Below, in pieces: positions 1-64,000 of a stretch of DNA of 64,000 nucleotides. Positions within the stretch are counted from its first letter, which is position 1, and the number at the start of each line of letters is the position of its first letter. The stretch lies in the NCBI GenBank assembly GCA_950097015.1, contig CATNEN010000007.1, positions 5,270,001-5,334,000 of the forward strand. The letters are read 5' to 3'. Both the position numbers and the translations under genes were made by a program. This DNA is from Macrostomum hystrix. Its lineage: Eukaryota; Animalia; Platyhelminthes. The notes beneath the pieces are model-generated. The model saw only the letters and a program-made list of their open reading frames with translations. It made no database searches and was not told where the DNA came from.

Positions 1-217
1 TTAAGGATTTTTATAAAGGGAAGAGTTTTCTAATATATATTAATTCCATTCTTTGAAACTTCTCGTGTGGTCGACTATGATTCAGGACGATGATTTGACG
101 TTGATTCAGGAGAGACTTTGGGCTTCAGGCATGCTAGCTTCAGGAAAGTAGACATTCGGCTTCAAGGGAGGCATCGAGGGTCTCAGGTGTTGAGTCTAAA
201 CAAGCCACTAAAAATAA

Positions 218-591
218 GGGGTGAGTGGCAGAGCGGTTAACGCGTTTGCCTTTCGCACCAAGGTCCCTGACCTCGATTCCGCGGCGAGGCCGCATTCATT
301 TGGGGCGCAGCCGCGGAGAGAAGGCTTGGGGGCTTGTCGTACAATTTACGCCCTTGAGGGCCAACCTCCAAGGCACAGTGAATTGTACACTGCCTGACGA
401 TGAGAAAGTCAGTGCTGTACACCCACAGGATGTACACACCTGTGTGAGCGTATGCCTGCGTACAGTATTTGTGTGCGTGTGTGCTCCGGAGTCAGCGGAA
501 TGGGCAGAATTGCCTCCTCGCTGGCAGCGGGTCTGGTGTCACCAAATCATTTGCGATTGCCCGCAGCCCTCCTGCAATTCTAATTATTATT
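218..591 (+). mobile_element. tRNA-derived SINE, apparently full length
   Basis: tRNA-like head with A box TGGCAGAGCGG and B-box-like GACCTCGATTCC; (TTA)n-like tail; AAGCCACTA repeated at 202-210 and 592-600 (probable TSD); related copies at 33732-34010 and 47011-47061. Confidence 0.75.
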
Positions 592-1800
592 AAGCCACTA
601 TGATTCCACCGTAGGCAGAAGGAAGTTCAGGAAAACCAGTCCAAGCGAAGTGCACGGTGCTCACCTACGAGCGAATTCGAACCAAGGACCTTCGATTGTC
701 AGCTAAATTAAGATAGGAACTTCTTTCAGTCTCATTTGGAGGTCACGTGGTTCCCTGTGTATCGACATTCCGAAACGCGATCCGAAACGCTAGCACCGAG
801 TCTGCAGCGCACCCAATAATGATAATTAGAGCAGCACAAAGAGCAGCGAATCAACAAGCAACTCTGACGCAAATCATTAACTCCAGCTGCACGGCTCACT
901 GCCACCTCAGCAAATGGATTAAAGGCGCTCTGTTCCGCTGGCGGCCTGACAGGTGGGGGCGCTGACCCCCTCCCGCCCCTGTCCGCTACTCAATCGTCGA
1001 TTAGACCAAGCGGAACGGGCGACTTCCTCACGAGCCGAACCCCGTGGAGATCTCAACTTTGAAGATCCGACAGCCGAGTCGGTCTCAAAGGATTTATAGT
1101 GCGCGTACTTGTACCAGTAGAGCATTGCTGAGAGAAGCCCTTTGACGCAGCTCGAGCCTTGAATAGGCCAAGGACTCTGCTGGATCGCAAAGGATTAAAA
1201 GTCCTCAACAGGCGACACGACTTTGCCGCAGGCGCACAGCTCTTGGTCGTGCTTGGTTGCGGCTGGCTACAATTTTTCGCTACTCTACTGTATTTATAAT
1301 TGTTTACTAGCTGAAGGCTTCATTTTAAACTAGTTAGTTCTCCGCTTCAAGCATTGCAAGCAAACACATACAGGGCAGGGTAGTGAATGGAGTCATAAAA
1401 GTCCAGTAAGTTTAGTCTCTGATCTAATCCGGAAGCGGCAAGCTTCAAATAACACATAGATTCCAAAGAGCTGGGACTGCATTCAGTGAGCTGGTGTCGT
1501 AAAATTGCGCTTATAAGGAAACAAGAAAGGCGACTTTAAGAGGCCTGCTCTAGAATGTGCGAGGCTATACAATACACGTAAGTAGTTCTTTCGATTCTTG
1601 TTTGGTATTTCTGTTTTCAGCATTGTAACTGAAACGTAATGAATTCACGAATTATGAATACTTTTCAAATTGTCAATAGCCAACACTTCATGTATGCCTG
1701 AAATAGACGAGATCATCATCAGAAATCTTGTTGGATCCTAAGGATGCTTTTTAGGATCTTTAGAATATTTTAGCCCGTCTTGAAGCTGGAAGCGACGTTC

Positions 1801-2743
1801 AGCAATGTGTATACGTTCCTCAGCAATCTGTATACGATCTTCAGGAATCTGTATATGATCTTTGGGAATCTGTATACGATCTGCGGGAATCTGTATACGA
1901 TCTTCGGGAATCTGTATACGATCTTCGGGAATCTGTATACGATCTTCGGGAATCTGTATACGATCTTCGGGAATCTGTATACGATCTTCGGGAATCTGTA
2001 TACGATCTTCGGGAATCTGTATACGATCTTCGGGAATCTGTATACGATCTTCGGGAATCTGTATACGATCTTCGGGAATCTGTATACGATCTTCGGGAAT
2101 CTGTATATGATCTTCGGGAATCTGTATACGATCTTCGGGAATCTGTATACGACCTTCAGCAATCTGTATACGATCTTCAGCAATCTGTATACGATCTTCA
2201 GCAATCTGTATACGATCTTCGGGAATTTGTATATGATCTTCGGGAATCTGTATACGATCTTCGGGAATCTGTATACGACCTTCAGCAATCTGTATACGAT
2301 CTTCAGGAATCTGTATACGATCTTCGGGAATCTGTATACGATCTTCGGGAATCTGTATACGATCTTCGGGAATCTGTATACGATCTTCGGGAATCTGTAT
2401 ACGATCTTCGGGAATCTGTATACGATCTTCGGGAATCTGTATATGATCTTTGGGAATCTGTATACGATCTTCGGGAATCTGTATACGATCTTCGGGAATC
2501 TGTATACGATCTTCGGGAATCTGTATATGATCTTTGGGAATCTGTATACGATCTTCGGGAATCTGTATACGATCTTCGGGAATCTGTATACGATCTTCAG
2601 CAATCTGTATACGATCTTCGGGAATCTGTATACGATCTTCAGCAATCTGTATACGATCTTCGGGAATCTGTATACGATCTTCGGGAATCTGTATACGATC
2701 TTCGGGAATCTGTATACGATCTTCGGGAATCTGTATACGATCT
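1801..2743. repeat. 21-bp minisatellite (GGGAATCTGTATACGATCTTC)n, about 45 units, in KCNH intron 1
   Basis: Direct tandem periodicity; accounts for the repetitive ORFs 1738-2790. Confidence 0.97.
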
Positions 2744-2841
2744 ACAGGAATTGGACCTTTAGGAACACTCAACCTGCTGATAGTATGTAGCGGTGAAATC
2801 GGGTTGTGCTCAAGTCATAATTTGAAAACACGGCAACTCAC

Positions 2842-2917
2842 GAGTTCCATCGAATCGCGTGGCGATGGTGTCCAAGAAGGTGTTCTGCGGAGCCAGAAAG
2901 CCGCGCCTCTGTGGCAT
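2842..2917 (-). CDS. First coding exon of an Elk-subfamily (KCNH3/4/8-like) voltage-gated K+ channel; rest of gene presumably left of the window
   Basis: Manual translation [25 protein letters not shown] matches the KCNH N-terminal PAS-cap, and [10 protein letters not shown] is Elk-type; 76 coding nt followed by a GTGAGT donor (phase 1). Confidence 0.9.
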
Positions 2918-3479
2918 GGCTGACAGTTCACGCTAGTCCAACAACTGTTTCACTGCTGGACAGGTGAAAACGCCTTCTCAAGGGCCAGGCGGTCTCCCTT
3001 TGATGCTGAAGGAAGCAGCTTGTGGCGCTAAACTCGATCTGTCGCGGCTTGCCGGCCTCTTTAAAAAGCCGGCCTCTGTGCTGAGCGGCCAGGGGCTTTT
3101 GTGCTGGGGAGTTGGGACTTCGGGGAACTGGGATCTGAAGCGAGGGGATAGAGGGTGAGAAACTCCTAACTGGCTGTGCCTTGACGACAAATCCCGATTC
3201 ATGGCCCATTGGAACCGAGTGAAGTAAATAGTTTTATTATTTTCTAGTAAGCTTGTTTTTTTGTGACTAATTTACACGATCGAGCTTGACTACTTACTAG
3301 CACTCAAACAAGTAGCGATGATGGCATTTTATGCTAACTTTGCCGCTGTCTATTTAAAAACGAAAATCGAGCAAATTCACAAGCTGGTTTTCTTTCAGAG
3401 GACCGCAGATGGAATGCAGCTTTGGAAGGAATTCCAAAGCCCTCAAAACCTTTGGAAGCCCTCAAAATCTGCTCTCTTA

Positions 3480-3631
3480 CCTGTCTCATCCCTCCCCTGT
3501 CTCACCTCTCATCTCCCCCTGTCTCATCTCTCCCCTGTCTCACCTCTCCCCCGTCTCACCTCTCGCCCGTCTCATATATCCCCCGTCTCATCTCTCCCCC
3601 GTCTCATCTCTCCCCGACTCATCTCTCCCCT
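3480..3631. repeat. CT-rich minisatellite (TCTCATCTCTCCCCYG-like), left part, interrupted by LINE insertion
   Basis: Tandem units; the same repeat resumes at 9685-9816. Confidence 0.85.
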
Positions 3632-3858
3632 GCTCGCACCGGCGGGACACAGTGCCTGTGAGGTATGAGTCAGTCCAGGCCCACGGGCTTTGGTCTGCGA
3701 TGCCTCACACCTGCAGCCGTTTTTTGAGCAGGCCTGGCAGGAAGGAGACCTGTACCTTCGGGTGCAGGAATCCCTCCAACGCTGTCCCGTCAGCTGACCC
3801 ATGGGTACACGTCCCGCGAGTGTTCAAGGCTGACCCTAGGGCAGCCGGACAGAATGGG
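3632..3858 (+). ncRNA. HDV-like self-cleaving ribozyme at the retrotransposon 5' end
   Basis: P1 GCUCGC 3632-3637/GCGAGU 3816-3821 (G1.U wobble); P2 CCCAU 3798-3802/AUGGG 3854-3858; P3 GGG 3803-3805/CCC 3813-3815 with L3 UACACGU; P1.1 AC 3807-3808/GU 3822-3823; P4 GGCUG/CAGCC; J4/2 CAGA with candidate catalytic C3850. Confidence 0.8.
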
Positions 3859-4300
3859 CAACAGCGCTGGATGACCCATCCAGGGCCTCCGGCCAAACTG
3901 GGTACCTCTAGCCCCGGCTGGAGGGAAAGGTGTCACCCTTTGACCTTAACAGGGTATGTGGCTTGTCCGCAATTTTCGTGCACCTGTGCGTGATCAGGTA
4001 CCTCTGGCTACGGCCCTGAGGGACAGGTGTCACCCTTTGACCTTAACAGGGTTTGCGGCCAGCCCGCAGGCCTCGGCGCCGGCTCAATGGCACCCTCCAA
4101 TGTCCCAGTGTTGACCGTGCTGATGGACGCTTGGCCAGGGAGTAGTCTGGTCTCTTACGGTTCCTCCCGGTGGTCCTGGCATCCCACCCCGGGTTGTAAC
4201 TTGTCTTTTTTGACTGCCCCCGCTCAGTTTTGGGATCGCGGCTGAGCGGGTTATTCCTGCCTGTGTCTACAGGAAGCCCCTCTCTTCATTGCAGCTTTCA

Positions 4301-5848
4301 ATGGCTTCTAGCCCTTCAACTGCTCCGGCCGAGGACACCATGGTGCCTGAGGCCATACACGCTGCGGCGCCCGGGCTAGCTGGCCCCGCGACCGCCACAA
4401 ATGCCGCGCTGCCCAACTCGCGCGATGACCGGGGCGCTAAGCGCTCCACCACCTCTGGAGCGGCAAAACGCCGTAGGCGCATGCTGGCCCACGGCACGTC
4501 GGCTCCATTGACCAAGGACCAGGCCCAGGCCAGAGGGGCCGAAGGGGCTCTGCCTAGGGCGGGGGCTGGGGCGGGGGGCCTTGTGCCTCCTGCCCAGGCT
4601 CCTGCACGGGGCGGAGCCCACGACGCCCCGAGGCCAGGGTCGCGGGCCAAGGAGGGCCCGGCGCCCATCCGGACGGCTGCCCGGCCCGAAGGAGAAGCGG
4701 AGGCGGAGGGCCCTGTGCCCACCGCCGACGCAGATCCCGAGGGTGGGGACGCCACCGGACAGGGCCCGGGACCACAAGCTACCTACGCCGCCATCGCACG
4801 TAGGCAACCTGCCGTCATCATCACCGGCAGAGACGGGAAAAGGCTGAGCAGCGAACAGCTCAGCGACATTTGCCGCAACATAGATGCTATGTTGTGGCAA
4901 CTTCAACTGAAGGGCGAGCCCCTGGCGGTCGGCGCAAGCGCTACCAGGGAATCGTGCTTCGTCGTCTGGCCCGGCGATGCGGAATCGGGGCGGCGGCTCC
5001 TCGAGTTGCTGCCCACGCAGAGCTGGGCGGCTGGCCTCGAGTTCCTACGGGAGAACGAGCCACCAAAGACCAAGCGACACCGTATCTTCGTCCCGGCGAA
5101 AAGTGTCGTCACCAGCGCTGAGGACCTCCGCAGGGGCCTCATCGCGATGAACCGGGAGCTGCCGACAGCGGGCCTGATCGTGCACCGCACGATCCTGCGC
5201 CCCGACGGCACCGGTTTCACCGCCATTCTGGGCCTGTCCGAGCAATGGACACGCCGCTACCCAGATGGCGCCAACATTTGCATTGGTCTGTGGAAGACCA
5301 AAATCTTCGCCTTCGAGGCGGATAAAACCCGAGGTCAGACCGGGCCCACCACCGTACCGGCCAATGAAGGGTCCTCGGACCCCAAGGCTGGGACTGGGGG
5401 CAGGGCCCAGTCGTCCCGCCAAAAAAGGCCAGAGCGTGCCATCGCTGGCAGCTCTGAGCGTCGCCCCGCGCGTGTCACAAAGCGCCGGGGCCTTCTCCAG
5501 CGGGCCTCCGAGGTGGTGCGAACCGCCAAGATGGCCCAGCTGCGCGCTGAGATGCGCGGTGGCCCACCGGGGCAGGCGCCGCAACCAAGGGCTACGGGGG
5601 AGGCCTCAGAGGTGCCCAGCTCCATCGAGCAGGGCCCTTCGAGCGCCCCTCCCACGGCCCAGGGAGCGGTGTCGGCTCCAGTTGAGGGCGACTCTGGGCC
5701 TGGGCTCGGGGCCGGGGGCGGGGACTGGGCGGCTGACGCCGTCGAGTTCCCGTCTCCGGCTCGGGGCCTGAGCACGGAGGAGCCCATGGCTACCGACATC
5801 GACCCGGAGGAGGAGGACCGCCTTCTGGCTGGGTCCCCCTCCAAGTAG
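4301..5848 (+). CDS. Retrotransposon ORF1 (gag-like nucleic acid chaperone)
   Basis: Long open ORF (first ATG 4301) upstream of the pol ORF; low-complexity termini with an ordered central domain. Confidence 0.85.
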   Translation: MASSPSTAPAEDTMVPEAIHAAAPGLAGPATATNAALPNSRDDRGAKRSTTSGAAKRRRRMLAHGTSAPLTKDQAQARGAEGALPRAGAGAGGLVPPAQAPARGGAHDAPRPGSRAKEGPAPIRTAARPEGEAEAEGPVPTADADPEGGDATGQGPGPQATYAAIARRQPAVIITGRDGKRLSSEQLSDICRNIDAMLWQLQLKGEPLAVGASATRESCFVVWPGDAESGRRLLELLPTQSWAAGLEFLRENEPPKTKRHRIFVPAKSVVTSAEDLRRGLIAMNRELPTAGLIVHRTILRPDGTGFTAILGLSEQWTRRYPDGANICIGLWKTKIFAFEADKTRGQTGPTTVPANEGSSDPKAGTGGRAQSSRQKRPERAIAGSSERRPARVTKRRGLLQRASEVVRTAKMAQLRAEMRGGPPGQAPQPRATGEASEVPSSIEQGPSSAPPTAQGAVSAPVEGDSGPGLGAGGGDWAADAVEFPSPARGLSTEEPMATDIDPEEEDRLLAGSPSK

Positions 5849-5860
5849 ACCTCTGCCTGC

Positions 5861-8800
5861 ATGATGATCCCCGGAATATCATGTCTGCAAGTTAACACCC
5901 AGCACTGCGTGGCAGCATCAGTCAATCTGATGCGCACGACAGAGCGCATGATGCCGGGCCTTGTACTTGTGCAGGAGCCCTGGCTATCAAAGAACAAGCC
6001 AAGCAACATTCCTGCTGGCTATGACTGCTTCTGCATGGCAGACTCTGTCCGCCCTAGATCACTGATCTATGCCGCAAAAGCCTTAAATGCGTGGATGAGA
6101 CCCGATCTCTCTAACGGGGACATCTGCGTCATCCAATCTGCACACATTGTGCCTAACAAGTTGACCCTCGTGGCATCCGCCTACCTGGCAGGCGACGCCC
6201 CCGTGGTTAGCGATACCCTCGTCGCCCTCTGTGAATTCGCCAGGGCACGAAACTTCGAGCTGCTCCTCGCGGGAGATGTAAACTCGCATCACACCCACTG
6301 GGGTAGCTCAAAAATCAATGACCGCGGCGAAGAGCTCCTGGCCTTCGTCAGCGGCACGCCTCTAAACTTCTGCAATGTGGGCAACACGCCCACTTTCGAC
6401 AATGGGCGGTGGGCTGAGGTGCTTGACGTCACCCTGGCCTCACCCGGCATCCTCCCAAGGATGCTGGGGTGGGAGGTGTGGGAGACCGAAAGCTCGCTCT
6501 CGGACCACCGTTTCATCCGTTTCAACATCGGCACCCCCGATAAGAAGCAAAAGCCTATTTGGAGGCGTAATGTCAGAAATACCGACTGGCCCGCGTTCAG
6601 CCAAAAGCTGCATGAGGGCCTTCGGGATTCTGACCCCTCCATGGCCATGGAAACCACGCAGGACCTGGATGGAGTGGCTGCCCTGCTGGGCGGCGCCATC
6701 ACAGAGGCCTACGAAATGGCTTGCCCGCTCAAAGCCTACAAAGGCAAAAAATCGGCCCCCTGGTGGAACCCCGAGCTCGGAGTCCTAAGACGCCGAGCTA
6801 AGGCTCTCCAGAGGAAGCTGAAAACCTCGCACGACCCTGATGACAAAGAGGCCTATACTCGCGCCATCCATGAGTTTAAGGGCCGGGTCAGAAGGGCAAA
6901 AGCGGACAAGTGGCGACAATACTGCGAAGGGCTTGAGGGCTCGCGGCCCACGGCCCGCGTGGTAAAGGCGCTCACCAACGACCGCTTCTCCAAGCTCTCA
7001 TCGATTAAAAAGCCGGACGGCTCGATCACTGAGCGCCCGGAGGAAACGCTCGAGCTTATGCTAGGGCATTTCTTCCCGAGTGTACCGGCGCACTTCGGCC
7101 CAGACGACCACTCGCGTGGAGGTCAGGGCCTGGCTCAGTCACTCGTTACGAATGACCGCATCGTTCGCGCGGCTAAGTCATTCAATCCTTTTAAAGCACC
7201 TGGGCCAGATGGTATATATCCGGCCTTTCTGCATGAAGCGGTTAAAAATGGCCGCTTCCTCCATCTCCTCTGCAGACTTCTACGGGCCTGCATCGTGCTG
7301 GGCTACGTACCAGCGCGGTGGCATGAAGCCCGGGTCGTCTTCATCCCGAAGCCCGCCAAAGGCGACTATCGCTCGGTCAAGTCTTATCGCCCGATAAGCT
7401 TGACTTCCACCTGCCTCAAGCTCATGGAAAGACTGGTGCTCTGGCGCCTTCTTACTGTAGAGCTAGGGCGGGCCCCGCTCTCCCCAAACCAGCACGCCTT
7501 TCGGGCGGGCCGGTCCACGGAGAGCGCCCTCCACTGCATTGTGGAGACTCTCGAGAAGGCAGTGCTGGGCAGCGGTTTTGCCCTGGCTGTTTTCCTTGAT
7601 ATTGAGGGGGCCTTCGATAACGTTATTTTCGAAGCCTTTGAGAAGGCCCTGGTTTCCAGGGCCACTCACCCCCACCTCGTCCGTTGGGTCATGTACATGA
7701 TCCGGAATCGCCACGTGGTGGCCCACCTCGAAGGCAGAGTGCTCTCGGCACCTGTCCTAAAAGGAGGGCCCCAAGGTGGCGTCCTCACCCCACTGCTGTG
7801 GAATCTCGTCATGGATGAGCTGCTAAAAAGCACTCGGCCTGACCCAGTCCTGAAGGTGGGATATGCCGACGATGTGACCGCCATCTGCGCGGGCCCCTCG
7901 GCGGAAACCACCAGGGACCTCATTCAGGGCTTTATCAACAGGGCGGTGCGCTGGGCGGACCAATGCGGGCTCCGACTCTCTGAGTCCAAGACCGTTGCGG
8001 TTATGTTTACCAGCAGGCTGCGCTGGACCATTGAGCCTCTGACTCTCTATGGCAAGAATATTGCCATGGAAAAGCAGGTCCGGTGCCTTGGTATCCTGCT
8101 AGACCATAGGCTTAACTGGACCCCGCACATTACCACAAAGGCCAAGAGGGCCCTGGCCATTCTGGCGCAAGTCAGGCGAGCCGTGGGCACCACTTGGGGG
8201 CTTACCCCCAAAAACCTTTGGTGGATTTACACGGCGATCATTAGACCGTCAGTCGCTTACGCTGGCCTCATCTGGGCCAGTGCCATGAGCATCCAGAAAA
8301 ACCTGGAGGCGCTTTATAGGGTGCAGGGCAGAGCCTGTCGCATGACGCTGGGCGCCCCACCCTCCACTCCCTTTGAAGGCATGAACGCTTTCCTCAACGC
8401 TACACCCATTGACATTTTTGTTAAGGGGGAAGCGGCAAAGTCCACCCGTCGTCTCCTTGATGCGGGTGTATCCTTCCAGAATTCGCGAGCCTTCTCGAAG
8501 CGCTCCCTTCTGCCCCACTCTGACCTCTGCCTGAAAACTCTGGGCGAGTGCGTAGGGCTCACCATCCTTTCGGACGGGGCCCCGGCCACTTTACTCCGGA
8601 GCCACAGGTACAAAGTCAGCATCTTCCCTCGTAATGAGGTAAAGGACTGCTGGGATGACCCCGCAGTCCACTGTTACACTGACGGCTCCCTGATGAACGG
8701 TAAATCGGGATTCGGGGTGTGCGTCGCCTCGGGTGGCGAGGTCCTCTGGACCCACTCCCAACACTGTGGCAAGAGCTCAAGCGTTTTCCAAAACGAAATG

Positions 8801-9565
8801 CTCGCCATCAGTTTCTGTGCGGCTGAGCTGCGCCAGAGGCAGCTGGCTGGTCGGAGGATCTTTTTTCACTCCGACAGTCAAGCAGCCCTCAAGGCCCTCA
8901 GTCGCTGCACCTCTCGCTCCAGAACCACCTTGGACTGCAACACCCAGTTAAACGGTTTGGCGCAGTCTAACAAGGTGGAGCTGATGTGGATCCCTGGGCA
9001 CGCCGGGCTCACAGGGAATGAGATGGCGGACGAGCTTGCAAAGGCTGGAGCAGCCAGCTCCCTGATGGGCCCGGGCCCGGAATCCCCGATCCCCGCCTCC
9101 GTTGTCAACTCCAGCATCAACCACTGGATGGAGACCCAGCACCGGAGGAGGTGGTCCAGCACCCTGAACTGTCGCCAGTCCAGGGCTGCGGTGCCAACCC
9201 CCTCTAGTAACCTGCGTAAGGCCTTACTCAGGCTAAACCGCAGAGACCTGAGAGCAGTCACCATGGCCCTTTCGGGACATGGCTGCTTCACCAGACACCG
9301 CTACCTCCAAGGCCACGTGCCTGAGGAAACGTGTCCTTTCTGCTGCTCCGGCCGTGAAAACGCCGAGCATTTCATTTGCCACTGCCCGGCCTTCACCCGG
9401 GCTAGGCTAAAACACCTCGGGCCGACACCGACTCTTGCCGAAGCCTGCTCGCCCGAGAACATCCCTCAGCTCGCCCACTTCCTCCGGGATACCGGCCGAG
9501 CTGATTTCTTCCCAGCCTATGGCGAGGAAGATCGCGCGGCGGAACCGACCGACGGACCACCCTGA
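5861..9565 (+). CDS. Retrotransposon ORF2: AP endonuclease, reverse transcriptase, RNase H, C-terminal Cys/His motif
   Basis: APE motifs [19 protein letters not shown]; RT motifs [35 protein letters not shown]; RNase H motifs YTDGS, SDSQ, WIPGH, NEMAD; CPFC...H...C. Confidence 0.97.
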
Positions 9566-9684
9566 GCGGCACCGCCTCGCTGGAGGCCGTCTGGCTGCCA
9601 GGGGTTAGCGATATGGGCGGCAACAGCCGCCTCCTCGCTGCGTCCGTCATGGAGGCCCCCTGCCGCTAAGTCAAGTAAGTCAAG

Positions 9685-9816
9685 TCATCTCTCCCCTATC
9701 TCATCTCTCCTCTGCCTTGTCTCTCCCCCGTCTCATCTCTCCCCCGACTCATCTCCCCGTCTCATCTCCCCGTCTCATCTCCCCGTCTCATCTCCCCCTG
9801 TCTCATCTCTCCCCTG
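9685..9816. repeat. CT-rich minisatellite, right part
   Basis: Same unit as 3480-3631. Confidence 0.85.
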
Positions 9817-10893
9817 TATTAACTTTCTTCTGACTCTGCTTTTATCTGCCTCATAACTCTACTGTCTCTCACCACTCCATCTCCCGCTTGTCCACTCACG
9901 AAGGAGGCAGTGCCCACATGGTCAATTTTCTGGCGTTGGTATTTCCTACTTTATTTAAGCTAATATTAATTTAATTAAATGGAAATTCAATAAATTATAT
10001 TTAAACTTAAAACAAATTTAAACACACGCCAGTAAGTTCTTCAAGTCCATGACCTGAACCCTGAAACCTGTCTAATCCTTGGCAATACGATCTTCCCCGA
10101 AACTGTTTATGCATTTTGTGTATGCAATCGCTCTGCATGTTGCTGCTTGCCCTAGCCACAAAAAATATCATATGATTTCAAGGTGAAAGTCCCCACTAGA
10201 AATTCCTATTTCTAAATTATATAAATATAAGGCCCTTTGAAACTCGAGAATTTATTAATCCAACCAGTAAGGTTAGCTAGATTGTTTGGTTAGCTGAAAT
10301 ATTTCGACTTCAATGCCTAGATACTAGTAAATATATCTAGCATTTAAGCCAGGGGGCAACAGAAGGTTCACTTGTGCTGTTGGGTAATAGGTTGATTCCT
10401 GAGATTTAGCAAGCCTTCTGTATCTATCTGTATTGCTGTTGATCAGAATTTCGATCGCTTATCAAGACAAACAAGGGCCAGCCGGCCTGGATAATATTGC
10501 CAGCACTGTGCGTTACTAACAACCTTTGTGTGCCCCCAACATTTGCCTTCTCTTTGTTTTACCGCGGTGTTGGTTGGCCCAGGCCGATTGAGTTTGGCCT
10601 GAAACCCTTCCTGCGTGCCGGGGGTTGGGGCTATTGCGTGTACAGGGCCGCACTGTACATTGGCTTCCACCCTACCCGGTCCTCAATTTGCGATGAAAAG
10701 AGACACATGCACGCAAGGAATGTACACTGGTTCGTTGGAAATGAGCGCCTAATATGCGTCAGCCCTTAAATTTTCATTCCATCGGACCTCCGACAGCCCA
10801 AACTGGTTTTATAAAATAATAAAGCGGCTCCTTAATCACAGTCAAGAGAAGGGACTTGTGAAGCCAGGTTTAAAATAGAAGAACAGGAAGATC

Positions 10894-11786
10894 ATGACTT
10901 GTCAACTGCTCACGACATTCTTGCTGCTCGGCAGTCTCTTGGCCCTAGCTGCCACGTCATCTGTTCTCCGCTTCAACAGCAACCCAAGCAGCCGATGCAA
11001 CCAGTCGCCGTCTGTCTGGTGCGGCTCTGCTGACGTGGCCGAAGCCTGCGGAGTTGCCAGCCAATGCCGGGGAGATAAGCGAGTCCAGAGGGCGGCTGAC
11101 CCGGTGGAGGTGACCCTCTACATGGAGTCGCTGTGCCCCGACTGCAAGAGCTTCTTCAAGAATCAGTTCTACCCCACCTGGCTCAAGCTGAACGCCTCCG
11201 GCATCATGATTGTCGACGTAGTGCCCTTCGGCAACGCCAAGGAGACCATCAAGGGCCACCGTTGGTTATTCGAGTGCCAGCACGGACCTGCCGAGTGCGA
11301 GGGCAACCAGATTGAGACCTGCGCAGTCGGCCTACTCAACGACCAGCCGGACCGGTGGATGGCCTACCTGTCCTGCGTGGAGGACCGCTCCACCGCCGAC
11401 AACATGCTGCAGGTGGCCCAGCAGTGCGCCGGGGCGCTGAACATCAGCTTCGAACACATCAACACCTGCTCTCACAACGAGTGGGGTGACAAGCTGGAGC
11501 ACTGGATGGCGGAGAGGACCCAGACCCTCAACCCGCCGCTCACCTACGTGCCCTGGGTCACCATCAACGGGGTGAGTAGCTCACTTGATGTAGACTCATA
11601 GACTGGTACACTGGTACAAACTGGTATAGAAATGTACAATAATTTCCTTAATTATGAACCGAACAGGTGCACAATGAGGACATCCAGAAACAGGCCGAGT
11701 CCAACCTCTTGCAGCTGGTGTGTTCCACCTACAAGGGCGCCAAACCGAGCGTCTGCAACCAGGCCGCCTCGCGCTGCTACAAATGA
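10894..11786 (+). CDS. IFI30: Gamma-interferon-inducible lysosomal thiol reductase (GILT); exons 10894-11571 and 11667-11786
   Basis: Signal peptide, SapA-like Cys motif, ESLCPDC active-site CXXC, signature CQHGPAECEGNQIETC, YVPWVTING; phase-0 GT-AG intron; exon 2 VHNEDIQ...VCSTYKG...C. Confidence 0.93.
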
Positions 11787-12469
11787 CCTCCGTCACTGCC
11801 CGATGAGCCTACGGCATGAGCTGTTTAACTCCTAATCGTGTTCATTAATGCTTCTTTTTAATTTTCATACGAGCGCGCTTCGTGTCAAAACAATTATCAG
11901 TAACGACTAAACAAATTTGGCGCGAATTTAAATAAGTTGAAAAACTGGCATGGAATTATTTATCGAGGCCGATGGTCTTAATAAATTAACTTAACTTTAT
12001 TGATTGAATGTATCCACTTTTTTAACAGTCGAATCTTAATTGTTTCTATCGTAAATTTTATTGCCAAACGGTTTTACTATCAAACTCAGTTGCCAATCGC
12101 CAATTACCGGTCCTTTGTTCTTCTATCACGTCTCTATATTAGCTTGCTGCAAAAATCAACTGCTTTATCAGCAATGTGGCAAAGTAAAAGTAATGATTTT
12201 CAAATAAATACTTCCAGTAGTACGTTGTACGTTTGTTAACGAGTTACAATAACTCATCTTATCAGTGTTTCCGATATGCAAAATTGAAACACCGGTGTTG
12301 TACGAATACAAGTCCGCGTACATGCATGAGCTTCACCACGCCTTTTAAGTTGCTTCATAACACAACGTTCCCATTTCCTTCTGACAACCAAAGTGCTATT
12401 CCCATTTGACACCCACACAGTTCCATTTCGTTTCACACACTATACAGTGCTGTCTCTGTCTCTCTCTCT

Positions 12470-13050
12470 GAGAAAACACCCACCTCACTCTCTGTCCCAA
12501 TGAAAACACCCACGTCTCATACTCTGCGCCTATGAAGACATCTACCTCACTCTCTGTCCCAATGAAAACACCCACCTCACTCTCTGCGCCGATGAAAACA
12601 CCCACCTAACTCTCTGTCCCTATGAAGACACCCACCTCACTCTCTGTCCCAATGAAAACACCCACCTCACTCTCTGCGCCGAAGAAAACACCCACCTCAC
12701 TCTCTGTCCCTATGAAGACACCCACCTCACTCTCTGTCCCAATGAAAACACCCACCTCACTGTCTGCGCCTATGAAAACACCCACCTCACTGTCTGCGCC
12801 TATGAAAACACCCACCTCACTCTCTGCGCCGATGAAAACACCCACCTCACTCTCTGCGCGATGAAAACACCCACCTCACTCTCTGCGCCAATGAAAACAC
12901 CCACCTCACTCTCTGCGCCGATGAAAACACCCACCTCACTGTCTGCGCCAATGAAAACACCCACCTCACTCTCTGCGCCGATGAAAACACCCACTTCACT
13001 CTCTGCGCCGATGAAAACACCCACCTCACTCTCTGCGCCTATGAAGACAC
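12470..13050. repeat. 30-bp minisatellite (ATGAAAACACCCACCTCACTCTCTGCGCCG)n
   Basis: Tandem periodicity. Confidence 0.95.
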
Positions 13051-13370
13051 CCTTGCTGTGTCAGCTGAGCGAGAAACATTAAAGAAAAAAACAAATTTCC
13101 TAGTCTGTTTTATATGCACTGCTAATATAATATTGAATGGTGCCTGCTTCTTCATAACAAAGCACAATAGCCCCAATTCTGGTTGTAACAAGCGTGAACA
13201 GCTTAGCTCGATGATATTCAACTTTAGCCGTCTCATAGTCAGCTGTTGTTTGCATGTACTTTGAAGCCATAGAAGTAAATTAAAGCAGAAATTGTGAGTA
13301 TGAGGAGCATTATTGGCCCAGCAGATATAAAAAGAGAAAATCAAAATCAACAGTTTTAAGGCAGTTAATA

Positions 13371-15045
13371 TACCATTTCCACTCCAAGTCTGTCACAAGT
13401 AACTTCAAATCTGCCGTAGATAGCAGAAAGGCATACATTCAGCTCGCAAGTCGAGCGCCAACTTAAGAGTCTATGGTTAAAGCTCAGATCAATTCTGTCA
13501 AAAGTAACTTCAAATCTGTCCACTGAACAGATAGGGAGTTGAAACCAAAGCAGTAAAGACTAGAAAACTTCTTTATAGACAGACCCAGATTTTAACAGTG
13601 AAACTTATTCGTCTATGGCAATCTTACATATAAATTCTGTCACAAGTAAGTTCAAATCTGTCAGAGATATATATGTTGACAGCAAGGCGAGTTCACAACC
13701 ATTTTTTCTTGCCTTACCCACCATGCCCTATGCAAGAATATGCTTAATAGACAGGCAGCGCCTGGTTAACAGCTACAACACTGGACGGGACTGGAGGAGA
13801 CTGGCCATTGACCTCGGAATCAAAAGGACCACCGCAAACTTGATCCTAAAGCGCTATCTAGAGGAAAACCGGACAGAATACAGAGCAAGAGGAGGGGCTA
13901 GACACGTGAAAGTAAGTGAACAGATGCTTCAAGCACTTCACCGGTATGTTGCTGAGAAGCCGACCATCACTTTTAGTGAAATGCGAGAGGCTGACTGTTG
14001 AATTTCCCGACGCACCCGCTGTTTCTACTCAATGCCTGAGCAAGAAGCTAGACGGTACTCTGATAACCTTAAAGGACGTCAGGCATGTGCACGCGGGCTG
14101 GAATGTGCCAGGCACCAAGGATGCGCGAGCGATGTACATGCAATGAATGATGAATGAGGGTCACCTTCAAGAGCATCTGATATACGTCGATGAATGTGGC
14201 TTTAACTTGTGGACTTCGCGGTCTAAAGGCTGGTCAGCTGCTAGCGATCGTGCTGTGCGAATTACCGATGGTCAGCGCGGTCCCAATGTCACCGTCGTTC
14301 TCGCAGTGAGTCCCCAGCTTGGATTGGTTCACTATGCATGTCACGTTGGTGGCTTCACAGAAGAACGCTTCACTGCATTCTGCTCGGAGGTGTCTGTACT
14401 TGTTGACGCACCATTCGTGATGGTGGCGGACAATGAGAGAGCCCACATCAACGTACTTCCGATGCAAAGGGAAGACCAAATCATACGTTTTCTACCCGTG
14501 TATTCTCCGTTTCTCAATGCGACTGAGATGGCCATCTCAGCACTGAAGGCCCCCAGTAAAGAGACGACTGACAGAACCGGCAGTGGTTAGAGAGCTGGGT
14601 GATCGCGCCGCCGCAGCGCAGGCTGCGATGACATTGCACAACTGGCGACTGAGCATTCTGATTCGCGAATTGCATGTCAGCATGCCTCATCTGACACATG
14701 ACCACTGCCTACGATGGCACCTGCACACGTTGAGTTACGGACAGGCCTGCTTGGATCGTCACGATATTTTTGCTTGAAATATCTATGCAACTGATTGACT
14801 GTAGCAGGCATGTTAGCATAGTGAATTACAGAATTTGTTGCTTTAATTTGAGAGCACTGTTCAAAATAAACCTTTGTTTCGTTATCTGTTCAGTGGACAG
14901 ATTTGAAGTTACTTTTGACAGAATTGATCTGAGCTTTAACCACAGACTCTTAAGTTGGCGCTCGGCTTGCGAGCTGAATGTATGCCTTTCTGCTATCTAC
15001 GGCAGATTTGAAGTTACTTGTGACAGACTTGGAGTGGAAAAGGTA
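13371..15045 (+). mobile_element. Tc1/IS630-superfamily DNA transposon with about 163-bp TIRs (IR/DR type)
   Basis: TIRs 13371-13533 and 14883-15045, near perfect; TA on both flanks; internal direct repeat TCTGTCACAAGTAACTTCAAATCTG twice per TIR. Confidence 0.93.
13723..14777 (+). pseudogene. Disrupted DDE transposase
   Basis: HTH region, RGG linker, YVDECG, VADN...H, FLPVYSPFLNATE; split by frameshifts (~13995, ~14555) and a stop at 14144-14146. Confidence 0.88.
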
Positions 15046-15324
15046 TAGTTCAGCTATCTAATTAAACCCTATTCTATCTAATAGAGCAAAAAAAGAAAAT
15101 TCTAAGAAATCAATAAAAAAATAAACAATGACAAAAACAAAATATGCAAGAGCGGCCTTCACAACAGGGAGTGGAGTATTGCGGTGGATAAGATAATAAA
15201 AGGAAGGTGTGACAAGAGATTATAAAAAATCGGCAGACGAAACAAATCAAGGCACTGCAGTGGGTCCCGGGAGTGCGATAAACCCGATGAGAATCGCTTG
15301 CATGGTACGTAGCTCAAAAGCTCG

Positions 15325-17130
15325 CTAGGTCATTAGGTCCCTAGTTCACTAACTCCTAGATCATTAGGTCCTAGGTCATTAGGTCCCTAGTTCATTAACT
15401 CCTAGGTCATTAGGTCCTAGGTCATTAGGTCCCTGGTCATTAGGTCCCTGGTCATAGAGTCCCTGGTCATTAGGTCCCTTGTCATAAGTTCCCTGGTCAT
15501 TAGGTCCCTGGTCATAAGGTGCCTGGTCATAAGGTCCCTGGTCATTAGGTCCCTGGTGATAAGGTCCCTGGTAACTAAGTCCCTGGTGATAAGGTGCCTG
15601 GTCATAAGGTCCCTGGTGATAAGGTCCCTGGTCATTAGGTCCCTGGTCATAAGGTCCCTTGTCATAAGTTACCTGGTCAATAGGTCCCTGGTCATAAGGT
15701 GCCTGGTCATAAGGTCTCTGGTCATTAGGTCCCTGGTGATAAGGTCCCTGGTCATTAGGTCCCTGGTCATAGAGTCCCTGGTCATTAGGTCCCTTGTCAA
15801 AAGTTCCCTGGTCATTAGGTCCCTGGTAACTAGGTCCCTGGTGATAAGATGCCTGGTCATAAGGTCCCTTGTCATAAGGTGCCTGGTCATAAGGTCCCTG
15901 GTCATTAGGTCCCTGGTGATAAGGTCCCTGGTAACTAGGTCCCTGGTGATAAGATGCCTGGTCATAAGGTCCCTTGTCATAAGTTCCCTGGTCAATAGGT
16001 CCCTGGTCATAAGGTGCCTGGTCATAAGGTCCCTGGTCATTAGGTCCCTGGTGATAAGGTCCCTGGTAACTAGGTCCCTGGTGATAAGATGCCTGGTCAT
16101 TAGGTCCCTTGTCATAAGTTCCCTGGTCAATAGGTCCCTTGTCATAAGGTCCCTGGTAACTAGGTCCCTGGTGATAAGGTGCCTGGTCATAAGGTCCCTG
16201 GTCATAAGGTCCCTGGTCATTTGGTCCCTGGTCATAGAGTCCCTGGTCATTAGGTCCCTTGTCATAAGTTCCCTGGTCATTAGTTCCCTGGTCATAAGGT
16301 CCCTTGTCATAAGTCCCTGGTCAATAGGTCCCTGGTCATAAGGTGCCTGGTCATAAGGTCCCTGGTCATTAGGTCCCTGGTGATAAGGTCCCTGGTCATA
16401 AGGTCCCTTGTCATAAGTTTCCTGGTCAATAGGTCCCTGGTCATAAGGTGCCTGGTCATAAGGTCCCTGGTCATTAGGTCCCTGGTGATAAGGTCCCTGG
16501 TAACTAGGTCCCTGGTGATAAGGTGCCTGGTCAATAGGTCCCTGGTCATAAGGTGCCTGGTCATAAGGTCCCTTGTCATAAGGTGCCTGGTCATAAGGTC
16601 CCTGGTCATAAGGTGCCTGGTCATAAGGTCCCTGGTCATTCGGTCCCTTGTGATAAGGTCCCTGGTAACTAGGTCCCTGGTGATATGGTGCCTGGTCATA
16701 AGGTCCCTGGTCATAAGGTGCCTGGTCATAAGGTCCCTGGTCATAAGGTCCCTGGTCATAAGGTCCCTGGTCATAAGGTCCCTGGTCATAAGGTCCCTGG
16801 TCATAAGGTCCCTGGTGAGAAGGTGCCTGGTCATTAGGTCCCTTGTCATTAGGTCCCTGGTCATCAGGTCCCCCGTCATAAGGTCCCTGGTCATAAGGTC
16901 CCTGGTGATAAGGTCCCTGGTAACTAGGTCCCTGGTGATAAGGTCCCTGGTAACTAGGTCCCTGGTGATAAGGTGCCTGGTCATAAGGTCCCTGGTCATA
17001 AGGTCCCTGGTCAAAAGGTCCCTGGTGAGAAGGTCCCTGGTCATTAGGTCCCTGGTCATAAGGTCACCAGTCATATGGTACCTGGTCATAAAATTTGGTC
17101 ATAAGGCTAGGTCATTAGGTTCTAGATCAT
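15325..17130. repeat. 15-bp minisatellite (GGTCATAAGGTCCCT)n
   Basis: Tandem periodicity; source of the MTRDL/IRSLV ORFs. Confidence 0.97.
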
Positions 17131-17846
17131 AGTGCGCCCAGGTCCCTCTATGCAAAAAGTAGTGTAAAGCTGTGAAAAGTCTCAGCTCGTGTGTCACACG
17201 ACATGCTGAGAACTGAAAGCAGAGAAAACATGGGTAAAGCGACTGTAAGAGTCGCAAGAATGTGTAAGACAAAAGAGGCTCTTTCGCTGGCAAGGAGGCA
17301 AACTTGATACCAACCGGTGCAGCAAAACGAGTGGGCCTGCAAGGCATTCACTGAGTGCACTGTTGAGAGACAGCTGTTGAGAAGTACTTCATTAGATAGT
17401 TCATTTTATAGTATTTTTTCAATATTGGCAAATAGCTTTTCTAAACAAATTTTGTCACTTTCTGTTAATTAATTTTTTAACTTTAAACAAGTAGACGAAA
17501 GATTAAGGAATGAGAATTATGAACGATTATGGATTCTTTGGGAATTAGAAGTCTTCGGGATTTGAAGTCTTAGGGAATTAGAAGTCTTTGGGAATTAGAA
17601 GTCTTTGGGAATAAAACGTTTTAGAGAGGATAAAAGTTTATATAGGGAAGATGAAGGATTAGCGAATACGAAGGATTGGGTAAGATGAAGGATCATGGAA
17701 TTATTTAGTCCTAAGGCAACACGAAAGTCCGTACAGTAATGCAATCTATGTAGAGAAAGGACAAAATGTCCCAATGATTCTGCATCATTCGACGCAGTGT
17801 TCGATTCGCTATTGTGTTGCTGATACGTTTTTGTTCTTCTCCAGTT

Positions 17847-20531
17847 TCACAGATGCTTCTTCGAGGTGCCGTTGCTGACATGCCCATTGGCTCGACCGTT
17901 GGTGCTCTGTAATGCAGGGGAGTGTGGAATTTAGTGCTGAGATCTGATTGGCTGAGGCAAATCACGTGGTTAGCCAGGGAATATTTAGTAAGTCAAACAA
18001 GAAAAGGATTCCCCACAAGCGTGTCTAAAAATAGCAACAACCCGTCATCATGCAGTCACTGCGCCTTTTTTTATCAGTGAGCTCTAAAAGAAAAGCTGAG
18101 TGACTCACTTTGGTGGCCTCCCTATTGCGCACATTCGTCCTCGTGACATATTCCTTGTGATAGAAGTTGGCGAACAGGGCGATCATAGACACGCCGTAGA
18201 CCATGCCGGTGTACTCCATCCAGATTGGCACGGCGCCGCAGCCGGTTAGAAGCGAGTGCGTGCCAACCAGCATGCCGATGAAGAATTGAATCTGCGGGCA
18301 TTGGTGACAGATTGGGTGGCTGAGCTCGAGGCTGTGAATCCATGATTCCAAGATTCGGGATTTCCATAATTTGTGATTTCCATGATTTGGGATTTCCATG
18401 ATTTGGGATTTCCATGATTTGGGATTTCCATGATTTGGCATTTCCAAGATTTGGGATTTGGGATTTCCACGATTTGGGATTTCCATGATTTGGGATTTCT
18501 ATGATTAGGGGAATTTATCATTTGGGAATTTTCATGATTTGGGATTTCTTAGAATAAGGATTTCCATAATTTGGGATTTCCATAATTCAGAATTTCCATG
18601 ATTTGAGATTTCCATAATTTGGGATTTCCATGATTTGGGATTTCCATGATTTGGGGAATTCTATGATTTGGCAATTTTAATGATTTGGGATTTCCATGAT
18701 TCAGAATTTCCATAATTTGGGATTTCCATGATTTGGGGATTTTTATGATGAAAGATTTCCACGATTTAGGATTTCTATGATAAAGAGATTTCAGTGAATT
18801 GGGGATTTCCATGATTTAGGATTTCCATAGTTTCGGAATTTCCATGATTTGTGATTTCCATGATTTGGGATTTCCATAATTTGAGATTTTCGTGATTTGG
18901 GATTTATATTTTTGGGAATTTCCATGACTTGGGATTTCCATGATTTGGGATTTCCATGATTTTGTGACTTCCATGATTTGGGATTTCCATGATTTGGGAT
19001 TTACATGATTTGGGATTTACATGATTTAGGATTCGGCATTTCAGTGATTTTGGAAACTCGCGAGTTGCCAACTGAGGAATCGCAGGTTCGCGAGCCCAAC
19101 ACTCACCAGCTGCAGTCTGGTGAGGTACCTCTTCCACCAGAGGAACTTCTGCACCGCCTCTCCCAACGAGCTCAACCCATAGTAGGTGTACATCAGCACG
19201 TGGATGAAGGAGTTGATCATGGCGCCGAGGAAGGACGAGCCACCGGCGACCCACTTGACCCCGATCCACCAGATGGGGAACATTGTGGCGTGGTGGTACA
19301 GGTGCAGGAAGCTGATCTGTGTGTTTTTCTTGCGCAGCACAAAGAACATTGTGTCCATAAACTCGATACACTTTGAGAAGTAGTACCACCAGAGCGCCTT
19401 CGCGATGCGCACCTCGTAGGGATTGTCCGAGTAGTCGATGTGCTGACACAGGTAGTTGTAGTTGCGCTGCCACGAGCAGTACAGCAGCTGAAGTCAGGGG
19501 AGAAGCGAGGGCAACTGTTTTTTGAGATTGGGATCAATCTGAGGTTTTTTTAGGTTGGGATAGGAATACGGATCTGTCTGGGGATTTTGCAGGTTGGGAT
19601 CAATGTGAGGATCTTGCGGGTTGGGATCAATCTGGTGATCTTGGAGGTTGGGATCAATCTGACGATCCTGGAGGTTGGGATCAATCTGGGGATCTTGGAG
19701 GTTGGGATCAATCTGACGATCCTGGAGGTTGGGATCAATCTGGGGATCTTGGAGGTTGGGATCAATCTGGGGATCTTGGAGGTTGGAATCAGTCTGGGGA
19801 TCTTGGAGGTTGGGATCAATCTGGCGATCCTGGAGGTTGGGATCAGTCTGGTGATCCTGGAGGCTGGGATCAGTCTGGTGATCTTGGAGGTTGGGATCAG
19901 TCAGAGGATCTTGGAGGTTGGAATCAATCTGGGGATCCTGGAGGTTGAGATCAATCTGGTGATCTTGGAAGTGGTGAGCAATAAGGATTCAATCCAGGGA
20001 TCCTAAATCCTTGTGCGGATTAACCTCGCAGGTGATTTTTTCTCGTGAAATGACCATTGCGACCTTTCTTGAACCTTGAATAGATTTTACTTCATGGAAA
20101 TCCTGCAAGCTACTCATAGTAGGTGGATTAGGAAAGCCGCTGGGATCAAGCGGATCCAAGGCGAAATGGGAAGAACATATTTAATTGTAAATGTCACCTC
20201 GGAGAAGATGTGAAAGTTGAGCACTACCAGGCAGATGTTGTAGGCGAACAATGGCCAGCGAAGGCTGAAGGGCGGCCTGTTGGCCATGAGGCGCTGGCCC
20301 ACCTTAACAGCGATCAGGTAGCCGAACATGAGCGCCCAGGTGGGCCAGTAGGATTGCATCAGAGGCCAGTCCGCCACTCGGTTATCTGCGCGAGACGAAA
20401 TTAAAAAATACGCATTGCTAATGAAATTCTGATCTCGAATAAGCCGGGAAGGAGCAGAACTCACCGGCCTTGCTCAGCCATAGCAAGTATAAATCGTAGA
20501 AGTGTGTCGCCTGGTCTAAAACAACCTCCAT
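17847..20531 (-). CDS. Very-long-chain fatty acid elongase (ELOVL4-like), 292 aa; exons 20531-20465, 20385-20198, 19487-19107, 18291-18109, 17906-17847
   Basis: [28 protein letters not shown] His-box, [17 protein letters not shown]; all GT-AG junctions keep frame (879 nt); C-terminal KKHL dilysine ER-retrieval signal. Confidence 0.92.
18335..19050. repeat. Degenerate 16-bp minisatellite (GATTTCCATGATTTGG)n in ELOVL intron
   Basis: Tandem periodicity. Confidence 0.9.
19520..19975. repeat. 27-bp minisatellite (GGTTGGGATCAATCTGGGGATCTTGGA)n in ELOVL intron
   Basis: Tandem periodicity. Confidence 0.9.
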
Positions 20532-21724
20532 TATTCAGGCTGTGTGAATTCTAACAAGATAATCGCTCTAAACGGACAAGTTTCGGAGTAACAGTTTTTA
20601 ACCGGTCTAAAGATGAGGCACATGCAGATGCTGCAACAGAGAAGGAGGGATTCTATAGCAACTGCTGGGCTTCGCTTTATAGGCAGGAAAGCCATGAAAG
20701 GATTTGTACTGGCCGCGTCGCCTCCCCCACGCGTGCTGGGGAGATGGCAAAGGATAGGAAAATAGTGGGGCTGCGCAACGGTGCGGCCCAGAGGCAGAAA
20801 ATGTAAGGCCGGGGCGGCGGGATGGGGGTACTGGCAGCGCACACAATAGCCCGTCTCCAAGAGGTTTAGATCCTGTCTCTAACAGTCTCAGCTCACACGG
20901 TGACCTCGGCTCCAAACTGGAGTGTACACAACTTGGCCCACTCCAATGCTTCCACCTTTCTGATTATTTCACCAACCTCACCGCCGTCACTCAACCCCAG
21001 GTCTCGGCCTCCCTTTCTGCCACTGGCCCGACCCCCACGGGTGGTTGGAAGCGACGCGGTAGTCATGACAACGATTGAAAGTTTTACGGAGAAGGAGAGC
21101 TCAAAGCGCGGAGTCCAACCCGGAGGCAGGTTGAGCAAGAAACAATGGCGCGCAGAGTTTTTCAAAAGTGCACATTTTCTTCTTTAACAGCCGCTGCTGG
21201 CATTGTTTAAAGCAGAAATCCCCGCTTTGTCCTGACAGCCGAGCCGGTAATGACCGACATTGCCAGCTGTCAGAGACTGTAAGATGAAATACAACAAGAC
21301 AGTAAACGCCTTAGCCGTGATTTTTACACCACCTGAGCAGTCGTGGCACGCAGGTCGGGTCGTGTATTTTTAGCATGGTTCATTGAAGACAAAAAGCACA
21401 TCAAACAGGGTAGATGATTCGCGCTAAACTGAATCTATGGAAACCCCAAATTTTAAATGCTTTGTGCAATCGAAGGCGCATAGACATTATCATGCATCCA
21501 ATAAAGCTTGGTGATTTTTCAATGCAGATTTGAAATAAGAGGCAACAAAGATAAATTTTAGTCTACAGTGTTACGTCATTAAATGTTTTTTAGCCCTTCG
21601 TCTCTAAGAATAAGGCTAAACTACAAGATAGATTACCTAATTCCTGTGTGAGTTGGGAAGCTCAATTCTTAAACAAGGAAGGTCATTTGACACGCCATAA
21701 ATTAGGACAAAAGGGTCAGTCGAC

Positions 21725-23265
21725 CTCCCTGATACATGGATTGGGAGTCAGTTCTCCCTGATACATGGATTGGGAGTCAGTTCTCCCTGATATATGGATT
21801 GGGAGTCAGTTCTCCCTGATACATGGATTGGGAGTCAGTTCTCCCTGATATATGGATTGGGAGTCAGTTCTACCTGATACAAGGATTGGGAGTCAGTTCT
21901 CCCTGATATATGGATTGGGAGTCAGTTCTCCCTGATACAAGGATTGGGAGTCAGTTCTCCCTGATATATGGATTGGGAGTCAGTTCTCCCTGATATATGG
22001 ATTGGGAGTCAGTTCTCCCTGATACATGGATTGGGAGTCAGTTCTCCCTGATATATGGATTGGGAGTCAGTTCTCCCTGATATATGGATTGGGAGTCAGT
22101 TCTCCCTGATACATGGATTGGGAGTCAGTTCTCCCTGATATATGGATTGGGAGTCAGTTCTCCCTGATATATGGATTGGGAGTCAGTTCTCCCTGATATA
22201 TGGATTGGGAGTCAGTTCTCCCTGATATATGGATTGGGAGTCAGTTCTCCCTGATATATGGATTGGGAGTCAGTTCTCCCTGATACATGGATTGGGAGTC
22301 AGTTCTCCCTGATATATGGATTGGGAGTCAGTTCTACCTGATACAAGGATTGGGAGTCAGTTCTCCCTGATATATGGATTGGGAGTCAGTTCTCCCTGAT
22401 ACAAGGATTGGGAGTCAGTTCTCCCTGATATATGGATTGGGAGTCAGTTCTCCCTGATATATGGATTGGGAGTCAGTTCTCCCTGATACAGGGATTGGGA
22501 GTCAGTTCTCCCTGATATATGGATTGGGAGTCAGTTCTCCCTGATATATGGATTGGGAGTCAGTTCTCCCTGATATATGGATTGGGAGTCAGTTCTCCCT
22601 GATACATGGATTGGGAGTCAGTTCTCCCTGATATATGGATTGGGAGTCAGTTCTCCCTGATATATGGATTGGGAGTCAGTTCTCCCTGATACATGGATTG
22701 GGAGTCAGTTCTCCCTGATATATGGATTGGGAGTCAGTTCTCCCTGATACAAGGATTGGGAGTCAGTTCTCCCTGATATATTGATCAGGAGTCAGTTCTC
22801 CCTGATACATGGATTGGGAGTCAGTTCTCCCTGATATATGGATTGGGAGTCAGTTCTCCCTGATATATTGATCAGGAGTCAGTTCTCCCTGATATATTGA
22901 TCAGGAGTCAGTTCTCCCTGATATATGGATTGGGAGTCAGTTCTCCCTGATATATGGATTGGGAGTCAGTTCTCCCTGATATATTGATCAGGAGTCAGTT
23001 CTCCCTGATACATGGATTGGGAGTCAGTTCTCCCTGGTACATTGATTGGGAGTCAGTTCTCCCTGGTACAGGGATTGGGAGTCAGTTCTCCCTGGTACAT
23101 GGATTGGGAGTCAGTTCTCCCTGGTACATGGATTGGGAGTCAGTTCTCCCTGATATATGGATTGGGAGTCAGTTCTCCCTGGTACAGGGATTGGGAGTCA
23201 GTTCTCCCTGGTACATGGATTGGGAGTCAGTTCTCCCTGATACATGGATTGGGAGTTAGTTGACC
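21725..23265. repeat. 29-bp minisatellite (CTCCCTGATATATGGATTGGGAGTCAGTT)n
   Basis: Tandem periodicity; no unique spacers, so not CRISPR. Confidence 0.97.
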
Positions 23266-23386
23266 TCCCCGTACGGGTTAGGGGTGAGTTGAAACCTACT
23301 TACTATATACAAGCGTATTAGAATCTTAGGAAGGTCACCAGGAGACACAATAGAGATGGAACAGATACTGGGTCATTGGTTGGAGT

Positions 23387-24064
23387 TCAGGTCCTCTGGT
23401 CCACCTGAGCGGTCACCAGGTGCACCGACCGGCCAGTCAGCGGGCACTGGCGCCGGCTGTGCGAAATGCCAGCGAATCCTGCGACCTCCAGAGCCGCCAG
23501 GCTGTCCAGCAGGTCCGGCCGGCGCAGCTGGGCCACCAGCCGGCCTGTGAGCTGGCAGTCGGCGGCAACAACCAGGCGGCCGTCCGCACGGAGCACCCGG
23601 TAGGCTTCGGTGTAGACGCCGAGCAGCTGGTCGCGCGGCATGACGCCGACACAGTTGACGTGGGCCACCAGGTGGCAGGAGCCGGTGGCCACCGGCAGCA
23701 GGTCGTCCGCCCGGCAGCGGAACAGCCGGCAGCCGGAGGAGCCGAGTCTGGCCAGGGCCAGCTTCACCGCCGCGCTACTGGCGTCGACGCCGATCAGACG
23801 AAGCTCAGCCACCGGTCGCAGTCGGCGCAGCTCGGCGAGGGTGTAGCCGGCGCCAAAGCCCAGCTCGAGGCAGGTGGCCGGGCCAGCCGCGGGCGAGGGC
23901 AACAATTCGGCGCAGGCCTCGGCGCACAGGCGGGAGGCATGTCGCTGCTCGGAGCAGGCCCAACGAAATGCCAGCGCGGCGAAGCGGGCATCTTCAGCCG
24001 GGCAGGCATAGTTGGCCAGCAGCCAGCGGCGCAGCAGCGCTGGCAGCGAGGCCGAGAGTAGCAT
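23387..24064 (-). CDS. Class I SAM-dependent methyltransferase (single exon)
   Basis: Motif I CLELGFGAG, motif II LIGVDAS, post-II LPVATGSCHLV, EAYRVLRADGRLVV; GC-rich coding composition. Confidence 0.78.
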   Translation of the reverse strand: MLLSASLPALLRRWLLANYACPAEDARFAALAFRWACSEQRHASRLCAEACAELLPSPAAGPATCLELGFGAGYTLAELRRLRPVAELRLIGVDASSAAVKLALARLGSSGCRLFRCRADDLLPVATGSCHLVAHVNCVGVMPRDQLLGVYTEAYRVLRADGRLVVAADCQLTGRLVAQLRRPDLLDSLAALEVAGFAGISHSRRQCPLTGRSVHLVTAQVDQRT

Positions 24065-24856
24065 AGCCCGAAGAAATTATTCGGTACACTCTACTGAAGA
24101 GTAGCGTACTGCGGAGTTTGCTTAGTTTTTTGTTACTACTTTTTTTCTGAAAATCCAAATACAAACATGCAAAGTTGAATTTCTCGATTATAAAAAAGCT
24201 CGAAATATACTGAAAAGTCATAGACTTGACTTTTGTTTTAGAAAATGCGAAACAAAAATTTGACTTATGCTTAAAATGCTCCATTTAGGTACAGATAAGA
24301 TTGTCTGGGGAAGTCCTGGCCTATCCCTTTCCTAGATTTAAAATGGGCAGCAAAATGGTCTGGTACAATTGTTAGTCTTTTGTTAGGGAAAATCTTATAA
24401 GGAAATGATAACGACAATAAACAAAAATGTGTACTAAACATGATATAAAAAGTTCAAGTTTAGTAGCCTAGTAGCTTGCATTGCTACACAAAGACATCAC
24501 ACATAGATAGCTATATAATACATATATTATGCATATAATATATACATACAATCAATTATGAAATTAATTGTCAAATTAAAATACATAAAATTTACTAATT
24601 TGTATCTGAAATATTGCGTGCTATTTTATGTCATGATGCAGAAAATTTTTGTAATAAAAAGCCACCTAGGCATTTGTTTTCAATTTGCCAAAATTATGAA
24701 ACCAAGAAGCTATTTACTAAGTAATCAGTTCATGTAATATAATATGTATGAATTTCAGTTATTATGCACCAAATATATTCAAGAAAGAAAACTCGACTTT
24801 ATGTTTACATATATTAGTCCATGACTCCATAAATCATGAAAGAGCAGCAATAATGA

Positions 24857-25236
24857 TAGGCAGTTGTTATTGGCCCGGTAACCCAGTAAATATCATTCTC
24901 GCTATTGGCCTGGTTACCACAACCATTATGCTAAAAAGTATAAAAGTAAGCAATTAAACTAATTGAAAAAGAATAGTACAATAAGCCTGTAGAAAATCAC
25001 TTTTCGTGAACAGTCTTCTATTGGGATAATCAAAAAAACATGCGATATATATATTACAATTACATAGTTTACATAAAAATGAATAATTGTTGTACAAGTT
25101 TTTTAAGTTCGCTATAGAAAATCGAAGGCAGTTGTTATTGGTCCGGTAAGCGGGGGAATAGCATAAAATGGCTATGGTAACCGGGCCAATAGCGAGAATG
25201 ATATTCACCCGGTTACCGGGCCAATAACAACTGTCA
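24857..25236. mobile_element. MITE-like non-autonomous DNA element
   Basis: About 75-bp imperfect terminal inverted repeats (GGCAGTTGTTATTGGCCCGGTAACC... / ...GGTTACCGGGCCAATAACAACTG) around an AT-rich core; ATAATGA on both flanks. Confidence 0.75.
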
Positions 25237-25358
25237 TAATGAAAAGGGTGGTTAGTTGTTGTGTGGTTGCAAGTCTTTATATCATTATATCACACCCCAA
25301 TATAGGAACACATATTCAAGTTCAGAAAAGTTTATCCGAAGTTAAATGTGGATTGGTA

Positions 25359-25447
25359 TCTTACTAAGCGGCAGGGAGCCTCCATGACGGACGCAGCGAG
25401 GAGGCCGATATGGGCGGCCGATGCCGCCCATATCGCTAACCCCTGGC
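25359..25447 (-). mobile_element. Severely 5'-truncated copy (3' end only) of the LINE family at 3632-9684
   Basis: Reverse complement matches ~9597-9672; TSD GTGGATTGGTA at 25348-25358 and 25448-25458. Confidence 0.88.
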
Positions 25448-27590
25448 GTGGATTGGTACCTATCTTTTATAGTTTTTTATTGTCTTGAATGTTTCATTTA
25501 ATGGTTTCAATAAAATAATATAAATGCATATATATCATTTAAGGCGCGTAACATTTTTGGAGGTCGATTTCTTAGTTTATTGTCTGTTCAAGCTAAAGAA
25601 CGTAAGAACGCAGGGGTAAAACAAACGTGTAACATTCTGTAACGTTCTAGATAAGAATTTCCACACTCTTGTCTAGTTAAAATCTACAAAAGTTCAGTTT
25701 TATTGCATAATGTTGATCTATTGTTAGCAAAGAAAAGTAAATTGAATTCGTAATAAATCCGTAATGTTGAGAGCATTTTTAATGCATTTTAAAGAATAAT
25801 CTCAGATTATCTAATTTGCACCATTAAAAACGAAGTAGGTTCAATCAGTATAACTTTAGAGTAAAGTGTAATAAATGATTCTATTTCATTTTGCAACACA
25901 TAGTAATAATGAATTTCTGAGAGCGCAATGGCATACCAATGGTATAAATTTATTATCACGTACGTATAAGCGTCGTATTACACAATTATTAAATTTAGTT
26001 GTTCCATGAGTGTTTTCCGGTGGTATAGCAGTATTGAATAATAAAAAGTAGGCGAAATGATTTTGGAGCCGTGCAAATTAAAGCTAATATCAGAATTTTG
26101 TTGATTTCTTTGCAATAAGTTGTAGAAAAATACGTAATTAATTCGTGTTTTTCCGCAGTAAAACTTTCAATCAAGTACTTTTATTCTTAGCTGGTGTGAT
26201 GCGTGACAGTCACGCATGTTGATTACTTGTCTGGCTTGAATTTGCACAGCAAAAATCATGTTGCTGGTCTGCCTTTTTGTCACACCGCCTTGACCTCGTC
26301 GCTGGCTATTGGACTTTACTCCCAAAGGCCTGGACGAAGCGGTGGCATTAACTAGTTGAACACATTCCAATATAGTGTCATGTGTAGTTGTGTATATAGA
26401 TAAGCTTATCAAATGCTATACAGCAGCATGTCAACAAGCAGAAAATGAGAAATTAGCAAAAATGTGTCTGCCAAACCTGTTTATAGGGAGCTATAGCTTG
26501 CCTTACATAGGTTGATATGTAAAATTGTTTACGGTGGGGTAAACGCTCATATTTATCTGTGTAGTACACTGACCTGATTCTAATCTCTAATTTATTTTAG
26601 TGACTAATTTATTCAGAGCAAAGCAAAATTGACTGTAAATAGTGACAACATGCAAAATAAGAGCCACTTAAAAACATAATGACATTAGATGCAAATATAT
26701 TTGTAACACCAGAGCAGAGCTGTGCGTGAATTCGAGATTGGATGTTCGAGATCACGATGAAAAGTTATGTTCCACAATCTGCATTCTGCTGCACTTTCAT
26801 TGCGGTAGCAAGCCACAGGAATGCCCGAGCGTAAGATGTGGTACACGCTGCGGCCTGCGACCCAACACGACTGGCAGATGGCAGTGAGGGAGCGAGCCTG
26901 TTAGCGAAGAAAAACACAGATCAATGCGAGGGGCAAAGACCCACAGCAATGCCCTACACATCTGTCATGCAAAGGAAAGACTTTCATAGGCGCATAACCT
27001 TTTGCAAGTGCCGCGCCCAAATGCCTCGCTTGCCTAGGCCGAAATGGCACGGTCAGGCCCCGGGCTGTGGTCGCCAGCGGGTCTGTTGCGCAGTACAACT
27101 GAGAGAGAGAGAATCGGGGAAGGGCTGTGTGGGGAAGCGTTTCCGGTCAATACTTCGCGCAGGCCGGGTCCGAACCGATAGCGCCTATTGCCCGACTGTG
27201 CAGCTGGGGAGAAACCCTCTCGGCTTTGATCGCATACTGCATCTGTGCAATATCCCGGAAAGGAATCGCTTTTCCCGACGACGGAGAAGACAAGGCCGTG
27301 ATGTGAACATCTGCTGCGGCTGTACAGCACCGGAGCCATCTGAACAAGCAGCAGCTGCAGCTCCACTCCAGGCCGATGAGGTGGACGTTGGGGGTCTGGG
27401 TTGCTATTTCAATTCGGGCCACTCGCCCCAGCTGCCTTCGCTTGCCCGGCTCCCTGATCCAGCCCCACTAGCAGTCTGATCGCCACTTCCTCACTAGCTC
27501 TCAATCCTGCACTTTACACTATAGAGATCTGATCTTAGCCTTTAAAGTATTCAAACCTAGCTTTTTTTGCAAAAAATAACGATTTCAAAC

Positions 27591-30500
27591 ATGGACCCGG
27601 CAGCTCTGTAAGTGGTACTCGGATACTAGATATATCATGTTGACGATTTGACTGTTGGTTGCTACTGTTCTCAGCAGAGCAGTTTTCCTGCAGTGCTCAC
27701 CCACTGTACTTATAGGCCACAAGAGCATGGCTCAGCAGTAGGCAGCGCTTTAAAAGAGCTGCAAAATATTAGTACTTAGTATGCCATGTTGTTACGCTCC
27801 TAAATTTCTCTATGAACTGAGTCAAAGAAATTAAGCAACACAAGTGAAACAAACAAGTTGCTTGCGTCGGCAAGCAAGACATGATAGCTTTTTAGAATTT
27901 TTAGAATTTCGAATAATCAATCAACGGCCAGAACCTTTGAAAAACTCGACGGTCTGAAGGACAGGCAACTTTAGTGTTGTTTCAGAAGATGCGCAACAAA
28001 AAATAGACTAATGTTCTTAAGTCTCTTGGAAATATTTCCCTTAGTTGTTTTACTGTTAACTCGATAAGTAAGTTACGCCAAACCGGCTATTCGGGGCATT
28101 GACAAAATTTCCACAGTCGATAACAGCCGCGAAAAATCGAGAATGAGCTTTGAAATTAGAGAAGTGATTAAAGAAAGTCAAGTAACTACAATCAGTTAGC
28201 TTCTGTTTCATACTCAAGTTAACTTTGTACTCGTAGTTGCCAGTGGTGAGTTGAATTGTGATCTAGATCTAGGGCCACAAAAACTGAAACCACACACGGA
28301 AGCACTCAAACTGCTTTATTGAAATGCTCCCAGGTGCTTTATTGAAAAACAGAACAGTGACAAGTGATCTCGCATGCTTGACAAAGCCAATCCTTTGCTG
28401 AGCCGTACAAATTCTCGTGCGACTACTGAGTAAATTGTCTGTTTTTTATTGTGCAACTTTAACCCGGTTTACACCTGACAGTTTTGTTATTTAGATTCAA
28501 TTTGCCCCAAGGCCTCCAGCGAAACCTCTTTTCCTTATCTATCCATCCGTTTCGCGCGGTATTTAATCGGAGGAGGCGGTCTAGAATGCGATTTATTAAT
28601 GTACATCCAATGTACATGCGGCGTTTTTGTGTTGTGTGAACTAACCAAGGGAAGACCCAAGGTTTCAGCTCACCCGCCCTATAAAGCTTAAATCGTTTTC
28701 TCTCCGTCTCGTTCCGTTTCTCTCCGTACTGTCTGTCGTGAAAATATTCCAGCCAATTAATGTTCGGCTCGGTGGAAATAATTTTGTTCGCACACTGATT
28801 CGCCAGCAGAAACAGCCGAAAACAGAACTTTGCCAGCTGCAACTGCTGAACTCTCATTAGCCACCGTTCCACAAACCGCCCGCAGCCGTCCGAACTAAAG
28901 TCACTGAGCACCTCTCTTCCGACACTTCCAAGTTGTTTTGCTTGTTTCCACAGACCCTCGAGTCCTGTGATTCTGTTTCTGTCTACCTTAACTGCACAAC
29001 AGCCGCAAACATAGGGAACCTAGTTAAAGGCCGAGGAGGTCAGAGGTCGAGGCCGGCTGCCGCTGGGTGAGTTGTCCCGCTGAGTAGTGACTCAATATCA
29101 ATTATAGACAGTGTCTTCAGCTGCCGTGACAAGTTGCTGTTAGAAGCGAGAAGACACTGCACAATGCTTCTTTCACATGGGGTCTTGAATACAGTTTACT
29201 AAACTGCATGAAAATTTTATTGTTAAAGCATTGGTGAGAGCATGCCATTTACCTTCAACTTAGCATGGATTTCTTAGAAACAATACTTGTTGCTCATAGT
29301 TCGTACTGCTTGTTTTGCCTTTAACAACAAAATCTCACAAAGCAAAGCAAATTGGGGCAACAACCTACACTCATCTCGCATAGATGTTATTCCGAAAATA
29401 TTTAGAGATCATATAAAGAGCTTAATTCTAAAATCTCCTAGAGTCAACTTTCAACGCATCTCGCATGCGCTACTGGCAAGTAGTATATATACTCATAAAA
29501 TCAACAACCGGACGTTAAAAAGTTCCAAACAAAGGAAAGCAAAGCCGCAGTTGCCAATAAAACAGGGTGCACAATTCAAATTTGAAAATACGTTTCGCGT
29601 TACAATTATTTTGTCATTTAAAGTAGAAGTATAAAAGTGCATCCAAACAATCTTCACCACAGTGAGACCGGTGCGACCATCCAGGACATTGACCCGGAGA
29701 TAATTGCCTACCTCGAGGAAGGCTTCAGGAAACTGCAGGCCGATCCTGACTGCAAGTCTCTGCTAAAGAAGCACCTCACTGCCGAGGTGCTACAGAAGCT
29801 GAAGGGACTGAAGACTGCGACCTTTGGATCGACGCTGAAGGATGTTATCCAATCAGGTACGAGCGTGGATATGACACATGAATACATTGTAATTTCAGTC
29901 TTAACTTGACAAACGTCACAATTCGATGTGCAAACTACGCAGGTGTGGAGAACCCGGACTCCGGAGTGGGAGTGTACGCCCCTGACGCCGAGGCCTACAC
30001 GGTGTTTGAGGACCTGTTCGACCCGATCATCGAGGAGTACCACGGAGGCTTCAAGAAGACTGACAAGCACCCGCCGTGCACTCTGGGCGACGCCAGCCAG
30101 TTCGGCGACGTGGACCCGGAGGGAAAGTACGTGGTGTCGACTCGCATCCGCTGCGGCAGGTCGGTCAAGCAGTTCCCGTTCAACCCGAACATGACCGAGG
30201 AGCATTACAGGCAGCTGGAGGAGCTGGTGTCGGGCACGCTGAAGGACCTGACTGGCGAGCTGAAGGGCACCTACTACCCGCTGACCGGCATGACGAAGGA
30301 GGTGCAGCAGCAGCTGATTGACGACCACTTTTTGTTCAAGGAGGGCGACCGGTTCCTGCAGAAGGCGAACGCGTGCCGCTTCTGGCCGACCGGACGAGGC
30401 ATCTACCACAACGACAGCAAGACGTTCCTGGTGTGGGTGGGCGAGGAGGACCACATGCGCATCATCTCGATGCAGAAGGGCGGCTGCATCAGGGAGGTGT

Positions 30501-33500
30501 ACGGCCGGCTGGTGCACGCGGTGAACGAGATCGAGAAGCGCATGGAGTTCAGCCACGACGACCGTCTCGGCTTCCTCACCTTCTGTCCGTCGAACCTCGG
30601 CACCACGATCCGCGCCTCCGTGCACATCAAGCTGCCCAAGCTGGCCGCCGGAGGTCAGGACGCTCTGCAGCGAGTGGCCGACCGCTTCCAGCTGCAGGTG
30701 CGCGGCTCGGCCGGCGAGCACTCCGAGGCCGTCGGCGGTCTCTACGACATCTCGAACAAGGAGCGCATGGGCCTCACCGAGTTCGACGCAGTCAACAAGA
30801 TGAACCACGGCATCGCCGAGCTCATCCGCATGGAGAAGGAGCTCGAGCAGGGCGTCGACTCCGCGGTGGTCAGCTACGTCGAGGCCGGCTTCCACAAGCT
30901 GCAGAGCGACGACTCGTGCCACTCGCTGCTGAAGAAGCACCTCACCCAGGAGGTACTGGACAAGCTGAAGAACCTGAGCACCCCGTCGTTCGGCTCCACC
31001 CTGAAGGACGTCATCCAGTCAGGTGAGGTTTACTACTGCTTAGCATTTTTTCAGCGGGCTGTATTTTCATAATAAAATGTCTTCTGTCACCTAATGTTCT
31101 GCTACTTTTAGAATGAGTATTCGAAATGAACTGGGCTCGCTTTACATGTCCACGACGAAATTTTGGCGCTTTAACTTTGGAAGTTTTCGCCATTGAGGCA
31201 TTCGCCTGTTGGCCTACTGCTCTGATATAAAAATCCAAATATGTATTTTTTTCCTTTTCATGGCCTATCAGACGGTGCTGTTCTTTTGAACCTTTAGTAA
31301 TTGTTGTGTGGTCATGGGCTGTCCCGATTTCTCTGAAATTGTCTGCTTTTATCCGATCGGATATTCGTAACCATGCTTCGTTTATGGGATTGATATGGCA
31401 TTGACTTGATACTCTGAGTTAAATCTTGGCAAAATTTTTCCTCTTCTAGAGATTCTTGAGCTACTGTAATCTAGGACTTGGTGTTTATCTTAATTTCTTT
31501 CTGCTCAGTCCTGACTTGTCATCATATGTAATGAGTACGTGCGACGGATCGCTAAACAGGATCTCCAGAGTCGTGTTGTTTTTGCTGTTGCTAGTGCCCG
31601 GAATTGCGAGGGATCTGTCGATGTGGGTGACTTGTGGGTCACTGGTTTCCTCCACAGATCCAGGAAAGCGAGCCCAGTTGGGGTTGACGGGGAGTTAAAG
31701 AGGTCTGCGTCTTCCACGCAGCTTGCGCTGTGCCTTGTTGGCACCGGTTTCGGAGCGGTCGATTTCCGCGCCCAGAGGAGGATGAGGAGGCAAATGGCAA
31801 ATGTTGTGAAGGACGCAGGCAGAGTGCACATTAGTTATGATGGCGCAGATGTTCTCGCGGTGGCAATAAAGTTGATGAAGTTAAAAAGCGAAAGGCGGAG
31901 ATGATCAGCGCGGATGTTCCTGGCCTGTCTGACCTGTTGGGTGGCATCGTAGCATGGATGGTCAGGATCCTGCGTGCAGAGTTAGAAACGGAGCGGCAAC
32001 CATCTTTGAGTGCTGTTGAACCGGTTGGGAGAGGCATTCTCGGTGCAGTTGTGAGATGCAGAATGCTCTAGTGGCAGCCGGTGATGACCCGGAGGGTGCA
32101 GATTTCGGCAGTTCGGGGCAAGTTCCAGCTGGTGTCACTGAGATATGGTGCCCAGACTGGAGCGCGGTAGTTGGCATGAGACCTTCAAATTGCCTTGAAA
32201 TTTGCCAGCAGCGTTGAGGACGCAGGACTCAGGAAAGCCCTAAGGACGCTGTTGCTGGCGTGGATCTTGTTGGCCATGGCTTCGGTGTGCTCATGGAACT
32301 TAAGCATCAAAGATGACGCCCAGGATTTCCGGTTAGGTGAGGTTGAGAATCGAGTTTCCAGGTGTGAACAGGGAATGGGCATTTCGGAATTCATGCGTGG
32401 TAGAGGAGAACAGAGAGTCTAGATGCGGCTGATGATGGAAGAACGAGCGCAGATGTCAATGTCGATGACGCAGTGAGTCCGGAGCTAAGTCAGCGTGGAA
32501 TCAGGCGGTGACCGGGTGGCTGGTAGTGGCATTCGAGTACTGGAGGCTGATGGGAGCGGTAAGCCTGCGAGACACCGGCCTGCGTGCCTAGCCGCCGACT
32601 CACTGACTGCCTACCCACGAACAAGGACCGGTTTCAGGGTCAGATAGGAGTTATCTGGTGTTTCCAAACAATGCCGCAGCAGAGAGAGTGCCCCTGACGG
32701 TCCGGCTTGAAGCACTCGGAAGAGCGACTGTGAGTCGGCCAGCTACCTCTAAGCCACAGCATTAAAGGCCTGGGCTTTCAGGCTAGGCCTCTCAGCCGAT
32801 GCGCAAAGCGGTCTTCAACGCCCGAAAAAGTGAGGCGGCTGCCACTGCGGCTTCCACGTCTCGTGCCGCCACAGAACCTTCAGCAGAAGCAAGCCGCCGC
32901 CTCCTCCGCTGCGGGTGCCGCCAGTCCAGAGCTCAAATGTGAAATTCACATTTTTCAACGAAAGATAAATGTTTTAGCAGGAATTCACAGCAGAGAATTT
33001 GGCAACGAATGTACAAAAATCATAATTGCAATGGCCTAAAGCTTTCTGTATTTGCTATTAGTTATTAGTTCTGACTAATAGCTGTCTTGTACCCAAAAAT
33101 TCAAGGAAGCGGAATTCACTAACCTCGTTAGTGAGCACGTACGTTTTTTGAATCTGCACTTGTGTACGCTTCCTAAATGCTTCAAAATTCGAATTAGTAT
33201 AAATTTTTTTCTTGAAGGTTTGGGTGTCTGCTAGCTTCCTTTCTGGCATGCAAGCTTCGCGAACGGAACTTTTTTATCCGTTTTGATGTGATAGGCACGA
33301 AATCTATAGATTATCGATGTAATGCAACATTAGAAACAGGTGAATATTATAATAGAGAGTTAAGTCGGGGACCAATTGTTCACGCGATGCGAACTGGAAA
33401 AGTGCCACGACACTATGTAGTACCACTACACTTTTGTAATTGCCATTCATAACAAAAAAATAAAGCCTGTTATCAAACCCTTCTTTTGTCGTTATCTGTG

Positions 33501-36500
33501 CGTCGGTGAATACTTACCTGAGCATTAAGACGCTGAACTGTGAAATTGCGTCCTGGGATTCAAAGGCCTCACGTATTAGCAACATTTATTTCACGATTTG
33601 TCTGTAATCATTTAAGTACACGAGAAATTTTGTGGCTTCAACCAAGTATTCTCTCTCTCATGCACATGTAGTAATTTCGGAGGCGGGTTCAGCAGCTCCG
33701 CTCGCCAGGTGTGTTACAGGTTCGGGTACTTGGGGTTGGTAGCAGAGCGCTTCACGTGTTTGCTTCTCGCACCAAGGTCCATGAGCTCGATTACGTGACG
33801 AGGCCACACTCATTTGGGGCGCATTTTAAGCCCTCGAGGGCCTCGAAGGCACACTGGAAGTGTACACTGCCTGACGATGAGAAACTAAGGGCACATGTAC
33901 AAACCTTCGTGAGCATGGGCCAGCGTACTGTTTCTGTGTGCGTAAGTGTTCAGGAGTAAGTAGCAGAATTGCCCTCCTACCTGGCTGTGTCTAGTGGCAC
34001 CAAATAATAGACAACTGCGAGGAGACTTCTGAAATTTTTATTATTTTCAAATAAGATGAAGCTACGTCTACATCGTTCCAGGCGTGGAGAACCCGGACTC
34101 CGGAGTGGGAGTGTACGCCCCTGACGCCGAGGCCTACACGGTGTTTGCGGACCTGTTCGACCCGATCATCGAGGAGTACCACGGAGGCTTCAAGAAGACT
34201 GACAAGCACCCGCCGTGCACTCTGGGCGACGCCAGCCAGTTCGGCGACGTGGACCCGGAGGGAAAGTACGTGGTGTCGACTCGCATCCGCTGCGGCAGGT
34301 CGGTCAAGCAGTTCCCGTTCAACCCGAACATGACCGAGGAGCACTACAGGCAGCTGGAGGAGCTGGTGTCGGGCACGCTGAAGGACCTGACTGGCGAGCT
34401 GAAGGGCACCTACTACCCGCTGACCGGCATGACGAAGGAGGTGCAGCAGCAGCTGATTGACGACCACTTTTTGTTCAAGGAGGGCGACCGGTTCCTGCAG
34501 AAGGCGAACGCGTGCCGCTTCTGGCCGACCGGACGAGGCATCTACCACAACGACAGCAAGACGTTCCTGGTGTGGGTGGGCGAGGAGGACCACATGCGCA
34601 TCATCTCGATGCAGAAGGGCGGCTGCATCAGGGAGGTGTACGGCCGGCTGGTGCACGCGGTGAACGAGATCGAGAAGCGCATGGAGTTCAGCCACGACGA
34701 CCGTCTCGGCTTCCTCACCTTCTGTCCGTCGAACCTCGGCACCACGATCCGCGCCTCCGTGCACATCAAGCTGCCCAAGCTGGCCGCCGGAGGTCAGGAC
34801 GCTCTGCAGCGAGTGGCCGACCGCTTCCAGCTGCAGGTGCGCGGCTCGGCCGGCGAGCACTCCGAGGCCGTCGGCGGTCTCTACGACATCTCGAACAAGG
34901 AGCGCATGGGCCTCACCGAGTTCGACGCCGTCAACAAGATGAACCACGGCATCGCCGAGCTCATCCGCATGGAGAAGGAGCTCGAGCAGGGCGTCGACTC
35001 CGCGGTGGTCAGCTACGTCGAGGCCGGCTTCCACAAGCTGCAGAGCGACGACTCGTGCCACTCGCTGCTGAAGAAGCACCTCACCCAAGAGGTGCTGGAC
35101 AAGCTGAAGAACCTGAGCACCCCTTCGTTCGGCTCCACCCTGAAGGACGTCATCCAGTCAGGTGAGCTGCTTTCTTTTTCCTGCTTGCTTCCAATGCATT
35201 CTTTGACTTTTGTAATCTTTTGAGACAATATATTAGTCGTTTGACTGGAGCCCTTACGTTTTGAAATTATTTTAGCCTGCTTAGGAGGCTATGTAAACGT
35301 ATTTCGCATGGACTTTCTGTTACAAATCAAGTATTTTTTTGTTCCAATAGTTAAAAGTTATAGTGATACTACCATTTAAACAGCTGCTCACACATGTGCG
35401 CGAAATTGTCGTCTGAGGAGACTTGGTATTCGTCATTACTTTCTTCAATGAATCCTTAACGAAGGCCTTCGTTTTGGTCACCAGAAGACGTCCGTGTTCA
35501 CCAGGAAGACGTCGATATGGAGGCTGTGAAATTCATAAGCAGCATGGGAAGATTTGATCTTAGTCCTATCATCTGAAGTTGCTCTTTGGAAGTCGGCTGA
35601 GACAATTGAGACCTCTTTGTGCCCAATGCTAAATATATTTTAAAAGACGCAGAGGATTCAAAGGCTCCTAGTGCTCGCGTAGTTGTTGTGTCCGCGCCAC
35701 GAAGGTTCGCTTGTGGAAGCTCGTCATAACTTTGACAATATTTGCGTTTAACGACCGTGGCTTTGAAGCACATGGCCAATGAGGCACTCTCGTGAATGCT
35801 TTAGTTTGCAGCTGACAGGTTGAACGGCTAATCAGGACTCCAATATCGCATATTTCTCTTAAAGGGACGTGTTAGTTCAACGCATCGTGATACTTTTTTT
35901 CAGCTCTGCTAGCTTTAGCACTCTCAGAGCGATTCCATTTGGCCCGCAAAAGTGTCCGACTTTATTTTAGCGAGAACATGACAGACTTCAGCAGCGCTAA
36001 GCAACCATAGTTGACCTCATTCTTCTTTGACATCGCTATGTCTGGTATCGAGACGAGTTGGTTAACTTGGGAGGGCGCGCTGATGCCGCACTGGTAGCGT
36101 TCAACGAAGTTAGATTTTTTTATCTTCGATCGAGTCACAGCCGAACGAAGCATATTGTCAAGGCTTACAGCCGGTCAGTTCAATAACTGGCTCTTAAATT
36201 TTTCTTCCTGCTTAATCACTAATGGTTAAAAGCCCAAAGCCGATTTGACAAGCAGCCAATAAACGAGATCACTATTGTTATAATATGGCTCGTAGAAAAT
36301 TTGGAAAAAAATTCATCATGAGTCTACTTTGACTATAGCGCTTGTTACCTTTGATGATGGGCTCTACCACACGGCAAGTGCATTTGATTTATTTTCAATG
36401 TATGTTTATGCGACTAATTTTAAGCCGCATCACGTGTATTCTTTATGACGTGGAAGGAATTGCGGTGCCACCTGACTGTGATTATGTATACTTCCCGCTC

Positions 36501-39500
36501 GATATATATCCACCTGCTGCGGACAGTTAATTAAATTCAAGGCTTCACACTGGTTCTTTATTGTTAGGTTGCAAAAAGCTTACCGGCCATTCTTCCAGGA
36601 AGGAGTGCTTCCAGGAATTCACAAAATAATTATCCTCCAAATGTAACGCTTTCTTTACTTTTCAGAAAAAACGTCAGAAAAATAAACGCCGTTAGGACAG
36701 ACGTACGAGTATATCATTCAATAGTTTGTTGTAATTGCTCCCAAGTAGCAGTGGAAGGGTAGGTCTCCGATTGCTTGAAACTCCCAGGTCCCGACCAAAA
36801 ACATCTGCCCCGGACACCTGAGACGGAGCCCTGCACAGCGAGAGCTCACCGCTCTGGCTCACCGACGGCGAGAGTTCACCCCTCTGGGTCACCGACTATC
36901 CCAAAATGAGGATGCACGTGGACCCCTCTAAATTTTAGGGCACGTTAATTATCTTTGACTACATGCAAGCAACGACCAGGCAACAAAAAAGTATAAAATC
37001 TCAAATTATTTAAAATATGAGTACTTTAAAATTACTGAATTTTTAATTCTTTCCAGTGTGTAATTCTGTTTATGTTTTTTCGCGTAGGGTACTAAATCAG
37101 TAAAAAACGTGTGAATGCTCCTTGATATCCAGCTATAGAGATTGCCTCGAAGCATAACTTTTCGAACGTTAAATTAATCCTTGCAGGTGTGGAGAACCCG
37201 GACTCCGGAGTGGGAGTGTACGCCCCTGACGCCGAGGCCTACACGGTGTTTGCGGACCTGTTCGACCCGATCATCGGGGAGTACCACGGAGGCTTCAAGA
37301 AGACTGACAAGCACCCGCCGTGCACTCTGGGCGACGCCAGCCAGTTCGGCGACGTGGACCCGGAGGGAAAGTACGTGGTGTCGACTCGCATCCGCTGCGG
37401 CAGGTCGGTCAAGCAGTTCCCGTTCAACCCGAACATGACCGAGGAGCACTACAGGCAGCTGGAGGAGCTGGTGTCGGGCACGCTGAAGGACCTGACTGGC
37501 GAGCTGAAGGGCACCTACTACCCGCTGACCGGCATGACGAAGGAGGTGCAGCAGCAGCTGATTGACGACCACTTTTTGTTCAAGGAGGGCGACCGGTTCC
37601 TGCAGAAGGCGAACGCGTGCCGCTTCTGGCCGACCGGACGAGGCATCTACCACAACGACAGCAAGACGTTCCTGGTGTGGGTGGGCGAGGAGGACCACAT
37701 GCGCATCATCTCGATGCAGAAGGGCGGCTGCATCAGGGAGGTGTACGGCCGGCTGGTGCACGCGGTGAACGAGATCGAGAAGCGCATGGAGTTCAGCCAC
37801 GACGACCGTCTCGGCTTCCTCACCTTCTGTCCGTCGAACCTCGGCACCACGATCCGCGCCTCCGTGCACATCAAGCTGCCCAAGCTGGCCGCCGGAGGTC
37901 AGGACGCTCTGCAGCGAGTGGCCGACCGCTTCCAGCTGCAGGTGCGCGGCTCGGCCGGCGAGCACTCCGAGGCCGTCGGCGGTCTCTACGACATCTCGAA
38001 CAAGGAGCGCATGGGCCTCACCGAGTTCGACGCCGTCAACAAGATGAACCACGGCATCGCCGAGCTCATCCGCATGGAGAAGGAGCTCGAGCAGGGCGTC
38101 GACTCCGCGGTGGTCAGCTACGTCGAGGCCGGCTTCCACAAGCTGCAGAGCGACGACTCGTGCCACTCGCTGCTGAAGAAGCACCTCACCCAGGAGGTAC
38201 TGGACAAGCTGAAGAACCTGAGCACCCCGTCGTTCGGCTCCACCCTGAAGGACGTCATCCAGTCAGGTGAGTCATTCGTTCTTATTTCGTTTCTTGTGCA
38301 ATAATGAATCAGAGGCTGAGACCTGGTAGTCTATTAGTCGCTTCTTGTGAGAATTTTCGCGTGCATGAATTGTTCAGTCTCTATGCCGAGTCTTTATCCC
38401 TAATGACCAGTTTGTGCTTTTTAGACCGTCTGGTTCTCTGTAACGAAGTTGGGAGCCTTATGATTAGCGGCTAGCTGAACTTAAGACAATTAAATTAGAA
38501 GAAACAATAGTGGGGGTGAAAAAATAGGCGTAAATTTCGAAGTACAATATCCAGATAAATAATTGTGGATTGCTTGCTTTGAATTGACTCTGCTTTTTCG
38601 TGATTTAATTCACAAACAAGCGGAAGAATTTAAAGGATTAGATTGCAATTGATAATCTGGCAATTGTGAGATCATCAGCAATAATTGTATTTATTTTATA
38701 CTTTCTTATCTTTTCAGTGCATGAACTTAAAAAGCTTTTAAAAGCAAAGCAATTATTAATCAGCAACTCAAACGTAACGCAACAGCAAAGGTGCCCGAGG
38801 CCGTCCAGCATGGCGCTGTAGGGTTGGCGGGACAAGTGAACATGTGCGCCATTGTGTGCACACCAGTCAAGCTTTGGTGGCACTGTCCTGGCTTCAGGCG
38901 GGTTCAGAAATTTCGTTTCGCTAGCTAGGTGACTGGCGTGGCCGCTCTGCAGATGTGTGACGCCTCTCTTGTAGAAAGCAGCTCTTGTATGAACGTAAAC
39001 ATACGACGTTGATTTTTGCTGAATAACCTGAAAGCATCTTTAGAGATGTCTAGAGTCAATCCTCAGCCAAATTGTTGGGCACAGTCAAGGCTAGAAAAAG
39101 CTCCTTCATATAACAATAATAATAATACAATTAATAAAACATGGCCCGAAAATGGGGGGGGAAGCGACAAAACGCGCGCTTAAGGACTAGTTCGCGGACA
39201 TGTTTCACTCCGTCAGCCTGGCTCGGGGCACACGCGTCGGAGAAGAGCAGGTCGATGTAACAGGCCGATCGTCCCTGTCCGCGCCTGCGCGGTCCCTGCG
39301 TAGTCCACAGAAGCACATCCTTCAGCGGCTCAGGGCAGTAGGCTTCAGCCCTGATAACGTGCCCAGCCAGCCGCAGGCGCCGCTGTCTCAGCAGGCTGGA
39401 ACGTCAGTCGCGCTTGCTTGTACAGTGAGTCGGTCGTGTCGCTTCCAGGGCCGCGGCGGGCGCTAAACGAAGCGCGAAGCAGGGCAGCATGTGTCGCGAT

Positions 39501-42500
39501 GAGCTGCCTCTCGAGCGCCTCTGTCAGAGTCCAGGTCTCCGCATTATAGAGCAGCAAGGTCTCAACGACCGCCTGGAAGAGCTGCGACCTGGCACTGTCC
39601 GTCAGCGCTCGAAAGCAGCACCGTGCGCACTGATCGAAAGGCGGCCCAGGCCTTGCCGCACCGTCTCGCCAAATCGTCGCTCATGCCCGGCACTAGTCCG
39701 CCGATGATAAACGAACTGGCGGCACCTCGGAAGCGGGGTCCGTGGCCGCTGTCGTCACGGAGCAGAATCTCGGCCGGCAGATTGTGCGGCACCGTCAGCA
39801 CCTCGGTCTTCTGCGCGTTCACGATGAGACCGACTCGCCGCCGCCTTTGTCAGGCCATCCAGCAGCCGTTGGGCGCCTTCGAACGTCGAAGACAGCAGCG
39901 CAATGTCGTCTGCGTGGCCGAGAGCGCAGAGCCTCTTCTCGGGGTGCCGCCGGCTCGTGCGCCGACTCAGCAAGAAGCCGTCGTCCGCTGATGGCAGGCC
40001 GGTCCGGAGCACCCAGTCCATCACCAGTACGAATAGAAAAGGCGCCAGCGTGTCCCCCTGCAGCACTCCCGAGGTCGTGCTGAACAGGTCCGACAAGCCG
40101 TCTGGCGTCACTACCGCAACGATGATGTCCACGTACAGCGCCATAATGGGGGTAATCAGCTGCTGCGGCACATTGTAGGTCCAGAGCACCAGGGGCAGCG
40201 CGTCACGTACCACCGAGTCGAAAGCCCGGCATAAGTCCACGAAAAGAGCAACCAGGATTAACTGGTGGATGCGCGCTTCTTCGATGATGCGGTGGAGGGC
40301 CAGGATTTGCGTCACTGTGCCGCGGTGGGGCCGGAACCCGTTCTGTTCGTGTGGAGCCCGGCTTCTTCGGTATTCCAACGATGTGGGCAAAAGTCCACTC
40401 GTGAGGCGCAAAACCTCCTGCCAAGACGAATCGATTTCTATTACAGACTATTAGCATATTTATGTTTTTAAATTCCGTTCCAAACTTATTTACTAATTAT
40501 TGACATTCAGACATTCTACTCGATGATTACCAAGGATTACTGCTGCGACAATAACTCATAAAAAGATTCAAAGCAATATTGAAATAAAATGCATTCCAGG
40601 TGTGGAGAACCCGGACTCCGGAGTGGGAGTGTACGCCCCTGACGCCGAGGCCTACACGGTGTTTGCGGACCTGTTCGACCCGATCATCGGGGAGTACCAC
40701 GGAGGCTTCAAGAAGACTGACAAGCACCCGCCGTGCACTCTGGGCGACGCCAGCCAGTTCGGCGACGTGGACCCGGAGGGAAAGTACGTGGTGTCGACTC
40801 GCATCCGCTGCGGCAGGTCGGTCAAGCAGTTCCCGTTCAACCCGAACATGACCGAGGAGCATTACAGGCAGCTGGAGGAGCTGGTGTCGGGCACGCTGAA
40901 GGACCTGACTGGCGAGCTGAAGGGCACCTACTACCCGCTGACCGGCATGACGAAGGAGGTGCAGCAGCAGCTGATTGACGACCACTTTTTGTTCAAGGAG
41001 GGCGACCGGTTCCTGCAGAAGGCGAACGCGTGCCGCTTCTGGCCGACCGGACGAGGCATCTACCACAACGACAGCAAGACGTTCCTGGTGTGGGTGGGCG
41101 AGGAGGACCACATGCGCATCATCTCGATGCAGAAGGGCGGCTGCATCAGGGAGGTGTACGGCCGGCTGGTGCACGCGGTGAACGAGATCGAGAAGCGCAT
41201 GGAGTTCAGCCACGACGACCGTCTCGGCTTCCTCACCTTCTGTCCGTCGAACCTCGGCACCACGATCCGCGCCTCCGTGCACATCAAGCTGCCCAAGCTG
41301 GCCGCCGGAGGTCAGGACGCTCTGCAGCGAGTGGCCGACCGCTTCCAGCTGCAGGTGCGCGGCTCGGCCGGCGAGCACTCCGAGGCCGTCGGCGGTCTCT
41401 ACGACATCTCGAACAAGGAGCGCATGGGCCTCACCGAGTTCGACGCAGTCAACAAGATGAACCACGGCATCGCCGAGCTCATCCGCATGGAGAAGGAGCT
41501 CGAGCAGGGCGTCGACTCCGCGGTGGTCAGCTACGTCGAGGCCGGCTTCCACAAGCTGCAGAGCGACGACTCGTGCCACTCGCTGCTGAAGAAGCACCTC
41601 ACCCAGGAGGTACTGGACAAGCTGAAGAACCTGAGCACCCCGTCGTTCGGCTCTACCCTGAAGGACGTCATCCAGTCAGGTGAGTTGATTTCTTTTCTAA
41701 TTTACAAGCTGTCAAGAATAAATCTATTTTTTTTCCTCATGAGTTACTAATTTATTTTTGGTTCTTGAAGTTGACATTAGTATATTTTCTTTGGGAATGA
41801 TTTTTAGTGTGATTCAATTTACTTCTGCTGTTAAAATGTGATGTTGACGGGCTTATAGGCAAATTACCGCTGCTCCCCTGCACGGCAACGCTGATGTTAT
41901 TATCTATTTTTTGTTTACAAGCAGGACGCGTTTTGGAATGAGAAAGAATAACTTAATTCGACGGTCAGTAGAGCTTAAATAACATGGCTAATCACATTAC
42001 AAAATATTCACTGCACTCTTGCTTGGTGTTTAAAGAAAATTTGGGATGACCATGTTGAGGATGCTTGCCACAGAAGTCCTGAAATAAGACGGTAGACTGT
42101 GCTTTCTGGTGTCTGGCAGAGCATGCACGAAGATGAAAGACTAAATGCCCAGGCTTAGGTACTGAATAATCACGAGGATTATGGACTGAAGGAACAGGAG
42201 GATTATGGACTGAAGGAACAGGAGGATAATGTACTGAATGAACAGGAGGATAATGTACTGAATGAACAGGAGGATAATGGACTGAAGGAACAGGAGGATA
42301 TTGGACTGAATGAACAGGAGGATAATGGACTGAATGAACAGGAGGATAATGTACTGAATGAACAGGAGGATAATGGACTGAATGAACAGGAGGATAATGT
42401 ACTGAATGAACAGGAGGATAATGTACTGAATGAACAGGAGGATAATGGACTGAATGAACAGGAGGATAATGTACTGAATGAACAGGAGGATAATGGACTG

Positions 42501-43847
42501 AATGAACAGGAGGATAATGTACTGAATGAACAGGAGGATTATGGACTGAATGAACAGGAGGATAATGTACTGAATGAACAGGAGGATAATGTACTGAATG
42601 AACAGGAGGATAATGTACTGAATGAACAGGAGGATAATGGACTGAATGAACAGGAGGATAATGTAATGAATGAACAGGAGGATTATGGACTGAATGAACA
42701 GGAGGATTATGGACTGAATGAACAGGAGGATAATGGACTATATGAACAGGAGGATTATGGACTGAATGAACAGGAGGAAAATGGACTAAATGAACAGGAG
42801 GAAAATGGACTGAATGAACAAGAGAGTTATGTGGGGCAGATGGCAGAGGGCAGATGACGCATATCTTTTTTGATCAGTAATTTTTTTCTATTATTGTCTC
42901 ATGGCTATGCACTTACACAAACTCCCTCCCATATTCCAGGCGTGGAGAACCCGGACTCCGGAGTGGGAGTGTACGCCCCTGACGCCGAGGCCTACACGGT
43001 GTTTGCGGACCTGTTCGACCCGATCATCGAGGAGTACCACGGAGGCTTCAAGAAGACGGACAAGCACCCGCCGTGCACTCTGGGCGACGCCAGCCAGTTC
43101 GGCGACGTGGACCCGGAGGGAAAGTACGTGGTGTCGACTCGCATCCGCTGCGGCAGGTCGGTCAAGCAGTTCCCGTTCAACCCGAACATGACCGAGGAGC
43201 ACTACAGGCAGCTGGAGGAGCTGGTGTCGGGCACGCTGAAGGACCTGACTGGCGAGCTGAAGGGCACCTACTACCCGCTGACCGGCATGACGAAGGAGGT
43301 GCAGCAGCAGCTGATTGACGACCACTTTTTGTTCAAGGAGGGCGACCGGTTCCTGCAGAAGGCGAACGCGTGCCGCTTCTGGCCGACCGGACGAGGCATC
43401 TACCACAACGACAGCAAGACGTTCCTGGTGTGGGTGGGCGAGGAGGACCACATGCGCATCATCTCGATGCAGAAGGGCGGCTGCATCAGGGAGGTGTACG
43501 GCCGGCTGGTGCACGCGGTGAACGAGATCGAGAAGCGCATGGAGTTCAGCCACGACGACCGTCTCGGCTTCCTCACCTTCTGTCCGTCGAACCTCGGCAC
43601 CACGATCCGCGCCTCCGTGCACATCAAGCTGCCCAAGCTGGCCGCCGGAGGTCAGGACGCTCTGCAGCGAGTGGCCGACCGCTTCCAGCTGCAGGTGCGC
43701 GGCTCGGCCGGCGAGCACTCCGAGGCCGTCGGCGGTCTCTACGACATCTCGAACAAGGAGCGCATGGGCCTCACCGAGTTCGACGCCGTCAACAAGATGA
43801 ACCACGGCATCGCCGAGCTCATCCGCATGGAGAAGGAGCTCGAGTGA
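27591..43847 (+). CDS. Five-domain arginine (phosphagen) kinase, about 1812 aa; exons 27591-27607, 29663-29856, 29943-31022, 34082-35161, 37187-38266, 40600-41679, 42940-43847
   Basis: AK motifs [53 protein letters not shown]; all junctions GT-AG and frame-compatible (5439 nt total); only the last exon has a stop; the 17-nt first exon (AAACATG, GTAAGT donor) is the least certain part. Confidence 0.88.
31640..32700 (-). mobile_element. Decayed non-LTR retrotransposon fragment (Ingi/Vingi-like RT C-terminus) in AK intron; boundaries approximate
   Basis: Broken-frame motifs ILGVIFD, FHEH...[45 protein letters not shown]...LDLW. Confidence 0.6.
33732..34010 (+). mobile_element. Diverged copy of the tRNA-derived SINE
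   Basis: Colinear similarity to 218-550 (CGCACCAAGGTCC, CATTTGGGGCGCA, GTACACTGCCTGACGATGAGAAA, GCAGAATTGCC, CACCAAAT). Confidence 0.8.
39108..40409 (-). mobile_element. 5'-truncated, decayed RTE-like LINE in AK intron
   Basis: [47 protein letters not shown]; (TTA)n tail; possible degenerate TSD AAAAGCTCCTTC 39096-39107 / AAAACCTCCTGC 40410-40421. Confidence 0.82.
42170..42825. repeat. 24-bp minisatellite (ACTGAATGAACAGGAGGATAATGG)n in last AK intron
   Basis: Tandem periodicity. Confidence 0.95.
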
Positions 43848-44443
43848 AGCTCTGAACAATGTCATTTTCGCAAATTTACATTTTGAGTTCAAGACTCACT
43901 ACGTCCTGGGGGTTCTCTTTGTGTACTTCTGTTCGGAATATTTCACACGCCTGTAGCTGGAAAAGTTTTAGGAAATCCTTCCTGAGATTTGCATGCGCTG
44001 AGCTGCACCTTCAGATATTCTTTTGTTGTTCTCTGCCATATCTCTAAACATTTTGTTTACACCCTAGCTTTTGAAATTGGAGTTTCTTGAAAGATTTATT
44101 TGGATAGTTTAGCACTAATTTGGCTTCTTTTCAAATTCGAGCGCAAGTGGCACATTTTCGAGCTCCAAAGTCCACTGGGTCGATTAGACCTGTAGGCAGT
44201 TTTGAGGAGTAGATATAATATGAAACCGTGATATGAGCTCTCGTGCCGCTTGTGCCTGTGTTCATCTATCGATTGAAGAATTCTGCTTTTAAATATACCT
44301 TCCCCCACTCGCTTGGCGAAGCGGGGTGTCACCCAAACCTGACCCGCTTTTTCTCTTCTGTTTTGCTTCCCGTACCGTTCAGTGTGCGCGTTTTTGTTGC
44401 AACCAAAATTTAGCTTGTTTCTGTAGTTCTTAGTAGAAACCCC

Positions 44444-44449
44444 AATAAA
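44444..44449 (+). terminator. Candidate polyadenylation signal for the AK gene
   Basis: AATAAA (overlapping AATAAAATAAA) about 600 nt after the stop. Confidence 0.4.
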
Positions 44450-46850
44450 ATAAATCCGAGTTTTGCCGCTGCATCGATTTGTTCCCCAGCCTAGCCTTTG
44501 CCGGTTTCATAGATTATCAAATAAATTTTGCTGTCCCAAGGTGGATTTTATTCAGACTTTTCATTTTTTCGCGTGACATTTCCGGTTTGAGTAAGCCAGC
44601 AGTTGCAAGTGGTCCGAGTTATTGTGCACGCGTTTACTAAGCGTAACTTATTCTAGCTAGATTGTGTTTTGTGGTCGTTCTGCCGACTAGCTTGATCATT
44701 CACATGAGTTTGGAAGAAACGTACACTCGTAGACTTTATTAATGGGGCATGCCCCGTGATGAGCCGAAAACAGTTCTTTAATATTCATGGATACATTTTT
44801 AAGGATGATTTTGGCTTTTAGCGTCTATACGTTTAGGCTTCTTCTAAAATACGAGACTTTAAGTAATTGGTCTTAAGTATTGGTTACGTGTTGTCATTGA
44901 AAGTGGCGTAGCCATGATTCTTATCCTCTGGCGGTTCAACAGTCAACTCGCTATCAGCTGGCCATATACGGCACGGCATACGACATTTGTATGATTATAC
45001 TCATATGTATGAGTATAAGTACGAGTATAAGTAAAGTAACATCTCAGGTGATGAGTCATGGATTGATAATTGATTATAACTTAATCAGACTCTGCCATTT
45101 GGGCTAGGCCCGTTTAAAAACTCATTGACACCGAAATCTCTAGCCAGTTGGAATTGGTTCTGCATTCTGCAATCAGTTCTTTATTTCATACGTTTACAAA
45201 AGAAAATATACATGTAAAGCCTGAAAGGGATACAATTGCCTTTCTTATAATGCAACTTGGTTTATTTTTTAGCTAGTACAAAGCATCACAAATGAATCTA
45301 AAAGATCTTCAAATCTTCGTATTCAAATCAGAGTCTGATCTCTCAACCCTTAAATGACAATTTCGAGAAGCACGCCGAGGGTTCGATTAGGGAAATTTTT
45401 GAAGCGAGCTTTTAAAACTGGTTCATAATAATCAAAATCTATCGAAAATTTGCACGTGCTTCACATATGTTATATAAAAAGATAAAAACTCTGCATTAAT
45501 CGAATTATCAATTCATAACAAATGCGATCGTTGTTTTTTTTAATTTAACGTGCTAGTAACTTCGACTATCGCGCTAATTTGACATAGTTGTATTCGTGTA
45601 AAGTTTACACTTTGCTTTTAAATTCCAACCTCCTTCAGCATACACTGTGATTAGTTAAACTAAACTAAACTAATACTGAATCACAGTAAAAAAGAAACTG
45701 GTATAACGGTCATTTTAAAGACTTGCTTCTTATTTGTTGATTTTGAATCGTGAAATAAAAGTAGTTAATTATTATATTAGATGCATAGTAATATTATATT
45801 TTATATAAATGCTCAATTATATTGTACTTATTTTTCACTATTATTATACGATATATATTTGCAAAAATATTATGTATATTTTTATACCTTCATTTTGTCT
45901 AGCTAAAACCTACATTTGTAATTTTTAGAGTGTGTACATGCAGCTGTCTAAATAGTATTGTTTATTTTTTATACATATATATAGTCATATTTAAATCTAT
46001 CTATATTATAAATAACTTATAAGGACACCATTATATATATACATATGTGGATTTTTAACTGAAAAATTTCATTTTATGCTTTGTAAGTCGATAGCTAGTA
46101 GATGCAAGCCATGTTTGCAAGCTCTGAGTCTGAGCATATAATTGGACCAACATTTCTTGGGTAAATTTAGTTAATTAAGTATTATTAAGTCATTATTTTA
46201 ATATTCTAATAAATAAATATAATTCATTAAATTATGTTTAATAGCTATTAAAATTGTATTTTACTATCTTATAATACTGTGAGTGAAAGGATGAATAAGT
46301 GTTTATCTGTATAGATATACAAATAGTTTAAATATGGCTAGAATATTACTTGCTCAATAATAATGTTTTTATCCCAAATCAAAGCACTAGATGTTTTGTC
46401 CATCCATGCTAGCTATATTGCTGGCTACCTAGATTTCTATCTCACCTACTAACTAATAGCTAGCTCAGAAATATTTTTAACATTTGAGATAATTAAAAGC
46501 TTCTATAAACCTCAAATAGACTTTGTCACAGAGGTTTACTAATGCAATGGTGCTCCATACTCTATGACTAGGAGGATAATTAGGATGTCTGTCTTTGTTG
46601 GAAGATTTTTAAATTGCTTAAATGTCCATAACACATTAGTATTCCTATAAATATGTTTATGCTAAATATATATTCCATGAGAATTCATAAAAGAAAAGCC
46701 AGGTTCAATCTTGGCTGTAAGACACATTTAGGGCATGTTAAATTACTTTTCAGTTAGACTTGACTCTTGAACTTTATTATTCTCAGTCTTCAGGCACAGA
46801 TCCCTGCCATTGCCAGTGAACACACAGAATCATTGTCACCAAGGCTAGCA

Positions 46851-49800
46851 ATGTCCAGCATGTCCTTGATTAGTCGCATTCTAAAGCCTGGCGAAACAGG
46901 AGACTCATCTAAAATCGACTCAATGCCGAAGACAGCTCAAAAGCAGCAGCCCCAGCGACAACAGCAAGCTACTTCTAAGGTACTTAAAAAAGGATGTTGT
47001 GATTATCAATTGTCACCAAATGTTGTGCCAGTGCTCGAGCCCTCCTGCAATTGTTATTATATCCGGTAAAGTAACTCAACCCTTACACACAGAAACAACA
47101 GCAGCAGCAGCGCCAGTCACAGCAGTCGTCTCAGCGACTTCCCAGCGACGCCACGGACCCTCCAGACGCGTTGAAGATTGTCATCCGCGGCGACAGCAGC
47201 GTCGGCAAGTCCTGCCTGCTGGCTCGCCTGCAGGGCGGTCCCTTCATGGAGGAGTACACGCCGACTGAACGGCCGCGCTCCGCCATCGTCAACTGGAAAT
47301 GCGGCGCCAGGTCGGCCGCGCTACTGGTCTGGGATGCGGTGGACGCCGGCCGCAAACGGCAGGCTCGGTCAGGACTCAAGCTGGCAAACGACTGCGACAA
47401 CCGGAGCCCCGCCAGTGAGTCTTCGGAGGCGGTTGGCCGGATTAAAGGAGTGGATCAAGTAGACAGAGTGGGACTCGCAAGAGCTCGCGAAACAGACGGG
47501 AGGGGCAGGCGCCAATGGTACTTGGTCGCCGTGGCCGTGACTTCATAGGCAGTGGCTCAGCAGCATCTACCGGCGCAGGCGACGCTCAGGTCTGGAACAC
47601 CGGCTCGAGCTATCAGGTCTCTTGATGGCAACCTCTCAGGGTAATGCAAGTCCAGCAGCGTACAGGTCTCGCACTGTGTGTCAGCACCGCTTCCTTGCCT
47701 TATAAGAGGATCGGCTCAACGGCCGCACAGAAGACGCTGAAGGCGTTGAAGGCGCTCCTCGCAGCTGAGTTGAAGGCGCTCCTCGCAGCTGAGTTGAAGA
47801 CGCTCCTCGCAGCTGAGTTGAAGACACTCCTCGCAGCTGAGTTGAAGACGCTCCTCGCAGCTGAGTTGAAGACGCTCCTCGCAGCTGAGTTGAAGGCGCT
47901 CCTCGCAGCTGAGTTGAAGGCGCTCCTCGCAGCTGAGTTGAAGGCGCTCCTCGCAGCTGAGTTGAAGACGCTCCTCGCAGCTGAGTTGAAGACGCTCCTC
48001 GCAGCTGAGTTGAAGGCGCTCCTCGCAGCTGAGTTGAAGGCGCTCCTCGCAGCTGAGTTGAAGACGCTCCTCGCAGCTGAGTTGAAGACGCTCCTCGCAG
48101 CTGAGTTGAAGGCGCTCCTCGCAGCTGAGTTGAAGACGCTCCTCGCAGCGGAGTTGAAGACGCTCCTCGCAGCTGAGTTGAAGGCGCTCCTCGCAGCTGA
48201 GTTGAAGGCGCTCCTCGCAGCTGAGTTGAAGACGCTCCTCGCAGCGGAGTTGAAGACGCTCCTCGCAGCTGAGTTGAAGGCGCTCCTCGCAGCTGAGTTG
48301 AAGGCGCTCCTCGCAGCTGAGTTGAAGGCGCTCCTCGCAGCTGAGTTGAAGACGCTCCTCGCAGCTGAGTTGAAGACGCTCCTCGCAGCTGAGTTGAAGA
48401 CGCTCCTCGCAGCTGAGTTGAAGACACTCCTCTCAGCTGAGTTGAAGACGCTCCTCGCAGCTGAGTTGAAGACGCTCCTCGCAGCTGAGTTGAAGACGCT
48501 CCTCGCAGCTGAGTTGAAGACACTCCTCGCAGCTGAGTTGAAGGCGCTCCTCGCAGCTGAGTTGAAGGCGCTCCTCGCAGCTGAGTTGAAGGCGCTCCTC
48601 GCAGCTGAGTTGAAGACACTCCTCGCAGCTGAGTTGAAGGCGCTCCTCGCAGCTGATCACTAACCCCAACCCGGCACCCTCCTCACTGAACCGGGAATGA
48701 GCGCGTTGGGCAGTGGATGAAGTAGCTCGGATCTAAGTGGCTGGCTGGATGCAGAGCGGAAATAAATTCGGGTTTAAGGCGTCGAAATTGGGAAAAATTA
48801 AAGGACAACTAGCCCATGTCAAAAATACCGGAGCGAATTCATTAACAGGTATTTAGTAGCGGATGTAATCCTAAATATTTGAGCAGATTTAGTGCCGGAA
48901 TTGAGTTGCGTGTCGAATTTGGATTTCTGTAAGTACGGCGTACGGCGCAGTCACAGAAGTATTTAGCTCCATCGATCCACTTGCAGTCGGCGTCGGGGCT
49001 GACTTGGACGCTTCGACATCGGCCTCGGCCGCAGCCGCCTACTCCAACTGCCACGGGGCTGTGCTCATGCTGGACATGACCAAGTCCTGGACTCTGGCCT
49101 ATGTGGAGCGTGAACTGGCCAGGGCTCCCCCGGACCTCCCCCTGCTGGTACTGGCGAACCACCGGGACATGGGGCACCACCGCACCGTGACCGCCGACCA
49201 AGTCCGCATGACCATCCGGGACAGCGGCCGCCGGCTGGAGATCACGCGCTACGCCGAGTCGTCTATGCGCAACGGCTACGGACTGAAATATGTGCACCGG
49301 TTCCTTTGCCTGCCCTTTCTCTGTGCCCAACGGCTGCGGTTATTGCATCGGCTGAGCGCTAATGCCGACGATACAGCAACGGCTGTGCTGGAGCTGCAGT
49401 TAGAGGAGGAGGAGAGCCGACTTACGTCGGAGGGGTGGGTTTTGGCGATTTTTTTCTTCGTTCATAGGAAATTTAGGTAATAGTGGGCAATTTAGCCTAC
49501 TGATAGTAGCACAGAAGAAAATGTTATATTTCATTTTTTTTCTAAATCATAAAGTAAAAATCACTTTTGGCTTTAGAATAGGAAAAATTATAATTTTCTC
49601 TACTGAGAAATAAAGTTAACCATACATTTTTTACAACTGCCTGTTTGAAGAAGAAGTAGGGCAACTCTAAAATTTCCGGCTAAAATTGAAAAAATGGCAA
49701 TCTGATACATTTACTTTTCTGCTTTGATTTGCCTTTGGTACACATCTCAATCGCATCGCATTAAAATGAAAGGACAAATAACAGTACCTGAGAACAGCAG

Positions 49801-51717
49801 TAAGTAAACGTAAAGAAAACGTAAAGAAAAAATTGTCAAACCTGACGTAGACATACTTTAATTAACCGATATGTAGCGTAAAATGTGTTTTGTAGCTTAG
49901 TTTATATACAGTTTCCAAAGCTTAGATTAATCATTGAAGGTTTTCAGATTTCAAAGAATCGTTTAGGTCGATTAAAAAAAATTTGCTGCTATCTCTATAT
50001 TGGAGTTATATAAAAAGTCAAGAATTAAAACTATTAAAAAGTTGTTGTCAGAAGTGGGATTCGAACCCACGCCCTCAGAAGAGGACTGCGACCTGAACGC
50101 AGCGCCTTAGACCGCTCGGCCATCCTGACATGCCACTTTAACACATTTGAACCGTATTTTATAGAGGTCCATGGTCCTATGGACCAATAAAAGACAATTA
50201 TACAAATATGTATTACATGTGTCCTATCCTAACTAATTTTTTTTATATTCATGGTGAACGCAATTGAGGTGCTTATATTTTATGCTTATTTTAAACACCG
50301 AAAAATCATCAACGAACTTGACAAGGACATTGTAAGAAATTAGAATGCTAAGTATAGAAGCTTTTTATTATCCATCCATCTATCTTGAGTCTTTTTTAAT
50401 CCCCTAATACGATTTTAACTCCAAACTACAGTCAGTCGACGCGAAGCCAGACGCCAAACTCCGAAGCCGCTTCAAAGCCGTCGACTTCGGCGACATCGCC
50501 ACGTCAGACGACGGTGTCTCCCCCAGCCGCTGCGCCGATTGGTCGCCTCTCGGCTCCGCCTGCTCGCCTCATTCCGGGCGCTGAGCAGTACCTGATGGAG
50601 CTGCGTCGAGCCCAGCTTCCGCAGCATCAGCCATCGACCGCTGCGCAGCCTGACTCGCCGACACCGCCGCCGCAGAGTCGACCGGAGCCGGCCGGCTCAG
50701 ACAATGTCGGCGACGATTTAAACGACGGCGAAGTCGACGTCGCCGTAGACGCCGTCGCCGTCGCTGCCGACGAAGCTGACGCTGCAGACTCCGACAGCAA
50801 CCACGTCGACGATAAAGCCGCGCCGGCAGTCGCCGTTGTTTCCACTCGCTTTGACGATGTTGATTCTGCAGACGAGGCTTCGTCGAAGGCGTTGCCGGCA
50901 GCAGCTGATGATGATGCTGCTGATTTTGTCAATGAGCCGTCGGCTGCTGAAGAGTCATCCATAGCTGCTAAACCAACCGTTGCACCTGTAGAAGTTGACT
51001 GGGGTCCACTGCTAGCTAAGTAAGCTATTTGCCGTCCTAGCAACTAAAGGGTGTCTAATCCAGGTGTTCTAATCTGTCATAATCCCAACCCAGGTGTTCT
51101 AATCTGTCATAATCCCAACCCAGGTGTTCTAATCTGTCATAATCCCAACCCAGGTGTTCTAATCTGTCATAATCCCAACCCAGGTGTTCTAATCTGTCAT
51201 AATCCCAACCCAGGTGTTCTAATCTGTTATAATCCCAACCCAGGTGTTCTAATCTGTCATAATCCCAACCCAGGTGTTCTAATCTGTTATAATCCCAACC
51301 CAGGTGTTCTAATCTGTCATAATCCCAACCCAGGTGTTCTAATCTGTTATAATCCCAACCCAGGTGTTCTAATCTGTCATAATCCCAATCCTGGTGTTCT
51401 AATCTGTCATAATCCCAACCCAGGTGTTATCTGTAATAACCCAATCCAGGTGTTCTAATCTGTCATAATCCCAATCCTGGTGTTCTAATCTGTCATAATC
51501 CCAACCCAGGTGTTATCTGTAATAACCCAATCCAGGTGTTCTAATCTGTCATAATCCCAATCCTGGTGTTCTTATCTGTAATAACCCAATCCAGGTGTTC
51601 TAATCTGTCATAATCCCAACCCTGGTGTTCTAATAGCTTTTCCCGTGCACCTTCACTGACAATCTTTCAGGTACGAAGAGGGGCCCAAATTGCCACCTCC
51701 GAGGCAAGAGACCGAGT

Positions 51718-51751
<34 letters not shown>

Positions 51752-51998
51752 AGTCAAGAAGAAGCGCAAGAAGAAGGCCGCGAAGCTCGAGCAGTCTGCG
51801 CCCGATCCTCAGCAACCGGAGCCCGTGACCGCCGCCAAATCCAAGTCGAAATCCAAGGCCAAGTCCAAGGAAAAATCCTCAAAGCCTAAAACAGCGAGCG
51901 GAAAGTCTTCGGCAACAGCGACTCCGCAGCCGCAGCCGCAGCTGAAGACCTTCATGTCCAAGGAGGAAGAGGAGCTGGAACGATTTCTCAATGAGTGA
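46851..51998 (+). CDS. RABL6: Rab-like protein 6 (RBEL1/PARF), about 604 aa; exons 46851-46979, 47093-47414, 48987-49434, 50432-51019, 51671-51998
   Basis: KIVIRGDSSVGKS..LQGGPFMEEYTPT, WDAVD.G, DMTKSWT, NHRDMGHHR, YAESSMRNGYGLKYVHRF, Lys-rich C-terminus ending ELERFL; splice phases consistent (1815 nt). Confidence 0.9.
47011..47061 (+). mobile_element. 3' tail fragment of the SINE family in RABL6 intron 1
   Basis: TGTCACCAAAT...AGCCCTCCTGCAATT-TTATTAT matches 537-591. Confidence 0.65.
47740..48655. repeat. 24-bp minisatellite (GCAGCTGAGTTGAAGRCGCTCCTC)n in RABL6 intron 2
   Basis: Tandem periodicity. Confidence 0.96.
50046..50129 (-). tRNA. tRNA-Leu (anticodon CAG), antisense within RABL6 intron 3
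   Basis: GTCAGGATGGCCGAGCGGTCTAAGGCGCTGCGTT-CAG-GTCGCAG...GGGTTCGAATCCCACTTCTGACA; long variable arm; T5 Pol III terminator just downstream. Confidence 0.96.
51050..51635. repeat. 30-bp minisatellite (CAGGTGTTCTAATCTGTCATAATCCCAACC)n in RABL6 intron 4
   Basis: Tandem periodicity. Confidence 0.95.
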
Positions 51999-52089
51999 TG
52001 ATTAAGCTGCATATAGTTCTGCATCTATAACATTTGACTGGTTATAGGCAGATTAAATTAAATACACAGAACAAGACAACTAATACTTG

Positions 52090-52705
52090 AATGCATCCCC
52101 TGATCCCTCAGTGCATCCCCTGATCCCTCAGTGCATCCCCTGATCCCTCAGTGCATCCCCTGATCCCTCAGTGCATCCCCTGATCCCTCAGTGCATCCCC
52201 TGATCCCTCAGTGCATCCCCTGATCCCTCAGTGCATCCCCTGATCCCTCAGTGCATCCCCTGATCCCTCAGTGCCTGATCCCTCAGTGCATCCCCTGATC
52301 CCTCAGTGCATCCCCTGATCCCTCAGTGCATCCCCTGATCCCTCAGTGCATCCCCTGATCCCTCAGTGCATCCCCTGATCCCTCAGTGCCTGATCCCTCA
52401 GTGCATCCCCTGATCCCTCAGTGCATCCCCTGATCCCTCAGTGCATCCCCTGATCCCTCAGGGCCTGATCCCTCAGTGCATCACCTGATCCCTCAGTGCA
52501 TCCCCTGATCCCTCAGTGCATCCCCGGACCCTTCAGTGCATCCCCTGATCCCTCAGTGCATCCCCTGATCCTTCAGGCATCCCCTGATCTCTCAGTGCAT
52601 TCCCTGATCCTTCAGAATCCCCTGATCCCTCAGTGCATCCCCTGATCCTTCAGGCATCCCCTGATCCTTCAGGCATTCCCTGATCCCTCAGTGCATCCCC
52701 TGATC
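52090..52705. repeat. 20-bp minisatellite (GTGCATCCCCTGATCCCTCA)n
   Basis: Tandem periodicity. Confidence 0.95.
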
Positions 52706-53357
52706 AGCAGAACTCATGCATTTCTCAGCTTATTGATTTGGTATTGTTGTGATTTCATTGTGCCACTCCTGATACTGATTTCATTAGATTTCTAATTGAG
52801 GCATCGAATTTGTACGAAATCAATCAACGATTCTAGCGCATGTGAATTTCAATCTATGCTACTGGTTTCACAAAGCAATATATAATTAACTGGTTGCGGT
52901 GTATCAACAGTACAAGCTCCTATAATGTCCTGTATGATTTTTAGTCCGATTCTGTTTCGACTGCACTGCTTTTAAAGGCATATGGGCATATTCATATTCA
53001 TAATTGATTGTGAAGTTTGATTGTCATTCATTTTATTAGCTGTCTTCGATCACAATAGTTCTTACCTGTGTTCACCTGTGTGCCTGCCTAAATGTCTATC
53101 GCGCTGTATTAACACGCTTAGAACTGTCTTCTTGCACATTGCTGTGTTATTTTCCTTTTTGCTTTGGAAAATATTTTAATAAATTAATATTTATCGTTGT
53201 GTCTGAGTTGTTAATGTACTTTCTATCGAGCGGTGATATTTTGTTTAGTTGGCGAATATTTAGGATTTTCTCTACACTGATTAATCAGTATTCATTCTTG
53301 CTTTCAGTTCTTTCGTCAGAAGTCTGACAATGTCCGATACAGGCTGATGGGTAGACA

Positions 53358-53486
<129 letters not shown>

Positions 53487-53513
53487 ACAAGTTTCCAATC
53501 TTCCTCTCTGCAG

Positions 53514-54959
53514 CTTCGCCAATCGCTACTTCACCGTCTAGGCAGGGTGGCCTCAGCTGCGGCGTCAGCAGCTCCGGGCAGTTTTGGCGGCCTCCGTCGT
53601 AGCTTGGCGGGTGCCACCACTACCACCACCACCTACCTGGACGTATCCGTGCCGACAGACGATGCCACGGTGTCGCGGCTGTACCAGGCGGTGCTAAACC
53701 AGCAGCGCACAGGGCTAGCCCAGGCCATCACTCTGGTCGAGTCGCACCACCCGGAGAAGCAAGCCCGTGGCCAGGAGCTGGTGAACCGGCTGCTGCGGCA
53801 CCTGGCCCTGCGGCAGCACAGGCGCTGCTTCCGTGTCGGCATCACGGGCACGCCCGGCGCCGGCAAGTCGACCTTCATCGAGTGCCTCGGCCGCGATCTG
53901 GTCAAACGGCAGGGCAAACGCATCGCCGTCCTGACCGTCGATCCCAGCTCCAGCGCCACCGGCGGATCCCTGCTGGGCGACGCAACCCGGATGCCGGAGC
54001 TCTGCGTCCACCCCAACGCCTTCGTGCGCACCACGCCTAGCGGCGGCAGTCTGGGCGGCGTGGCGCGGTACACACAGAACACTGCCGTCCTATGCGAAGC
54101 TGCCGGCTTTGACTGCCTGCTCATCGAGACCATGGGTGTCGGCCAGGCTGAGTATCAGGTGAGGGAAGGGGGATGGCGGAAGGTGACAAAATATGCCGGA
54201 AAGTGACAAAAAAGTGCGGAGAGGTGACTAGTAAGGGCGGAAGACGAGTAAAAAGGGGGGTAGGTGATAAAATATGGTTGTAAATGAAAATGTCGAAAGT
54301 GCACAGAAAAAATGTGCTCATGCTCAGAGACATCAGCTGTAGGAATTCTGTGTGACGCCTTATCAAGAACATAAAAGGTCACGAAAAGTCAGTGAAAGAG
54401 GAAACAAGAGAAATTTTGATGGTCAAGCAATGCCCTCCGCTAGGTGAACGAGATGGTGGACATGTTCCTGCTGCTGCAATCTCCGGGTGGCGGCGACGAG
54501 CTTCAGGGTGTGAAGCGCGGCGTGATGGAGGTGGCGGACCTGGTGGTGGTAACCAAGTGCGACGGCAATCTGATCCCCGCGGCCAACCACGCTGCCACGG
54601 AGCTGAGCCGGGCCCTCCGCGCCTTCTCGCGGATGAAGCACCCTCGCGCCGGCTGGCGGCCCCGCGTGCTGCGCTGCTCCTCCCTAACCGGCGAGGGCGT
54701 CTCGGAGGTCTGGCAGGCTGTCATGGAGTTTCAGGAGCGCGTGACCGACTCCGGTGAGTTGGTTCAACGGCGCGTAAGCCAGCTTGAGAAGTGGATGTGG
54801 CTGCACGTGCGCGAGCACCTCATGGACCTGTTCACCGAGAGCCCGGCCGTGGCAGGCAGCCTGCCTGCCCTCATTGGCGAGGTCCGCGACGGCCTCAAAT
54901 CGCCTGGCAACGCGGCCGACATCCTGCTGCGCTGCTTCTTGGAAAATAGGGCGAGGTGA
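53514..54959 (+). CDS. MMAA: Methylmalonic aciduria type A protein (MeaB/ArgK GTPase), mitochondrial; exons 53514-54158 and 54444-54959; initiator ATG not found in genomic DNA
   Basis: [20 protein letters not shown]-loop, [43 protein letters not shown]; phase-0 intron; acceptor TTCCTCTCTGCAG at 53513. Confidence 0.92.
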
Positions 54960-54974
54960 ATCAGCATCTGATCC

Positions 54975-55970
54975 TCTTAGGATCTGAGACTCCGAGACTC
55001 TTTGGATCCGAGACTCTTGGGATCCGAGACTCTTGGGATCCGAGACTTTTGGGATCCGAGACTCTTGGGATCCGAGACTTTTGGGATCTGAGACTCATGG
55101 GATCCGAGACTTTTGGGATCTGAGACTCTTGGGATCCGAGACTTTTGGGATCCGAGACTCCGAGACTTTTGGGATCTGAGACTCCGAGACTTTTGGGATC
55201 CGAGACTTTTGGGATCTGAGACTCTTGGGATCCGAGACTTTTGGGATCCGAGACTTTTGGGATCTGAGACTCTTGGGATCCGAGACTTTTGGGATCCGAG
55301 ACTCCGAGACTTTTGGGATCTGAGACTCCGAGACTTTTGGGATCTGAGACTCTTGGGATCCGAGACTCAGAGACTTTTGGGATCTGAGACTCCGAGACTT
55401 TTGGGATCTGAGACTCTTGGGATCCGAGACTCAGAGACTTTTGGGATCTGAGACTTTTGGGATCTGAGACTCCGAGACTTTTGGGATCCGAGACTTTTGG
55501 GATCTGAGACTCTTGGGATCCGAGACTCAGAGACTTTTGGGATCTGAGACTTTTGGGATCTGAGACTCCGAGACTTTTGGGATCCGAGACTTTTGGGATC
55601 TGAGACTTTTGGGATCTGAGACTTTTGGGATCTGAGACTTTTGGGATCCGAGACTTTTGGGATCTGAGACTTTTGGGATCTGAGACTCCGAGACTTTTGG
55701 GATCCGAGACTTTTGGGATCTGAGACTTATGGGATCCGAGACTTTTGGGATCCGAGACTTTTGGGATCCGAGACTCTTGGGATCCGAGACTTTTGGGATC
55801 CGAGACTTTTGGGATCCGAGACTTTTGGGATCTGAGACTTATGGGATCCGAGACTTTTGGGATCTGAGACTCCGAGACTTTTGGGATCCGAGACTTTTGG
55901 GATCTGAGACTCCGAGACTCTTGGGATCCGAGACTTTTGGGATATGATCCTCTTAGGATCTGACACTTTT
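54975..55970. repeat. 16-bp minisatellite (GAGACTTTTGGGATCC)n directly after the MMAA stop
   Basis: Tandem periodicity with 8-bp subunits. Confidence 0.95.
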
Positions 55971-56489
55971 TAGTTCTAGAATGTCTCTTGGAATTTAGAA
56001 ATTTTGGGATCTGGGACGTAAGGGATTCGAAATTGGGTGGATACATTTGGGATCTAAGACGAGTCAGATTTGAGAACTTTGGGATCAGGTTTGATCTGGG
56101 ACTTTTCGGATTGGAGAATAGTCTGGTCCCAAACTTAGGTGACTCCTAGGTTTGCAAATGACCTTCTTTCTATAATATTTATCAATCTAAAGTTGCTCGA
56201 AGCAGATTGTATTGAAGCCCAGCTTTTGAATCTCAGCGCGTGTGCAAATCTTCACTGTGTTCTGGGGAATGAAAAATTCTACAGTCTACTTTCAAGTAGT
56301 GTTACGATAGCTTACACAATTTTCATTAGTTAGAAGCTTGACCGCCTACTCACACCGCTTACTGCGATTGGCAGATGTTTAGTTTGTGTTCGTTTAGCGT
56401 CAATTTTGTTGTATAGTTAGTTCATTATATTTTGTGACTCTTTCTGTTGTCACTTGTCTTTTTTATTGTCAAATTTCTTTTTGAAAACT

Positions 56490-58535
56490 TGTGTGGGATG
56501 ATGTTTGGGATCTCTGATGGTGTGGGATGGATTTGGGGATCTCTGATGGTGTGGGATGGAGTTAGGGATCTCTGATGGTGTGGGAGGGAGTTGGGGATCT
56601 CTGATGGTGTGGGATGGAGTTGGGGATCTCTGATGGTGTGGGATGGAGTTGGGGATCTCTGATGGTGTGGGATTGAGTTGGGGATCTCTGATGGTGTGGG
56701 ATGGACTTGGGATCTCTGATGGTGTGGGATTGAGTTGGGGATCTCTGATGGTGTGGGATGGAGTTAGGGATCTCTGATGGTGTGGGAGGGAGTTGGGGAT
56801 CTCTGATGGTGTGGGATGGAGTTGGGGATCTCTGATGGTGTGGGATTGAGTTGGGGATCTCTGATGGTGTGGGAGGGAGTTGGGGATCTCTGATGGTGTG
56901 GGAGGGAGTTGGGGATCTCTGATGGTGTGGGAGGGAGTTGGGGATCTCTGATGGTGTGGGATTGAGTTGGGGATCTCTGATTGTGTGGGATGGAGTTAGG
57001 GATCTCTGATGGTGTGGGATGGAGTTGGGGATCTCTGATGGTGTGGGATGGATTTGGGGATCTCTGATGGTGTGGGATGGAGTTGGGGATCTCTGATGGT
57101 GTGGGAGGGAGTTGGGGATCTCTGATGGTGTGGGATGGAGTTGGGGATCTCTGATGGTGTGGGATTGAGTTGGGGATCTCTGATTGTGTGGGATTGAGTT
57201 GGGGATCTCTGATGGTGTGGGATGGAGTTGGGGATCTCTGATGGTGTGGGATGGAGTTGGGGATCTCTGATGGTGTGGGATTGAGTTGGGGATCTCTGAT
57301 TGTGTGGGATTGAGCTGGGGATCTCTGATGGTGTGGGATTGAGTTGGGGATCTCTGATTGTGTGGGATTGAGTTGGGGATCTCTGATGGTGTGGGATGGA
57401 GTTGGGGATCTCTGATTGTGTGGGATTGAGCTGGGGATCTCTGATGGTGTGGGATTGAGTTGGGGATCTCTGATTGTGTGGGATTGAGTTGGGGATCTCT
57501 GATGGTGTGGGATGGAGTTGGGGATCTCTGATGGTGTGGGATGGAGTTGGGGATCTCTGATGGTGTGGGATGGAGTTGGGGATCTCTGATGGTGTGGGAT
57601 GGAGTTGGTGATCTCTGATGGTGTGGGATTGAGTTGGGGATCTCTGGTGGTGTGGGATTGAGTTGGGGATCTCTGATGGTGTGGGATGGACTTGGGATCT
57701 CTGATGGTGTGGGATGGACTTGGGATCTCTGGTGGTGTGGGATGGAATTGGGGATCTCTGATGGTGTGGGATTGAGTTGGGGATCTCTGATGGTGTGGGA
57801 TGGACTTGGGATCTCTGATGGTGTGGGATGGACTTGGGGATCTCTGATGGTGTGGGATGGAGTTGGGGATCTCTGATGGTGTGGGATGGAGTTGGTGATC
57901 TCTGATGGTGTGGGATTGAGTTGGGGATCTCTGGTGGTGTGGGATTGAGTTGGGGATCTCTGATTGTGTGGGATTGAGTTGGGGATCTCTGATGGTGTGG
58001 GATGGAGTTGGGGATCTCTGATGGTGTGGGATGGAGTTGGGGATCTCTGATGGTGTGGGATGGAGTTGGGGATCTCTGATGGTGTGGGATGGAGTTGGGG
58101 ATCTCTGATAGTGTGGGATGGAGTTGGGGATCTCTGATGGTGTGGGAAGGAGTTGGGGATCTCTGATTGTGTGGGATGGAGTCTCTGGTGGTGTGGGATT
58201 GAGTTGTGGATCTCTGGTGGTGTGGGATTGAGTTGGGGATCTCTGGTGGTGTGGGATTGAGTTAGGGATCTCTGGTGGTGCGGGATTAAGTTGGGGATCT
58301 CTGGTGGTGTGGGATTGAGTTCGGGATCTCTGGTGGTGTGGGATTGAGTTGGGGATCTCTGGTGGTGTGGGATGGAGTTGGGGATCTCTGATGGTGTGGG
58401 ATGTAGTTAAGGATCTCTGGTGGTGTGGGATGGAGTTGGGGATCTCTGATGGTGTGGGATGTAGTTAAGGATCTCTGATGGTGTGGGATGTAGTTAAGGA
58501 TCTTTGATAGTTCGGGATGGAGTTGGGGATCTCGG
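56490..58535. repeat. 29-bp G-rich minisatellite (GGGATCTCTGATGGTGTGGGATGGAGTTG)n
   Basis: Tandem periodicity. Confidence 0.97.
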
Positions 58536-59009
58536 GTGGCACAATGTCCCTTGTCGCAAACCTATTCAACCCCTGACCCCAATGTCCCTGAAGTGTTAGG
58601 TCCGCGATAGCAGATTATATTTTCTGTTTATGATAAAAATTGAATTAACGCTATATATTTCAGATAATAAATGAGCTAGCTTTCATTCATGCCAGCCGCC
58701 ATCTAGCATACATTATTATTGATATAGAAACTGTTTTCTGTACACACAGTCTCAGTGTCCATATGGTATCATATTTTTCAATTGTTTTTTAGACTTTAAT
58801 CTTGCCTAAATTTAGAACTAGCTGGACTTGATTATGAGGCAGTGTTGGTTTTCAGTATGTCAAATACACTCTTTAAATGCATTGATATTTATTTTAGCAG
58901 CCTAACTCAAGTCAAAAAATCAATTCTTTTCTTTGTATATCTTTGACGCTCGCATTTTTACTACTTTTAGTAGCCAGCCAAACTTTTAGCAAGGTTTTTG
59001 TTGACTGAA

Positions 59010-60735
59010 GTGTAGACAGACAAACTGAGACACGGACTGACAGGTGGAGACTGACGGACTGAGACATGGACTGACAGGTTGAGACATAAACTGAGACACG
59101 GACTGAGAGGTTGAGACAGATAAACTGAGACACGGACTGACAGGTGGAGACAGGCTAACTGAGACACGGACTGACAGTTTGAGACTGACGAACTGAGACA
59201 CAGACTGACAGGTTGAGACAGATAAACTGAGACACGGACTGACTGGTTGAGACAGGCTAACTGAGACACGGACTGACAGGTTGAGACAGGCTAACTGAGA
59301 CACGGACTGACAGGTTGAGACAGGCTAACTGAGACACGGACTGAGAGGTTGAGACAGATAAACTGAGACACGGACTGAGAGGTTGAGACAGATAAACTGA
59401 GACACGGACTGACTGGTTGAGACAGGCTAACTGAGACACGGACTGACAGGTTGAGACAGGCTAACTGAGACACGGACTGACAGGTTGAGACAGGCTAACT
59501 GAGACACGGACTGAGAGGTTGAGACAGATAAACTGAGACACGGACTGAGAGGTTGAGACAGATAAACTGAGACACGGACTGAGAGGTTGAGACAGATAAA
59601 CTGAGACACGGACTGACTGGTGGAGACAGGCTAACTGAGACACGGACTGACAGGTGGAGACAGGCTAACTGAGACACGGACTGACAGGTGGAGACAGGCT
59701 AACTGAGATACGGAGTGACAGTTTGAGACTGACGAACTGAGACATGGACTGACAGGTTGAGACATAAACTGAGACACGGACGGAGAGGTTGAGACAGATA
59801 AACTGAGACACGGACGGAGAGGTTGAGACAGATAAACTGAGACACGGACGGAGAGGTTGAGACAGATAAACTGAGACACGGACTGAGAGGTTGAGACAGA
59901 TAAACTGAGACACGGACTGAGAGGTTGAGACAGATAAACTGAGACACGGACTGACTGGTGGAGACAGGCTAACTGAGACACGGACTGACAGGTGGAGACA
60001 GGCTAACTGAGACACGGACTGACAGGTGGAGACAGGCTAACTGAGATACGGAGTGACAGTTTGAGACTGACGAACTGAGACATGGACTGACAGGTTGAGA
60101 CATAAACTGAGACACGGACGGAGAGGTTGAGACAGATAAACTGAGACACGGACGGAGAGGTTGAGACAGATAAACTGAGACACGGACGGAGAGGTTGAGA
60201 CAGATAAACTGAGACACGGACTGACTGGTGGAGACAGGCTAACTGAGACACAGACTGACAGGTTGAGACAGGCTAACTGAGACACGGACGGAGAGGTTGA
60301 GACAGATAAACTGAGACACGGACTGACTGGTGGAGACAGGCTAACTGAGACACAGACTGACAGGTTGAGACAGGCTAACTGAGACACGGACGGAGAGGTT
60401 GAGACAGATAAACTGAGACACGGACGGAGAGATTGAGACAGACAAACTGAGACACGGACTGACAGTTTGAGACTGACGAACTGAGACATGGACTGACAGG
60501 TTGAGACATAAACTGAGACACGGACTGAGAGGTTGAGACAGATAAACTGAGACACGGACTGACTGGTGGAGACAGGCTAACTGAGACACGGACTGACAGG
60601 TTGAGACAGGCTAACTGAGACACGGACTGACAGGTTGAGACAGGCTAACTGAGACACGGACTGACAGGTTGAGACAGGCTAACTGAGACACGGACTGACA
60701 GGTTGAGACAGGCTAACTGAGACACGGACTGACAG
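59010..60735. repeat. 34-bp minisatellite (ACTGAGACACGGACTGACAGGTTGAGACAGGCTA)n
   Basis: Tandem periodicity with variant units. Confidence 0.96.
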
Positions 60736-61594
60736 ATGGGGGCGGTCAGTATGACAGCTAAGAACAAGCGGTCAGCAGTCTTTGTCTGTATCTGCATGGC
60801 AGCAGTCGAGTCGCCGCTGCTGTCACAATATGTCTTGAATAGGCAGAAAGATCACAGGAAATTCGTTGTGAAAGCAGCAGCTAGACCAACGGAGAACAGG
60901 TTGCGCTCAGCTCTGCAAGCTGAGAACTGGCTATGAGGGGATCTGGCGGAGAGCTGGCCAAGTAGAAGACCGGATTGATAGACTGTCGCCTCCGCCCCGC
61001 CTTCTTCGCCCCTCTGATCCTTCCGCGTCGCCAACTTTCCTTTATTTTCGGTGAAGGTGACGATGAGGATGATGAGGGGAGTGGGAAGGTCTGTTCCGCA
61101 TTTGCATACGGGATTGGAGTGGCACGGACTGACAGGGTGGCAGACAGATGAGGCCGCTTCGAGATTTTCTGGTCGACTGGTCGGCAATTTTTTTCATTCA
61201 TTATTTTGCTTCTTGGCCCGGACTCGAACTGGCAGTCAATAAAATACGAGCTCTTTCCAAGAAACTGTGGCTGCGCATTTGTCACTGACAGGGTCATAGA
61301 GCACTGACTATCATAGATAGTCCTTATGGTATGAAGTTTGGCTTCTATAATATAACTTGGACACTAAATTAGCTTGCCAGGTTGTGTGGGAATTTGCATT
61401 TTTCGGGTGCTCATTGGCGCGGATTTGGCAAGAAATTGTTGGCTAGACAGAATGACGGGCACAGATTAATGATGTGTGAGTCCAGAGTCGGACAGTTTCT
61501 ACACTTCGGTGTGCTCAATAATTGAACTAAGGTAGGATCTGACACTTTTCTGTTTCAATTACTTTAGGTCAGTTTATCTCCTATTAAACCTGAT

Positions 61595-62410
61595 TACACT
61601 TTGGGTTGGCTTAGATCACTTTGGGTTGGCTTGGATCACTTTGGGTTGGCTTGGATCACTTTGGGTTGGCTTGGATCACTTTGGGTTGGCTTGGATCACT
61701 TTGGGTTGGCTTGGATCACTTTGGGTTGGCTTGGATCACTTTGGGTTGGCTTGGATCACTTTGGGTTGGCTTGGATCACTTTGGGTTGGCTTGGATCACT
61801 TTGGGTTGGCTTGGATCACTTTGGGTTGGCTTGGATCACTTTGGGTTGGCTTGGATCACTTTAGGTTGGCTTAGATCAGTTTAGGCTGGCTTGGATCAGT
61901 TTAGGCTGGCTTGGATCAGTTTAGGCTGGCTTAGATCAGTTTAGGCTGGCTTGGATCAGTTTAGGCTGGCTTGGATCAGTTTAGGCTGGCTTGGATCAGT
62001 TTAGGCTGGCTTAGATCAGTTTAGGTAGGCTTAGATCAGTTTAGGTTGGCTTGGATCAGTTTAGGCTGGCTTGGATCAGTTTAGGCTGGCTTAGATCAGT
62101 TTAGGCTGGCTTGGATCAGTTTAGGCTGGCTTAGATCAGTTTAGGTTGGCTTAGATCAGTTTAGGTTGGCTTGGATCAGTTTAGGTTGGCTTGGATCAGT
62201 TTAGGCTGGCTTGGATCAGTTTAGGCTGGCTTAGATCAGTTTAGGTTGGCTTAGATCAGTTTAGGTTGGCTTGGATCAGTTTAGGCTGGCTTGGATCAGT
62301 TTAGGTTGGCTTGGATCAGTTTAGGCTGGCTTAGATCAGTTTAGGTTGGCTTGGATCAGTTTAGGCTGGCTTAGATCAGTTTAGGTTGGCTTGGATCAGT
62401 TTAGGCTGGC
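61595..62410. repeat. 20-bp minisatellite with two variant blocks
   Basis: TTGGGTTGGCTTGGATCACT units, then TTAGGYTGGCTTRGATCAGT units. Confidence 0.96.
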
Positions 62411-63539
62411 TGACTACCCTAACCGAATACTTAGATCGGCTTAGGTGTGTGTCTGGTAGTTCTGAGTAAAATTTAGGCTTGTATAGATGAGCAGACTGCC
62501 CTAACGAATACTCTATAAGCTTCAAAATCCAGCACATTTTGATTACCTTTGAAAAATCAGTGTTAACTCTTAGAATATTGACCAATTTAGAAGAACTTAT
62601 TCAAGTGTGAATGACTAAGCGCTGTCACAAAGACAAAATCAAACCATTGAAGTCCTCATTCCATCCTCAAGCCCCTAAAACGACCAACCACAAGCTGAAG
62701 CCCTTGCCGATCAGAATAATTTGAGGCCCGCTTCGCCCCTATGGACAGTCGATTGACTTGACAGGCCTCTCCTAATGTGAGACGGATTGGCGAAATTGGG
62801 GATTGAAAACATTGCTGCGATTTCCCAGAAAAAACCAAGTGATCCGCGCCGAGAGGCGATAGCGAAGACAAAGAGGATATTTGGGTAGGGGCTTGTATCC
62901 CACACCTTGACGATGAGACCCCTAATTGGGCCGAGCATATTTGAAAGCGATCAAGCGCATTTTGAGGAGCCTTTGCGTGCGCTGAGTCGGGCACACCTTG
63001 TTTTCCTCTTTCTCCCAGACCTCTCAGAGCGGCCGCTCAGTCACAAGGGGATCTTGGGATATTGCTAGCCGACTTCTTGCATCCCTTCTGGTCTCTTCTG
63101 GTGAGCGAAGGCGCAAATATCGTCAGCTGCGGCTGGGACTGGTCAGATCCATGCGGCCTCATCCTCATTTACCTCCTGCTCAGTACCTGCTCTTCTGTGC
63201 GCTCAGCCGTGCCTGCAATTTTAGATCCCTCTTTCCAGATCCCTTTTCCCCGGCACAGTTGCCCGCCTTCTCAAGGGGGGCTCGCCTGCTCTTGGCAACC
63301 TCTCGTGTATAATACGGTCATTGGGATTGGGATCTCGATTTCTCTTCTTGCGCCTCTCATGGAAATCCTCGCCTTTTTCGGTGCCTTTTGAAGCTCCTGA
63401 TTAACGGTGGCCGCAGGCTCCCCGCTGTGCGCACCTGCGTGCTCAAGTACTCGAGATCGGCTTCGAGGGACCCGGGATTTACTATGAGGATAATGGGGGT
63501 CCGCTGTTGGCAGCCCTGCTGTAGACATGCCCAACATGT

Positions 63540-64000
63540 ACCTCTACTACTAATCTCTGCCTTCTACCTGTTCCACTCTACCTCTCCCAGTCAACCTCTC
63601 CCGCTCTACCTCTTCCGCTCTACCTCTCCCAGTCAACCTCTCCCGCTCTACCTCTCCCAGTAAACCTCTCCCGCTCTACCTCTCCCAGTAAACCTCTCCC
63701 GCTCTACCTCTTCCGCTCTACCTCTCCCAGTCAACCTCTCCCGCTCTACCTCTCCCAGTAAACCTCTCCCGCTCTACCTCTCCCAGTCAACCTCTCCCGC
63801 TCTACCTCTTCCGCTCTACCTCTCCCAGTCAACCTCTCCCGCTCTACCTCTCCCAGTAAACCTCTCCCGCTCTACCTCTCTACCTCTCCCGCTCTACCTC
63901 TCCCGCTCTACCTCTCCCAGTAAACCTCTCCCGCTCTACCTCTCCCAGTAAACCTCTCCCGCTCTACCTCTCCCAGTAAACCTCTCCCGCTCTACCTCTC
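63540..64000. repeat. 14-bp-based CT-rich minisatellite, runs off the window end
   Basis: CCTCTCCCGCTCTA / CCTCTCCCAGTMAA units. Confidence 0.93.

Follow-up and report, generated by a model that had tools for sequence, protein, structure and literature searches.

For decades, contiguous phosphagen kinases have served as study cases of gene duplication and fusion. The benefit of contiguity is debated, with both domains active and cooperative in some of these enzymes and a single active domain in others. Three-domain flagellar creatine kinases (CKs) occur in sea urchins, other deuterostomes, cnidarians and annelids and are thought to carry energy along sperm flagella; the sea-urchin enzyme is N-myristoylated. 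To our knowledge, the contiguous kinases described so far have at most two domains for arginine kinase (AK) and taurocyamine kinase (TK) and three for flagellar CK.

A two-domain AK from Anthopleura was the subject of a 1997 report and of Wang et al. 2015 (both as cited in PMC11492440). Clams possess two-domain AKs and the trematodes Schistosoma, Paragonimus and Clonorchis two-domain TKs, all of them ~80-kDa contiguous dimers attributed to duplication and fusion (PMC3018575, PMC3836730; PDB 4wo8). The trematode enzymes use taurocyamine as substrate and lack 6 residues of the guanidino-specificity region, and in the mollusc two-domain enzymes activity was found in the second domain only (PMC3018575).

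Here we analysed a 64,000-nt stretch of DNA (the window) from a Macrostomum-type flatworm, in which positions 27591-43847 probably constitute one spliced protein-coding gene for a pentadomain contiguous AK, with five units predicted per mRNA.

Organization of the gene and its predicted product

The initial annotation had merged the five AK open reading frames of this region into one gene, and its anatomical statements hold throughout: internal units have no stop of their own, and RNA contigs connect the repeat exons. The features are as follows.

27591..27607, + strand: coding part of exon 1; ATG plus 14 nt, the last 2 nt from a split Leu codon; donor gtaagt
28886..29066, + strand: exon 1b, 181 nt, alternatively included between exons 1 and 2; RNA joints in runs X18 and X19
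29663..29856, + strand: exon 2, single-copy; N-terminal ~64 residues of domain 1, PF02807 head (Pfam E 8e-10)
29943..31022, + strand: 1080-nt repeat exon 1; remainder of domain 1, linker and first 58 residues of domain 2
31023..34081, + strand: intron between repeat exons 1 and 2, 3059 nt; no similarity to its sister introns; RNA depth 0 to ~2 just past the donor
34082..35161, + strand: 1080-nt repeat exon 2; remainder of domain 2, beginning of domain 3
35162..37186, + strand: intron between repeat exons 2 and 3, 2025 nt; no similarity to its sister introns
37187..38266, + strand: 1080-nt repeat exon 3; remainder of domain 3, beginning of domain 4
38267..40599, + strand: intron between repeat exons 3 and 4, 2333 nt; no similarity to its sister introns
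39755..40411, minus strand: reverse-transcriptase fragment (PF00078, E 9e-15) within intron 38267-40599
40600..41679, + strand: 1080-nt repeat exon 4; remainder of domain 4, beginning of domain 5
41680..42939, + strand: intron preceding the terminal exon, 1260 nt; no similarity to its sister introns
42161..42824: 24-nt tandem array of 27.7 copies within intron 41680-42939
42940..43847, + strand: terminal coding exon, 908 nt; remainder of domain 5, TGA at 43845-43847, 3'UTR downstream

The 5'UTR reaches upstream to at least ~27446 (an RNA contig runs 54 nt past 27500), and the sole ATG within 27446-27607 is the exon-1 start codon. Inclusion of exon 1b places a stop 9 codons past this ATG. The exon 1b frame that runs on into exon 2 is open and has no ATG; its open-frame end resembles the alternative N-terminus of the M. 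lignano model P0394, with ATA here at the position of the start codon.

Four exons measure exactly 1080 nt and encode the C-terminal ~300 residues of one domain and then the N-terminus of the next, with limits that agree with those annotated. Their acceptors read ag/G[TC]GTGGAGAA (the slash marks the splice site), and their donors, ATCCAGTCAG/gtgag, match the intron that follows 29663-29856 in position and phase; the donor of that intron reads gtacg. The first 2 nt of each 1080-nt exon complete a Gly codon and the final nucleotide opens the next one, giving phase 1 on both sides, and the four 359-codon pieces contain no stop codon. Only the fifth kinase exon stops, with TGA at codon 302, where the other copies have CAG.

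In the mature mRNA, the short exon 1 and the single-copy exon 2 would be followed by four interchangeable 1080-nt exons and the terminal exon. Each 1080-nt exon represents a register-shifted unit, in which a ~300-residue domain tail leads over a junction of ~5 residues (QGVDS) into the initial ~58 residues of the domain that follows, in line with the annotated near-absence of a linker between successive kinase domains. Because the unit is 360 codons long with phase 1 at both ends, serial splicing would yield an open frame of 1812 residues with five complete domains arranged head to tail. The reading frame is uninterrupted across the pieces (all boundaries in phase 1, Gly as the split codon apart from the Leu of exon 1, 1812 codons in sum). 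Added arithmetically over the separate exon pieces, length and mass come to 5439 nt, 1812 residues and 202.8 kDa, matching the ~1812 residues and ~200 kDa given before.

A protein-domain search, which the annotation had suggested as a check, returned PF02807 and PF00217 content for all five units. Each repeat unit holds a PF02807 tail, a whole PF00217 domain (E ~7e-75) and the next PF02807 head, with the first head supplied by exon 2, and the PF02807 halves flank the shared intron in all five units. In homology searches, for which individual exons served as queries, arthropod AK structures matched at E 1e-161 (query 2-300 on chain 59-356), and many AKs of insects and crustaceans shared 70-72% identity with the window domains. 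The best solved-structure match was the two-domain Anthopleura AK 4rf6, with an alignment that passes through the D1-D2 junction.

Using AK residue numbers, with the offset taken from the alignment with shrimp AK 4bhl (query 2-300 = chain 59-356), we found the CPSNLGT active-site signature with the reactive C271 in five of five units and no variant column inside it. All units also carry R126, E225, R229, R280, R309 and E314 (in STRIRCG, EEDHMR, TIRAS, QVRGS and GEHSE), which we take from the established AK structures 1BG0/1M15 to serve in phosphate and substrate binding. The AK-type guanidino-specificity loop (D62, S63-G64-V65-G66 and Y68 in NPDSGVGVY) is present in every unit and shows none of the deletions that mark CK, GK or TK, and the partner residue R193 (GDRF) lies at the expected offset in each. 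By domain content and residues, the predicted units fit an arthropod-type arginine kinase (EC 2.7.3.3). With catalytic and arginine-recognition residues intact in all five domains, the product would be a pentavalent ATP:L-arginine phosphotransferase, every domain of which is predicted from sequence to be active on arginine. Such a protein could act as a large, slow-diffusing phosphoarginine/ATP buffer, for which high valency may be advantageous; muscle, cilia or sperm, as proposed in the annotation, may be where it serves. The earlier interpretation of the locus as a single spliced gene for a contiguous, near-linkerless multi-domain AK is supported.

Identity of the exon copies and related Macrostomum genes

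The five kinase exon copies, spaced by 4139, 3105, 3413 and 2340 nt, are 97-100% identical in 300-nt registers. Their shared parts contain 10 variable columns and 2 non-synonymous differences, and blastn at E 1e-3 found no similarity among the four inter-repeat introns. Variants that distinguish the repeat exons lie at the equivalents of 29944, 30009, 30033, 30205, 30790, 30949, 30955, 30985 and 30997. Chance is excluded because so few variable columns in the exons stand against mutually unmatched introns. GC3 is 0.93-0.95 in the repeated exons versus 0.69 in the single-copy exon 2, and in a tree the kinase domains cluster by gene and species, without grouping by position. Near-identical exons between unrelated introns, together with the grouping by gene and species, indicate ongoing, exon-limited gene conversion (concerted evolution). 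We also considered recent amplification as the source of exon identity; the evidence points instead to such conversion. The locus offers a clean case of exon-restricted concerted evolution, with 99% identical exons (synonymous sites included) and unrelated introns, in two species.

The same genome carries one-domain and three-domain AK paralogs. The three-domain paralog (C1:18328156-18334581), ~10% diverged and located on a different contig, has two read-through exons of 1080 nt, followed by a terminal exon. When paralog was compared with paralog, codons 302-359, which encode the linker and the next N-terminus, gave dN/dS values of 0.18-0.20 at dS ~0.9; by this estimate (dN/dS ~0.19), purifying selection acts on both stretches.

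In M. lignano, PAA67925.1 (A0A267F2E8; 1843 aa), predicted automatically on a draft assembly, contains five PF02807/PF00217 pairs. It is the ortholog of the window gene by tree and 92% identical per 359-residue unit. The two have the N-terminus MDP..., the 360-residue period and the linker EQGVD..VVSY.EAG in common; within domain 3, the M. lignano model alone carries an internal duplication of 34 residues. Its paralogs PAA74349.1 (1808 aa) and PAA48667.1 (1448 aa) have five and four domains, respectively. Orthologs of this second lineage differ in domain number, with three in the window species versus four to five in M. lignano. Across Macrostomum models, unit numbers of 3, 4, 5 and 6 occur.

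Transcripts of the locus and alternative readings

We examined RNA contigs from four public runs (X1, X3, X18 and X19), whose types were guessed ('RNA?' for X1 and X3, '?' for X18 and X19). The exon 1-2 joint 27607>29663 was seen in X18, the joint 29856>29943 from exon 2 to the repeat exon in X18 and X19, and the exon 1b joints 27607>28886 and 29065/6>29662/3 in the same two runs. About half of the assembled 5' ends contain exon 1b, and because this exon ends the frame from the sole ATG after 9 codons, some transcripts may be unproductive or started elsewhere. A joint that goes back 1080 nt (31022>29943), connecting a 1080-nt-exon donor to a repeat-exon acceptor, was present in all four runs; in X1 and X3, the contig that contains it forms a 1110-nt cycle (1080+30). 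At least two kinase units are joined in RNA, as shown by this repeat-exon-to-repeat-exon joint.

RNA contigs over repeat exon 1 were 99-100% identical, and RNA depth in the introns was ~0. At an RNA loose end at 30847 (median 255 nt), the 30 reported letters equal window positions 43845-43874, that is, the terminal stop and 3'UTR. Contig 17 of X19 combines C at 30790 with the exon-end letters G/A/G/C, a combination unique to repeat exon 3, and continues into the back-joint; the contigs examined show the e3/e5-type exon end only, and the copies cannot be told apart by the 29 nt that follow the joint. Each read or contig covers at most one junction, and de Bruijn contigs of short reads merge the copies into a cycle. 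Of the junctions proposed as a check in the annotation, the generic joint between repeat exons was seen; copy-specific variants failed to prove each junction individually. Linker-specific contigs reached 68-73% of body depth, the ratio of body to exon 2 depth was 3.9-6.0 and the joint contig was 2-4 times deeper than exon-2 contigs, although contig depth is a poor measure. For that reason the ratios give only a hint, suggesting ~3-6 units per transcript. Skipping of any 1080-nt exon would keep the frame, so that the presence of five units in one mRNA is a prediction.

This phase-1 symmetry, which preserves the frame in every exon combination, would also permit regulated or stochastic exon skipping to produce a ladder of in-frame isoforms of one to five domains, in which the five-domain form does not predominate. 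The scatter of ~3-6 units per transcript fits such a ladder, as do M. lignano models with 1, 3, 4, 5 and 6 domains that share one 90% cluster, among them one of 388 aa whose single domain falls with the five-domain gene in the tree. We nevertheless consider predominant skipping unlikely. The four donors, like the four acceptors, appear to be of equal strength and have identical exon-side sequence, and linker depth relative to the body argues that kinase-coding RNA is mostly multi-domain; the variety in M. lignano may stem from separate loci and the draft state of the assemblies (frameshift scars mark the fragmentary P0397) rather than from isoforms. On a single reference copy, a back-splice looks the same as a forward splice between identical neighbouring exons, so the joint that goes back 1080 nt could in principle come from circular RNAs of single repeat exons, with a linear mRNA of exon 2 and the terminal exon encoding a single-domain AK. 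The depth of the joint contig relative to exon 2, and that of the linker relative to the body, make this very improbable, as do purifying selection on the linker and next N-terminus and the frame kept in the paralog and in M. lignano, which would be pointless for a non-coding circle.

Repeats of 1 kb that are 99% identical assemble poorly and unit number differs among the M. lignano models, so the repeat could have been expanded or collapsed, with a lower or higher true number of units. There is very little chance of this, however: the copies lie between unique, unrelated introns of 1.3-3.1 kb and each has its own variants, the assembly comprises 42 contigs for 220 Mb and presents five distinct intron contexts, and the RNA variants (C at 30009, A and C at 30790) agree with the assembled copies. 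Five kinase-sized open frames on one strand might also suggest a tandem array of separate single-domain AK genes, to which we assign practically no weight. Internal units lack a properly placed start codon, an N-terminal exon of their own and a stop, their 3' ends encode the N-terminus of the following domain and finish at a consensus donor, and the RNA joints linking repeat exons refute the array. In the pentadomain gene that we favour, all four repeat exons would normally be included together in the mRNA.

Comparison with other multi-domain phosphagen kinases

The annotation had implied that a five-domain AK is unique, which overstated the case: predicted 5-8-domain phosphagen kinases, including the M. 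lignano ortholog, are already in public protein collections. A model of the sponge Dysidea avara (XP; 2136 aa) has 6 motifs and one of the nemertean Tubulanus polymorphus (LOC141910149; 2656 aa) has 8, and several ENA-derived five-domain models exist. Like the window gene, these unpublished models contain at least five complete units at a fixed period (350-370 residues); they belong to other phyla and are 40-47% identical to the window domains. Their amplification was probably independent of that of the window gene. The five-domain architecture is not new to databases, and a literature search, outside which older subscription-journal work largely lay, found no publication on it, no published phosphagen kinase with more than three domains and no study of a Macrostomum AK. 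The locus is of moderate value, as its kind is already known and public databases contain gene models with five to eight domains, so far unstudied.

Should the full 203-kDa pentamer prove to be the functional form, no phosphagen kinase with transcript support would be larger, and it would permit a direct test of whether chaining of domains brings cooperativity or only restricted diffusion. Together with its one- and three-domain paralogs, the five-domain AK would provide a natural series for probing valency within one genome. As identical phase-1 exons of one domain length make domain number changeable in frame, the gene could tentatively be viewed as a valency-adjustable enzyme cassette. Unequal exchange would change domain number between species and paralogs, exon skipping would possibly do so between tissues, and GC-biased, exon-limited conversion would keep the units identical; we regard this as a rather doubtful proposal.

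Among characterized enzymes, the Anthopleura AK 4rf6 is, like the window gene, a head-to-tail fusion of complete AK domains, but it has two domains and is ~50% identical, and in the alignment the window-gene junction is 8 residues longer. The window domains are much nearer to arthropod-type AKs (70-72%). The clam AKs and the trematode TKs, the latter also flatworm enzymes, belong to a different lineage with ~50% identity to the window domains, from which the 6-residue deletion of the trematode enzymes is absent. Flagellar CKs (for example, Chaetopterus Q67ER6) likewise join complete domains in a single polypeptide, but they have three domains and belong to the CK branch, with 38-42% identity, and unlike the sea-urchin enzyme the window protein begins with MDPAAL and has no Gly at position 2.

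Exon and domain structure of the window gene

On the + strand, ORF listing and repeat finding recovered five open frames of kinase size within 29.9–43.8 kb. The five copies are 97–100% identical over 300-nt registers and follow one another at spacings of 4139, 3105, 3413 and 2340 nt.

Exons of the proposed five-domain arginine kinase (AK) gene
27591-27607, +, exon 1, with the ATG and a gtaagt donor
28886-29066, +, exon 1b, alternatively included, 181 nt (joints 27607>28886 and 29066>29663)
29663-29856, +, exon 2, single-copy
29943-31022, +, repeat exon 1, exactly 1080 nt
34082-35161, +, repeat exon 2, exactly 1080 nt
37187-38266, +, repeat exon 3, exactly 1080 nt
40600-41679, +, repeat exon 4, exactly 1080 nt
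42940-43847, +, terminal exon, carrying the stop TGA

Comparison of exon limits, donors and acceptors showed that the coordinates, lengths and junctions in the initial annotation were all correct. Every repeat exon is preceded by a polypyrimidine tract and AG and ends in ...ATCCAGTCAG before a gtgag donor; its first two bases complete a Gly codon, one base is left at its end, and its boundaries have the same position and phase as the intron after exon 2. The shared parts of the copies contain 10 variable columns, with only two amino-acid-changing differences (codon 22 E/A and codon 30 E/G). At codon 302 the terminal exon reads TGA, compared with CAG in the other copies, and diverges from there. 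Summed over the pieces, the exons give 5439 nt, 1812 residues and 202.8 kDa.

Domain and similarity searches were run exon by exon. Each 359-codon unit encodes the last 30 positions of PF02807, a full PF00217 (E 7e-75) and the first half of the next PF02807, the first half for domain 1 being encoded by exon 2. The best solved match is the Anthopleura two-domain AK 4rf6, in an alignment that passes from domain 1 across the junction into domain 2, followed by single-domain shrimp, crab and Limulus AKs (E 1e-153 to 1e-161; query 2-300 = chain 59-356). With positions assigned through this offset to the single-domain enzymes, all five units carry the AK signature residues D62, S63-G64-V65-G66, Y68, R126, R193, E225, R229, C271 (within CPSNLGT), R280, R309 and E314, whose catalytic and substrate roles we take to be those known from established AK structures. 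At the junction, the C-terminal helix ends in ...MEKELE and about five residues (QGVDS) precede the first helix of the next domain, in agreement with the earlier claim of almost no linker. The period is 360 residues, compared with 355–357 in ordinary AKs.

Antisense ORFs of 333–410 aa also cover every kinase exon (29708-30940, 33991-35088, 37174-38184, 40527-41597 and 42891-43892, −), as do +1-frame ORFs of 161–217 aa; both arise because codon usage is very GC3-rich, and both are without independent support. Other features of the window are listed here.

Neighbouring features
4289-9565, +, LINE-type retrotransposon; ORF2 of 1234 aa with endonuclease, reverse transcriptase and RNase H (PF03372/PF14529/PF00078/PF00075)
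10894-11601, +, open frame matching GILT thiol reductase (E 3e-31)
23387-24064, −, open frame with a class-I methyltransferase domain match (E 1e-10)
47644-48663, +, open frame with a weak CAAP1 match (E 7e-8)

Transcripts and the repeat-exon joint

We aligned Logan contigs of four public sequencing runs to 27500-31500, which contains one repeat copy. Contigs from runs X18 and X19 (organism F) match this segment at 99–100%, with depths of ~100–1000 in exons versus 0–6 in introns, and therefore derive from RNA. They contain the joints 27607>29663 and 29856>29943 and a third whose donor at 31022 connects back to 29943 ('goes back 1080'); because both sites read CAG, 6 letters of this joint are ambiguous. 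Splicing between successive repeat exons looks like this when only one copy serves as reference. X1 and X3 (another study; organisms A and B) show the joint too, and there its contig forms a 1110-nt cycle (1080 + 30), the outcome expected when perfect periodicity in a message makes a k=31 graph collapse. A loose end at 30847 (median length 255 nt) has 30 reported letters, which equal window 43845-43874 exactly: the stop TGA of the terminal exon followed by the first part of the 3′UTR. One X19 contig pairs C at 30790 with the exon-end pattern G/A/G/C, as only repeat exon 3 does, and runs into the joint; at least the repeat exon 3 donor is therefore used. The predicted joining of repeat-exon donors to repeat-exon acceptors is thus present in RNA from four runs, as read on one reference copy. 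Depth over the linker and next N-terminus, which only internal exons encode, is 68–73% of that over the kinase body, which in turn has 3.9–6.0 times the depth of exon 2; these ratios are compatible with several units per transcript, contig depth being a poor gauge and unreliable for such comparisons.

Roughly one in two assembled 5′ ends includes exon 1b, with an X18 k-mer depth of 114 for its joints versus 97 for the direct joint. Nine codons past the only ATG, it brings a stop into that frame. A second frame runs through exon 1b into exon 2 without a stop, and its end is matched by the M. lignano model P0394, whose alternative N-terminus is MGNLFKGRGGQR...; the corresponding start codon position reads ATA in the window. 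The window protein N-terminus, MDPAAL..., lacks Gly2 and therefore a myristoylation signal.

Paralogs, orthologs and exon homogenization

The window lies on contig 7 (5270001-5334000) of an assembly of 220 Mb in 42 contigs, which holds two further genes of this kind. The contig-1 paralog (18328156-18334581) is a three-domain version ~90% identical to the window gene. Its N-terminal exon carries its own ATG, and two read-through exons of 1080 nt, each ending in G before gtgagt, precede a terminal exon encoding ...EKALEAK and then a stop.

Contig-1 paralog exons of the same read-through design, within locus L023 (G000:C1:18327500-18337499)
942-2021
3053-4132
6175-7085

The contig-34 gene (L022, G000:C34:2847000-2856000, minus strand) encodes a single-domain AK whose intron after ...DVIQSG lies at the same position. 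This gene groups with M. lignano P0003 and is the probable ancestral form.

Comparison of the window (contig-7) gene with the contig-1 gene gives dS 0.28 and dN/dS 0.14 for the kinase body, and dS 0.87–0.92, dN 0.17 and dN/dS 0.18–0.20 for codons 302–359; the codon composition of the linker and next N-terminus also differs (GC3 0.95 vs 0.71). Codons 302–359 would be untranslated if each unit stopped at its own domain, and their dN/dS therefore places the read-through frame under purifying selection in both genes.

The nearest proteins to the window unit are M. lignano AKs (84–92% identity), followed by insect and crustacean AKs (70–72%). A three-domain nemertean query, and then the M. lignano hit as query, led to multi-domain M. 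lignano models; the protein of this genome's own gene was not found in the collections searched.

Multi-domain M. lignano models
PAA67925.1 (P0276), 1843 aa, five Pfam pairs
PAA74349.1, 1808 aa, five domains
PAA48667.1, 1448 aa, four domains
Older UniProt models, six units

PAA67925.1, which has the five domain pairs sought, matches the window unit across its full 359 residues at 92% identity and has the same linker and MDP... N-terminus. Its third domain contains an internal duplication of 34 residues that the window gene lacks (residues ~875–942; motif spacing 394 vs 360), probably a product of the model or assembly. A tree built on 301-residue kinase bodies unites the five window domains in a single clade, with the PAA67925.1 domains as its sister group (86/85); likewise, the domains of PAA74349.1 and PAA48667.1 are the sister group of the three from contig 1 (89/94). 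The two single-domain genes fall outside both groups, where their placement lacks resolution. Domains therefore cluster by gene and species, not by position. Both multi-domain genes are older than the split of the two species.

Blastn found no similarity among the four inter-repeat introns (1.3–3.1 kb), and only one short hit between them and the contig-1 locus. The third contains a reverse-transcriptase fragment (39755-40411, −; PF00078, E 9e-15) and the last a 24-nt tandem array (42161-42824; 27.7 copies, 93% match). A mis-assembled copy number is ruled out by these mutually unlike introns, with different insertions around the exons. Within the window gene, repeat-exon dS is 0.01. Near-identical exons between unlike introns, together with the tree, form a pattern that indicates exon-limited gene conversion and not recent duplication. 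GC3 is 0.93–0.95 in the repeated exons, 0.69 in single-copy exon 2 and 0.78 in the contig-34 gene, a contrast compatible with GC-biased conversion accompanying homogenization.

Proposed product and known systems

The RNA joints, the linker dN/dS of 0.18–0.20 and the five-domain M. lignano ortholog all support the initial annotation of one spliced gene rather than separate genes, and we consider it quite likely that a single expressed gene encodes a contiguous AK of five domains here. A single-exon back-splice would yield an identical 31022>29943 joint, but the depth of the joint and the selection on the linker argue against this origin, to which we assign a low probability. Exon skipping may produce a ladder of one- to five-domain isoforms, as the repeat exons are phase-symmetric (360 codons) and any skip would therefore stay in frame; we lean somewhat towards the five-domain form as the main product.

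For the five-domain product, exon 2 and the repeat exons would be spliced in series into one message and translated into a chain of five complete, essentially identical AKs. From five intact domains we infer five active domains in one 203-kDa protein, each of which should bind ATP/ADP and arginine/phosphoarginine independently. Neighbouring domains may influence each other, by analogy with two-domain AKs and three-domain flagellar creatine kinases (PMC3018575, PMC11492440, PMC12467219). Such a large protein would diffuse more slowly and give a higher local catalytic density.

Published multi-domain phosphagen kinases comprise two-domain AKs of a sea anemone and clams, two-domain taurocyamine kinases of trematodes and three-domain flagellar creatine kinases. 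The initial annotation knew of no five-domain AK; the literature searched likewise describes no phosphagen kinase with more than three domains, and nothing on a Macrostomum AK beyond an EST mention, but databases do hold five- to eight-unit models. These include a six-unit model from the sponge Dysidea avara, an eight-unit model from the nemertean Tubulanus polymorphus and many anonymous five-unit models, alongside four-domain dinoflagellate transcripts (for example, Polykrikos kofoidii) and a prawn model (Macrobrachium nipponense) in which three units are fused to ankyrin repeats and a Dpy-30 motif (models with many or decorated units: P0415, P0416, P0133 and P0121). The window gene is a well-supported further case, with a domain number that is absent from the papers searched and present in databases.

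Follow-up and report, generated by a model that had tools for sequence, protein, structure and literature searches.

Near-identical exons and unrelated introns in a predicted five-domain arginine kinase gene of Macrostomum hystrix

Spider silk genes and other repeat-exon genes hold tandem coding repeats uniform within a gene, and in silk genes homogenisation takes in the introns as much as or even more than the exons, pointing to unequal crossing-over. Among contiguous phosphagen kinases, only proteins of two or three domains have been described to our knowledge. Tandem fusion of complete kinase domains, a feature shared with the gene presented here, occurs in the two-domain arginine kinase of Anthopleura (4rf6), the two-domain taurocyamine kinase of Schistosoma (4wo8) and the three-domain flagellar creatine kinases. 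Concerted evolution by GC-biased gene conversion has been reported for the mammalian pairs BMP8A/B, DDX19A/B and TUBG1/2 (PMC2720389), and a review of Caenorhabditis noted that conversion is mostly reported for exons, with introns diverging faster and falling under the homology threshold (PMC3966223). Our literature searches returned nothing relevant on multi-domain arginine kinases in Macrostomum or on exon-restricted conversion in phosphagen kinases. Here we analyse a predicted arginine kinase gene of the flatworm Macrostomum hystrix, located in a window of 64,000 nucleotides (the whole stretch of DNA under analysis), in which tandem repeat exons are likewise uniform within the gene and the introns between them are unrelated.

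Gene layout and uniformity of the repeat exons

The features of the gene, in coordinates of the window, are the following:

27591-27607, plus strand: exon 1, the ATG and 14 nt with the donor GTAAGT directly after it; translated as MDPAA and continued in frame at 29663
29663-29856, plus strand: exon 2 (N0), not repeated and not homogenised; encodes the first kinase domain's N-terminal half; Pfam PF02807 positions 2-36; GC3 0.67
29857-29942, plus strand: intron i0, 86 nt, phase 1, GTACG..CAG
29943-31022, plus strand: repeat exon copy 1, 1080 nt; holds the kinase body, a linker and the following domain's N-terminal segment
31023-34081, plus strand: intron 1, 3059 nt, unlike the other introns; carries a SINE-like element at 33732-34045
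34082-35161, plus strand: repeat exon copy 2, 1080 nt
35162-37186, plus strand: intron 2, 2025 nt; occurs once in the genome
37187-38266, plus strand: repeat exon copy 3, 1080 nt
38267-40599, plus strand: intron 3, 2333 nt; old retrotransposon relic at about 39142-40350
40600-41679, plus strand: repeat exon copy 4, 1080 nt
41680-42939, plus strand: intron 4, 1260 nt; 24-nt minisatellite at 42161-42824
42940-43847, plus strand: terminal repeat exon, copy 5; 905 nt in common with the other copies, then TGA at 43845-43847

Each repeat exon is predicted to encode one arginine kinase unit, and the predicted product is a five-domain enzyme of 1812 amino acids. Pfam profile searches of the exon translations returned PF00217 (E=7e-75) and PF02807 (E=9e-24), the motif CPSNLGT was found in the translation of the repeat exon, and arginine kinases of the PDB were matched with E values down to 1e-198, the best being 4rf6 (E=3e-198) with a match that crosses a domain junction; judged by sequence, the domains are members of the arginine kinase (phosphagen kinase) family. 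The four internal introns are of the GT..AG type in phase 1, and the repeat exons all measure 1080 nt (copy 5 being terminal) and are of phase 1-1, so that a shift of register keeps the frame.

The initial annotation, made from the sequence alone, had described five direct copies, and these were recovered with starts at 29943, 34082, 37187, 40600 and 42940, together with exactly the ten variable exon offsets that it had listed (2, 67, 91, 119, 263, 848, 1007, 1013, 1043 and 1055) and none from 264 to 847. The two sites it had called non-synonymous are offsets 67 (E/A) and 91 (E/G), both second codon positions, and the other eight are synonymous. Pairwise exon identity amounts to 99.5-99.9% (about 99.6% overall), synonymous sites included, with a distance of 0-0.014 at four-fold degenerate sites among the copies, and it drops to chance a few bases past each AG/G and G/GTGAG boundary, as had been claimed. 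The leftover differences concentrate near the exon ends (P=1e-4 in the five-domain gene and 1.4e-3 in its three-domain paralogue), and in copy 5 homology stops at offset 905, inside the exon, where no splice site lies.

The sharing of variants also agreed with the earlier description, since copies 1 and 4 share offsets 263 and 848, copies 3 and 4 share offset 91, and copies 2 and 5 share offset 2; the closest exon pairs, 1-4 and 2-5, are not neighbours. Site 91 is incompatible with 263 and with 848 in the four-gamete test, and variant sharing is mosaic or tract-like and unexplained by any single tree, within a set of only ten sites and hence at low power. In view of these closest pairs we considered whether a block of three units had once been duplicated, and rejected this since intron 1 is unrelated to intron 4.

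The introns have the reported lengths of 3059, 2025, 2333 and 1260 nt and are mutually unrelated: no blastn match between introns of the gene was obtained (word size 7, E<=1), and no similarity among introns was detected in their first and last 70 nt. Besides, neither duplicated introns nor an intronless or processed copy were found in the genome. Intron 3 contains a reverse transcriptase ORF (39755-40411, minus strand, RVT_1 E=9e-15), and its retroelement relic is 76-90% identical to genomic kin, while the SINE-like element of intron 1 (310 nt) matches many copies in the genome at 70-81% identity; each of the two is private to one intron, and divergence between the insertions and their kin amounts to 10-30%. 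Intron 4 holds the minisatellite (24 nt x 27.7), and intron 2 matched only itself in its own genome. The intron contents given in the initial annotation were partly confirmed, whereas its names "Vingi-like" and "RTE" received no Pfam support; Pfam scans of 15 further intron ORFs returned no family. The intron position is common to the multi-domain gene and a single-domain gene of the same genome.

The unrepeated N0 exon (29663-29856) is identical to its repeated counterpart at 38/58 amino acids, in close agreement with the 38/57 counted earlier, and at 119/175 nt. GC3 reaches 0.92-0.97 in the repeated exons compared with 0.67 in N0 of the same gene (0.97 vs 0.67, Fisher p=5e-5), and 0.93 in repeated exons compared with 0.78 in the single-domain paralogue (Fisher p=2e-7). 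This excess is a mark of GC-biased conversion.

Paralogues and comparison with Macrostomum lignano

A three-domain paralogue on another contig of the M. hystrix genome shows the same pattern, with near-identical exons and two unrelated introns, except that the last 12-18 intron bases upstream of its exons are shared. At four-fold sites the five-domain gene lies at a distance of 0.31 from this paralogue and of about 0.76 from the single-domain gene. The two multi-domain genes also have in common a near-identical tract at exon offsets 329-541, with four-fold differences at 1/27 sites vs 34/107 elsewhere (p=0.0025, with uniform control), a tract that was picked post hoc after inspection of the data. 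Moreover, the internal introns of both genes start with GTGAG in 6/6 cases and the N0 introns with GTA in 3/3, and this split by exon type indicates that the base at intron position +3 moves together with the exon before it.

Orthologues of both multi-domain genes exist among the protein models of M. lignano, and M. lignano orthologues start with MDP as the five-domain gene does (MDPAA). In the domain tree the body copies cluster by gene and species and not by position (support 96/94, 92/94 and 95/88), the outcome that the initial annotation had anticipated for an array kept uniform within each species. Additionally, 25 amino acid positions are fixed differently between the M. hystrix and the M. 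lignano copies, with 2-3 variable positions within either species. The copies are more alike within species than across species, which is concerted evolution. The N0 exon clusters by position across species (N0 pairs 96/94 and 95/92), and the AU test rejects a single clade of N0 with its own internal counterpart (p=0.002). N0 and internal clades spanning both paralogues obtained moderate support (70/88 and 81/91; AU p=0.16). The tree of N-terminal segments from the M. hystrix genome alone gave AU p=0.24 and 0.08, and became informative once the M. lignano segments were added.

Duplication predates the species split, at least two domains having been present in the ancestor, which need not have had all five copies. 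For the five-domain gene the M. lignano gene models have 1, 4 or more, 5 and 6 domains compared with 5 here, and for the three-domain gene 2, 4 and 5 compared with 3. Taken as copy number per species, this is 5 here against 5-6 in M. lignano for the one gene and 3 against 4-5 for the other. Domain numbers differ between species, and therefore crossovers or independent expansions occur in the genus; unequal crossing-over contributes somewhere in it. As for products of such crossovers, the M. hystrix genome has no duplicated introns, yet its domain number is unlike that of M. lignano models.

Origin of the uniformity

The proposal of an old array held uniform by ongoing gene conversion limited to exons gains support from the absence of intron homology, the cross-species grouping and the second gene, and further from the old private relics in the introns, the concentration of leftover differences at exon ends in both genes and the GC3 excess. 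We consider it probable (about 0.8) that the exons are kept uniform by non-allelic, DNA-templated gene conversion from which the introns are excluded. The five exons would be copies of one ancestral arginine kinase unit consisting of exon and intron, and the duplication would be old, with at least the multi-domain condition going back to before the split from M. lignano. After the duplication, the exons may have overwritten each other repeatedly through homologous repair without crossover. Conversion requires homology, and the introns would have drifted, gained different insertions and lost the ability to pair, so that heteroduplexes would end where homology ends, either right at the exon borders or slightly past them, by a few bases. 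Purifying selection on the enzyme may hold the exons alike enough for conversion to go on, and GC-biased mismatch repair could have pushed third codon positions to 92-97% G+C. At these loci we observed the pattern itself, could date it against the species split, found it again in a second gene, and saw both the gradient at the exon edges and the excess of GC3. We infer the molecular pathway, that is, non-crossover repair with a block at heterology.

Unequal crossing-over between misaligned exons, moving whole units of exon and intron, is unlikely to be the main homogeniser. It would agree with the variation of domain number between species and among M. lignano gene models, and the exon length and phase noted above would keep its register shifts in frame, but each expansion would duplicate an intron and the 4 + 2 introns of the five- and three-domain genes are mutually unlike. 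Besides, the introns carry old private insertions, intron 2 is unique, and the closest exon pairs (1-4 and 2-5) are non-adjacent and flanked by unrelated introns.

The initial annotation had also raised spliced RNA or cDNA as the template. If the gene's own transcript or its cDNA served in this way, splicing itself would set exon-exact boundaries, as suggested by the five-domain gene, where identity begins and ends at splice junctions in all copies. This alternative is disfavoured and we regard it as very unlikely, given that intron ends are homogenised along with exons (the 12-18 bases before the exons of the three-domain paralogue), that the GTGAG and GTA intron starts follow exon type, and that copy 5 loses homology away from a splice site, at offset 905. 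To retain a spliced template, the shared intron bases of the paralogue would have to be leftovers of splice-signal selection, an equally doubtful assumption. Repair from cDNA across junctions should moreover remove introns and all of them are kept, no processed copy occurs in the genome, and the clustering of differences at exon ends fits a limit set by DNA homology.

A young array, produced by recent tandem duplication with introns quickly replaced or scrambled, could explain the 99.5-99.9% exon identity including synonymous sites, but this account is already contradicted and highly implausible: the introns lack similarity even in their first and last 70 nt, their insertions are 10-30% diverged from kin and intron 2 contributes 2 kb of unique sequence, M. 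lignano likewise has the multi-domain state and the distinct N0 exon, and the single-domain gene has an intron at the same position. Mixing of reads from five similar exons during assembly or polishing might inflate their likeness, and polishing may have smoothed the exons to a small degree, but such mixing is hardly credible as the cause of the pattern, as ten copy-specific differences persist, each copy is anchored by unique introns of 1.3-3 kb, the pattern recurs at a second locus and in independently assembled M. lignano proteins, and a divergence of about 25%, as in N0, is not reducible to 0.4% by polishing.

Comparison with known systems

As a natural experiment on non-allelic gene conversion the locus is unusually clean: eight near-identical 1-kb exon copies lie in two genes, the introns between them lack homology, an exon of the same transcript is unconverted and serves as internal control, and a laboratory model flatworm has orthologues. 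It suggests that conversion can reach the last homologous base with an efficiency declining toward the edges, and that a single gene can gain about 30 points of GC3 through it. In Macrostomum lines, the locus would lend itself to measurements of tract length, edge effects and GC bias. Additionally, we document arginine kinases in which five to six identical domains are fused, and the selective cause of such polymers is a question that they raise.

The multi-domain phosphagen kinases that we checked in the database have inter-domain identities of 56-88%, in contrast to the five domains with 99-100% identity of the present gene, and a search of protein representatives, a set in which close relatives are collapsed, returned only distant multi-domain kinases with about 50% identity. 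Unlike the silk genes, this gene has unrelated introns. The mammalian pairs resemble it in their mosaic evolution and in the raised GC3 of converted parts; however, they are whole genes, two per genome, with introns homogenised along with exons (PMC2720389), whereas here single exons within one gene are affected, in five and three copies, and introns are wholly excluded. The conversion between Caenorhabditis paralogues involves the same mechanism as argued here, although those cases concern separate genes with mostly short introns that are often co-converted (PMC3966223), while here the copies lie within one gene, the introns are kilobases long and an edge gradient can be measured. Overall, the M. 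hystrix locus adds a new and very clean example of a process that is already known, and the process itself is not new.

Repeat exons and the encoded kinase

The repeat search and direct comparison identified five direct exon copies in the arginine kinase gene of the window (the C7 gene), starting at 29943, 34082, 37187, 40600 and 42940. Copies 1 to 4 are 1080 nt each, and copy 5 has the first 905 nt in common with them, followed by TGA. All five are directly preceded by AG, and copies 1 to 4 are directly followed by GTGAG. A glycine codon is split at every junction (last base of the preceding exon, first two bases of the repeat exon), which puts every intron in phase 1 and makes the repeat unit 360 codons exactly. 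The other parts of the gene referred to here are:

27591: ATG, in a first exon of 17 nt
29663-29856: unrepeated N-terminal exon (N0)
Introns 1, 2, 3 and 4, between the repeat exons: 3059, 2025, 2333 and 1260 nt

Direct comparison of the copies recovered exactly the ten variable positions reported in the initial annotation; those at exon offsets 67 and 91 fall on the second base of a codon, and the other eight are silent. Outside the exons, identity measured in 20-nt windows falls to chance level, and blastn at word size 7 found no match among introns 1-4, the upstream 86-nt intron and the flanks. These results bear out the earlier observation of five repeated exons separated by unrelated introns.

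Each repeat exon encodes an arginine kinase body of about 300 residues and, after a short linker, the 57 residues that open the next domain. Together with the 17-nt exon and N0, the repeat exons give a predicted reading frame of 5436 nt (1812 aa) with five complete kinase domains; so many domains fused in one kinase is unusual. Among solved structures the top match is the two-domain arginine kinase 4rf6 (E=3e-198), in an alignment that runs over a domain junction, and Macrostomum lignano supplies the nearest proteins in the databases.

Age of the introns and paralogous genes

A reverse-transcriptase relic in intron 3 (RVT_1, E=9e-15) has only 76-90% identity to its many genomic relatives, a SINE-like element in intron 1 has 70-81% identity to its own, and intron 4 contains a minisatellite with a 24-nt unit. 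For the 2-kb intron 2 (35162-37186) the 220-Mb genome gave no second match, and Pfam recognised no ORF in it. None of these insertions, nor the unique sequence of intron 2, is common to two introns. Since the insertions are old and private to single introns, the introns have been separate for much longer than the silent divergence of the exons (0-1.4%) would indicate.

Searching the genome (220 Mb, 42 contigs) revealed two related genes. One, on contig C1, has three domains and is built like the C7 gene: its N0 exon is followed by two exons of 1080 nt and then a terminal one. The second, on contig C34, has one domain and an intron at the same codon.

G000:C1:18328130-18334590: three-domain arginine kinase paralogue (C1 gene)

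Over 905 nt, 1-3 differences separate the C1 exons from one another and 72-75 separate them from the C7 exons. The C1 introns (1031 and 2042 nt) are unrelated except for the final 12-18 bases 5' of the exon, which are also present in the short first intron of that gene.

Distances at four-fold degenerate sites
Within either gene (C7 or C1): 0-0.014
C7 gene versus C1 gene: 0.31
To the single-domain gene: about 0.76

Comparison with Macrostomum lignano

Orthologues of both genes are present in M. lignano, an A type with 92-95% identity to the C7 domain (5- and 6-domain models) and a B type with 88-90% identity (4- and 5-domain models), and the domains are nearly identical inside each protein. 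The initial annotation had proposed an old array kept uniform by ongoing conversion, naming clustering of copies within species as support and clustering by position across species as refutation; the former was found. In a tree of the 300-residue bodies, copies cluster by gene and species (support 96/94 for C7, 92/94 for M. lignano A and 95/88 for M. lignano B). Moreover, 25 positions are fixed for different residues between all five copies here and all six M. lignano copies, whereas only 2-3 amino-acid positions vary within either species. The N0 segments show the opposite, pairing across species by position (support 96/94 and 95/92), and the AU test rejected the grouping of the C7 N0 and its internal counterpart as one clade (p=0.002). 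As judged from these sequence trees, the contrast between bodies and N0 segments indicates that the multi-domain state predates the species split and that the bodies were made uniform afterwards.

Domain copy number differs between the two species, which implies crossovers or independent expansions within the genus; no duplicated intron marking such an event was found in this genome. The M. lignano models of both orthologues (P0270, P0386-P0395, P0275) have 1, 2, 4, 5 or 6 domains, a spread due either to genuine differences in copy number among homeologues or to models that are incomplete. Exon skipping would also yield shorter in-frame enzymes, given that the full-length repeat exons are all 1080 nt and phase 1-1. 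In P0270, domain 3 (residues about 789-1181) has a stretch of 34 aa duplicated in tandem within it (EEHYKQ...TGMTK, twice), possibly through an error of assembly or annotation.

Signatures of probable gene conversion and the template

The differences left among the C7 copies lie near the exon ends (mean 97 nt to the nearest end versus 270 expected, P=1e-4), and the C1 gene, as an independent case, shows the same clustering (P=1.4e-3), a gradient expected where conversion tracts must lie inside homology. The four-gamete test finds site 91 in conflict with sites 263 and 848, and copies that are not adjacent have derived alleles in common. In converted regions, raised G+C at third codon positions (GC3) is the accepted hallmark of GC-biased conversion (PMC2720389). 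The repeated bodies have a GC3 of 0.92-0.93 and the repeated N-terminal segment one of 0.97, against 0.67 in the C7 N0 exon (Fisher, p=5e-5) and 0.78 in the single-domain paralogue (p=2e-7), and weak-to-strong differences outnumber strong-to-weak ones (60 vs 15).

Besides, the C7 and C1 genes show 2 differences over offsets 329-541 (about 213 nt; e.g. 30271-30483 vs G000:C1:18328441-18334590), with 1/27 four-fold sites differing versus 34/107 elsewhere (p=0.0025, for a region picked after data inspection). Divergence from the single-domain gene is even across this region. The pattern suggests a putative ectopic conversion between the two genes that later spread to all copies.

DNA-templated conversion stopped by heterology is favoured as the mechanism; it would be conversion of the ordinary kind, and a review names heterology as the common explanation for conversion being described mainly in exons (PMC3966223, section 4.2). 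A spliced-RNA or cDNA template, the alternative raised in the initial annotation for the sharp exon boundaries, is disfavoured. The last 12-18 bases common to the C1 introns, the GTGAG start of all six internal introns versus the GTA start of all three N0 introns, and the end of copy 5 homology where no splice site exists indicate that intron bases move with the exons, which is impossible for a spliced template. No intron loss has occurred either, and the genome contains no intronless copy. Polishing may have smoothed the exons slightly, but is ruled out as the cause of the main pattern, seen again at a second locus and in the independently assembled M. lignano genes.

Overall, the cross-species trees, intron age, edge gradient, GC3 and the second gene support an old array under exon-limited gene conversion, and the locus is a very clean new example of this known process of concerted evolution. 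Three four- or five-domain arginine kinase-like proteins in ENA (P0271, P0272 and P0276), only about 47% identical to the C7 protein, show 99-100% identity between their domains; the same homogenisation may therefore recur in unrelated lineages. Among the other multi-domain phosphagen kinases in databases, identity between domains ranges from 56% to 100%.
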